From assembly GCA_031416075.1 (NCBI GenBank), contig JANOSY010000067.1:1-40657 (forward strand): DNA of 40,657 nt, given 5' to 3'. Within the stretch, counting starts at the first letter, position 1. Every line of letters begins with the position of its first letter. Under the pieces are notes generated by a model. The model did no database searches, was not told the DNA's origin, and was given only the letters and a program-made list of their open reading frames with translations. Shown here one piece after another: positions 1 through 40,657 of the stretch. Made by a program: the position numbers and the translations under genes. Origin of the DNA: Candidatus Tenderia sp. (GTDB lineage: Bacteria > Pseudomonadota > Gammaproteobacteria > Tenderiales > Tenderiaceae).

Positions 1-134
1 TGTGTGACTCTTCGGGAGACCTGCTACTTCTTGCCGTGGGTGTTGCTGTGTGGCGTAAAGTCAGTGCCTTTGCGTACCGGTGACCCCCACCAGTGTGCCG
101 TTTCGGAGTTGTGCGTGCGGGCATTTTAGCATGG

Positions 135-139
135 GGACT
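135..139 (+). repeat. Target-site duplication GGACT (left copy)
   Basis: Identical 5-mer directly outside both TG...CA termini. Confidence 0.9.
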
Positions 140-152
140 TGTAGGGGGGTGA

Positions 153-165
153 TAGTAATACGACA
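153..165 (-). repeat. Degenerate transposase-binding site, left terminal
   Basis: TAGTAATACGACA starts 13 nt inside the left end, mirroring 38622-38634, which lies 13 nt inside the right end; shares the CGACA core. Confidence 0.6.
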
Positions 166-245
166 AAGAGAAGAACACACAAAAAGCCGAAAACGCACAA
201 AAAAACATGCGCTTAGCTAATCTTTACCCCCGGCACGTATTCTAC

Positions 246-258
246 TCATTTTGCGACA
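246..258 (-). repeat. Transposase-binding site, left end
   Basis: TCATTTTGCGACA is the exact reverse complement of TGTCGCAAAATGA repeated at the right end. Confidence 0.85.
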
Positions 259-367
259 AAAAACAGCTATCAAGGCACTTTTACCGGTAAAAAAAGGCTG
301 AACACTGGTAATAAACAGTCATTAATTAACCATTAATAGGGTCTTGACGGGTATTTAATGAGGCGTT

Positions 368-388
368 AAAGGGGCACGTGGCCCCTTT
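368..388. terminator. Candidate intrinsic terminator after the methyltransferase gene
   Basis: AAAGGGGC-acgtg-GCCCCTTT hairpin with A/T tracts on both sides, 10 nt past the stop at 399. Confidence 0.6.
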
Positions 389-398
389 GTTTGTGGAT

Positions 399-1160
399 TT
401 AAAAGTTTTTGATGATCAATTCCGAGGCGCGCTTCGCTTTTGAGCCGCCCCCAACCGTGTAGTTGATATCGACCGATTGGATATTCAGATCAGCAAACAC
501 TCCGCGCATCTTGGGGTGGTCGTTTAGACTGATGATCATCTTGCCCTTGATTGACTTTGCCACCTCCGCCAGCGCTTCATACTGTTCCATGCCGAACGCA
601 ACCCCATAGCCTTCTGTGTCCCAATATGGGGGATCGGCATAAAAGAGGGTGTAATCCCGATCATATTTAGCCACGCACTTATCCCACGAGAGGTGCTCGA
701 TGTAACACCGAGATAGCCGTAAATGTGCATCGCTCAGATTTTCCTCAATGCGCAACAGGTTCATCTTTGGCGGGGTGCTGGGTGCTGTGCCAAAGGTCTG
801 GCTTTTGACCTTAGCCCCAAAAGCGCACTTCTGCAGATAGAAAAACCGCGCAGCCCGCTGGATATCCGTCAGCGTCTCCGGATGTGTCATCTTCAGCCAC
901 TCGAATATCTGGCGGCTGACCAAGGCATGTTTGAACTGTCGGTGGAACTCCTCGAGGTGGTGCTGAGTCACCCTGTACAGGTTGATTAGCTCCCCATTGA
1001 TGTCATTGATTACTTCTGTTTTGGCCGGTTCCTTCATAAAGAACAGGGCCGCCGCGCCGCAAAACAGCTCTACATAGCATTTATGCTCAGGGAATAACGG
1101 CAGCAGATGTTTAGCCAGGCGGCGCTTACCGCCAATCCAGGGGATAATAGGTTGGGTCAT
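399..1160 (-). CDS. D12-class N6-adenine DNA methyltransferase (Dam-like)
   Basis: PWIGGK N-terminus, YVELFCGA SAM-binding motif, DPPY catalytic motif. Confidence 0.95.
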   Translation of the reverse strand: MTQPIIPWIGGKRRLAKHLLPLFPEHKCYVELFCGAAALFFMKEPAKTEVINDINGELINLYRVTQHHLEEFHRQFKHALVSRQIFEWLKMTHPETLTDIQRAARFFYLQKCAFGAKVKSQTFGTAPSTPPKMNLLRIEENLSDAHLRLSRCYIEHLSWDKCVAKYDRDYTLFYADPPYWDTEGYGVAFGMEQYEALAEVAKSIKGKMIISLNDHPKMRGVFADLNIQSVDINYTVGGGSKAKRASELIIKNF

Positions 1161-1302
1161 GTGAGCCTCGTTTATGGTTATTGAGTTGTGATAGGCTTGC
1201 CCGGCTGTGATCGCAGCGGGGAAGCCTTGGTTGGCTCACAGGCAGTACACCTGTGTGTTGACGGCCTGGCCGGTGTTGATGCACCGACCTGGTCGCTTCC
1301 TT
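1160..1302. promoter_or_regulatory. Structured methyltransferase leader / candidate antisense RNA
   Basis: TGTGAGCC(1160-1167)/GGCTCACA(1233-1240) pairing over the RBS and start; further hairpins AGGCTT/AAGCCT, CACAGG/CCTGTG, CGGTGT/GCACCG. Confidence 0.55.
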
Positions 1303-1342
1303 CTCCTTGAAAACCAGCCCGAATGGGCCGATACTATTCATA

Positions 1343-1446
1343 GCTGTAACGTGCTGAGGCTGGAAAAGCGCCGTGCCAGCGGTTGATCCTGACGTGCATC
1401 AGTGACATCCAATGTGGGAGTGGCGACCCACCAGCACGTTTACAGC
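1343..1446 (+). ncRNA. Candidate cloverleaf (tRNA-like) structured RNA abutting the MuF stop codon
   Basis: Closing stem GCTGTAACGTGCTG/CAGCACGTTTACAGC (14 bp, 1 bulge) enclosing arms GCTGG/CCAGC, CTGA/TCAG and GTGGG/CCCAC; strand inferred from geometry and an upstream TTGAAA-N17-GATACT. Confidence 0.55.
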
Positions 1447-2684
1447 GTTCCTATCAGAAGCTCATAAAGCCCCCTGTTTTTCAGCGACTCCAGCGGCACC
1501 ATCGTGCCCGTGCGTACTGTATTGGTCACCCCGGAATAGCGCTGCCCATCCAGCCCACGGGCTTTGATCGCATAATTGATCTTCACCACAAATTTGCCCC
1601 GGCGCGCCTCGCCCGGCACCGTAAACACATACAGCAGCCCCGGCTGGTTTTTATCCCACAGCACAGCATCGGGCTGGGCAACAAAATCAGGCAACGCCCG
1701 CACAATATCAGCAGGCACATGCTTGCCATCCTTCGCATCCCGCAGGGCATGCATAATATCCTTATCCATCACAGTGATCACCGCCGTGATCGGCGTTGCC
1801 CCCTTGGCAATCAGCGCATCCACCACGCCATTGCTCAAATACCCCACCGTGCGTACTTCCCCCAGCGCCTGCTGGCGATCCAGCAGGCCATTGGCCCACG
1901 GAGAAAACCCTTGTTGCAGATGAGGCACCAGGCCCTGCGCCCCCTCCAGCGCCGCCCGCCGCAACGGCTCGGGCATGGCCATGATCGACTCACCAAAGGC
2001 GATATCCGGTCCCAGCCACGCCTTGCCCACGTTGTAATCCCAGCCGGGGTCGATGCCCTTGGGCACCGGGCCATAGACCTCGCCCGTTTTAACGTTAATG
2101 CGCTCGGTAGGATCCAGGGGGGGCGGTTCAGGAACGGTCAGCCCCTCACTCTCAATCTGGCGCTGGCTCAGTGTGCGTACCGTGCAACGGCAGCCCCAGC
2201 CATTGGGCGGGTAGTGCGTATTCCACCAAGGCGAATCGATCGGAAATACCATCTCATCCCACGCTGCATGTTGGGGCCGCACCCGGCCATCGCCAGCGGT
2301 CATGTATTGCATATAGGGACGACGATCTTTGGTACGTTGCGCCTGCTGCCACTGCCCCGCTGCATGGGCCGTGCGCAGGTTGGTGTCATAAATCACCCGC
2401 GTCCGCCAGCCACGCTTGCCGTTGTAGCTCCAGCCATGCTTTTGCACCGCCTCATCAAACCGTTTACGGAATTCGGTGATGGTGGTGCCGTTGGTGATCG
2501 CATCATCTACCGCCTGGCGCAGGTCAGACAGCAGCTCCAGCTTGGTCGCCCCCGCCACCGTAAACGCCTTGGCATGGGTCTCGCCGTCGATGGCATCCCA
2601 GTAGGGGGTGGGTAGATCGAGCTTGCCCCGGAAGTGGTTGATGGCCTCAGTGAAGGGAACGCTGCCGTATTGGGGGTCAGACAT
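1440..2684 (-). CDS. MuF (gp30-like) head morphogenesis protein with C-terminal extension, possibly a PBECR-type nuclease fold
   Basis: AFTVAG, TNLRTAHAAG, GDGRVRPQH and YPPNGWGCRC motifs; about 170 extra residues after DPGWDYNVG. Confidence 0.9.
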   Translation of the reverse strand: MSDPQYGSVPFTEAINHFRGKLDLPTPYWDAIDGETHAKAFTVAGATKLELLSDLRQAVDDAITNGTTITEFRKRFDEAVQKHGWSYNGKRGWRTRVIYDTNLRTAHAAGQWQQAQRTKDRRPYMQYMTAGDGRVRPQHAAWDEMVFPIDSPWWNTHYPPNGWGCRCTVRTLSQRQIESEGLTVPEPPPLDPTERINVKTGEVYGPVPKGIDPGWDYNVGKAWLGPDIAFGESIMAMPEPLRRAALEGAQGLVPHLQQGFSPWANGLLDRQQALGEVRTVGYLSNGVVDALIAKGATPITAVITVMDKDIMHALRDAKDGKHVPADIVRALPDFVAQPDAVLWDKNQPGLLYVFTVPGEARRGKFVVKINYAIKARGLDGQRYSGVTNTVRTGTMVPLESLKNRGLYELLIGTL

Positions 2685-2982
2685 GAGCTACCAGCCACGC
2701 ATCGGCATGTGGATAGATGGCATTAACAGCATCAATGTGCCACTTAGGAATGCCCAGGCCAGGCAGATCATTAGTGACGGTGACGGCATGCACTATTTTC
2801 AATGTGCGATCCTGCTTGCCATATCCAAGTGAAAAATGGATTTTTCTGCCACTGTAGATGTTTTTGAGGTTCCAGCCACGATGATCAAGCGGACGGATCT
2901 CGCAGTCCTGCACCCCATTCTTGATTTTGTTGTAGTACTCACGGAAAAGTGGACAAAAGAAAGGTTTATCCATGACCATCAC
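2677..2982 (-). CDS. ASCH/PUA-like domain protein
   Basis: PLFREYYNKIKNGVQDCEIR...FSLGYG resembles the ASCH GxKxxExR signature; overlaps both neighbours. Confidence 0.55.
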   Translation of the reverse strand: MMVMDKPFFCPLFREYYNKIKNGVQDCEIRPLDHRGWNLKNIYSGRKIHFSLGYGKQDRTLKIVHAVTVTNDLPGLGIPKWHIDAVNAIYPHADAWLVAHV

Positions 2983-3224
2983 GCACCCCCTTTATTCAGC
3001 AATGAGCGAAGATGGTTTATCTTTTGTTTTCCGATCGCTTTTTCTGACGTCGATAATGGCCTGCGGTCGAGCTGATTATGGCCAAAATGCCAACCTCTAA
3101 CCCACGCGTTTTTTTTATCAACACGTCTATACTGGCAGTCATCAATCGGTTGCCCACGTAGAGCGGCCATTTGCCCCTCTTCGAAAAAGGGCTGCATTGA
3201 TATATTTACATCAGCCAGCATCAT
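2979..3224 (-). CDS. Rmf/CrpP-like small protein
   Basis: FEEGQMAALRG...DCQY...AWVRGW matches the ribosome-modulation-factor pattern G..AG..G...CPY...W..GW. Confidence 0.6.
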   Translation of the reverse strand: MMLADVNISMQPFFEEGQMAALRGQPIDDCQYRRVDKKNAWVRGWHFGHNQLDRRPLSTSEKAIGKQKINHLRSLLNKGGA

Positions 3225-4719
3225 CCACCCCCATCAAACCCCCCACCATCAACGCCTGCTGCGTCAGCTCCCCCAGCCGCTGGTCGTCAATCTTGGGATA
3301 CATCTCCAGCAGCCCGTCGCGGAACTGCTCCAGCGTCTCCACCCCGTCCAGCAGCGCCCGGATCGGCGCGGCCATGTCAGCAATGATCTTGTCCGCCTCT
3401 GTCGCGGCCTGGTCAGTCAGTTTGTCGATGGCGTCACCACCATCTGCACCGGCAAACTCATGGGCGCAATGGGGGCAGCTGTGGGCGTTGAACTGTGCGG
3501 GGGGACCAGGCATCGGCCCATCACGGGACAACACCGGTTCGCCATCAACAGGTGCCGGAATTTTCAGCCAGCGATAGGCAAATGAGGCGGGCACATCCAT
3601 CATCTGGCGCGCCTTATCCAGCGCCTCCACCCGGCTGGTGTTAACATCCTCCTCCTCAAAAAATTCAAACACCGGGGCCACCGCCCCCGCCACGTTGAGC
3701 GCCGTGATCCAGCGCATCAGCTCATTCATGGTATCGCAAACGATTTCCCGGTCGGCTTCGGTCACACCATCCGCCCGCGCCGAGTGTGTCTCTGCCGCCG
3801 CCCGGCTGCCCTGGCCATTGATCTCGGTCGCCAGAGTTTGCGACGTAAGTGCCTTGCTCATCTCGCGATTGCACGACTGAATCAGCCGCTCCTGAATCGA
3901 CTCACCGCCCTGGCTCAACGACAACAGCTCTACCGATCCATCATCCGGTATCGCCGCTACACCGTCTTCCACCATGCCCGCCAGATTCTGCGCCAGCGAC
4001 TTAAAATCATCCGGGGATGCGCCGCGTGGTAGCTTGCCAATCGCCCACGGCACCCCGTATTTTTCGCAAAACTTCACGAAAAATTTAAACCCTGAATGTT
4101 TGAATGTGTAGGGCCAAAAACAGGACGAAAACACCGCCACCCCATAGGGATTGTCATACGTCGGCATGTGGCGCGATACCAGCCACTTGTAATCATCCAC
4201 CACCTCACCGCTCATCGGCTTGGCGCGGGTCCGCAGCAGCAGCTCACGGTCCGGGCCGTAGCGAAACAGCCGCCCCGGTTTATCCAGCAGTCGGGTCGGC
4301 ATCAGCACATCGCCCTGCTTGGCCCATACCACCTCATGGATGCGCTGGCCGCGCAGCACCGCGCTAAACATATTCCAAAAAACATCGCCCCAGCTCATGC
4401 CCGGCGCGGGGCGCTGGCTCATGTATGCCTGGCACAGCTCCAGCGCCCGCAGATCAGCCGGGGCATCGCCACCGGCGCGCAGCCGCCACTCAAAACCCAG
4501 CAGCCCGGCACGGGTAGAGCGCAGCTCCCCCATCACATGGCTATCCAGGGCGATGGCCTCAAACACCTCTTCGCTTTTGCCCATCTTGCGCAACACCACA
4601 TCCGGGTTGGGCAGGAAGTTGAGCACCGAATAAAAATCAGGGTCGTTGTGATGGCTGGCCATCTGCTGCATCAGCGCCGCATTGCCCTTGGCCATTTTTT
4701 TTATGTTCTGTTTTTGCAT
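3211..4719 (-). CDS. Portal protein (Mu gp29/DUF935)
   Basis: NPYG, EKYGVPWAIGK, SKALTSQTLAT and GSRAAAETH motifs; ATG at 4719 just after the terminase stop. Confidence 0.93.
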   Translation of the reverse strand: MQKQNIKKMAKGNAALMQQMASHHNDPDFYSVLNFLPNPDVVLRKMGKSEEVFEAIALDSHVMGELRSTRAGLLGFEWRLRAGGDAPADLRALELCQAYMSQRPAPGMSWGDVFWNMFSAVLRGQRIHEVVWAKQGDVLMPTRLLDKPGRLFRYGPDRELLLRTRAKPMSGEVVDDYKWLVSRHMPTYDNPYGVAVFSSCFWPYTFKHSGFKFFVKFCEKYGVPWAIGKLPRGASPDDFKSLAQNLAGMVEDGVAAIPDDGSVELLSLSQGGESIQERLIQSCNREMSKALTSQTLATEINGQGSRAAAETHSARADGVTEADREIVCDTMNELMRWITALNVAGAVAPVFEFFEEEDVNTSRVEALDKARQMMDVPASFAYRWLKIPAPVDGEPVLSRDGPMPGPPAQFNAHSCPHCAHEFAGADGGDAIDKLTDQAATEADKIIADMAAPIRALLDGVETLEQFRDGLLEMYPKIDDQRLGELTQQALMVGGLMGVDDAG

Positions 4720-4720
4720 A

Positions 4721-6337
4721 TCAGTATCCTGATGTATCAACGTGATCACGGCGCATTGTGCCCGCCGTCACAATACGGGGCGCCCCCCCGGCGCGGCTGA
4801 CGGCTAGCATCCACAACATCTGTAGCGCATCCGGCCCATCATCATGGTCGGCCTTTGGCCAGTGGCGCAGCTGCTCAAGCAGCGTAGTCTGTTGGGGGTG
4901 AAATCGAATCAAACCGTTTTTAACGTGGGGCTGGAGCGTCTCGATACGCAGCGCCTTGTCGGTATGAGGGGTGATAGCCATCGCCGCCACCGGCACACCC
5001 CGCGCCGCTGATCGCTTCACCAGCTCGGTGCGCAGAAACTCCTGAAACTGCACCGCCTCCACGCCCCACACCATGCAGCGGTACTCCTTTTCAAGAGCGA
5101 TAACATCCTCAATGATTTTGTCCGGCAGCCGTTTACAGATGGCCGCCTCCACCACGTCGAGTACTCCAGTCTCCAGATTCAGGCCGCCCACCAGAATGGC
5201 CGACGGATCGCGCCCCTTGTTGTTCTTGCCCAACGACGGATCAACCGCGCCGAAGAAGACCCAGCGCGAAAATGGCTGTATCCAAAACTGCACCTCGCCA
5301 AACGGTGCATCCTTGATGCTGATAGGGTCGTTCTGCAACTCGGAGTCAAACGACTCATGACCATCACGGGCACGGACGATCATCAACTTCACCAGCGGGC
5401 GGGCAGCGGGCCAGCTCACCACTGCGCCGCGATCCATCTCTGTCTGACGTTGCCGGTAAAACTCTTGCGCATCAGCCTCGCCCTGGTTCAGCAGGATCTC
5501 TTCGAACTTGTCCCATAGGTCCATGCGATGGGGCCACTCGATCACGGCTTGGAAGCGCTTGGTTTTCCAGAGCGGATTTTTGAGGATGCGCGACAGCACC
5601 GAGTCGTAGTGCAGCACGGTACCGATATAGACCAGATCCATCGACCCATCTGCCGCCCCCAGCTTGAGCACCGTCTTCTTCAGCCAGCCCTCCAGCTTGT
5701 CGCGCTGCTCCGGGCTGCGCACGTTCTCGTCATTCTCCAGGTCGTCGCAGATCACCAGATCAGGGCGGTGTGGGCCGTGGCGCAGGCCGCGCATACGCTT
5801 GCCGGAGCCGAATGCTTGCAGCTTGATGTTCTGGCTAGTGACAATCACACCCTGCTGCCAGACGCGCCCTTGCCCCACCGCCTCGGGGAAGTCCATCTGT
5901 AGGCGGGGGTTGGCTTCGAGTTCGGCCTTAATCGCCTCCAGCATGGTGGCCGCCTGGTCAAAGGCGTCCATGATGATCGGGATGTAGTGCTTGCGCCGGT
6001 AGACCACGCACCAGACGGCGAATATCTGCGAGGTGATGGTGGACTTCGCCTCGCCACGCGGCGCGGCGATGCCCAGCATCTGCCCGGCAGGGTTGGCCAC
6101 CACAGCAGGCAGCTCGGCATATAGGTACTCATGCAGCAAGCTGTTGTCGTATTTGATGTAATGCGGAAAGTAGGTGCGGGCAAAAAACTCCAGGCTCTCG
6201 CCACTCTGCTTTTTGCGCTTGGCTGTCGCGATGGGATCGACTTCAAACCCCATCACCTCCGCCTCGATCATGCGGCGCAGATCACCGGCCAGGCTGGCCA
6301 GGTCGGTGATGAACTGGCTGGATGAGAGCTTAGCCAT
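4721..6337 (-). CDS. terL: Terminase large subunit
   Basis: APRGEAKST Walker A, ICDDLEND Walker B, AVDPS and HDDGPDA nuclease motifs. Confidence 0.95.
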   Translation of the reverse strand: MAKLSSSQFITDLASLAGDLRRMIEAEVMGFEVDPIATAKRKKQSGESLEFFARTYFPHYIKYDNSLLHEYLYAELPAVVANPAGQMLGIAAPRGEAKSTITSQIFAVWCVVYRRKHYIPIIMDAFDQAATMLEAIKAELEANPRLQMDFPEAVGQGRVWQQGVIVTSQNIKLQAFGSGKRMRGLRHGPHRPDLVICDDLENDENVRSPEQRDKLEGWLKKTVLKLGAADGSMDLVYIGTVLHYDSVLSRILKNPLWKTKRFQAVIEWPHRMDLWDKFEEILLNQGEADAQEFYRQRQTEMDRGAVVSWPAARPLVKLMIVRARDGHESFDSELQNDPISIKDAPFGEVQFWIQPFSRWVFFGAVDPSLGKNNKGRDPSAILVGGLNLETGVLDVVEAAICKRLPDKIIEDVIALEKEYRCMVWGVEAVQFQEFLRTELVKRSAARGVPVAAMAITPHTDKALRIETLQPHVKNGLIRFHPQQTTLLEQLRHWPKADHDDGPDALQMLWMLAVSRAGGAPRIVTAGTMRRDHVDTSGY

Positions 6338-6834
6338 CAGCCAAACACCTCGCTCACCCGCTGCCCAAACGGTTCCAGCAGTGCCACGAATGGATCTAGC
6401 TGTTTTGGGTACTGCTCTCTGATGAATCTAGCCAGCTCTTCCAGTACACGCATCGCCACCGCCAACTGGGCAATCTTGCTATCGCCGCCGCCGGCGGCCT
6501 TCATAGTTTTGGTGTAAGCATCGCTCAAGCGGCTGATCGCCTCCGCTTTTTGGAATGGGCTGCCCTTTTCGGCTTTGATCTCTTCCAGCGTGGATTGAAA
6601 CAGCAGCGCAAAATCCTCCAGCACCTGGGCAGTGATATCCCCCAGGCTGCCCGCCGCCATGCGACCCGCCGCGCGGGCTTTGTCCCAGTGGTCGCCTGCC
6701 TCGGCAGCGGCCTTTTTCCAGGCGCGCGCAGTGGCGTAACTGACACCGTGTTTCTCGGCAGCGGCCTCTAACGGCAGGCGGTCGTACACATACGACGCGC
6801 GCACCGCGTTGCGGGTCTCTGGCGCGTGTGCCAT
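6337..6834 (-). CDS. DUF1804-like terminase small subunit
   Basis: MAH...R..YV..RLPLE.AA...GVS..TAR.WK N-terminal HTH; directly upstream of terL. Confidence 0.85.
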   Translation of the reverse strand: MAHAPETRNAVRASYVYDRLPLEAAAEKHGVSYATARAWKKAAAEAGDHWDKARAAGRMAAGSLGDITAQVLEDFALLFQSTLEEIKAEKGSPFQKAEAISRLSDAYTKTMKAAGGGDSKIAQLAVAMRVLEELARFIREQYPKQLDPFVALLEPFGQRVSEVFG

Positions 6835-7074
6835 CTACGCGCCGCCGCTACCTGAATGGAGGGCGGATTTGATTGACTCGATCAGCAATACCACCCCCAC
6901 GCTGGTGGCTATCCCGGCAATAGCCCCGTGGCGACCCCCCGCCACTTTCAGGGCGACCACATCATTGCTCAACGAGGTTATCGCCTGGCTTTGTGACGCC
7001 AGTTGATTATTGATCCCCTCCAGCTGGCCTTTAATCTCACCCAGCAGCATCATGGTGTTGCCTGATTCACTCAT
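6835..7074 (-). CDS. Small coiled-coil protein with C-terminal membrane segment (possible holin/accessory lysis protein)
   Basis: LLGEIKGQLEGI coiled coil then GAIAGIATSVGVVLL; coupled to neighbours. Confidence 0.65.
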   Translation of the reverse strand: MSESGNTMMLLGEIKGQLEGINNQLASQSQAITSLSNDVVALKVAGGRHGAIAGIATSVGVVLLIESIKSALHSGSGGA

Positions 7075-7310
7075 CGCTTAACCCTCTCAAATACAGATTG
7101 ACACTCAATGCAGCGACACGCGCCGGGCTTGGCGATCAGCCGCGCGGCTAGAATAGGATTGGCACACTCACGGCAGCACGGCAGCCCGTCGATCATCAGC
7201 GGCTGCGCCTCATCGGCCAGCGTTGCCAGTACGGCATTCACGCCGCGCTGGTTGAGTTCGTCGGCGTATTGGCTGGCGGTGTCCAGGGGATCAGGGAAGC
7301 GCTCAAGCAT
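7071..7310 (-). CDS. TraR/DksA C4 zinc-finger protein
   Basis: D.LD.A N-terminus, CREC...I..AR....PG...CIECQ; ATG at 7310 overlaps the upstream stop. Confidence 0.88.
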   Translation of the reverse strand: MLERFPDPLDTASQYADELNQRGVNAVLATLADEAQPLMIDGLPCCRECANPILAARLIAKPGACRCIECQSVFERVKR

Positions 7311-7815
7311 CGTCTGCCTCCAGCGCCATGACCAGCCCGCACAGGCGTAAAAAATCGCCGGGATCGGCGGTTTGTGAAAACTGATATCCGGTCTTTTCCC
7401 ATACGCGCTGCACAAACGTAGAACAGACCAGCCCGGCGGCTATTTTGCGGCGGGTAATCTGCGCCCACCACACGGGCAGCAGGGACCAGTAGGAGTATCT
7501 CTCCTGACGGTGTTTTAACACCTCAACCCGCAGATCAGCAGGCCGTTTTAAAACCTGTTCCGGCGCGGTGCCATAGTACAGCGTGGCACCACTGGCCAGC
7601 ACATCCTCCACCCACAGCGATGCCGGTTGCAGGCGATAGCCGATGCCCTCTTTCATCTCCGCCACCCATAACGTGGTATCGATCCAGACCAGCAGCGCCA
7701 CATGGCTGATCTGCTGGCCGGTGAGAACACGGATGAGCGTGCTGAAAAGACCGCGCCCCTCCGCCATCAGCACGTCGCCGTTCAGTGCAATCTGCCGCAT
7801 CGCTAGATATTTCAC
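7303..7815 (-). CDS. Permuted papain-like amidase (YaeF/YiiX, NlpC/P60 superfamily)
   Basis: GDVL...S..IR..T....SHVA (His first), then LVCSTFV (Cys later). Confidence 0.75.
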   Translation of the reverse strand: MKYLAMRQIALNGDVLMAEGRGLFSTLIRVLTGQQISHVALLVWIDTTLWVAEMKEGIGYRLQPASLWVEDVLASGATLYYGTAPEQVLKRPADLRVEVLKHRQERYSYWSLLPVWWAQITRRKIAAGLVCSTFVQRVWEKTGYQFSQTADPGDFLRLCGLVMALEADDA

Positions 7816-8384
7816 AGCAGTGCGCCGATCCGGGCAGCGGCTGCGCCCACTGTCAACAGATCCGATACGGTCTGGGTAATGTCCGCCCCACTGGGGGCGT
7901 TAAGCAGCTCCTGCAACGCCTTATTGGTCAAGCGGGCTTGTAGATCAAACGCAATCAGCAGCTCTTGTTCAGCGGGGGATAACTGGATCAATCGTGGGCA
8001 GGTGCCCGGTGTTAGCATGTCACCTGCCGCTTGCGGGCAGATCATCTGGCGCGCAGTAATGTAGGACGCCTTGCCCGCGTCCGCCAGCCGTCGCACATCG
8101 TCCGCCCGTACCAGCGCCATTGCCAGCCCACCGCTACTCGTGACCAGGTCATGGGCGGTCGTGCGTAACGTGCTCAACTGTTGGTGCAGCACCGTCATCT
8201 GCACCCGTTCATCCGGGGCCAGATCCAGCCGCCCCACTGTCTGCGTCACCGCATCAAATTGGATATCCAGCAACGCCACCCCGGCACTTACCTGGGCAGT
8301 ATTAATCACAAACTCACGACCACAGCCCAGCAGGGCTAGGGCAAAGGTAACTACGGCTAAAAACGAGAATGAATGACGTATCAT
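7812..8384 (-). CDS. Lipoprotein in the lysis module
   Basis: Signal peptide with LALLGC lipobox; GGAG RBS; follows the endolysin. Confidence 0.7.
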   Translation of the reverse strand: MIRHSFSFLAVVTFALALLGCGREFVINTAQVSAGVALLDIQFDAVTQTVGRLDLAPDERVQMTVLHQQLSTLRTTAHDLVTSSGGLAMALVRADDVRRLADAGKASYITARQMICPQAAGDMLTPGTCPRLIQLSPAEQELLIAFDLQARLTNKALQELLNAPSGADITQTVSDLLTVGAAAARIGALL

Positions 8385-8407
8385 GAAAATGATCTCCTTG
8401 TTAAAAA

Positions 8408-8911
8408 CTATGTGATAATAAAATCTGCCAACCGCGCCATCCAGCCAGAGGCGAACACCGCCTGTGTTGGATCTCGGCTAATAATCTGCCCGTAAAATAG
8501 GCACCGTTGCGCCAGTACCCGCTTATATGCCATCTCAGGCACAGCCCGATTAATCGCTGCCAGGGTAATCGGTCCTATCACACCATCAGACTTAGTCGCC
8601 ACAGCCTCTTGTAGCCAGCGCGTAGCGCGGTTAACGCCGTGGTTAACACCACAGTCGATCACTAGAGCTTGCAGTGCTGGGTTTTTGATTTGATCAAAAC
8701 GAGGGGCGGTAATGTAGTCATGGTGATAGATGGCGCGGGCCTCGGCCTGCGTCATCTTTTTCACATCATCGAGCGTCACCGGTTGTTTACGCCACGCCGA
8801 TAAAACCGCCTGCGTAATACCAAAATTGGTCGGCCCACCACGGTCAGCCTGGTGGTTCACAAACCCACCTTCGCGCCGCAGTATGTCACTAACAATGGAA
8901 TAGAGATTCAT
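8408..8911 (-). CDS. Endolysin, glycoside hydrolase family 108 with peptidoglycan-binding domain
   Basis: REGGFVNH.ADRGG.TNFGIT, D.GVNHG, DGVIGPITL, F..GW..R. Confidence 0.92.
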   Translation of the reverse strand: MNLYSIVSDILRREGGFVNHQADRGGPTNFGITQAVLSAWRKQPVTLDDVKKMTQAEARAIYHHDYITAPRFDQIKNPALQALVIDCGVNHGVNRATRWLQEAVATKSDGVIGPITLAAINRAVPEMAYKRVLAQRCLFYGQIISRDPTQAVFASGWMARLADFIIT

Positions 8912-9081
8912 AACGCCACCCGCCCGCCACAATGCAAATTAAAATGGCTAACCACATGCTCACGAGTCAGGGGCTGATAGTGGGGAGGGACACTTGTCAG
9001 CGCCTGGGCGCGAGAGGATCGCGAAGGGAGCGCGATGATCTCAGCAGCATAGTGTCGTGGTCGTTTGTTGTGATTAGCCAT
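8908..9081 (-). CDS. Small hypothetical phage protein, 57 aa (not in ORF track)
   Basis: MANHNKRPRHYAAEIIALPSR...; stop overlaps the endolysin ATG (ATGA); first gene after the late promoter. Confidence 0.65.
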   Translation of the reverse strand: MANHNKRPRHYAAEIIALPSRSSRAQALTSVPPHYQPLTREHVVSHFNLHCGGRVAL

Positions 9082-9087
9082 GTATCA

Positions 9088-9132
9088 ATCATGGCGATAA
9101 TGAGGGGGATAATGCAGTGGTGAAATGTTTCA
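9088..9132 (-). promoter_or_regulatory. Late promoter for the lysis/packaging operon (putative Mor/C-type activator site)
   Basis: Minus strand TGAAACATTTCA-CCACTGC...27 nt...CATGAT; same motif and spacing occur ahead of the protease gene. Confidence 0.7.
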
Positions 9133-9156
9133 AGGCCCCAGCAGGGCAGCGGCTAA

Positions 9157-9570
9157 TTAGCCTACGTTACTATCATCAAACAAGTCAACCTGCTGTCTTG
9201 CGGGGATGCGTATTTTACGCAGATTAATAATGTGTCGGCGGGTCAAATTGTTCTGGCGGGCCAGGGTACTCAGCGATTCATCAGCAGCGGCAATCGCCGC
9301 ATTGCGCAGCTGTTTAAAGGGCTTGCCCGACGTGGGCAGATCCCGGTAGTACTTGCCCGCCAGGGGCGATGCCACCAGCGCCGCAATCGCCGCATCACTG
9401 ATCACATCACGCAGCGTTGTTTTGCTTTCAATGTGAGTAGGCAATGTGGTCGGCAGACCATGCCGCGCATCCAGCAGCGCGATCGTCTCCGCCAGACCAA
9501 TCACCTTCACCAGCTCCCGCATCTGCGGCGGCAGCAGGCGCTCATTAATCAATGACAAATCATCAGCCAT
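9157..9570 (-). CDS. Mor/C-family late transcription activator
   Basis: LLPPQMRELVKVIG N-terminus; RNAAI...SLSTLARQNNLTRRHI C-terminal HTH. Confidence 0.85.
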   Translation of the reverse strand: MADDLSLINERLLPPQMRELVKVIGLAETIALLDARHGLPTTLPTHIESKTTLRDVISDAAIAALVASPLAGKYYRDLPTSGKPFKQLRNAAIAAADESLSTLARQNNLTRRHIINLRKIRIPARQQVDLFDDSNVG

Positions 9571-10021
9571 TAACATTCACTCCTTCACGTTGTGCCCATT
9601 TTTTTAGTGATTCAGTGCAGGTGCTCAGGTCCGGCGCAGAGGCCCATTGCAACCGCGCCTTTTTAGTCACCCGGCTGCACCACTTCACCATCGCCGCCTC
9701 GCTGCGGTCATGGGCAACACCCTCATCCGCCAGTCGGCACCAAATCGCTGTAATCTTTTCAATCATCGGCTGCCGCCACTCAGATGCGCCGCGCGCCGCG
9801 CTTTTGGATTTTGGCTTAAACCCTTTTTGTTTCATCGCCTCCACCGCCTGCGCCAGCTGCGTGATGGTCATCGTCGTGGCAGAGATGCGGCCCTCTTTAA
9901 CAGTCGCCCCGTACTGGGCCAAAAAGGCCCGATACAGGTCATCATCAAAGCCCAGCTGCTTCTTACCGATAGAGAGCAGCTGGTACTGTTTGGCGCGGGC
10001 TGGGGAGGGTTTAGTTGTCAT
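9563..10021 (-). CDS. gemA: GemA/gp16 (DUF1018) regulatory protein
   Basis: KQLG.DDD.YR..L...G...S...MT; KI.A.W..L...G...D.SE; ESLKKW..R. Confidence 0.85.
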   Translation of the reverse strand: MTTKPSPARAKQYQLLSIGKKQLGFDDDLYRAFLAQYGATVKEGRISATTMTITQLAQAVEAMKQKGFKPKSKSAARGASEWRQPMIEKITAIWCRLADEGVAHDRSEAAMVKWCSRVTKKARLQWASAPDLSTCTESLKKWAQREGVNVNG

Positions 10022-10350
10022 CTATTCTGCCTAGTATAATTATCAAGGTTTTTGTCTATTACACTGTTGGGCGTCTCTACAATGATCGTTATTTTCACGT
10101 CTCTGGTGCATCGCAAAAACTCGCTCATGTCCATGTCATTTTCTCGCTTTTCCTCTGGTAGGTCTTCGCCAGTGCGCTCCCACCAATCTCCGCCAGCGAG
10201 AGACTGAATTTTATATATGTCGTCCAGCGTAAAGAGGTCGCCGGTCTTAAATTTGTGTGTCTTTTGAGTCTTTGCCATATCTCTCTCCGATCATCCGGTA
10301 GAGAGCAGCTGGTACAGTTTGGCGCGGGCTGGGGAGGGTTTGGTTGTCAT
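9966..10350. repeat. 56-bp direct repeat (9966-10021 and 10295-10350) of the gemA 5' end
   Basis: 53/56 identical by manual alignment; the second copy encodes the stub MTTKPSPARAKLYQLLSTG*. Confidence 0.9.
10018..10278 (-). CDS. Hypothetical accessory protein, 86 aa
   Basis: GGAGAG RBS; stop overlaps the gemA ATG; lies between the two repeat copies. Confidence 0.7.
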   Translation of the reverse strand: MAKTQKTHKFKTGDLFTLDDIYKIQSLAGGDWWERTGEDLPEEKRENDMDMSEFLRCTRDVKITIIVETPNSVIDKNLDNYTRQNR

Positions 10351-10961
10351 ACTTTTGCATCTGAAATCTTAAATGATGCAAATAGCCGTTCTTCTGCTTG
10401 GCAAATAAGCTCCATAAATTGCAGATACTCTATCTCGGTAATCCCGTAGTCATCGCCAGGCAGAACATCGCTCAGTATTTTTATGGCTGCCCCTACCTTA
10501 GCCTTATTTGTTACCTTGATATAATCAGTCTCGTTAATGTCAAGCGCCCTATTACGCTGCTGAAGTACTAACGGAAGATCACAACCAGCCAATGCGCGTT
10601 TGGCTTTATTGGTATCAATCTGTGATGTTCCATCGACAGATTCTATCTGCTCAATTAAATCAGATAAAACACCATGTAATAATTCAACCTCGGTTTTTGA
10701 TGCAGGCATAATTATTTCGGTATCCTGCGCTGGATCACCAAGGATCATCGTTCCCGCAACATAGATGCGCAGCTTTATCTCACCGTACTCACTGGCAAGC
10801 AGCTCTGCTTTCTCTCTGCCATCTCCCGTGTACCAAAGCTGCCAACCGCTGACACGGGTGCAGGTTAACTCCAGGCCATAAATCGCATCGAATAGTCTGA
10901 TGCGTTTACCATTAAACGCTACATCAATATCATGGTAACTACTCATCATTTTCCCTCTCAT
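10347..10961 (-). CDS. Hypothetical accessory protein
   Basis: 204-codon ORF coupled to neighbours; AT-richer than the core. Confidence 0.7.
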   Translation of the reverse strand: MRGKMMSSYHDIDVAFNGKRIRLFDAIYGLELTCTRVSGWQLWYTGDGREKAELLASEYGEIKLRIYVAGTMILGDPAQDTEIIMPASKTEVELLHGVLSDLIEQIESVDGTSQIDTNKAKRALAGCDLPLVLQQRNRALDINETDYIKVTNKAKVGAAIKILSDVLPGDDYGITEIEYLQFMELICQAEERLFASFKISDAKV

Positions 10962-11398
10962 CTCATCCTGTATTTAATCTGCAATGCCACAGTAGTAGCC
11001 ACGTTTTTTGACACCCTCGGCACGATAACAACATTCAGCGCCAGCGCCTTGCCCTCTAACATTATATAAGGCGCTATCATCGGTATCACCCCACCATCGC
11101 GCCACTGGTATCCATCCACCACACCGGTGATGATGCCGCTGCTGAACGTGCCATTGTCATAGGGCCGCCAGCCATAGGCGGCATAGCGTGACTGAGTGGA
11201 TTGGCTGTTGCGATACATCCCCGCTGTGATGAAGCGGCGATTATCCATCTGCCACTCCAGCCCGAGGCCAGGGTTGGAGCCATTTTTGCCGGAGGTAAAC
11301 GGATGCCAGCTGACCCCTCCCACATTCAGCCAGGTGCTGTCCGCCACGGCGACCGGCGCTGCTAATGCTATCGATAATGCCAGTGCAAATTTAAACAT
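10958..11398 (-). CDS. PagP-like outer-membrane beta-barrel protein
   Basis: Signal peptide, SWH, N.NPGLGLE, G.YRNS, G.V.GY, P..AP, terminal beta strand; GGAGG RBS. Confidence 0.7.
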   Translation of the reverse strand: MFKFALALSIALAAPVAVADSTWLNVGGVSWHPFTSGKNGSNPGLGLEWQMDNRRFITAGMYRNSQSTQSRYAAYGWRPYDNGTFSSGIITGVVDGYQWRDGGVIPMIAPYIMLEGKALALNVVIVPRVSKNVATTVALQIKYRMR

Positions 11399-11410
11399 GG
11401 TGACCTCCGT

Positions 11411-11483
11411 GGCTGCTCATCAGTCCAGTGCTACCACACACTGGAGACCGCTCGTATTACTGGTGGGCGGTTTCGCAAAAGGC
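11411..11483 (-). ncRNA. Type II hammerhead ribozyme
   Basis: Minus strand UGC-GAAA-CCGC-loop-GCGG-UC^-UCCAGUG-loop-CACUGGA-CUGAUGA-GCA; all core nucleotides and stems I-III present; cleavage predicted between 11446 and 11445. Confidence 0.9.
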
Positions 11484-11590
11484 CCGTTACGTGGGCCATT
11501 CGGCATTGCCTCGGGAGAAAGAGTAAGCCCGATCTTTGCTGCTGCTGATGGTCGGCTCAGTCAGCGCACCGGCGCGTTAGCGCATGGAGT

Positions 11591-12223
11591 TTAAAGCGCT
11601 GCTATGTCAAGCGAAATTGGCTGATATTGGTCAGAATCGCCTACCCGTTCATAAACCCGCATATACATTTTTGAACCGGCAATTCTCATCGAATCACTAA
11701 TGGCCTGCATGGCGCTAAGCCATTTTTCGTCATGAATGTTGAGACTTTTAAGGCCGAGTATTCTGCCAGTACTGACCTTGCCCTCAGCATCGGTTTTAAA
11801 TGCATGATCGACCAGTGCCTTGACGTTTGCGGGAGAGCCTTCGGTCCATTTATGGATGCACTCATCAATGAGCGTCTTGGCTACCTGCAACCGTTCATCA
11901 AATACAATATATTCAGAGACGGAGCGTTGCACCTTATACTGCCCATCAAAACTGGACAGCGTCACGTTGCCCTTGTTGCCGCCGACCTTGGCCCCGTATT
12001 TCTCGCCAGAAAGCTCGATGAATGCCTCAATATCGCCCATCGCTCCGGTCTTGAATTTTAACAGTGCTGTCTGTTGAGCCAGTGCGTTGGCGACAATCTC
12101 ACGCACCAGCGTGTCACGGTCACGGTCGATCTCTTTCACCATTTCAGTAGGCACTAGCCGACCTTGCGTATCGCGCATGTGCCCCTCTGGTATGTGTTGC
12201 TGTTTTAATGCGGCGTTGCTCAT
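11591..12223 (-). CDS. DUF3164 family protein
   Basis: G.M.D.QGRLVP...VKEID..RD; GNVTL.SFDG.YKV; FDERLQ.AK.LIDEC. Confidence 0.88.
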   Translation of the reverse strand: MSNAALKQQHIPEGHMRDTQGRLVPTEMVKEIDRDRDTLVREIVANALAQQTALLKFKTGAMGDIEAFIELSGEKYGAKVGGNKGNVTLSSFDGQYKVQRSVSEYIVFDERLQVAKTLIDECIHKWTEGSPANVKALVDHAFKTDAEGKVSTGRILGLKSLNIHDEKWLSAMQAISDSMRIAGSKMYMRVYERVGDSDQYQPISLDIAAL

Positions 12224-12605
12224 GGCGTTACTTCCTCTTGTTGGTTTAACTCAATTTCGACCTGTTTCAACAGGTCATGGATACTCAGTTTTTTAAGCGC
12301 TTTTTCACGGCGCAGCGATGAGAGTGCGCGTTTGCGTCCTTGTCGATGTCGGCGCTGTTGGTGGCGTAGTAGTAGCCGCCCGCATCGCCGGAGGTGTGAA
12401 CGATCGGCTCACCATCACGCTGTAACTGCGCCACAATTGAGCGCAGCAGGCGGGTTTGATTGACCTTAAGCGCAGGAATAATGGGCCGCCCGGTCACGTG
12501 GTGATACAGCTGGTACATGGTGATGCAGTTGCCCGGCCCTTTGTGTTCGCGCAGCAGGCCGCGCACGGTGAGTATCATCTGTTCGCGGTCCAGTTCCGCC
12601 CTCAT
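12220..12605 (-). pseudogene. Winged-helix protein, apparently frameshifted near 12337
   Basis: HKG..N.I.M..L...V...R.LR..V..L...G.PI...GGYY N-terminus; a -1 frame continues RKRALSSLRREKALKKLS... to a stop overlapping the DUF3164 ATG. Confidence 0.6.
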
Positions 12606-13141
12606 TGAGCACCCCCTTTTTTGCGTCCCAGCAATCCGCCCAGGTGTTGTGCCGCCAATGCCTTACGGGCAGCGACATCAACCTTTTGTGGTCCGGGCTG
12701 TTCGGTTTTTTGTGGGCGGTTGCGCAGTCGTTGCTCCTTTTTCTGCTCCTGTTGGCCACTGGCCTTTTGGCTCATGTTAGCGACGATGCTAAACAGATAG
12801 TTATGGTCAGCCAGTGGCAGGCGCAGCTTGTCCCGTGCGGCCAGGGTGATGTCCAAGCCGTCGCGCCAATACTCCAGCGGGGCGGCCCAGCTGCTGCCAT
12901 CACGCTGTACCTCGGCGGACTGAATGGCCGTGCCCAACTCGCCCAGGCGGTTGGCTAGCGCGTCCATGCGCATCGCCCGCTTGGCAGGACTAAACAGCCC
13001 CATGTATTGAATGATGCGCGACCCCAGTGTGGGGGCGATAGCCAACGCTGCCCCCAGCGCCTGGCGCGCCGCCGCATCCGTTAACGCCTGCTCCAGCGTG
13101 AACTTATAACCACAGTCCGGGCATACCCCCAGCAGCGCCAT
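12602..13141 (-). CDS. Conserved Mu-like hypothetical protein with N-terminal CxxC
   Basis: CPDCG; Y.GLF.P.KRA; L.LPL..H.YL; TAATG overlap with the upstream gene. Confidence 0.8.
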   Translation of the reverse strand: MALLGVCPDCGYKFTLEQALTDAAARQALGAALAIAPTLGSRIIQYMGLFSPAKRAMRMDALANRLGELGTAIQSAEVQRDGSSWAAPLEYWRDGLDITLAARDKLRLPLADHNYLFSIVANMSQKASGQQEQKKEQRLRNRPQKTEQPGPQKVDVAARKALAAQHLGGLLGRKKGGAQ

Positions 13142-13350
13142 TAGAATGCCCTCCAGCCAATACGCAGATAGAGCGGACCGATGATCAACGTGATGGCGCG
13201 GGTCAGCGGTGAGCGACTGGTGGAGAGGTTGAGCCAATGCACCCGATGCCCCAGCAGTACATTGTCATGCCACAACGTGCCGGGGGTACTCAGTCCCACA
13301 AACAGCTGCCAGCGTGGCCCGATCACGCCCACAATGGGCCGGGTATTCAT
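13141..13350 (-). CDS. Hypothetical protein, 69 aa
   Basis: Start and stop both overlap neighbours (ATGA, TAATG). Confidence 0.55.
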   Translation of the reverse strand: MNTRPIVGVIGPRWQLFVGLSTPGTLWHDNVLLGHRVHWLNLSTSRSPLTRAITLIIGPLYLRIGWRAF

Positions 13351-13937
13351 GCCGCCACCTGCTGGGCTTTGAGCTGTTCCCACAACACAATAAAACCGCA
13401 ATAGGCCCGTGCTGATGTGGTGGGGTTATCAAACAGCGCCAGCGTCTCATCGTCCGGTGTTGGCAATCCCCAGCCATTGCCGCGTGAGGGCAACAGGTGG
13501 TATGCCTCGACCGCCAGCGCCAGCCGGTCATAATGTTTAATGACGTCGATGATGCGTTGTGCCGGAGGGGGCAGGTCGTATGCTTGATGGATGGTGTATT
13601 GCAGGGCGCGCTCGATGTCACCCACCACGTGCGATAGGCGGGCGATGTTTTTTAACGGGCTGACGATGTCGCCGATGTAGGCCTCGTGTGCATCATGCAA
13701 CAGGGCATACAGCGCGGCGCGGCGGTCTTTGGTCTCATGCAATACCCGAGTCGCTACCCAGCAACTGTGCTGCGCCACGCTGTAGCTGATGCTACCGCTG
13801 GTGTGGCCATTAAAACGGGACTGGCGCGACAATGACCAGGCAATGTCATGGATGTAAATCTGCTCAGGTTTTGGGTTGACCAGGTCCACCACCATGCCGG
13901 AGTGTGTTTCAACCGTAAACGCCAAATTATTCATCAT
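13347..13937 (-). CDS. HD-domain phosphohydrolase (YfbR-like 5'-deoxynucleotidase)
   Basis: DIA.SLS...RFNGH, YSVAQHS, ALLHDAHEAYIGD. Confidence 0.88.
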   Translation of the reverse strand: MMNNLAFTVETHSGMVVDLVNPKPEQIYIHDIAWSLSRQSRFNGHTSGSISYSVAQHSCWVATRVLHETKDRRAALYALLHDAHEAYIGDIVSPLKNIARLSHVVGDIERALQYTIHQAYDLPPPAQRIIDVIKHYDRLALAVEAYHLLPSRGNGWGLPTPDDETLALFDNPTTSARAYCGFIVLWEQLKAQQVAA

Positions 13938-14058
13938 CACCCCCATCGCGATAATCGTTGGCACGTAGCAGTGCCGCCAGGCCGATACCCAGGCAGACGC
14001 CGAGTACCACACACAAAAAACAGACTAGTAAAAATTGAGTGTCATACGGCATTGTCAT
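13927..14058 (-). CDS. Small single-TM protein, 43 aa (not in ORF track)
   Basis: MTMPYDTQFLLVCFLCVVLGVCLGIGLAALLRANDYRDGGDDE; overlaps both neighbours. Confidence 0.6.
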   Translation of the reverse strand: MTMPYDTQFLLVCFLCVVLGVCLGIGLAALLRANDYRDGGDDE

Positions 14059-14381
14059 GCTTGCTTCCTCCAGGATTTACGGGGTGTCCAGCAGTGGTGT
14101 TTCATCCGTTCGATGAACGCGCCATCGCGGTGCTGTGCAGTGGCCGGGATCAGCGCGTCATGCTCGGCCTCCGCCAACTCATGCATTACCGCCTGCTGTA
14201 TCGGGAGTAATGGCAAAACATCATCCTCACTGCACGCCTCGCTACATACCTGGTTAATAATCTCTTGTGGATGCAGCAGAAACGTATCAAACAAAATCCC
14301 ACGATGCAGGATGGCTGGCAGGGCGATATAAATGCCACCCCAGTAGTGGATGTACTCATCGGGAAACGTTGTCATGGTCAC
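14055..14381 (-). CDS. Hypothetical protein
   Basis: Translationally coupled to MuB. Confidence 0.7.
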   Translation of the reverse strand: MTMTTFPDEYIHYWGGIYIALPAILHRGILFDTFLLHPQEIINQVCSEACSEDDVLPLLPIQQAVMHELAEAEHDALIPATAQHRDGAFIERMKHHCWTPRKSWRKQA

Positions 14382-15403
14382 GCCCTCGCCATCTTGGTAA
14401 AGCCCAGCGCCTGCTGGCCCACCTGGAAAATAAGCTGTGCACTAAGCGGGATATTTTTAGCCAGCCCAAAATCGCGCACCCCTGGGATCAGTGATTTACA
14501 CAGCACCCGCATCGAGCCGCCGCACATCTGCCAGAAGGCGTCGCGGATCTCGTCCGTCACCTCGCTATCATCAGAAAAGGCGGCCTGCACTACGGCGTGG
14601 GCATCATCTTCGGTGATGGTTTTGATGATCGGCGGCCAGTAGTTGACACGGCTGCTGATCTGGCCAAAACGGGAATCGTCCAGGCCGCGTTTGTTGTCCG
14701 GGCGCAGCATGTTGTTGAGTCGTGCCGTGCCCGACAACACCACGCCAATCTCGGCGTTGTCGCTGATGCGGCGGATGTACTCCAGCGTTTGCGGTGTAAC
14801 GTTGTCCGCCTCATCCAGGATCAGCAGCGCATCGGTGCCGGTCAGGCGATTGATGATCGCGTCCATGCGATCAGCCTTGGTGCCCTGGCTGTTTTTACGC
14901 ATCCCCTCGACCTTAGCCCCTGCTTCGCGCAGCAGGTGGTCCAGCATCACCAGGGCGGTCATATCGGGCACGGCCTTGATCAGCAGCACGTTGTCGTGGG
15001 TCTCTTTGTAGCGCAGCAGCGCGGTGGTTTTGCCGGTGCCCACCGAGGCACTGACGATGCAAAAAGAGCGATACAGCCGCGCCCGTTTACAGGCGGCCTC
15101 CACTGCCCGATAGACGCTGGTCGGCACAAACGGTGTGCTGCGTTTGCGCTTGGCCTCTTCCGCGTGACGCTCGATGGTGTCGAGCATCGTCTGCACGTCG
15201 CGGCTCACTGGGCTGGGGTATTTGCCGCGCAATATCTGATTCAGTTTTGTGGCCTTGATGGCGGTGCGGGCGCACAGCCACGCCTGCCCGAGCTGGCGTT
15301 TGTTGAGGTACTCCAGCACCTGCCCCACGTCGCGGATGTCCTGCTCGGTATACACCTCGCTCCACTCGGTCGGGGTGGTGAATGTTTGATCTGTATGGTC
15401 CAT
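14378..15403 (-). CDS. MuB-like AAA+ transposition ATPase
   Basis: N-terminal HTH, ASVGTGKT Walker A, LLILDEAD Walker B; follows the transposase. Confidence 0.92.
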   Translation of the reverse strand: MDHTDQTFTTPTEWSEVYTEQDIRDVGQVLEYLNKRQLGQAWLCARTAIKATKLNQILRGKYPSPVSRDVQTMLDTIERHAEEAKRKRSTPFVPTSVYRAVEAACKRARLYRSFCIVSASVGTGKTTALLRYKETHDNVLLIKAVPDMTALVMLDHLLREAGAKVEGMRKNSQGTKADRMDAIINRLTGTDALLILDEADNVTPQTLEYIRRISDNAEIGVVLSGTARLNNMLRPDNKRGLDDSRFGQISSRVNYWPPIIKTITEDDAHAVVQAAFSDDSEVTDEIRDAFWQMCGGSMRVLCKSLIPGVRDFGLAKNIPLSAQLIFQVGQQALGFTKMARA

Positions 15404-15423
15404 CTGATAAACTCCCGTTGTAG

Positions 15424-17136
15424 TTAGTAGTTAGTGTCAAAAATATCCAGCGTGATCTTGGCGCTGGTGGCTGCATCGGGGCCGGGTGTTACTGCACTCG
15501 GCTCCAAATTTGTGTATATCAATCCCTCGTCTTCGTGGTTCTCTACCATCAATCCGCCACCCTCATTCAGGGCGTCGATATCGGCCTGCACATCTACGTG
15601 GCTGATGGATAACGCCGCACGGGCTTCGAGTTCGTTTTGTTTGTGTTTGAGGCGGCCAATCTGGCCATCCAGGCGGCGCTGTTGTGCCTCGGCAATGCGT
15701 GAGGCGGGCAGGTAGTCGGCCTTGCGGATTAGCCCGGCGTCACATATCCAGCGGCCATCACGGGCTAGGATGCGCACGCTGCTGTCATCCAGCAGGTCAT
15801 ACTCCACCACCAGGGGTTCGCCGTTGTAGGCCACCAGGGCGGCAGACCCATATTCGCGGTTATGCAGGCGCACCGACTGGCGCCCCACTACCCGATCAAT
15901 GCGCGGCCGCACAATGGCATCGCTGGGGGTATGCAGGGGGCACTGTTCACGCTCGGCCCAGACCTGCGCCGGGGTACGGCCATCCAGCCCTTTATGTTCG
16001 CGGTGGTGGTATTTGTCGATCCACGCCGCCAGCCCGGCGATGTAGCTTTGCAGGCTGGGCAGTTGGCGCTTGCCGGTTTTTACTTCGCGGGTGATCAGTT
16101 GCAGCGCTTCGGCGGCCATGTCAGCACCGCAGTAGGTGGGCAGCCGTTTGCCAAAGTCGCGCTCCATCGTGCCAAAAAACCGCTCTACCTGCCCCTTGGC
16201 CTTGGCGTTGTAGGGCAAGGCAAACATCGCCTCAATATCAAATCGGGCGTAATAACCCACGCTCTCATCGTTCATCATCTTGCTGGCATAGCCGCTGCCG
16301 TTATCGATGTGCAACATGGCGGGTACATGGTCATGGCCCACCAGGGCGCGGCTCAGGGCAAACAGGGTGCTGTGGCTGCTCTCTGATTCACTGATGTACC
16401 AGCCCGCAATGTAGCGGCTGCCGACATCGATCCAGACCGTCAGCTCAGGCCGCCACACATCACCGGTAAACGGGTGGGCGATATAGGCATCCACGGTGTG
16501 ACCGTCGCCCTGGTAGATAAACCCGGCCGGGATGCAGCCGGTATCGCGCCGCACAAAGCCGCGCTGGCTGTTTTTGTAGAGTCGTGCCCCCATTCGTGCG
16601 GATGATTTCTCGCGCATATTGGCAGGCAGAGCGTTGATGTAGCCGCGCACACGGGCGTCGCTGGCATCGCTAAATTGGTGCTCCTCACGCAGCTCGCGGG
16701 CGATGCTGCTGATGGTGCGTTTGGTTGGGGTATTCCAGAGCCGGTAGGCCAATGCCTCCCAGCCGCCCACCTTGCGCTCGCTGCCCTTATGGGCAGGGGC
16801 AGCGGCGACATTGTCACCGCTCAGGTGTTGGCGATATTTATCATCCCAGCGGTAAAACGTGGCCCGATTGGGGCAAGCCGGTTTGTTGGGTTGTAATGTG
16901 GCCAGCGCCACCATCACTGTGGCGGGCAGTGCCTGGGCAGCATGCTGCGCCTCAAACACGGCGATGGCAGGGTTGAGTGACTCCCCCCGTGCATCGCCGC
17001 GCAGCTTGCGCACGAATCTCATCACCACCACCAGGGCGTCGCGTTTGGCCTGCTGTTTACTGTTCAGGTGCACGGCGGTATCGGTGTGGTCAACAAGGCG
17101 CAAATGAGGCGCAGCAGGCAGTGCCCGTGCCATCAC
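15424..17136 (-). CDS. MuA-like DDE transposase
   Basis: YQGDGH, LHIDNGSGY, KGQVERFF catalytic triad; YH.REH.GL.GRTP; Mu-transposase C-terminal region. Confidence 0.95.
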   Translation of the reverse strand: MMARALPAAPHLRLVDHTDTAVHLNSKQQAKRDALVVVMRFVRKLRGDARGESLNPAIAVFEAQHAAQALPATVMVALATLQPNKPACPNRATFYRWDDKYRQHLSGDNVAAAPAHKGSERKVGGWEALAYRLWNTPTKRTISSIARELREEHQFSDASDARVRGYINALPANMREKSSARMGARLYKNSQRGFVRRDTGCIPAGFIYQGDGHTVDAYIAHPFTGDVWRPELTVWIDVGSRYIAGWYISESESSHSTLFALSRALVGHDHVPAMLHIDNGSGYASKMMNDESVGYYARFDIEAMFALPYNAKAKGQVERFFGTMERDFGKRLPTYCGADMAAEALQLITREVKTGKRQLPSLQSYIAGLAAWIDKYHHREHKGLDGRTPAQVWAEREQCPLHTPSDAIVRPRIDRVVGRQSVRLHNREYGSAALVAYNGEPLVVEYDLLDDSSVRILARDGRWICDAGLIRKADYLPASRIAEAQQRRLDGQIGRLKHKQNELEARAALSISHVDVQADIDALNEGGGLMVENHEDEGLIYTNLEPSAVTPGPDAATSAKITLDIFDTNY

Positions 17137-18158
17137 TTATCCCCTTTACCTTTGCGGGGTGCAGGCACCGGGGCCAGATCCACCTGCCGCAGGCGGGCGC
17201 GCATCTGGGTATCGTTGCTAAATTGCAGCGCCAGCCGTTTAGCCCGTTCTACCTCCAGTGTGTCAAGCTCTGGCGGGAAGACATCCACATCACCCTTAAA
17301 GCTGGTGAAGGTATCAAACCCTTTATCAAACAGCGCCTGAGCCGTCGCCAGCAGCCCTTGCAGGCCGTACATCAGCGGGTGTGAGATGGCGTCGATATCG
17401 GCAGCGCTGGTATCTTGTGGCAGCAACGCCACCCGCTCCATCACCTCTTGCAGGGTGCGGGCATTGGCGCGCAGGGCCTCGGTCTCCTCCAGCACCGCCC
17501 GGCGCAGCTCCTTTATATAGAGTGGTTGCTCAGGCAGGGCGCGGGTACGGCGGGCCTCTTCGTCCAGCGCGGCCACCCGGTCACTCATGCGGTCGTTCTT
17601 TTTGAGTTCGTTATCGAGCTGCTTGCGGAGTTGGACGATCTCTTGCAGCTGGTCGCGGCTGGTACTGTCGATGTTATCCAGGGTGCCGTCATTGAATAGA
17701 TCATCTACCACCTGGGCGGGAAGGCGGGTTAAAACGTCGAGCTTGCGCCCGACCAAATCAACGGCGCGCCGTTGATTTGGCTTTGAGAGTGACGCCACCA
17801 GAAAGGCTGCTCTCATCGCCTCGCGGGCTGTGTTTGGATGGGCCCCGTTGTCTTTTAGGCGGCCCTCAAAAGCCCCGTGCCCCAATTCGCGTTTAAGTAA
17901 TATGTAAAAAAAGCCAAGTTCAATTTTGGATTTCGCAACACCCCCCTCTTTCTTTCTGGTGCCCTCCTCAAGGGCTGCGCCCGTAAGCGCCCGTCCATCG
18001 TGAATGGGTAGGTCAAGGGTTGTGTCATCATTTAATGATAGCAGGCTGTTTACCAGCGCCTGCGCCTCATCGTCATAATCGATTGCGGCGGGGGTGGTTA
18101 TTTTTTTCTGTTCCAGCTCGCCTTCGATGACGGTTGTGGTTTGTTTTTTATTGGTCAT
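17133..18158 (-). CDS. DUF3102-like early protein with coiled coil
   Basis: ELG...ILLKRELGHGAF...A.EAMR.A; immediately upstream of the transposase. Confidence 0.75.
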   Translation of the reverse strand: MTNKKQTTTVIEGELEQKKITTPAAIDYDDEAQALVNSLLSLNDDTTLDLPIHDGRALTGAALEEGTRKKEGGVAKSKIELGFFYILLKRELGHGAFEGRLKDNGAHPNTAREAMRAAFLVASLSKPNQRRAVDLVGRKLDVLTRLPAQVVDDLFNDGTLDNIDSTSRDQLQEIVQLRKQLDNELKKNDRMSDRVAALDEEARRTRALPEQPLYIKELRRAVLEETEALRANARTLQEVMERVALLPQDTSAADIDAISHPLMYGLQGLLATAQALFDKGFDTFTSFKGDVDVFPPELDTLEVERAKRLALQFSNDTQMRARLRQVDLAPVPAPRKGKGDK

Positions 18159-18445
18159 TGGTTCATCTCCAAATATTTTGCAAATCCGCGTTCGAGTTCC
18201 GCGTAAATAATCATCAAGGCGATCCCGAATGACGCCGTCTCAACGCCCCGTGCCGAGTCGTTGGCGCTGCTGTATTGGCGATGGGTGTCGATCCACTCAT
18301 TCAGCGCTTCGCCCAGCAGTGGTTTGCCATCCTTGATGGGTACGTCTATGCCATATTTGTCTGGCCATGAAACAGCCTTCGCGATGTACTCGCGCAGTAG
18401 TTCGTTCGATGGCATTTCTGCCGCCCAATTAATTTTGTCGCTCAC
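18155..18445 (-). CDS. Short paralogue of the N-terminal domain of 17133..18158
   Basis: DVPIKDGKPLLGEALNE versus DLPIHDGRALTGAALEE; GGAGG RBS, GTG start. Confidence 0.7.
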   Translation of the reverse strand: MSDKINWAAEMPSNELLREYIAKAVSWPDKYGIDVPIKDGKPLLGEALNEWIDTHRQYSSANDSARGVETASFGIALMIIYAELERGFAKYLEMNQ

Positions 18446-18446
18446 T

Positions 18447-18932
18447 TCAACCTCCCAGTCGTTTACGTAAATTCCGCTCGCGGTGTGCGAGGCGGCTCTT
18501 GTTTAAAATCGTTTCACCCAGCTCGGCGGCAATCGCCTCTTGTTCATCCATCACAAACAGCCCCAGTGCGCCGGTCAGCACCTCCAGTGGGGCCAGGTTG
18601 CCGTGGGTTGCCCAGATATAGGCGGGCAACATCTCGGCAGGAAAGGGCCGGTCTTCGGCGCTGGTGGCCAGCCAGCCGTTGAGCTGGCGAGGGGTAATGC
18701 TCGGGCCGTCTGGCAGGCACAGGTTCATGCGCTCCACCACCCGCTCGCGGCTCACGCCATGTTTTTGGGCCAGCTTGGCGCTCTCTCGCAAAAACACCCG
18801 CAGCTTGTCGCGCACGTCCAGGTCGGGGGCGTTGGCGGCCCGATACTCTGGCTCTACCTGCGCCAGTTGCTGGAACAGATCGGGCTGTTCACTGGTAAAA
18901 GATTTGCCCGCTCTATCCACTGACGCGGCCAC
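18447..18932 (-). CDS. CII-like phage regulatory protein
   Basis: SRERVVERMN...IT..QLNGWLA.S.E.R.FPAE.LPA; start may be the GTG at 18920. Confidence 0.75.
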   Translation of the reverse strand: MAASVDRAGKSFTSEQPDLFQQLAQVEPEYRAANAPDLDVRDKLRVFLRESAKLAQKHGVSRERVVERMNLCLPDGPSITPRQLNGWLATSAEDRPFPAEMLPAYIWATHGNLAPLEVLTGALGLFVMDEQEAIAAELGETILNKSRLAHRERNLRKRLGG

Positions 18933-18983
18933 TCGGCTGGGCTAGACTTTGGTCACGACAAACATGCAAGGCCCAGGAGGTGA

Positions 18984-19418
18984 GTGATGAATAGCAATAA
19001 CGAATGGCGCGGTTACAGCGTGTACGAGGATGGTCTGGCTCAGGAGCTGATATGCGGCTTAACCGAGACAGAGGTGCGCCAACTACACGCCAGACTGCAA
19101 CAGTTAGGCGCCGCAGGATGGTTGGATTTTTTGAGCACATACGGCTCAACCTGCGCCCGTTACTTAGGTGAATCCGCACAGGGTCGGTCATCATTTGCAC
19201 ATGACGGCGAAGCGCTGCTTCATGTGTACGGCGCGATATGGTTGGCGCAGATAGCCGCCCAGTTTGGTCACCGCTTTGATGATCCTGATCTTCAGCAGCC
19301 TGGCCATCTGCGCGAGTCACGCGCGGCCCGTGGTCGGCTGCTGTTAGATGCCCAGCGCTTTGATGTTGAGGAGTGGCCGTTTGATGAGCCGTCTGATCTT
19401 CAGAACCCGTTTGTTTAG
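18984..19418 (+). CDS. Hypothetical protein antisense to the early operon
   Basis: Strong AGGAGGT RBS, globular-looking composition, stop overlaps the convergent stop at 19415. Confidence 0.65.
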   Translation: MMNSNNEWRGYSVYEDGLAQELICGLTETEVRQLHARLQQLGAAGWLDFLSTYGSTCARYLGESAQGRSSFAHDGEALLHVYGAIWLAQIAAQFGHRFDDPDLQQPGHLRESRAARGRLLLDAQRFDVEEWPFDEPSDLQNPFV

Positions 19419-19759
19419 TCATGGTGGGCCACCGCATCAGGCAGAGATACGGGCATCAGTAGACGGCCTGCTGGATCGGCTGGACCGGCTGGAGATACGG
19501 TTATCTCAACCGTCCGGTCCGGGCAGTCAGCGTGATAGCGGGCACCATTAACCGTCACCATGCCCTGGGCATCGGGCTGCCGAGTGATCACCTTGGGCTG
19601 GGTTAACAGCTCCAAAAACATCACCAGCGCCTCGGCATTGCTCACCAGCTGGCGGGCAGCTGCCAGGGCACCGGCATAATCACCGCACTCGTAGTTGATG
19701 ATGGCGGTGGCGGTGTCGCGCTCTACCAGCAGCAGGGTGATGGAGGGAATGGTATTCAT
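19415..19759 (-). CDS. Hypothetical early protein
   Basis: ATGA overlap with ner. Confidence 0.65.
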   Translation of the reverse strand: MNTIPSITLLLVERDTATAIINYECGDYAGALAAARQLVSNAEALVMFLELLTQPKVITRQPDAQGMVTVNGARYHADCPDRTVEITVSPAGPADPAGRLLMPVSLPDAVAHHD

Positions 19760-19989
19760 ACCGCCACCCGCCGCGCAGGCCGTGAGGGTTGTGAATACCG
19801 GCCATCAGGCCACAGGCGGCGCAGCGCGATACCGGTCTTGGCTGAGATGGTGCTGGCAATGTTGTATGATGTAGCGGTGCCGCGAGTCACCTGACTCACA
19901 GCGGAGCGCTCCACGCCCAGATGGTCGGCAATGCGGCTGGGGGGCCAACCGCATTTGATCAGGGCGGCATGAATGTCGGCGTAGTGCAT
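19756..19989 (-). CDS. ner: Ner-like HTH regulator
   Basis: MH.ADI.AAL...G....IA..LGV..SAVS.V; LWP.RY C-terminus; divergent from the repressor. Confidence 0.85.
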   Translation of the reverse strand: MHYADIHAALIKCGWPPSRIADHLGVERSAVSQVTRGTATSYNIASTISAKTGIALRRLWPDGRYSQPSRPARRVAV

Positions 19990-20010
19990 ACGTGGACTCC
20001 TGTAGTGTTT

Positions 20011-20034
20011 GGCGGTGTTACAGCACCGCCTTTT
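20011..20034 (+). terminator. Hairpin GGCGGTGT-TACA-GCACCGCC followed by TTTT
   Basis: 8-bp stem with one G-U, T tract on the + strand; lies in the ner leader. Confidence 0.45.
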
Positions 20035-20073
20035 ATTGGTGTGGTTAACTGCATTTATTTAGCAGGTGATGGA

Positions 20074-20102
20074 ATGATAGGAACAAACGTTCCTTGGGTC
20101 AA
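20074..20102 (-). promoter_or_regulatory. Early lytic sigma70 promoter with operator in its spacer
   Basis: Minus strand TTGACC-17 nt-TATCAT; spacer holds the palindrome AGGAAC-AAAC-GTTCCT; second GGAA-N6-TTCC at 20122-20135. Confidence 0.75.
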
Positions 20103-20107
20103 GAAGA

Positions 20108-20539
20108 ATGAGCGATGAAGAGGAAAATATTTTCCCCTATGGGGTGAGGATCAAGGAGGAGCGTGAGCGCCTGGGATTTACGCAAGAATATTTTGCCGCC
20201 CTGGGCGGGGTAACAGCGCGGACTCAGCGGAATTACGAGCTAGGTAAGCGGGTGCCAGATGTTGCCTATCTGGATGCTGTGGCCAATACAGTGGATATTC
20301 AATATATAGTCACGGGTGAGCGGTCCGCACGTAAACAATCGACGCGCTCTATCATCGCGGCACAGCAGAACGATGGTTATCCGGTTGAGGCTGAGACTGA
20401 GTTGTTGCTCAGCCCTGACGAGGCGGCGCTACTGGATAACTACCGTCGCAGTCCTCCAGAAGGAAAGGCCGCCATCAAAGCGACGAGCGCTGCGCTCGCG
20501 CAATCGGGCGGAATGAAAAAAGGGAGGCAGGCGGGTTAA
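20108..20539 (+). CDS. XRE-family HTH prophage repressor
   Basis: G.RIKEERERLG.TQ..FA..GGV..RTQ.NYE.G.R.PD..YL; D.QYI.TG.R; LS.DE..LLDNYR. Confidence 0.9.
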   Translation: MSDEEENIFPYGVRIKEERERLGFTQEYFAALGGVTARTQRNYELGKRVPDVAYLDAVANTVDIQYIVTGERSARKQSTRSIIAAQQNDGYPVEAETELLLSPDEAALLDNYRRSPPEGKAAIKATSAALAQSGGMKKGRQAG

Positions 20540-20541
20540 TA

Positions 20542-20655
20542 ATGAAAGAGATTCTCTGTCATTTTTTGGGTCACAAATGGAAATTCGTCCGCGTCAGCCT
20601 TGAGGGTGACAAGGTTTTTATATGTAAGCGCTGTGGTAGGTATGTAGCTCATTAA
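20542..20655 (+). CDS. DUF1660-like small Cys/His protein, 37 aa (not in ORF track)
   Basis: MKEILCHFLGHKW...CKRCG; starts 2 nt after the repressor stop. Confidence 0.6.
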   Translation: MKEILCHFLGHKWKFVRVSLEGDKVFICKRCGRYVAH

Positions 20656-20903
20656 AACATTAAGCGATCGGCAAATGGTGTCAGAGGGAATAGCGCTAAC
20701 ACCTGACGATGAGCTGCCGGATTGATGCGCTTGCGAGCAAGGGAATAAAAAAGGATGAGGTAGGCTGAAAAACAGGCAAAACAGAACAGGCCAGCCACAC
20801 GCCTGTGGCGGCGATTAGAGGGGTTTAGTGCGGTCGTTATATATGTGCGCTGGCGTTGAGCGTTTTTAAAAGGGTTTTAAATCGGGTTAAAGGGGGTTAT
20901 GGC

Positions 20904-21350
20904 ATGACGGTAGGCGTGAAGGTGTTGGTTTTGGGTTTGGTGGTGGGGTTGGCCGGGTGTGTGGCTATGGCTCCGTACAATCAGTCGCAGGATGACCTAC
21001 GCGCTTCGCCGGATAAATTCGGCGGCAAGCAGCTCGTCGAAGCTCCGATAAGTGCCATCATCAATAATAGCTACCAAGTGGCCAAGCATTGCGACGATCA
21101 CCCTATTTTTGCAGTGGCACCCGACGGGCAGGAGATGACTGCCACGGCAATGATCTCGGGTTGGTCCGCACCGGCGTATCTGGCCGTGATTGACGTTGTT
21201 GCCGTGGGAGATAGGACGGAAGTCGCATATTGGGGGCAAAATTCAATATGGAGGCAGCGGGCCTCGCAATGGATCGAGCAATTGAAGAATCCCGGGTTGT
21301 GCAAATCAAGCCGCCAAGCAGGGTTGACTCTGCCCACGCGGAATGATTAA
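20904..21350 (+). CDS. Lipoprotein (lysogeny-expressed accessory gene candidate)
   Basis: MTVGVKVLVLGLVVGLAGC lipobox; two further Cys residues; downstream of the repressor. Confidence 0.75.
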   Translation: MTVGVKVLVLGLVVGLAGCVAMAPYNQSQDDLRASPDKFGGKQLVEAPISAIINNSYQVAKHCDDHPIFAVAPDGQEMTATAMISGWSAPAYLAVIDVVAVGDRTEVAYWGQNSIWRQRASQWIEQLKNPGLCKSSRQAGLTLPTRND

Positions 21351-21433
21351 TCAAGGAGGGTGTGGCAATGAAAGAGATTGGTGCCGAGATCGCATTCGAG
21401 CTGATGTTTGAATTGCTCAAAGGGCCGTAGTAA

Positions 21434-21466
21434 GTAGGGTGGGCACGTTGTTTGTGCCCACGCCAT
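21434..21466 (+). repeat. GTAG-type REP-like palindrome, copy 1
   Basis: GTAG-G-GTGGGCAC-GTTGTTT-GTGCCCAC-GCCAT; identical 33-mer at 21725. Confidence 0.85.
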
Positions 21467-21501
21467 CCCTTTGTCGTTTCATGATATAGGCATCACCCGC
21501 G

Positions 21502-21666
21502 TTAGATCTCACTGTTGGGCACCGCAGGAATAACCGTGGTCGGTACGTCCTGCCATTTGCCCCACATCGTCCACTTTTCCCAAGGGTCTTGTTGGCGGCA
21601 ACGCCACTGCAATACCGGTTGCGTTGTCGTTGTGCCTTCCGGTATTGTCCATCGCAATTCAACCAT
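21502..21666 (-). CDS. Small Trp-rich hypothetical protein, 54 aa
   Basis: AGAGGA RBS; MVELRW...PVLQWR...W.KWQDVP; lies between the REP copies. Confidence 0.65.
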   Translation of the reverse strand: MVELRWTIPEGTTTTQPVLQWRCRQQDPWEKWTMWGKWQDVPTTVIPAVPNSEI

Positions 21667-21724
21667 CGTCTTTCCTCTCCGGGCCAGCCCGTAGCCGCGC
21701 TCCATAGACCGCGTTTAATAGCAG

Positions 21725-21757
21725 GTAGGGTGGGCACGTTGTTTGTGCCCACGCCAT
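21725..21757 (+). repeat. GTAG-type REP-like palindrome, copy 2
   Basis: Identical to 21434-21466, same orientation. Confidence 0.85.
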
Positions 21758-21855
21758 GTACATGTATTGGTCTGTTATATAGGTGTGGTGGTTAGAGCAT
21801 GATGTAGACCCTCCGGCCTGATCGACCGCTATTGACGAAACTGCCCGGCCACCCC

Positions 21856-21932
21856 ATGCTATAAAAAACACCCGCAGTATGCAGTGGTGAAACATTTTGC
21901 CGCTGCCGCCGCCATCCCCCCGTCGCCATAAT
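21856..21932. promoter_or_regulatory. Late promoter for the head-tail operon, possibly bidirectional
   Basis: GCAGTGG-TGAAACATTTTG-CCGCTGC; CATAAT 27 nt to the right; TAGCAT on the minus strand 26 nt to the left. Confidence 0.7.
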
Positions 21933-21939
21933 TGGCGAC

Positions 21940-23079
21940 ATGAATACACAGCACACCACACAGCAAGACTTCAAAGGCTTCGACGACTTCGTCGAGCTAT
22001 TCCGCGCGGGCGATCATGTTGACGCCAGTGGTGTAGCGCGCACCTGGACCACTGATGAGCTGGACCAGATGGTGGCTAACCATTCCGCTGCCACCGCAGC
22101 CCCGATTGTGATCGGCCACCCTGAACATAACGATCCGGCCTTTGGTTGGATTGACCAGGTCAAGCGGGATGGCGATTCGCTGCTGGCTAAATTCCGCGAT
22201 GTCAATCCGGCGTTTGCCCAGGCGTCGGCTGATGGTGCCTACCGCAAACGCTCAGTCCGTATATATAAAACCCCCGCCAACACCTTCGCCCTGGAGCACG
22301 TGGGATTTTTGGGGGCCAAGCGTCCGGCCATTGCGCTCAATGCGATGAACTACACCACCGCCAATGCCGCAGAGGTCTTTGACTTTGAGGCCGACTGGTA
22401 TACCCCCAACGTGGTGGCTCGCATGCTGCGCCGCCTGCGTGATTGGTTGATTGGCGAGCGTGGTCTGGATGTAGCCGATCAGCTGCTGCCAGATTACGAG
22501 ATCACGAGCCTGGATAACCACGCCAATGAGCTGTTAACCCAGTCAGAAAACGCACCGCAAAACAATCCCATGTTCACCGCCCCCACAGGAGAAATAACAG
22601 TGACCCCAGCAGAAAACCAAGCGGCTATCGATGCCGCCGTGGCCGCCGCGCTTGACGCCAAGACGGTCGAGTTCAGCGCCCAACAGACCAACCTGCAACA
22701 GCAGCTGGATGCCGAGCGCCGTAAAAACAAGGGCATCGAATTTTCCGCATTCATTCAGGGCAGCAACCTGACCCCGGCCCAGGCGACTGGCGCGGTGGAT
22801 TTTATGGTGCAACTTGATGATGGCGCGACATTTGAGTTCAGCGCTGGCGATGGCAAAGCCCCGACCCAAGTCACGCCCCTGAAATGGTTCCGCGATTTTG
22901 TTGCCGCGATTCCGCAGCAGGTAAAGCTGGGGCAGACCGACACCGGCGCTGAGCTGGACATGAGCGACCCAGTCGCGCTGGCCGACGCAGCGCAGGAATT
23001 CCAGGCGAGTGAGAAAGCCGCCGGGCGCGACATACATATCAGCGCCGCGATGCAGTACGTCACACAAAGGGGTAAATAA
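21940..23079 (+). CDS. Mu gpI-like head maturation protease with C-terminal scaffold
   Basis: ELFRAG.H, APIVIGHP...PAFGW, YRKRS, HVGFLGA..PA. Confidence 0.9.
   Translation: MNTQHTTQQDFKGFDDFVELFRAGDHVDASGVARTWTTDELDQMVANHSAATAAPIVIGHPEHNDPAFGWIDQVKRDGDSLLAKFRDVNPAFAQASADGAYRKRSVRIYKTPANTFALEHVGFLGAKRPAIALNAMNYTTANAAEVFDFEADWYTPNVVARMLRRLRDWLIGERGLDVADQLLPDYEITSLDNHANELLTQSENAPQNNPMFTAPTGEITVTPAENQAAIDAAVAAALDAKTVEFSAQQTNLQQQLDAERRKNKGIEFSAFIQGSNLTPAQATGAVDFMVQLDDGATFEFSAGDGKAPTQVTPLKWFRDFVAAIPQQVKLGQTDTGAELDMSDPVALADAAQEFQASEKAAGRDIHISAAMQYVTQRGK
22600..23079 (+). CDS. Nested in-frame scaffolding protein (gpZ-like)
   Basis: AGGAG RBS ahead of an in-frame GTG at 22600, at the start of the coiled-coil region. 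Confidence 0.55.
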   Translation: MTPAENQAAIDAAVAAALDAKTVEFSAQQTNLQQQLDAERRKNKGIEFSAFIQGSNLTPAQATGAVDFMVQLDDGATFEFSAGDGKAPTQVTPLKWFRDFVAAIPQQVKLGQTDTGAELDMSDPVALADAAQEFQASEKAAGRDIHISAAMQYVTQRGK

Positions 23080-23453
23080 TGAGCAATCCAATTCTTACAA
23101 GCAGCTTCGTCGCCGAGGCGGCGATCAACAAATACCGCATCGTCAAACACGGTGCGGCCGATGGGGGCGTGGTGCCTGCAGGTGCGGTGAACGATGCGAT
23201 GTTTGGCGTGGCCACAGAGATCGATGCCGCCATCGGCCAGCGTGTCGATGTGATCATCGTCGGCGAGGCCCTGATCGAGTCTGGCTCAGTCATCACTCGT
23301 GGTATGGCCCTTACGGCGGATTTTTTTGGTAGGGCAACGCCCGCCGTCCCGGCGGCGGGCGTCAACAATCGCATCATTGGGTTTGCGCTGGCCAGCGCCA
23401 CCGTCGGCGATATTATCCCCATGCTGCTCTCGCCCGGTTACATCCAGGGTTAA
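23079..23453 (+). CDS. DUF2190-like capsid cement/decoration protein
   Basis: Ala/Gly-rich; AE.AI..YRIVK, G.A.I..G..I..G..LT.D..GRA, IG.AL..A..GDII. Confidence 0.85.
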   Translation: MSNPILTSSFVAEAAINKYRIVKHGAADGGVVPAGAVNDAMFGVATEIDAAIGQRVDVIIVGEALIESGSVITRGMALTADFFGRATPAVPAAGVNNRIIGFALASATVGDIIPMLLSPGYIQG

Positions 23454-23471
23454 TTAATAGGAGATTTAATA

Positions 23472-24398
23472 ATGGCTAACGCCCCGTTTCCAATCCAGCC
23501 TGAGCTGACCGGTATCGCGATTGCGTACCGCAATAACAAACTCATCGCCGATGAGGTGCTGCCGCGTGTGCCGGTGGGCAAACAGGAATTTAAATATTTA
23601 AAACAGACCTTGGCGGACTCGTTCACTATCCCCGACTCAAAGGTTGGGCGCAAAAGCAAGCCCAATGAGGTGGACTTCAGCGCCGCCGAGTTGACGGCGA
23701 GCACCGAGGACTGGGCACTTGATGATCCGATCCCACAGGTCGACATCGACAACGCTCCAGCCAATTACGATCCGCTGGGGCGCGCTACGGCCAGCTTGAT
23801 GGACCTGATACTGCTGGGACGCGAGAAGCGCACCGCCGATCTGGTGTTCGACGCCACTCAGTATGCGGCGGCCAATAAAATCACACTCTCCGGTGCCAGC
23901 CAGTGGAACGACGTCAACTCCGATCCCGTGCTCAACATCATGAACGGGTTGGATGCCTGCATTATGCGCCCGAACATGGGCGTCATTGGCCGCGCGGCAT
24001 TCAGCCGGTTGTGCATGCACCCCAAAATCTCCAAGGCGGTGCTGGGCAATGGCGGCGACGTGACCATCGCCACCCGCCAGGCCATCGCTGCGCTGTTTGA
24101 GCTGGATGATCTGGTGGTGGGCGAAGGGTGGGTCAATGTCGCCAAAAAAGGCCAACTGGCTAGTTTGGTGCGCGTCTGGGGCAAGCACATGGCGCTGATC
24201 TATCGCGACAAAATGGCGGACACCCGTGGAGGCACGACATTCGGCATCACCGCGCAGTTCGGCACCCGCATCGCCGGTTCCGAAACCGACTCCAGCATCG
24301 GCATGCGCGGCGGCCAACGTGTACGCGTTGGCGAGGCAGTCAAGGAATTGATCACTGCCAATGATATGGGCTTCTTCATCCAGAACGCTGTAGCGTAA
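23472..24398 (+). CDS. Major capsid protein
   Basis: P.LT.IAI.YRN...IAD.V.PRVPV motif; strong GGAG RBS; position after protease and decoration genes. Confidence 0.9.
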   Translation: MANAPFPIQPELTGIAIAYRNNKLIADEVLPRVPVGKQEFKYLKQTLADSFTIPDSKVGRKSKPNEVDFSAAELTASTEDWALDDPIPQVDIDNAPANYDPLGRATASLMDLILLGREKRTADLVFDATQYAAANKITLSGASQWNDVNSDPVLNIMNGLDACIMRPNMGVIGRAAFSRLCMHPKISKAVLGNGGDVTIATRQAIAALFELDDLVVGEGWVNVAKKGQLASLVRVWGKHMALIYRDKMADTRGGTTFGITAQFGTRIAGSETDSSIGMRGGQRVRVGEAVKELITANDMGFFIQNAVA

Positions 24399-24468
24399 CA
24401 GCGTAACAACCAGGCACAACACTCCTGGCAGACCCACGCCGGGGGTGGTTTACCCAAGGATTAAAAAC

Positions 24469-24648
24469 ATGGCCAAGCAAACGTACACAGTGTTAACGCC
24501 GCTCCTGCATGACAACAAGCGCTATGAAATCGGCGCGATGATCATACTGGAAGATGGCGCAGAAAAGCAGCTCCTTGAGGCGCATGCGATTGAAAAGCCA
24601 GCCCAAGATAATGCCGATGAAAAGCCTGAAAAGTCGGCTAAAAAATAA
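24469..24648 (+). CDS. Small head-associated protein (Y.V..PL.HD.K.Y..G domain)
   Basis: AAGGA RBS; Lys-rich tail. Confidence 0.75.
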   Translation: MAKQTYTVLTPLLHDNKRYEIGAMIILEDGAEKQLLEAHAIEKPAQDNADEKPEKSAKK

Positions 24649-24990
24649 GTGAAGCTGTGGCATCCAAAGTTATGCAACTGCCGCATCTGGTCATTTGTGA
24701 TGCGGTGGAAGTTCGGTGGCAGGCAGGTCTACCGTCCGTCCTTTGTTGGGTGGTGGCGACACTCATTGTGGTCGCCGGATGGTGAGCGATTGTTTGAGTT
24801 ATCGCCGGTCGGCACGCATCTCTTTAGGAAAAGGCCACCGCTTTTTTTTAAAGGTGAGGTGCAGCAGGTTGTCAGTATTGTGATTGAGCAGATAGTCATT
24901 ATAAATGGTCAGCAGGTGACTAAACGGTTAGACGTGATGCCTCATTTGCGCGCACAGCTAGTCAAAAACAACGTAATGGGCGGACAGTAA
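24649..24990 (+). CDS. Hypothetical protein
   Basis: Abuts both neighbours; GTG start. Confidence 0.55.
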   Translation: MKLWHPKLCNCRIWSFVMRWKFGGRQVYRPSFVGWWRHSLWSPDGERLFELSPVGTHLFRKRPPLFFKGEVQQVVSIVIEQIVIINGQQVTKRLDVMPHLRAQLVKNNVMGGQ

Positions 24991-24991
24991 A

Positions 24992-25465
24992 ATGGTCAAT
25001 CGAAAGTATCGAGTTTTGTCGCCGGTAAGTCATGACGGAAAATTATATTCTATTGGTAGCGCCATATTTCTGACTGACGCAGAAGCTGCTCCACTCGTCG
25101 GTTATGGCACGGTGATCGTTGACCCCAATGTGATTGTGGACTCTGATTCAGACGTGTTTTATTTGCTGACAGACGCGGTTGCGACGGGGGCTGGCCAATC
25201 TGTCTCGGTGCCAAAAAATAGTGGTGACATTGCATTCATGCTAAGTGGTAATGTCAATGTGGGGATTGGCAGTGCCATTGTTGATGTTGAGGTTAGTAAT
25301 GTCGGGCTGGGGTGGGAGGTGGCGTTTACACTGACAATTGATCTATCGACGATTAATAAGTCGGTGGGGTACTCATGCTCGATAGAGCCGTGGCGTATGG
25401 CACGGTCAAACGTTCGCAGCATTGCTGGCAGCGCTGCGAAATTGTCTATGACGATGGGGCTGTAA
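24992..25465 (+). CDS. Two-domain virion accessory protein
   Basis: N-terminus YRVLSPVSHDGKLYSIG resembles 24469..24648, followed by a beta-rich domain. Confidence 0.7.
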   Translation: MVNRKYRVLSPVSHDGKLYSIGSAIFLTDAEAAPLVGYGTVIVDPNVIVDSDSDVFYLLTDAVATGAGQSVSVPKNSGDIAFMLSGNVNVGIGSAIVDVEVSNVGLGWEVAFTLTIDLSTINKSVGYSCSIEPWRMARSNVRSIAGSAAKLSMTMGL

Positions 25466-25471
25466 ATAACA

Positions 25472-27295
25472 ATGGCTATAAAGGTTAATTCGTCAGTCAT
25501 TAGGCCAGGCGATACGTCAAAATCTAATTTTGACGATGTCGAACGCGTCAATATGAATACAGTGAATATTGACCATCTGGCAGAAATGGCTGGAAAAAAA
25601 TCTATTGCAGCAGGATCGTACCATTTAAGCAGACCCAATATCGCCAGCATTGATCAACTATCAATATCAACAGACTCCGTGGTATCAAATGCAATTTACA
25701 GCGGAGTTATTCAGCAAGACGCGGGCTGTTCATTTTTACACCATAACCATTTGGAGCAACAATCCACCATCGCGCCATTCGCCCCCATCACATCCGGCAA
25801 TACACCGCCCGCGCCATTATACGCAGGAGCAAAACAATCAGGCATAAACGTTCTTGGCCACTGGTATCAAGACAGCGGCACGGAATACCGCAGAGTCAGC
25901 GGTACAGGCTGGGAGGGTTGGTATTATTGGTCATGGCTGTTTCATGGCGCGGCGGGGGATGGCTATCAGTCAAAGAGACATCCATGGTTGGGTTACTATC
26001 GCGGAGATGATGCCAATGTGCTGGACTGGCAGTGCTACTGGTTGAATGAAGCGGGTGTTACCGGGGTCATTCCAACGTCAACTGCGGGCACTATTTTATC
26101 TACCTGGTCAGCCCCTGCTGCGGGCAATTATTGGCTGTACCAGCTGTTTAACAACGTACCAAATTTTAAACAGCTGACCTATGCGCTATGGGCACATAGT
26201 GCATCAAGCGCAAACACAACTGAAAATAAAACATTGATCGAGGCATCGTTTACTGAGCTGGTCAGTATTTACACACAATATAGAAACTGTGCCACCGTCA
26301 CTATAAATGGCGGGGTATACCCCATAGTGTATTCGTTTACGGCAGAACAGTGGCGCGGCGCATACGACAGTTTTAATGGGGAGACAAATACCCGCGCATT
26401 TTTAGCAGCGCAGGCGGCAAAATTTAAGGCGGCTGGTTTTGCGGGCGTTTGTATTCTCGCGCGACTAGGCACAGGTACATTTTTCGGGGATCCAGCACTA
26501 GAAGCGGCGGGCGTCATCTATCTAAACGCATCGTATGAGGCGGTACAGTACGAACCATCATTTAACAGCGGGTTGGCTACAGCTGCCACCTATTCCGATC
26601 TAGCCAATGGCGCGTGCGTAATCACCAACGCATCAACAAACCCGCCGAAATACACAGTGGCAAACGTGGCTACTGACCTCCATTCGCACAGTGCGCACAC
26701 GTCGTCATTCAACATACAAGGCTCTACGCCCGAGCTGTTTGGAAAAATGGTATCAAACATATTAAAACGAGGCAAAGCGATTGGGTCGCCAGATATTTTG
26801 ACGATCTATAACATTGGGGAATGGGCGGAGGGTGGCGCTTGCTTGCAGCCCAACATGCGTGATGGAAAAGGCTATCTCAACGCCCTGGCAGAGGCATTAA
26901 AGCAGCGCCCACAGGATTTTACGCGGGTGCCCTCTGCCCTGCAAAAGACGCAGCGCCAGGCGGTGGTCTTTTTAAGTGGGCCGGGGGTTAAGGTGCCCGT
27001 TGCGCAAAATGTCAATACCATTCCGCTGTCGGTATCGTATGCATGGGCATCGACGGCACTACCATTTATCAATGACCCGCTGGCATACAACGGTAAGCGC
27101 CTACGCATAATTCACGATCAGTCATCCGCTCACCCGGGACCAATCACCCTACAAGACAATGCCACCCTGGTAGGGTCGGGGCTAAAATTGGTCGCGGCCT
27201 CTATCGCGCTGGGCAAAAACGATTCGGTTGAATTTGAATATGATTCAGCACTGGCGCTATGGGTACAGTCTGGCAATGTTGTGAATGTGCTTTAA
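25472..27295 (+). CDS. GH99/WbsX-like glycoside hydrolase domain protein with spike-like C-terminal domain
   Basis: R.PWLGYY..DD..VLDWQ..W..EAG and IYNIGEWAEG..LQP motifs; beta-rich C-terminus ending in EYD....WV. Confidence 0.65.
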   Translation: MAIKVNSSVIRPGDTSKSNFDDVERVNMNTVNIDHLAEMAGKKSIAAGSYHLSRPNIASIDQLSISTDSVVSNAIYSGVIQQDAGCSFLHHNHLEQQSTIAPFAPITSGNTPPAPLYAGAKQSGINVLGHWYQDSGTEYRRVSGTGWEGWYYWSWLFHGAAGDGYQSKRHPWLGYYRGDDANVLDWQCYWLNEAGVTGVIPTSTAGTILSTWSAPAAGNYWLYQLFNNVPNFKQLTYALWAHSASSANTTENKTLIEASFTELVSIYTQYRNCATVTINGGVYPIVYSFTAEQWRGAYDSFNGETNTRAFLAAQAAKFKAAGFAGVCILARLGTGTFFGDPALEAAGVIYLNASYEAVQYEPSFNSGLATAATYSDLANGACVITNASTNPPKYTVANVATDLHSHSAHTSSFNIQGSTPELFGKMVSNILKRGKAIGSPDILTIYNIGEWAEGGACLQPNMRDGKGYLNALAEALKQRPQDFTRVPSALQKTQRQAVVFLSGPGVKVPVAQNVNTIPLSVSYAWASTALPFINDPLAYNGKRLRIIHDQSSAHPGPITLQDNATLVGSGLKLVAASIALGKNDSVEFEYDSALALWVQSGNVVNVL

Positions 27296-27312
27296 GAAAA
27301 CAGGATAGTTAC

Positions 27313-27732
27313 ATGAGTTATGGCACCGCACAGGGAATGATCGACAGATTCGGCAAGGATGATTTAATCCAATTGACTGATCGGCTACGCACTGGCGCAG
27401 TGGATGCCGTTGTGCTGGCCATTGCCATCGCCGATGCCAGCGCCACCATCGACAGCTACCTGCAACAGGTGCGTACCCTGCCGCTCAGTCAGCCCGTGAT
27501 CGATGCCAGCCCGCTGCCGCGTATATGCGGGGATATGGCGCTGTTTTATCTCTACGACAGCGGTGCGCCGGAGTACGTGGAAAAAGCCTATGACAAGGCC
27601 ATCACCTGGCTGCGTGATGTAGCGGCGGGCCGGGCCTCGCTCGGTGCCGAAGATGCCCCAGCAGCAGCAGACCCCGGCGGCAAAATGGTGGTGGCGCAGG
27701 GTATCAGCGGTACGGATTGGGGTAGCTACTAA
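27313..27732 (+). CDS. Mu gp36-like head-tail adaptor (DUF1320)
   Basis: MSY.T...M..RFG..DL.QLTD; AI.DAS..ID.YL; Y..A..WL..VA.G...L. Confidence 0.9.
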   Translation: MSYGTAQGMIDRFGKDDLIQLTDRLRTGAVDAVVLAIAIADASATIDSYLQQVRTLPLSQPVIDASPLPRICGDMALFYLYDSGAPEYVEKAYDKAITWLRDVAAGRASLGAEDAPAAADPGGKMVVAQGISGTDWGSY

Positions 27733-28211
27733 TGGCGGGCGTGACTGTCTTTATTGATGACGCCGCCGTCATGGCCAAACTCAAGCAGATGAGCGCGTTG
27801 AATAGTCGCGCAATGCTTGATGAAATCGGCAGCTACATGCAGTCGGTGACCAAAAAACGGTTTAAAGATTCAACCGGCCCGGATGGCAAGCAGTGGCTGC
27901 CGCTGGCACCCCGCACTCTGCTGGCACGTGCCGGAGGGCGCAAGGCGGCCAAAAAAGGTGGCAGCCTGACGGCCAAACCGCTGATTGATCGCGGCCATCT
28001 GATGCGGAGCATCACCTACCAGGTGGGCAGTGACCATGTGGCCATCGGCACCAACATGATCTACGGCGCAATCCACCAGTTTGGTGGCATGGCCGGGCGC
28101 GGTCGCAAGGTGAAGATTCCGGCCCGCCCCTTCCTTGGGGTGAGTCCGGAAAATCGCGCCGAGATCGTCAAGATCATGACGGGCTACGTTGAGCAGGAGC
28201 TGCGCAAGTGA
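27732..28211 (+). CDS. Virion morphogenesis protein (Mu gpG-like)
   Basis: RF....PDG..W.PL; L.D.G.L..SI; GTN..Y.AIHQFGG; IPARPFLG. Confidence 0.92.
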   Translation: MAGVTVFIDDAAVMAKLKQMSALNSRAMLDEIGSYMQSVTKKRFKDSTGPDGKQWLPLAPRTLLARAGGRKAAKKGGSLTAKPLIDRGHLMRSITYQVGSDHVAIGTNMIYGAIHQFGGMAGRGRKVKIPARPFLGVSPENRAEIVKIMTGYVEQELRK

Positions 28212-28645
28212 GTAATTATCTGGCCAATGAGGCGTTGATCATCGCCCGGCTGACCACGCAGATGCCAGAGCTGCTGCATGTCTCCGGCTGGACCGACTAC
28301 AGCAAAATTGAAGAGGCCAAGCTGCGCACCCCATCAGCCTATGTAATCTATGACGGCGACGTGATCGGCGGTGATGCCGGTGGCGGCAGCGCCCAGCGCA
28401 TCGAGCAGCAGTGGGGCGTGATCATCGTCGTACGTAACGTTGCCAGCCGCAGCGGTGCAGAGGTACGCACTGAAGCGGGGCCACTGATGGCCCGCGTATT
28501 GGATCTGTTAATGGGCTGGCAGCCAACCACCGCCGCCCGCCCGCTGCGCCGCCTGCCCGCGCCTGCGCCCGAGTACTCGCAATATGTAGGTTATTTTCCG
28601 CTGCTGTTTGCGGCCCCCATGATCAATGTAGGAGTCAATCCATGA
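28208..28645 (+). CDS. Tail terminator (gp37-like)
   Basis: P.AYV.Y.GD, Q.W.VI.VVRN, L.GWQP, YFPL.F. Confidence 0.8.
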   Translation: MSNYLANEALIIARLTTQMPELLHVSGWTDYSKIEEAKLRTPSAYVIYDGDVIGGDAGGGSAQRIEQQWGVIIVVRNVASRSGAEVRTEAGPLMARVLDLLMGWQPTTAARPLRRLPAPAPEYSQYVGYFPLLFAAPMINVGVNP

Positions 28646-28791
28646 AGCAGATTAAGTTATTAAAGCCGCATACCCACGACGGGCGCGACTATCCCGTTGA
28701 TGCGGTGATCACCATGCACAGCGATAGCGCGGACTGGCTAATTGCCATCGGCGTGGCCGAACCGGTTAAACCGCAGAAGGAGAGTAAATAA
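28642..28791 (+). CDS. Small protein, 49 aa (not in ORF track)
   Basis: MKQIKLLKPHTHDGRDYPVDAVI...ADWLIAIGVA; AGGAG RBS; overlaps both neighbours. Confidence 0.75.
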   Translation: MKQIKLLKPHTHDGRDYPVDAVITMHSDSADWLIAIGVAEPVKPQKESK

Positions 28792-29546
28792 TGTATTTCT
28801 CAGGGCAAGGAAAAGTATTTGTTGCCACCGCCGTAAACGGTGTACCGGGGGTGTTCCGTCATGTCGGCAACGCCAAGGGGGTAGCCTTCACGCTGGGCAC
28901 CGATACGTTTGAACATAAAGAGTCGATGACGGGCCAGCGCCTCACCGATCTGCGCCTGATTACCGGCAAGACAGCAGGCGTCAAATTCACCCTGGAGGAT
29001 TTTAAAAAGGAGAATCTGGCGCTGGCCCTGTATGGCGTTTCGTCTGTCATCAGCGCGGGTAGTGTGACGGCAGAGGTATTACCCAGCACCATCGCCGCCG
29101 CCGACTTTGTCCGCCTGGCAAAACAGAAGGTTTCGAGCGTGGTGGTAAAAGATTCGACCCCCACCACCCCCAAAACACTCACGCAGGGCACCAACTACCG
29201 GGTCAGCAATACCGACCTCGGCACCCTGGAGTTTTTAGAGCTGGCCACCGGCGCGCCGTTTGTGCAGCCGTTCAAAGCCGACTATGCCAATGCCCTGGTG
29301 ACCAATAACAATATGTTTACCACCGCACAGCCCGAGGTTTGGCTGCGTTTTGAGGGGCTGAATACGGCCAACAGCAATGCCGGTGTGCTGGTGGAGCTAT
29401 ACCGCTGTGCGCTATCGCCACTCACCGAGCTGGCGCTGATCAATGATGAGCTGGCCGTGTTGGACATGAGCGGCTCCGTACTCTACGACGACACCAAGGT
29501 GGGCGATACATTGCTCGGGCAGTTTGGCCGGATTGTGATGGTGTGA
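28791..29546 (+). CDS. Major tail tube protein (non-contractile tail)
   Basis: YFSGQGKV...VGN, EHKES.TG.R..D, ENLALAL.G, LRFEGLNTA; no sheath gene present. Confidence 0.88.
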   Translation: MYFSGQGKVFVATAVNGVPGVFRHVGNAKGVAFTLGTDTFEHKESMTGQRLTDLRLITGKTAGVKFTLEDFKKENLALALYGVSSVISAGSVTAEVLPSTIAAADFVRLAKQKVSSVVVKDSTPTTPKTLTQGTNYRVSNTDLGTLEFLELATGAPFVQPFKADYANALVTNNNMFTTAQPEVWLRFEGLNTANSNAGVLVELYRCALSPLTELALINDELAVLDMSGSVLYDDTKVGDTLLGQFGRIVMV

Positions 29547-29555
29547 GGTGAGTAA

Positions 29556-29954
29556 ATGCTGATTCTAGGTGCACCAAAACAGGAAGTGAAATGGGTAGAA
29601 GCCGGGGTCACGCTGGAGCTGATCCCGATGACTGAGGATATAGATCAGCGGTTCATCCGCGAAACACTGAGCGAGGTCCGCGATGACAATGGCAAGCTGG
29701 TCGACATCAAGCGTGACGTTGTCAAATACGCCCAGCTCGTTGGTCGCCATTGCATCAAGGGCTGGAGTGGTGTGGTCAATGCCGAGGGTGGCCCCATCCC
29801 CTGCCGCCCGGAGGCGATTGATCAGTTCATGGTGATAGACCCAGCGCAGGCGTTTGTGTTCAGCAAGGTCAACGGGCTGGCCCTCCATATCGCCAAGGAG
29901 GTGGATGAGGGAAAGCCCGACTCAGAGCCACCGTTAAGTGGCTCAGAGGGCTAG
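29556..29954 (+). CDS. Tail assembly chaperone (gpG-like)
   Basis: Between tube and tape measure genes; IKGWSGV motif; slippery site near the end. Confidence 0.8.
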   Translation: MLILGAPKQEVKWVEAGVTLELIPMTEDIDQRFIRETLSEVRDDNGKLVDIKRDVVKYAQLVGRHCIKGWSGVVNAEGGPIPCRPEAIDQFMVIDPAQAFVFSKVNGLALHIAKEVDEGKPDSEPPLSGSEG

Positions 29955-30160
29955 GCCCGAAACCCGCGCCGCTCGGCTGGGAAGCGCCGCTGTGGCAGCT
30001 GTACTGCATGCTGAAGCGGCAGTGGCGCGTCGGCTTCAATGGCGCCACAGGGCTGGATCTGAATGTGTTTATCCCGGTGATAGAGCGCAATGGTTGGGAT
30101 CTGGATGTGTGCCTGGCACTGCTGGCGGCGATTGAAGATGAGATGTTGGCGGAGAAATAA
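29556..30160 (+). CDS. Tail assembly chaperone -1 frameshift product (gpGT-like, DUF1799-like extension)
   Basis: G GGA AAG at 29909-29915; -1 frame open to TAA at 30158-30160 and encodes QWRVGFNGATGLD. Confidence 0.8.
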
Positions 30161-32193
30161 TGGCTGATCCAAAATTAAATGTCGTCATCACCGTGGATGG
30201 TAAGGAATACTCCGCAGTACTGAATCAAATCACCAAACAGACCGCTGATGTCGGTGAAAAATCAAAGAATACCGCCGCCAGTGTTTCACAGCTATCCGGC
30301 CAAATGAAGGCATTTTACGGCATCGTCGGTGCGGCGGGCGTGACCAATCTCATTAAGAACATCGTCGGGGTTAATGCTGAGTTTCAAAAGCTAAATGCCA
30401 GTCTGGTAACGGTGACAGGATCAACAGCCGCTGCTGATCAAGCATTTGCCATGATCGAAAAGTTTGCCGCTCAAACACCCTATCAATTGCAAGAGGTGAC
30501 CTCCGCATTTATCAAGCTCAAGGCGCTGGGCCTTGATGCTGGTGAGGACTCGTTGCGCTCCTATGGCAACACGGCATCGGCGATGGGTAAATCGCTGGAT
30601 CAGATGATCGAGGCGGTAGCCGATGCCGCCACGGGGGAGTTTGAACGGCTAAAAGAGTTCGGCATTAAAACCAGTGTTCAGGGGGATAATGTCTCGTTTA
30701 GATTTAAGGGCATGACCACGGTCGTGCAGAACAGTGCCAGTGAGATCACCAAGTACCTGCGCCAGATCGGTGATGAGGATTTTGCCGGAGGCATGGCGCG
30801 GCAGATGGATACCCTGGATGGCAAGTTTTCAAACCTGCAAGACTCATCGGCGGCGCTGGCCCGCAGCATCGGCAAGGCCGGATTAAACGAGTTGATGGGC
30901 GATTTGGCAGACGGTTTAAACGATGCGTCAACGGCCATTAATGCCTTTTTAAAAGACCCAACCAGCCTGCCCGATTGGGCCAAAGTATCGGCGTTTACCC
31001 TCTTCAAGTTAAAGCAGGAGTTTGTCGATCTTGGCGATGTGATTGGTGCTACGGCAGCGATCCTTAATCTAAAAGTAGGCACGGGGTTTTTTGCCCAATA
31101 TGACGCGATCATTGAGGAACGCAGACGCAACCGCGACATTGTCGAGACCGAGGCGCAGCAGTTTGTGGCGATGCTGGAGGGGATTGGTAAAAAAGAGCAG
31201 GCCGCAGCCTCTATAGTGCCAGCGGAACCCACCCCATCGCCCAGTGTCGGTAGTAAAAAAAGCGCTAAGGGCACGGGTAAGAAGTCTGACGACCAGGCCG
31301 CGCAAGACTACGGCAAATACATGTACGAACTAGCCCGCCAGGCGTACCCGGAAGCGACGCAGTCCGCCGAAGAGTACGGCCAGGCGATGGCCAAGATAGT
31401 GGTTGAGCAGACCAATACCGCTAATGATGCCTACATCGCCCGCCTGGTCGAGGCCGAGCGCGTCACGCTGGCGGCGCGTACTGCTACCGAAGTACTCTCC
31501 GATGAAATGGTCCGGCTCAATGGCCTATGGCTGGCCGGTGACATCAGCACCGAGACCTATACCCAGAGCATTGCCAATGCTGAACAGGGTATGAAGGATT
31601 TGGGTGACAGTGGCAGCGACGCATTCAAAGAACTGGTCGCCGCCAGCAAGGGATGGGGCGATGAGTTCACTAACACAATGGCCGAGATGGTGATGAGCGG
31701 AAAGATATCGTTCAAGTCCCTGGCGGAATCGATCATCAAAGATCTGCTGCGCATTGCGATCTATCAGAAAATCACCGCGCCAATACTGCAAGGTCTTGGT
31801 CTGGTACCCGCGCCAGTCAAGCACAGCGGCGGCCCCGTCACCGGCAGCGGTGTGACTCGCAATGTCTCCCCGCTCGCCTTCATGGGCGCGCCGCGCTACC
31901 ACAGCGGCGGGGCCATTCAGGGGCTGGGTTTAAAACCGGGCGAGGTGCCGATCATTGCCCAGCAGGGCGAGTCCGTGATCCCGCGCGGTGGCATTTCAGT
32001 GCCTGCCCCGGTCATCGAAATCAACAACTACACCGGCCAGCCGGTACGCCAGGAGCAGAGCACAGTGGACGGAAAAGCAATGGTGCGGCTGTTCATCGGT
32101 GAAGCGGCGGCGGATGTGCGGCGCGGCGGTGAGCTGGGCGCGGCGATCACTCAATCGTTTGGTGTGCGTCGCCCCGGCGCGAGGATCAGCTGA
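30160..32193 (+). CDS. Tape measure protein
   Basis: FA..TPY.L.EV..AF.KL, A.ADA.TGEFERLKEFGI; helical, Ala-rich; H.GG and PIIAQ.GE.V C-terminus. Confidence 0.92.
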   Translation: MADPKLNVVITVDGKEYSAVLNQITKQTADVGEKSKNTAASVSQLSGQMKAFYGIVGAAGVTNLIKNIVGVNAEFQKLNASLVTVTGSTAAADQAFAMIEKFAAQTPYQLQEVTSAFIKLKALGLDAGEDSLRSYGNTASAMGKSLDQMIEAVADAATGEFERLKEFGIKTSVQGDNVSFRFKGMTTVVQNSASEITKYLRQIGDEDFAGGMARQMDTLDGKFSNLQDSSAALARSIGKAGLNELMGDLADGLNDASTAINAFLKDPTSLPDWAKVSAFTLFKLKQEFVDLGDVIGATAAILNLKVGTGFFAQYDAIIEERRRNRDIVETEAQQFVAMLEGIGKKEQAAASIVPAEPTPSPSVGSKKSAKGTGKKSDDQAAQDYGKYMYELARQAYPEATQSAEEYGQAMAKIVVEQTNTANDAYIARLVEAERVTLAARTATEVLSDEMVRLNGLWLAGDISTETYTQSIANAEQGMKDLGDSGSDAFKELVAASKGWGDEFTNTMAEMVMSGKISFKSLAESIIKDLLRIAIYQKITAPILQGLGLVPAPVKHSGGPVTGSGVTRNVSPLAFMGAPRYHSGGAIQGLGLKPGEVPIIAQQGESVIPRGGISVPAPVIEINNYTGQPVRQEQSTVDGKAMVRLFIGEAAADVRRGGELGAAITQSFGVRRPGARIS

Positions 32194-32555
32194 TGCCTAA
32201 TCCTGTTTGGCCGACCACCCTGCCCGTGATCAACTACCCATCGCCGGACAGTGGTTATAGCTACGCGCCGCAAAACCAAGCACTGCGCACCCAGATGGAT
32301 GCGGGGCCAAAAAAGTCGCGCCGCCGGTTCAGTGCGGGGTACACCGCCATGTCGATTAATATAGACATGACCGGGGCGCAGGTGGCAATCCTGAAAACAT
32401 TTTATTACACCACGCTGGCCGTGGTGCTGCCGTTTGATTGGATCGACCACACCACCCGCACCACCGCGACCTATGTTTTTTTAGAGCCGCCTGGCTACTC
32501 ACCCCTGGCGGCTGACTGGTGGCGGGTATCATTGCAGCTGGAGCAGCAGCCGTGA
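32193..32555 (+). CDS. Distal tail protein
   Basis: WP.TLP, RT.MD.GP.K.RRRF, F.W.D. Confidence 0.8.
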   Translation: MPNPVWPTTLPVINYPSPDSGYSYAPQNQALRTQMDAGPKKSRRRFSAGYTAMSINIDMTGAQVAILKTFYYTTLAVVLPFDWIDHTTRTTATYVFLEPPGYSPLAADWWRVSLQLEQQP

Positions 32556-33022
32556 CCGTATCGCTGACCGCCCTGCAATCGATGTTTGCCCAGCAGACTG
32601 GCGAGGTGTGGTTGCAGTGCCTGACGGTGGCGTATGCCTCACTCGCGCAGCCGTTGCGCTTTGTCAATGACGTGCAGCCATTGGTCCGCAGCAGCGGCAC
32701 TCACATCGCTTTTCCGTTCCGCATTGAGCTTCCGCAGGACAGTGAGTCCGAACAGGTATCAGTGCAGCTGGTGCTTGATAATGTCGATCGGCAGATCGTG
32801 CAGATGATCCGCACACTCACCTCCACCCCCACCATCACCCTGGAGGTAGTATTGCGCTCCACCCCTAATGCTGTCGAAGCCGGGCCGTTTGTGTTTGTGG
32901 TCAAGAGCGCCAGTTATGACGCCATGCAGGTCACGCTGACGCTCGGTTATGAGATCGATCTGCTCAACATGCCCGCCAACAAATGGCGCATCACCCCTGC
33001 CAATTGCCCCGGCACCTTCTGA
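32552..33022 (+). CDS. DUF1833-like minor tail protein
   Basis: AQ.T.EV.L, LR.VND, A.PF...LP, LDNVDR, E.GPF, TP...PG.F. Confidence 0.82.
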   Translation: MTVSLTALQSMFAQQTGEVWLQCLTVAYASLAQPLRFVNDVQPLVRSSGTHIAFPFRIELPQDSESEQVSVQLVLDNVDRQIVQMIRTLTSTPTITLEVVLRSTPNAVEAGPFVFVVKSASYDAMQVTLTLGYEIDLLNMPANKWRITPANCPGTF

Positions 33023-33408
33023 TGCGGCTGGACCAATACATTGGCCTGCCGTTTAAAGACCACGGCCGTGATCGCTGTGGGGTGGACTGCTGGGGGCTGG
33101 TGCGTCTGGTGCTGGCGGAGCAGTGCGATATTCAGCTGGGGGATTATCTCTATCGTGATACCCGCGACCAGATCAACATTCCCGCCGCGTTCGCCCAGGG
33201 GGCGCTGGAGTGGCAGCCCGTGGCCGTGGGCCAGCCGGGTGATCTGGTGCTGCTGCGCGTGGGTAGTCGTCCGATGCATGTGGGACTGGTGGTCGAGGAG
33301 GGACTGATGCTGCACGTTCAAAGCGGTGTTAACGGCAGTTTGATTGAACATTATAACGGCCCTAAATGGGGCGGTCGCATCGAGGGGATTTATCGCTATG
33401 GCCGCTGA
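33022..33408 (+). CDS. NlpC/P60 tail-tip peptidase (gpK-like)
   Basis: YIGLPF...GR...G.DCWGLV, HVG, MLH. Confidence 0.9.
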   Translation: MRLDQYIGLPFKDHGRDRCGVDCWGLVRLVLAEQCDIQLGDYLYRDTRDQINIPAAFAQGALEWQPVAVGQPGDLVLLRVGSRPMHVGLVVEEGLMLHVQSGVNGSLIEHYNGPKWGGRIEGIYRYGR

Positions 33409-36400
33409 GGTGATGCTGGACGCCGTTGCAGAGGGCGGGCTGATCGTCAACGCCTATGCCCACCCGCTGCGTCACTCCCCCGTGCAGGCTATCGCCCCGC
33501 TGGGACTGAGCGTGGCGCAGATCGTCGGTGACGCCCATGAGCGTGTGCATGTGGTGATCGATGGCGAGTATCTGCCGCGTGAGCAATGGCCGACGGTATG
33601 CCCGGCCCTCGGCCAGGTGATCGAGGTGCGGGCCGTGCCAGCGGGCGGCAATGACGACTTCTGGCGCGTGGTGGGTACTGTGCTGATTGCGGCGGCGGCG
33701 TTTTATGTGGGGCCGTGGGTGGCGGCTCAGTACGGTGCGTTTGCGGGCGCGGCAGCCAGTGCAGCGATATCCCTGGGCGGCACCCTCGCCCTCAACGCCC
33801 TGCTGCCCCCACCGACCCCCAGCAGTGATAATGCAGGGGCCAACTCGTTACAAGGCATTACTGGCACCCGCAACGGCATGGCCCCCTACGGCCTGATCCC
33901 GCGCCCGTTTGGCCGCATCAAGGTCTACCCGTTGGCCCTGGCTAAACCGATGACGAATCTGCTGGGCAATGACCAGCAGCTGCGTATGTTGTTTGGTATT
34001 GGCGTGGGGTCGTTTCAGCTATCGCAGCTGAAGATTGGCGACTCGCTGATCTCGCAGTTTCAGGATGTTCAACTGATTACCAATGCTGCTGCGGTTGACG
34101 GCAGTTACGGCGGCGCGGTATCGCTGGGCGATCCGCTGCAGCTCTACACCAGGGATGTGGACGAGGCATCATACAGTGATGTGGTCTGCGATAAAAACGG
34201 CCCCACTACCATCATCCGGACCACGGCACCGCTCTGTAACGAGGTGGGCATCGATTTCACAATGCCGAGCGGCCTGATTATACGTGATGACGATACCCGC
34301 TACGCCCTGGGCATTATGCTCCGCATTGAACATAGCCCCACCGGTACTGGGCTGTGGGAAAATCTGGAGTCTGGCAGCGGCATTGGCAAGGTGACGCTGT
34401 CCAGTGAAAACATCAGGAGCTTTAACGTCGGGGCCAGTACTGGTGATAACGGTGCCCGCTTCTTTGTTACCGGTATAACGCACGATACGTTGCGGGCGGG
34501 GCTGACATTCAAGTTCCCCTATACCAGCCAGTTCGATATCAGAATCAGGGCAGCGGGGCCATATCGCCACAACAAGGTGAGCCAAACGCCTGACCCCTGT
34601 GGTGGCGAGGGCCAGCCAGTCTGTGTCCACACTAACCACTACGGTATTTTTGGGCACAACTGGTCGCCAGAGCTGTCGGGCGTAACTCAGTTTAACGATT
34701 TAACCCTGGGGAACTGGGACGACCCCAGCGCGCTGGTGCAGACAAACACGGTGCTGCTGTCCGCGATCAGGAGCTGGCAACCGGGTGCGCCGGTCGCCCC
34801 GGATGTGGCTGCCAGCGCAGTGCTGGCAAGCATGTCGATACGGGCCAGCCAGCAGCTCAACGGCATCGTTGATCAGTTCAGCATGATCATCAATACAGTA
34901 TTGCCTGTTTGGAATGGCGCTACCTGGTCCAACCAGCCTACCCGCAACCCCGCCTGGGCCTATGTAGAGGTTTTGACGGGCATTGCCAACCCGCGCGCCC
35001 TGTCGGTCGACCGGCTGAATCTGCCCGAGATAAAGGTATGGGCAGATTGGTGTGATGTAAGTGGATTTTACTATGACAGCCGGGGCGATGCCGACAAGAC
35101 GGTGTTTGAGCTGATACGCGAGATCACCGCCGCTGGTCGCGCCAGCTGGGCTATCCGTGATGGGCTGTATACCGTGGTGCGTGATACCGAGGCATTAACG
35201 CCGGTGCAGATGTTTACCCCGCGCAACAGTTGGGGCTTTGGTGCCATAAAGGCGTTTCCCGATCACCCGCATGCCCTCAAGGTCCGGTATGCCAACCCAG
35301 CGGCTGACTACGCCGAGGATGAGGCGCTGGTCTATTCCGATGGCTACAGCGTTGACGGCGCGGGCGGCACAATCGTCGCCAGCCAGTTTGAAGAGATGCC
35401 ACTGCCGGGCGTGACCGATTACGAGCAGGCATGGAAGCTGGGCCGCTACCACCTGGCGCAGCTCAAGTTGAGGCCCGAGGTCTACAAGCTCAATGTTGAT
35501 ATTGAGAATCTAGTCTGCTCCCGTGGCAGTCTGGTGCGCTGCGCCCATGATGTAACGCTGTGGGGATCGGGCTGGGGGCGTATAAAAAGCACGGTAGGCA
35601 GCCCGGTAACATCATTTGTCTCAGATGAGATAATGACGATGGATGGTGTGTCAACCTACGTGGTACGAGTGCGCCGCAGCGACGGCACACAAGTGGTGCA
35701 GCAGGTGACAACCGTTGTGGGCAATACGACTACACTAACCCCGACGGTAGCGGTAACCGGGATTGCCGCCGGTGACCTGTTCATCATGGGCATTCAGGGG
35801 CAGGAGTCGGTCGATCTAAAAGTAACCCGCATCGATCCAGGCGCAGACCTGACTGCGACACTGACGCTGGTCGATGCCGCCCCCAATATCCACCTGGCCG
35901 ACCAAGGGGCCATTCCACCCTATCAAACCCATATTACCCAGCCGCTAGATCTGGCCCGCATCACCCCGCCGGTGCCGCAGATCATCAATATCCGCTCCAA
36001 TGAGTCAGTACTGGTGCCTGGGGCCGATGGTACTCTGCGGGTAAGGGTAGTGGTCTATTACGGGTTTGCTGTGCAGGCAGGACTGCCAGGGCTGCTGGTG
36101 GAGATGCGACTGCGTCGCAACAATGGCCACGATCAGTGGCAGTCGGTGGCGGATCGCAGCGCCGATTTGGGGCAGATAGATTCCCTCGACCCCGAGGAGC
36201 TGGCGTTTTATGAGATCCAGCTGCGGGCAGTCAATGGGGCACTGGTCTCGGCTTGGTCAACGGTGGTAACCCACCAGATCATCGGCAAGAGCACCCCGCC
36301 ATCCAATGCGACCAACTTCGTGGCGATGCAGAATGGCAACGTCGCGATCATGAGCTGGGACGTGCCACCCGATGAAGACTGGGGTGGCAGTGAGATCAGG

Positions 36401-37267
36401 CGTCAAACGCTAGGTGTGCTGGATTGGAATACCGCGACTTTTGTGACGGCGACACGGCGCGTAAACAACGTTACCACCGCCAACATCCCGCCAGGCCAGT
36501 GGACGATGTTGATCAAACATTATGACGTCTATAAAACGCCCAACTACTCAATCGGGGTGACCTATGACAACATCGAAATGGTCAACTCAAATGACATTAT
36601 CGATACCGTGCTGCATGTGCCAGGTGTGACCGGCATGCTGGTAGGATTTGTCAGACACTGGACCGGCAAGCTGGTGCCGCAAGATCAGAACAGTGCCAGC
36701 ACTTATGGCTTTGAACTGTTTGATAGCACTGTGCCCACCCCTGTGGCCATCAGCACGTTTACATCACCCGATACCGACATCGGCATCGATAACACAGTGC
36801 GCATCTGGAGCAGCGTGGAGAGCGCTCTGGGTATTGGTGTGGCCAGCGCCAATGATCCTGTTGTGCTGCTCGACAGCCGCCTGGCCGCAGGCATTTATGA
36901 CGGATTTGAAGCCTGGAATATAGGCGCACGGCAAGGGCGCTATTTTAAATGGCAGCTCAGTCAGGACAACACGCTGGGGGCCAGAATCATCACCGGATTT
37001 AACTCGACCCTGGACCTGGTCGAGCGTACCGAGCAATGGGACAGCCTGACCATCGCCGTAGGGGGCACGGTAGTGGTATTTGCAACGCCATTCCACCGCC
37101 TGCCCTATATCACCGGCGAAGTCTACGACACCACCAAAGAGGTCCGCATTGACGCCGTGACCAAGGTAGGCAACGTCTATACCCAGTGCACCGTCTATAT
37201 CTACAACCGTTCCACCAACGCCTCGGTAGGCGGTGTGGCAGGAAAAATTAAAGTAATCGGAGTTTGA
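33398..37267 (+). CDS. Tail tip / host-specificity protein (TipJ-like, fused gpI-like N-terminus)
   Basis: Ubiquitin-like N-terminus, TRNPAWAY, FTPRNSWGF, FnIII-like repeats, GK..PP. Confidence 0.9.
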   Translation: MAAEVMLDAVAEGGLIVNAYAHPLRHSPVQAIAPLGLSVAQIVGDAHERVHVVIDGEYLPREQWPTVCPALGQVIEVRAVPAGGNDDFWRVVGTVLIAAAAFYVGPWVAAQYGAFAGAAASAAISLGGTLALNALLPPPTPSSDNAGANSLQGITGTRNGMAPYGLIPRPFGRIKVYPLALAKPMTNLLGNDQQLRMLFGIGVGSFQLSQLKIGDSLISQFQDVQLITNAAAVDGSYGGAVSLGDPLQLYTRDVDEASYSDVVCDKNGPTTIIRTTAPLCNEVGIDFTMPSGLIIRDDDTRYALGIMLRIEHSPTGTGLWENLESGSGIGKVTLSSENIRSFNVGASTGDNGARFFVTGITHDTLRAGLTFKFPYTSQFDIRIRAAGPYRHNKVSQTPDPCGGEGQPVCVHTNHYGIFGHNWSPELSGVTQFNDLTLGNWDDPSALVQTNTVLLSAIRSWQPGAPVAPDVAASAVLASMSIRASQQLNGIVDQFSMIINTVLPVWNGATWSNQPTRNPAWAYVEVLTGIANPRALSVDRLNLPEIKVWADWCDVSGFYYDSRGDADKTVFELIREITAAGRASWAIRDGLYTVVRDTEALTPVQMFTPRNSWGFGAIKAFPDHPHALKVRYANPAADYAEDEALVYSDGYSVDGAGGTIVASQFEEMPLPGVTDYEQAWKLGRYHLAQLKLRPEVYKLNVDIENLVCSRGSLVRCAHDVTLWGSGWGRIKSTVGSPVTSFVSDEIMTMDGVSTYVVRVRRSDGTQVVQQVTTVVGNTTTLTPTVAVTGIAAGDLFIMGIQGQESVDLKVTRIDPGADLTATLTLVDAAPNIHLADQGAIPPYQTHITQPLDLARITPPVPQIINIRSNESVLVPGADGTLRVRVVVYYGFAVQAGLPGLLVEMRLRRNNGHDQWQSVADRSADLGQIDSLDPEELAFYEIQLRAVNGALVSAWSTVVTHQIIGKSTPPSNATNFVAMQNGNVAIMSWDVPPDEDWGGSEIRRQTLGVLDWNTATFVTATRRVNNVTTANIPPGQWTMLIKHYDVYKTPNYSIGVTYDNIEMVNSNDIIDTVLHVPGVTGMLVGFVRHWTGKLVPQDQNSASTYGFELFDSTVPTPVAISTFTSPDTDIGIDNTVRIWSSVESALGIGVASANDPVVLLDSRLAAGIYDGFEAWNIGARQGRYFKWQLSQDNTLGARIITGFNSTLDLVERTEQWDSLTIAVGGTVVVFATPFHRLPYITGEVYDTTKEVRIDAVTKVGNVYTQCTVYIYNRSTNASVGGVAGKIKVIGV

Positions 37268-37268
37268 G

Positions 37269-38528
37269 ATGACAGCCGCAAAATTCACCCAGCCAAACAG
37301 CACTGCCCAGGACGCCACCGCTTACAAAAACGCGCTGGAGACGGCGGCGCTTATACATAATGCTGTGGCCGGGGCATTCAACGTAAGGGCCTCAGATACT
37401 CCTGGATTGAGCATAGTGATCGAGGCCGGGGCAGTGTATACCGGCGCTACGATCATTGAGGCCGGGGCACAGACAATCAGCGGTATCGCCGCGCCAGCCA
37501 CCAACCCCCGCATCGACATCATCGAGATCGACCCCATAACTAGTACCGCCTATCGAGTCGCCGGGACTGAGGCCATAACACCAGTCAAACCCGCTGTGAC
37601 TGCTGGCCGTGTGCCGCTGGCATATTACCAGATTGGGGTAGGAGCGACGGCGGTTACTAACGCCATGATCATGTCCGTCAGATCGATTCCGTGGGGAGCG
37701 TGGTTTGGTGGTAATGCCGACACATTGAGCGGCCGTAACTCAGCCTCATTTGCACATTCGGAAATCAAAAACACTGAGGATCTGAACTCAATCACGCAAT
37801 CTGGCATGTATCGCATTCAGGGTGGCAACGTCAACACGCCTGCCGGGGCAGGATACGGGCAGCTGTTAGTTATGCACGGAGGCGGCGATACCATCACTCA
37901 GATCGTTACGGATTACATAAGCAGTAATATCTACTGGCGTAGTGGCAACCCGTCTAATGTGGGCGGAGCCGGGACATGGGGTGCATGGAGAACCGTGTGG
38001 CATAATGGTAACGACGGTGCGGGTAGCGGTCTTGATGCTGATACAGTCAGAGGCAGCGTAGCCCAGCTGGTCCCTGCCGCTGTTTCCGGGTTTGTGGGTG
38101 GTGGGTATCAGACAGTTGCATCGGATGACGGTACGTTTGGCGCATCACTGGCGATAAAGCCCTATGCGGCTGCAGGGGCGTGGAAATCATTCGGTCCGAC
38201 GGGTAGCGGTGCGGGTCAGGTATGGTCCGCGTTTGATGCAATCCCCGTCGGCGCGGCAGCAATCCGTTTGCGTGTAGTGGCTGAAAACTGGACCGACCTA
38301 GGGCTTGTGCATGAAATTTTTGCAAGAAAGACAGGGTCTGTTTCAACGTATAATAGCTCAACGATGATAGGGTCTGTAAATGGGTTTGGAACTGCATACA
38401 AGGCAGTATCTGTGTCAATGGTAGATGTCCCGCTAGACTTATCACGGCGGTTCGATCTGTATTGGGATGCCCAGGGAAGCACTGTTAATATAAATACCAC
38501 CATTGAATTTGTCGGGTGGGTAATATGA
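37269..38528 (+). CDS. Tail fibre with pyocin-knob-like domain
   Basis: NPRIDII anchor; DLNSITQSGMYR...W..WR knob; WH.GNDG.GSGLDAD. Confidence 0.85.
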   Translation: MTAAKFTQPNSTAQDATAYKNALETAALIHNAVAGAFNVRASDTPGLSIVIEAGAVYTGATIIEAGAQTISGIAAPATNPRIDIIEIDPITSTAYRVAGTEAITPVKPAVTAGRVPLAYYQIGVGATAVTNAMIMSVRSIPWGAWFGGNADTLSGRNSASFAHSEIKNTEDLNSITQSGMYRIQGGNVNTPAGAGYGQLLVMHGGGDTITQIVTDYISSNIYWRSGNPSNVGGAGTWGAWRTVWHNGNDGAGSGLDADTVRGSVAQLVPAAVSGFVGGGYQTVASDDGTFGASLAIKPYAAAGAWKSFGPTGSGAGQVWSAFDAIPVGAAAIRLRVVAENWTDLGLVHEIFARKTGSVSTYNSSTMIGSVNGFGTAYKAVSVSMVDVPLDLSRRFDLYWDAQGSTVNINTTIEFVGWVI

Positions 38529-38563
38529 TGCGAGAAAGGATTGTTTTTAAACCGTGTTTAAAC

Positions 38564-38634
38564 TGTCGCAAAATGATATTAAAAAGCTGTTGAATGGCGT
38601 GTCGCAAAATGATTGTCAATTTGTCGCAAATTCA
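38564..38634 (+). repeat. Three transposase-binding sites at the right end
   Basis: TGTCGCAAAATGA at 38564 and 38600, TGTCGCAAATTCA at 38622. Confidence 0.9.
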
Positions 38635-38647
38635 TTGGCGCGCTACA

Positions 38648-38652
38648 GGACT
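38648..38652 (+). repeat. Target-site duplication GGACT (right copy)
   Basis: Matches 135-139. Confidence 0.9.
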
Positions 38653-38869
38653 TGAGGAGGCGCTACGCCTGCGGGGTGTTTTTTATGTAACAGAATTAGC
38701 ATTTTTTGTGTTCGTGGATATTGAGGTATTTTAGTTATTGCTAATGTTCTGGGGAGGCGTGGTTTGAACAGAGTGCTCGACAGGAACATTTTGCGATGTG
38801 TTTGTCGGGGCATACATGGGAGAGGTTTGAGCCTATCTGAATGTTTATTCCATCCGTTGAGTGCACATC

Positions 38870-39226
38870 TTAGGTGATGTGCAGGAATAGTTGATCAACA
38901 GCCATAAATACTATTAACAGTGCTCCTGTTAAATATAGATAGTAAGTAATAACAAAGGCGCGTTGAAATTTCTTATCAAAATGGTCACGGATATTTAACA
39001 GGTGACAGCGTCTAGCATAAAAATACCAGGCAAATGCCGCACCATAATGGGGTATCCGCTGGTTCTGAAAAAAAATGCTGTCGCTCGGGATCTCAAAGCC
39101 ATAGACCAAACGGTCGATGGCCTTCACCTTATTCCGTCCGAGGTAAAACACCATGCCAATGGCAATAACCATGCATAAAAAAAACAGCACCGCCACGCCA
39201 ATTCCAAATATTTGCATTATTGTCAT
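38870..39226 (-). CDS. Host membrane protein, candidate immunity protein
   Basis: 2-3 hydrophobic segments; 12 nt downstream of the effector-like gene. Confidence 0.65.
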   Translation of the reverse strand: MTIMQIFGIGVAVLFFLCMVIAIGMVFYLGRNKVKAIDRLVYGFEIPSDSIFFQNQRIPHYGAAFAWYFYARRCHLLNIRDHFDKKFQRAFVITYYLYLTGALLIVFMAVDQLFLHIT

Positions 39227-39238
39227 CAGACAATATGC

Positions 39239-40261
39239 TTACTTGTAATAGTTTTCATAAATCAGTTCACCTTTCGACTTGGCAAAGCCACTCGCAATAT
39301 TACCGCCCACAAATCCACCTATTCCACCGAAGACAATCCCGCACCACAATAAACTGGTTCCCGCGGAAGGCACGGCAAATACAACACCACATACACCAGC
39401 ACCGATTGCTCCTCCTGTCGCTCCACCAAAAAGACTCCCCACCAACTGTCCCCCTTCGCTGAATTTACTTTTAGTGCATTCACTCTCGCGCCCAACAGTA
39501 CACGCCTGTTTTACTTTGGCGGCGCTCTGTACGCCGTCCAGCACCAGGGCGACGTAGCCGGCCCCTTTGAGGGTTTTGCTGTATTGGCGAACTTTGGCGT
39601 GATTTTTTTCAAAACCAGGCAGGCCGGTGATGGGGGCTGGGTAGTCTTTGAGTTGGTGGGCCAGGCTTTTGGTGCTGAGACCAATACTCTGTTTGATGTT
39701 GTTGCGTTTGATATCAAGCCCCAGAGGACCGCGCCCGACCATGGTTTTGAGGCTGGCGTCGAGCTGTTGCAGCAGTAGTTTGCGCTGCTGAAAGAATTCG
39801 TTTGTATTGAAACGACAATTACGGTTGTAGGCGGTAACATGCAGCTGTTCGATACGGGTGAGCAGCCGTTCTATCTGTAGTTTGTGCTGTTTGAAGTAGT
39901 TGACGGCGATGCCGTATCCGGCCCCGCTACTGTTGGCGATGTTGGCCAGCAGCGCATAGTTTTCAGCCATGAATTTAGCTTCATCGGCGGTTTGGGTCTG
40001 TCGCTGTTTTTCGATGATCGCGGCGGCCTGGATGAGTTGTGCTTCGTAGCCGCTGCACTGCTGGGCGTTGACGGGGGTGATGATGACCATCTGCCCGGGA
40101 TATACCTGCGGCCCGAGGTGGCTGTTGATGTTGAGGAAATGTTTTTTGGTGGCGTCGCTGGCCCGAGCGTAGAGGCTGCTGATGAGTTGTTCGCGGGTTT
40201 GTGGCTGTGTGACAAAGTCGTATAGCACTTCGTCGGGGATGCGACTGGCTGTAGCGGTCAT
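39239..40261 (-). CDS. Host protein with C-terminal glycine-zipper hydrophobic region (pore-forming effector-like)
   Basis: GxxxG-rich C-terminus with paired Cys; N-terminal F..IN.HL...V.PGQ.VII. Confidence 0.65.
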   Translation of the reverse strand: MTATASRIPDEVLYDFVTQPQTREQLISSLYARASDATKKHFLNINSHLGPQVYPGQMVIITPVNAQQCSGYEAQLIQAAAIIEKQRQTQTADEAKFMAENYALLANIANSSGAGYGIAVNYFKQHKLQIERLLTRIEQLHVTAYNRNCRFNTNEFFQQRKLLLQQLDASLKTMVGRGPLGLDIKRNNIKQSIGLSTKSLAHQLKDYPAPITGLPGFEKNHAKVRQYSKTLKGAGYVALVLDGVQSAAKVKQACTVGRESECTKSKFSEGGQLVGSLFGGATGGAIGAGVCGVVFAVPSAGTSLLWCGIVFGGIGGFVGGNIASGFAKSKGELIYENYYK

Positions 40262-40315
40262 GGTAGCGGTCCGTGCTGTGAGGTAGTTAGTCTGCTTGCC
40301 TGCTCTGGAACTCTG

Positions 40316-40657
40316 TCACGCCCATAAGATAAAATCTATCCAATCCATTCCATTTCCTTTTTCTACAACATGACCCCCACCATCAATCAGACCACTGATG
40401 TTGGCCGAGGATGATGTAAATACAAAACTGCCATCATTAGCACCCCCCGTCAGGTTTTCAATACCGCTGTAACCCCCCACCAATCCGGTCACGCCCCCGG
40501 CATTCACATCATCAATACTCCAGCCATTGACGCGATTACTACCGATCAATGTATCGCTACCCGCAGCACCGTCGATGCTGCCGCTAAAATCAATCGCGTC
40601 ATGCAGGCGGAAGATATCCTGGGCCGTACCGCCTACCAGTCGGGTAAACCCTTCAAA
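40316..40657 (-). CDS. 3' end of a host Gly/Asp-rich repeat adhesin-like gene (partial)
   Basis: Frame open from the window edge: LVGGTAQDIF, IDGAAGSDTL and IENLTGG repeats. Confidence 0.7.
   Translation of the reverse strand, partial: FEGFTRLVGGTAQDIFRLHDAIDFSGSIDGAAGSDTLIGSNRVNGWSIDDVNAGGVTGLVGGYSGIENLTGGANDGSFVFTSSSANISGLIDGGGHVVEKGNGMDWIDFILWA

Follow-up and report, generated by a model that had tools for sequence, protein, structure and literature searches.

A type II hammerhead ribozyme at a gene boundary of a Mu-like early operon as a candidate natural mRNA insulator

Positions 11478-11407 of the minus strand of the window (the whole stretch of 40,657 nucleotides that we analysed) are confirmed, at the level of sequence, as a genuine type II hammerhead ribozyme. 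The ribozyme belongs to the pseudoknot subtype and occupies the noncoding gap between a DUF3164 gene and a gene for a PagP-like protein, within the early operon of a Mu-like prophage. We consider it probable (roughly 0.6) that this intact ribozyme cleaves the early transcript in that gap, which would separate the two halves of the mRNA and insulate the next gene. Its most likely role, as predicted from gene layout, would be to cut a polycistronic mRNA at a gene boundary and to leave hairpin-capped ends.

Since type II hammerheads in prophages and an association with Mu-like phages have both been published, the element and its setting are already known, and the window copy is not a new kind. 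The family is usually met in such a setting; the identification is right, and the find is for the most part an ordinary one.

The ribozyme and its covariation

The Infernal search with the Rfam Hammerhead_II model (RF02276), which the original prediction had proposed as a check, returned a match to the full model (1-66 of 66) at 11478-11407 on the minus strand, with 61.1 bits and an E-value of 2.2e-10; the gathering score of the family is 37 bits. This is the sole above-threshold Rfam match in the 40.6-kb window and the sole RF02276 match in the 3.49-Mb assembly. The RF02276 search gave matches in none of 14 control genomes and in none of 60 genomes of relatives of the host. Additionally, an E-value scan of 8800-20200 for further ribozymes yielded just the hammerhead and four rows at chance level.

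On the minus strand the elements follow in the order stem II strand, GAAA, hairpin III, GUC, hairpin I, CUGAUGA and stem II strand. GC(UU) at 11475-11478 (the string preceding GAAA reads UUGC) pairs with GCAG at 11416-11413 to form stem II. The core GAAA (G12 A13 A14 A15.1; 11471-11474) is evident in the sequence and in the Rfam alignment, with A11471 paired to U11447. The stem III hairpin (11449-11470) joins CCGC (11470-11467) and GCGG (11451-11448) in four pairs plus an A-U pair and carries a 14-nt loop. It is followed by the cleavage triplet GUC (11446-11448), after which scission is predicted, by analogy with the family, between 11446 and 11445.

The stem I hairpin (11424-11445) is 22 nt long and reads UCCAGUGU-GUGGUA-GCACUGGA from 11445 to 11424. 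Positions 11445-11439 pair with 11430-11424, and a U.G pair (11438/11431) brings the total to 8 pairs around the 6-nt loop GUGGUA. The core motif CUGAUGA (11417-11423; sequence and Rfam) leads into a segment at 11409-11416 that combines the 3′ strand of stem II (GCAG, 11416-11413) with a pseudoknot strand, (G)CCAC (11413-11409). In the pseudoknot, GUGGU of loop I (11437-11433) meets GCCAC (11413-11409) in five pairs. The Shine-Dalgarno sequence GGAGG (11408-11404) begins immediately 3′ of the pseudoknot strand and is separated by a 5-nt spacer from the ATG (11398-11396), the whole start region spanning 11396-11408 on the minus strand.

Reading the minus strand base by base, we found every core motif as well as stems I and III where the original prediction had placed them, along with the loop complementarity it had noticed between GUGG (11437-11434) and CCAC (11412-11409). 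Its distance of 47 nt from the cut to the start codon of the PagP-like gene (leader 11445-11399) also proved right. What did not hold up is a suggested extension of stem II by GGC/GCC. This pairing is unlikely, because GCC is shared with the pseudoknot strand and GGC sits in a separate hairpin (11497-11493/11485-11481) that a related prophage keeps via a compensatory change.

[quoted passage not shown] MFE folding recovers stems I, II and III in the 81 nt alone and in 221 nt of context. The energy itself is ordinary (z 0.23), and 106 of 200 shuffles fold equally well or better. As the folding energy is not unusual, the case for the ribozyme is made by the covariance-model score and the covariation of the family, not by energy. 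The features of sequence and structure by which RF02276 is recognised are present: the core (CUGAUGA, GAAA and an NUH triplet), three helices, a score above the gathering threshold, the pseudoknot between loop I and the 3′ tail, and compensatory changes in the helices.

Relatives were collected by scanning IMG/VR with the core pattern GAAAC...GTC...CTGATGAGCAGCC, which gave at least 120 stretches with at least 152 ribozyme instances; the core and the six initial bases of the tail (GCAGCC) are invariant by construction of the pattern, and the phages are related and non-independent. In an alignment of 149 distinct relatives among the matches listed, 90.5% of the cells are paired compared with 71.0% in shuffles, and the covariation score is 0.502 against 0.150 for shuffled alignments, a value reached by 0 of 500 shuffles. 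When one strand is slid by 1-3 columns in these 149 listed relatives, 28-48% of the cells pair and the covariation score is 0.06-0.10.

Individual helices of the same 149 relatives, again among the matches listed, show both-side changes at 8 of 8 pairs of stem I (98.2% of cells paired) and at 5 of 7 pairs of stem III (93.3%). Stem II has two conserved pairs and a third in 45 of the 149 listed sequences; in the window a third pair, U-A, and a G.U pair bring it to 3-4 pairs in total. The pseudoknot is formed by GG/CC pairs in 148 of 148 and by a U-A/G pair in 138 of 148 of the matches listed, its 3′ side being partly fixed by the search pattern. A fifth pseudoknot pair, the G-C present in the window, occurs in 30 of 148 relatives among the matches listed. 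Stem I of the window is private, with a best identity over the variable stems of 59% to the 148 relatives among the matches listed.

A Mu-like early gene string

The genes around the ribozyme identify a Mu-like early operon: a MuA-type DDE transposase, a MuB-type ATPase, gemA and a Mor/C-type activator share one strand, and an HTH repressor gene (20108-20539) stands divergent at the head of the string. On the minus strand the order is MuA (15424-17136), MuB (14378-15403), several small genes, DUF3164 (11591-12223; PF11363, E 1.1e-82), which is the cistron upstream of the ribozyme, the ribozyme itself, the PagP-like gene (10958-11398), a 204-aa orphan gene (10347-10961), gemA (9563-10021; PF06252, E 2.7e-27), a gene resembling the Mor/C family of activators (9157-9576) and an endolysin gene (8408-8932). 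The Mor-like gene matches phrog_836, 'late transcriptional activator', with E 2.3e-15, and has no Pfam match. These matches, together with the fold described below, bear out the original prediction in placing the ribozyme within a run of Mu-like early genes, where it is followed by the PagP-like gene, gemA and the Mor-like gene.

A promoter-like site on the minus strand (20074-20102), next to the HTH repressor gene in the divergent region, is a candidate early promoter on the strength of 10 of 12 consensus matches only. No terminator-like sites were called on the minus strand from 14296 to 9000. The 204-aa gene is low in GC (43% versus 56% for the window), and a 56-nt duplicate of the 5′ end of gemA directly follows it; both are signs of mosaicism in the accessory region.

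The gene directly downstream of the ribozyme encodes a PagP-like outer-membrane beta-barrel protein of 146 aa with a signal peptide, which matches phrog_3600 with E 5.5e-15. Its AlphaFold model, built with 51 sequences, has a pLDDT of 92.5, a signal helix at residues 2-12 and 8 strands, and the top fold matches in the PDB are PagP structures (3gp6/1thq; E 7.7e-7, TM 0.70). The window protein has no match of its own in Pfam or NCBIfam, and PF07017 is touched weakly by just 6 of the 51 relatives, with a best E-value of 3.1e-5. Across the family a His and an Asn-Ser are invariant, which presumably recall the His and Asp-Ser of PagP. Since a PF07017 match at threshold is lacking and these residues are at most tentative counterparts of the catalytic ones of PagP, we limit the label to 'PagP-like fold'; the model would not establish the protein as PagP.

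A HMMER search with this protein retrieved 917 representatives at E-values up to 0.001. Searches of viral contigs with the single protein and with a 5-sequence alignment found none, and in a word-index search the sole match was the protein itself.

Relatives in other phages and a sister prophage without the ribozyme

Type II hammerheads are common in bacteria and often found in prophages, according to Perreault 2011 (PMC3088659), where the pseudoknot between loop I and the 3′ tail is described as required for fast cleavage, a longer stem II reduced activity in one tested construct, and long phage transcripts are proposed to be cut into shorter mRNAs. The window copy resembles the hammerheads of that paper in its core, in its three stems, of which stem II is open and very short, in a GUGG loop that pairs with the tail after CUGAUGAG-CAG, and in its place between genes of a prophage operon. 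It has its private stem I, a 5-pair pseudoknot and a 112-nt spacer, and there is no difference of kind.

Related type II hammerheads self-cleave in vitro and in vivo, as reported in Perreault 2011 (PMC3088659) and Olzog 2021 (PMC8782182). In the latter, loc 1-3 of Desulfovibrio vulgaris cleave in vivo (by cyPhyRNA-seq) and in vitro. These loci are like the window in belonging to RF02276 and lying near phage-like genes; their cleavage has been demonstrated and that of the window ribozyme is predicted. Gene contexts may already be tabulated in the supplementary material of both papers.

Mu-like phage genes show the strongest associations between ribozymes and genes, for a reason that is unknown, as stated in a 2023 paper (PMC10085705) that summarises Roth 2014 and Weinberg 2015; the window would be one further case. 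The original prediction had likewise called the role of phage hammerheads largely unexplained, in agreement with PMC10085705 and a 2019 review (PMC6765202).

Three cultured Mu-like phages came to light through weak BLAST matches: Pseudomonas phage MP38, Chromohalobacter phage YPCBV-1 and Shewanella phage vB_SspM_MuM16-2. Each of them has a full RF02276 match (62, 78.3 and 59 bits, respectively) and no annotated feature at the ribozyme site in its record. As in the window, the ribozyme is on the coding strand and occupies an early accessory gap before gemA and a Mor/late-activator gene. Unlike in the window, it starts at the upstream stop codon, and the neighbours differ, the gap following Gam, DUF2786 or an unnamed gene. 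Among the papers listed, none paired a hammerhead ribozyme with D3112, DMS3, B3-like phages, Casadabanvirus or BcepMu.

The viral contigs returned by the pattern scan, many of which are 33-40 kb long, show the same setting when Mu markers are located by tblastn with the window's own proteins. Among the matches listed, 95 of 120 loci carry a Mu-like marker, and one is near 114 of 152 instances, on the opposite strand in none of the 114. Again among the matches listed, 101 instances lie downstream of MuA, MuB, DUF3164 or p211 and not of GemA; 52 are upstream of GemA, 5 downstream of it, and 1 is upstream of MuA. The number of ribozymes per locus ranges from 1 to 8, with two or more in 23 of 121 loci among the matches listed.

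The local layout is also regular. In 150 of 153 instances among the matches listed, the next ORF downstream (45 codons or more) begins no further than 400 nt away, and in 128 of these 150 the distance from cut to start is 30-59 nt, the window having 47. Of the 153 listed instances, 146 have a stem I hairpin with a length of exactly 22 nt. A Shine-Dalgarno-like motif is present in 111 of 135 short gaps among the matches listed, and in 47 it starts right after GCAGCC. The upstream stop codon falls 0-19 nt before GAAA in 124 of 149 of the matches listed; the window is atypical at 116 nt.

The genes on either side are diverse: among the matches listed, 146 downstream proteins form 73 clusters and 143 upstream proteins 63. 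The commonest listed upstream neighbours are HU-like, DUF2786/DUF7168, DUF3164 and Gam, and the commonest downstream ones, also among the matches listed, are DUF2786/DUF7168 and GemA.

In the window, the spacer from the DUF3164 stop codon to the ribozyme is 112 nt. It holds no ORF of note and no consensus promoter, and it resembles neither the 127 collected loci nor the remaining window. Within it lies a noncoding element of about 34 nt (11539-11571, minus strand), and directly 5′ of the ribozyme a terminator-like GC hairpin (GGCCC 11497-11493/GGGCC 11485-11481, followed by UUUU; 11477-11497, minus strand).

Both elements recur in a Mu-like prophage of G007, a genome of the same family and a different genus. 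This prophage is syntenic with the window, the protein identities being 67% for p211, 45% for p106, 53% for the PagP-like protein, 56% for GemA and 44% for the Mor-like protein, and the intergenic regions 5′ of the PagP-like gene align. The block of about 34 nt is 97% identical between the two, against 65-71% in flanking coding DNA. Exact copies of it were found in the window and at the syntenic G007 site only, among the sequences searched; one-mismatch copies in genomes of the family do not exceed chance level, and viral contigs gave 0 matches. The GC hairpin and its U-tract are common to both prophages, with one compensatory pair change in G007.

At the junction itself, the ribozyme block of the window, from GCGAAAC to GAGCAGCC, sits exactly between the U-tract and the Shine-Dalgarno sequence. 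In G007 the U-tract runs straight into the Shine-Dalgarno sequence, without a ribozyme; the G007 genome has 0 RF02276 matches, and its locus 0 Rfam matches at E-values up to 5. As the junction matches and the ribozyme is absent, the ribozyme is a discrete, dispensable unit that was gained or lost. The pair shows that a prophage can have the PagP-like gene and the Mor string while lacking the ribozyme. Similarly, 0 of 7 DUF3164 loci of other genomes had any Rfam match at E-values up to 0.1.

What cleavage may do

According to the reading that we favour, the long early transcript would fold during synthesis and cleave itself after C11446. The two products would then be joined merely by the 3-4 pairs of stem II and a tertiary contact and, with stem II as their only helical link, should separate. 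The upstream mRNA, from the transposase to DUF3164, would carry the stem III hairpin and a 2′,3′-cyclic phosphate at its 3′ end, 145 nt past the stop codon. The downstream mRNA (the PagP-like gene, the 204-aa gene, gemA, the Mor-like gene and beyond) would begin with the first base of hairpin I, which would bear a 5′-OH. Through the pseudoknot, the loop of this hairpin would be tethered to the nucleotides that immediately precede the Shine-Dalgarno sequence.

Because the products would be separate and each would bear a hairpin, the cut may uncouple the fates of the mRNA halves. The next gene would obtain a fixed, structured 47-nt leader that is independent of the upstream sequence. A 5′-OH end escapes the 5′-monophosphate-dependent route of RNase E, and mRNAs are stabilised by 5′-terminal hairpins. 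The layout of stop codon, ribozyme, Shine-Dalgarno sequence and start codon, always on the coding strand among the matches listed, fits a polycistronic early RNA that is cut at a gene boundary.

The arrangement would be the natural counterpart of the engineered insulator RiboJ. RiboJ derives from a type III hammerhead of satellite RNA, and the whole ribozyme stays on the downstream RNA. On paper, both share cleavage just before the ribosome binding site, which strips off the context upstream so that the RNA begins with a structured 5′ end; RiboJ is a synthetic insulator placed between upstream RNA and the ribosome binding site, whereas the window ribozyme is natural and would leave one hairpin per product. 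RiboJ ahead of a gene in E. coli raised the transcript about 2-fold and the protein 2- to 10-fold, according to PMC6206723, which shows that a ribozyme placed before a gene can matter.

Several observations count against this explanation, namely the ordinary folding energy, the absence of the ribozyme from G007, the lack of matches at the seven DUF3164 loci, the atypical gap after the stop codon, the longer stem II and a falling accessibility of the start region. As to the last, the predicted unpaired probability at -15 to +3 of the start rises after cleavage from 0.488 to 0.572 in relatives among the matches listed (in 98 of 132), and in the window it goes from 0.570 to 0.485, in a model that ignores the pseudoknot. 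Exposure of the Shine-Dalgarno sequence by cleavage, a modest rise in relatives and a fall in the window, is for this reason not counted as support.

A broader version of the insulator reading, which we regard as tentative and rather doubtful, is that the type II hammerhead of Mu-like phages serves as a portable unit of punctuation, about 66 nt long, and as a natural insulator for swappable accessory genes. The unit would be gained or lost cleanly between the upstream context and the Shine-Dalgarno sequence, as between the window and G007. It would cap both cistrons and supply a standard leader, so that swapped-in genes such as the PagP-like one are expressed predictably. The type II permutation would be favoured because it alone leaves one hairpin per new RNA end.

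It is improbable that the ribozyme mainly matters or persists at the level of DNA, as a homology patch for the swapping of accessory genes or a selfish hitch-hiker whose RNA cleavage is incidental. A discrete block that is present or absent at an orthologous junction, very diverse flanking genes and a mosaic accessory region (the gene of 43% versus 56% GC, the duplicated 5′ end of gemA) would all be expected of such a module. However, stems I and III bear compensatory changes, which show that RNA pairing is under selection, and all 114 marker-bearing instances among the matches listed are on the coding strand, with 0 opposite. Copies within a locus are barely more alike than copies from different loci (similarity 0.585 versus 0.483 among the matches listed), and 11 of 53 listed copies have their nearest neighbour within their own locus, which amounts to weak within-genome homogenisation. 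No target duplication was seen at the ribozyme indel in the alignment of the window with G007.

Somewhat less probable still is the timer suggested by the original prediction, in which cleavage uncouples the distal, Mor-bearing mRNA from the transposase mRNA and thereby determines when middle and late transcription take over. The idea that the products differ in stability is not new: in the 2019 review (PMC6765202), processing of polycistronic RNAs into products that differ in stability or translation efficiency is already suggested, and only the 'timer' is original. The single ribozyme of this phage does lie between MuA/MuB and gemA/Mor, and 101 of the 114 marker-bearing instances among the matches listed follow an early marker without following GemA, so nearly any copy would split the transposition block from gemA/Mor.

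Nothing in the analysis speaks specifically for a timer. Against it stand a copy number of 1 to 8, a varying boundary and 73 downstream and 63 upstream clusters among the matches listed, the 5 listed instances after GemA and 1 before MuA, and the G007 prophage, which has a Mor-like gene and no ribozyme. Varying copy number and position, diversity of neighbours and the ribozyme-less G007 would seem to fit a gene-local, optional role better than a global switch.

Least probable is an inactive relic, a hammerhead-derived motif without useful cleavage in this phage: the atypically long 116-nt gap after the stop codon, a stem II that exceeds the conserved 2 pairs, the loose loop of stem III with an unremarkable folding energy and the dispensability in the sister prophage would suit it, but every core position matches, the score is 24 bits over the cut-off, stem I keeps its 8 pairs despite several double changes relative to the consensus, and the pseudoknot is longer than that of most relatives among the matches listed.

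Mu-like phages are the setting in which the self-cleaving ribozymes of bacteria and phages are known to be densest. The window and G007 constitute a natural pair with and without the ribozyme, in which the spacer, the hairpin, the PagP-like gene, gemA and the Mor-like gene are common to both prophages. This pair, along with the cultured phages, is the most useful by-product of the analysis. Together with MP38 and MuM16-2, whose unannotated copies occupy the corresponding slot, it would allow direct tests of the effect of cleavage on mRNA stability, translation and timing.

Hammerhead ribozymes in cultured Mu-like phages

Full matches to the type II hammerhead model (RF02276) were found in all three of the cultured, named Mu-like phages MP38, YPCBV-1 and MuM16-2. 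In each case, the ribozyme occupies a gap in the early region: positions 4973-5044 of the MP38 locus (62 bits), 4978-5042 of the YPCBV-1 locus (78.3 bits) and 4955-5031 of the MuM16-2 locus (59 bits). The database records of these three phages carry no annotated features at the hammerhead sites.

Additionally, a segment of about 4 kb (positions 2821-6745) in a single 57-kb viral contig holds eight type II hammerheads; Mu markers were not detected in this contig when the proteins of the window were used as probes.

Gene arrangement of the prophage

The virion genes are shared out between two divergent arms. On the minus strand, the terminase, portal and MuF-like genes follow the early genes (1440-6337), while the plus strand carries, after the repressor gene, those for the head protease, the major head protein, the tape measure and a J-like tail protein (21940-37267). 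Such an arrangement is unusual for a Mu-like genome. As the window is the whole contig, the split arms may result from misassembly or inversion. Ahead of the head protease gene, we found a 39-nt direct repeat of 95% identity (21428-21466 and 21719-21757), whose copies lie 291 nt apart and contain the palindrome GGGTGGGCAC...GTGCCCAC.

A second direct repeat, 56 nt long and also 95% identical, is located in the accessory region (9966-10021 and 10295-10350). It corresponds to the first 56 nt of gemA, with the second copy placed directly after the stop codon of the 204-aa ORF, and looks like a recombination scar. The 204-aa ORF itself (10347-10961, minus strand) has a GC content of 43% vs 56% for the window and yielded no matches in Pfam, PHROG or NCBIfam; it is probably a recently acquired accessory gene. 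Another early-region ORF (13347-14012, minus strand) matches the HD-domain/YfbR-like 5′-deoxynucleotidase family PF12917 weakly (E 9.7e-6, slightly under the cut-off).

Sequences upstream of the ribozyme

The minus-strand spacer upstream of the ribozyme includes a block of roughly 34 noncoding nucleotides (11539-11571), which is 97% identical to its counterpart in the syntenic prophage of another genus, whereas the flanking coding DNA reaches only 65-71%. The block can form a 5-pair hairpin and lacks both a promoter consensus and an Rfam match.

Immediately 5′ of the ribozyme, on the same strand, a GC hairpin (GGCCC/GGGCC) is followed by UUUU (11477-11497). This hairpin is kept in the same syntenic prophage with one compensatory pair change. 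It resembles a terminator, although it has fewer U residues than the rule of the terminator scan requires. The GC hairpin may serve to terminate the upstream mRNA or to protect it.
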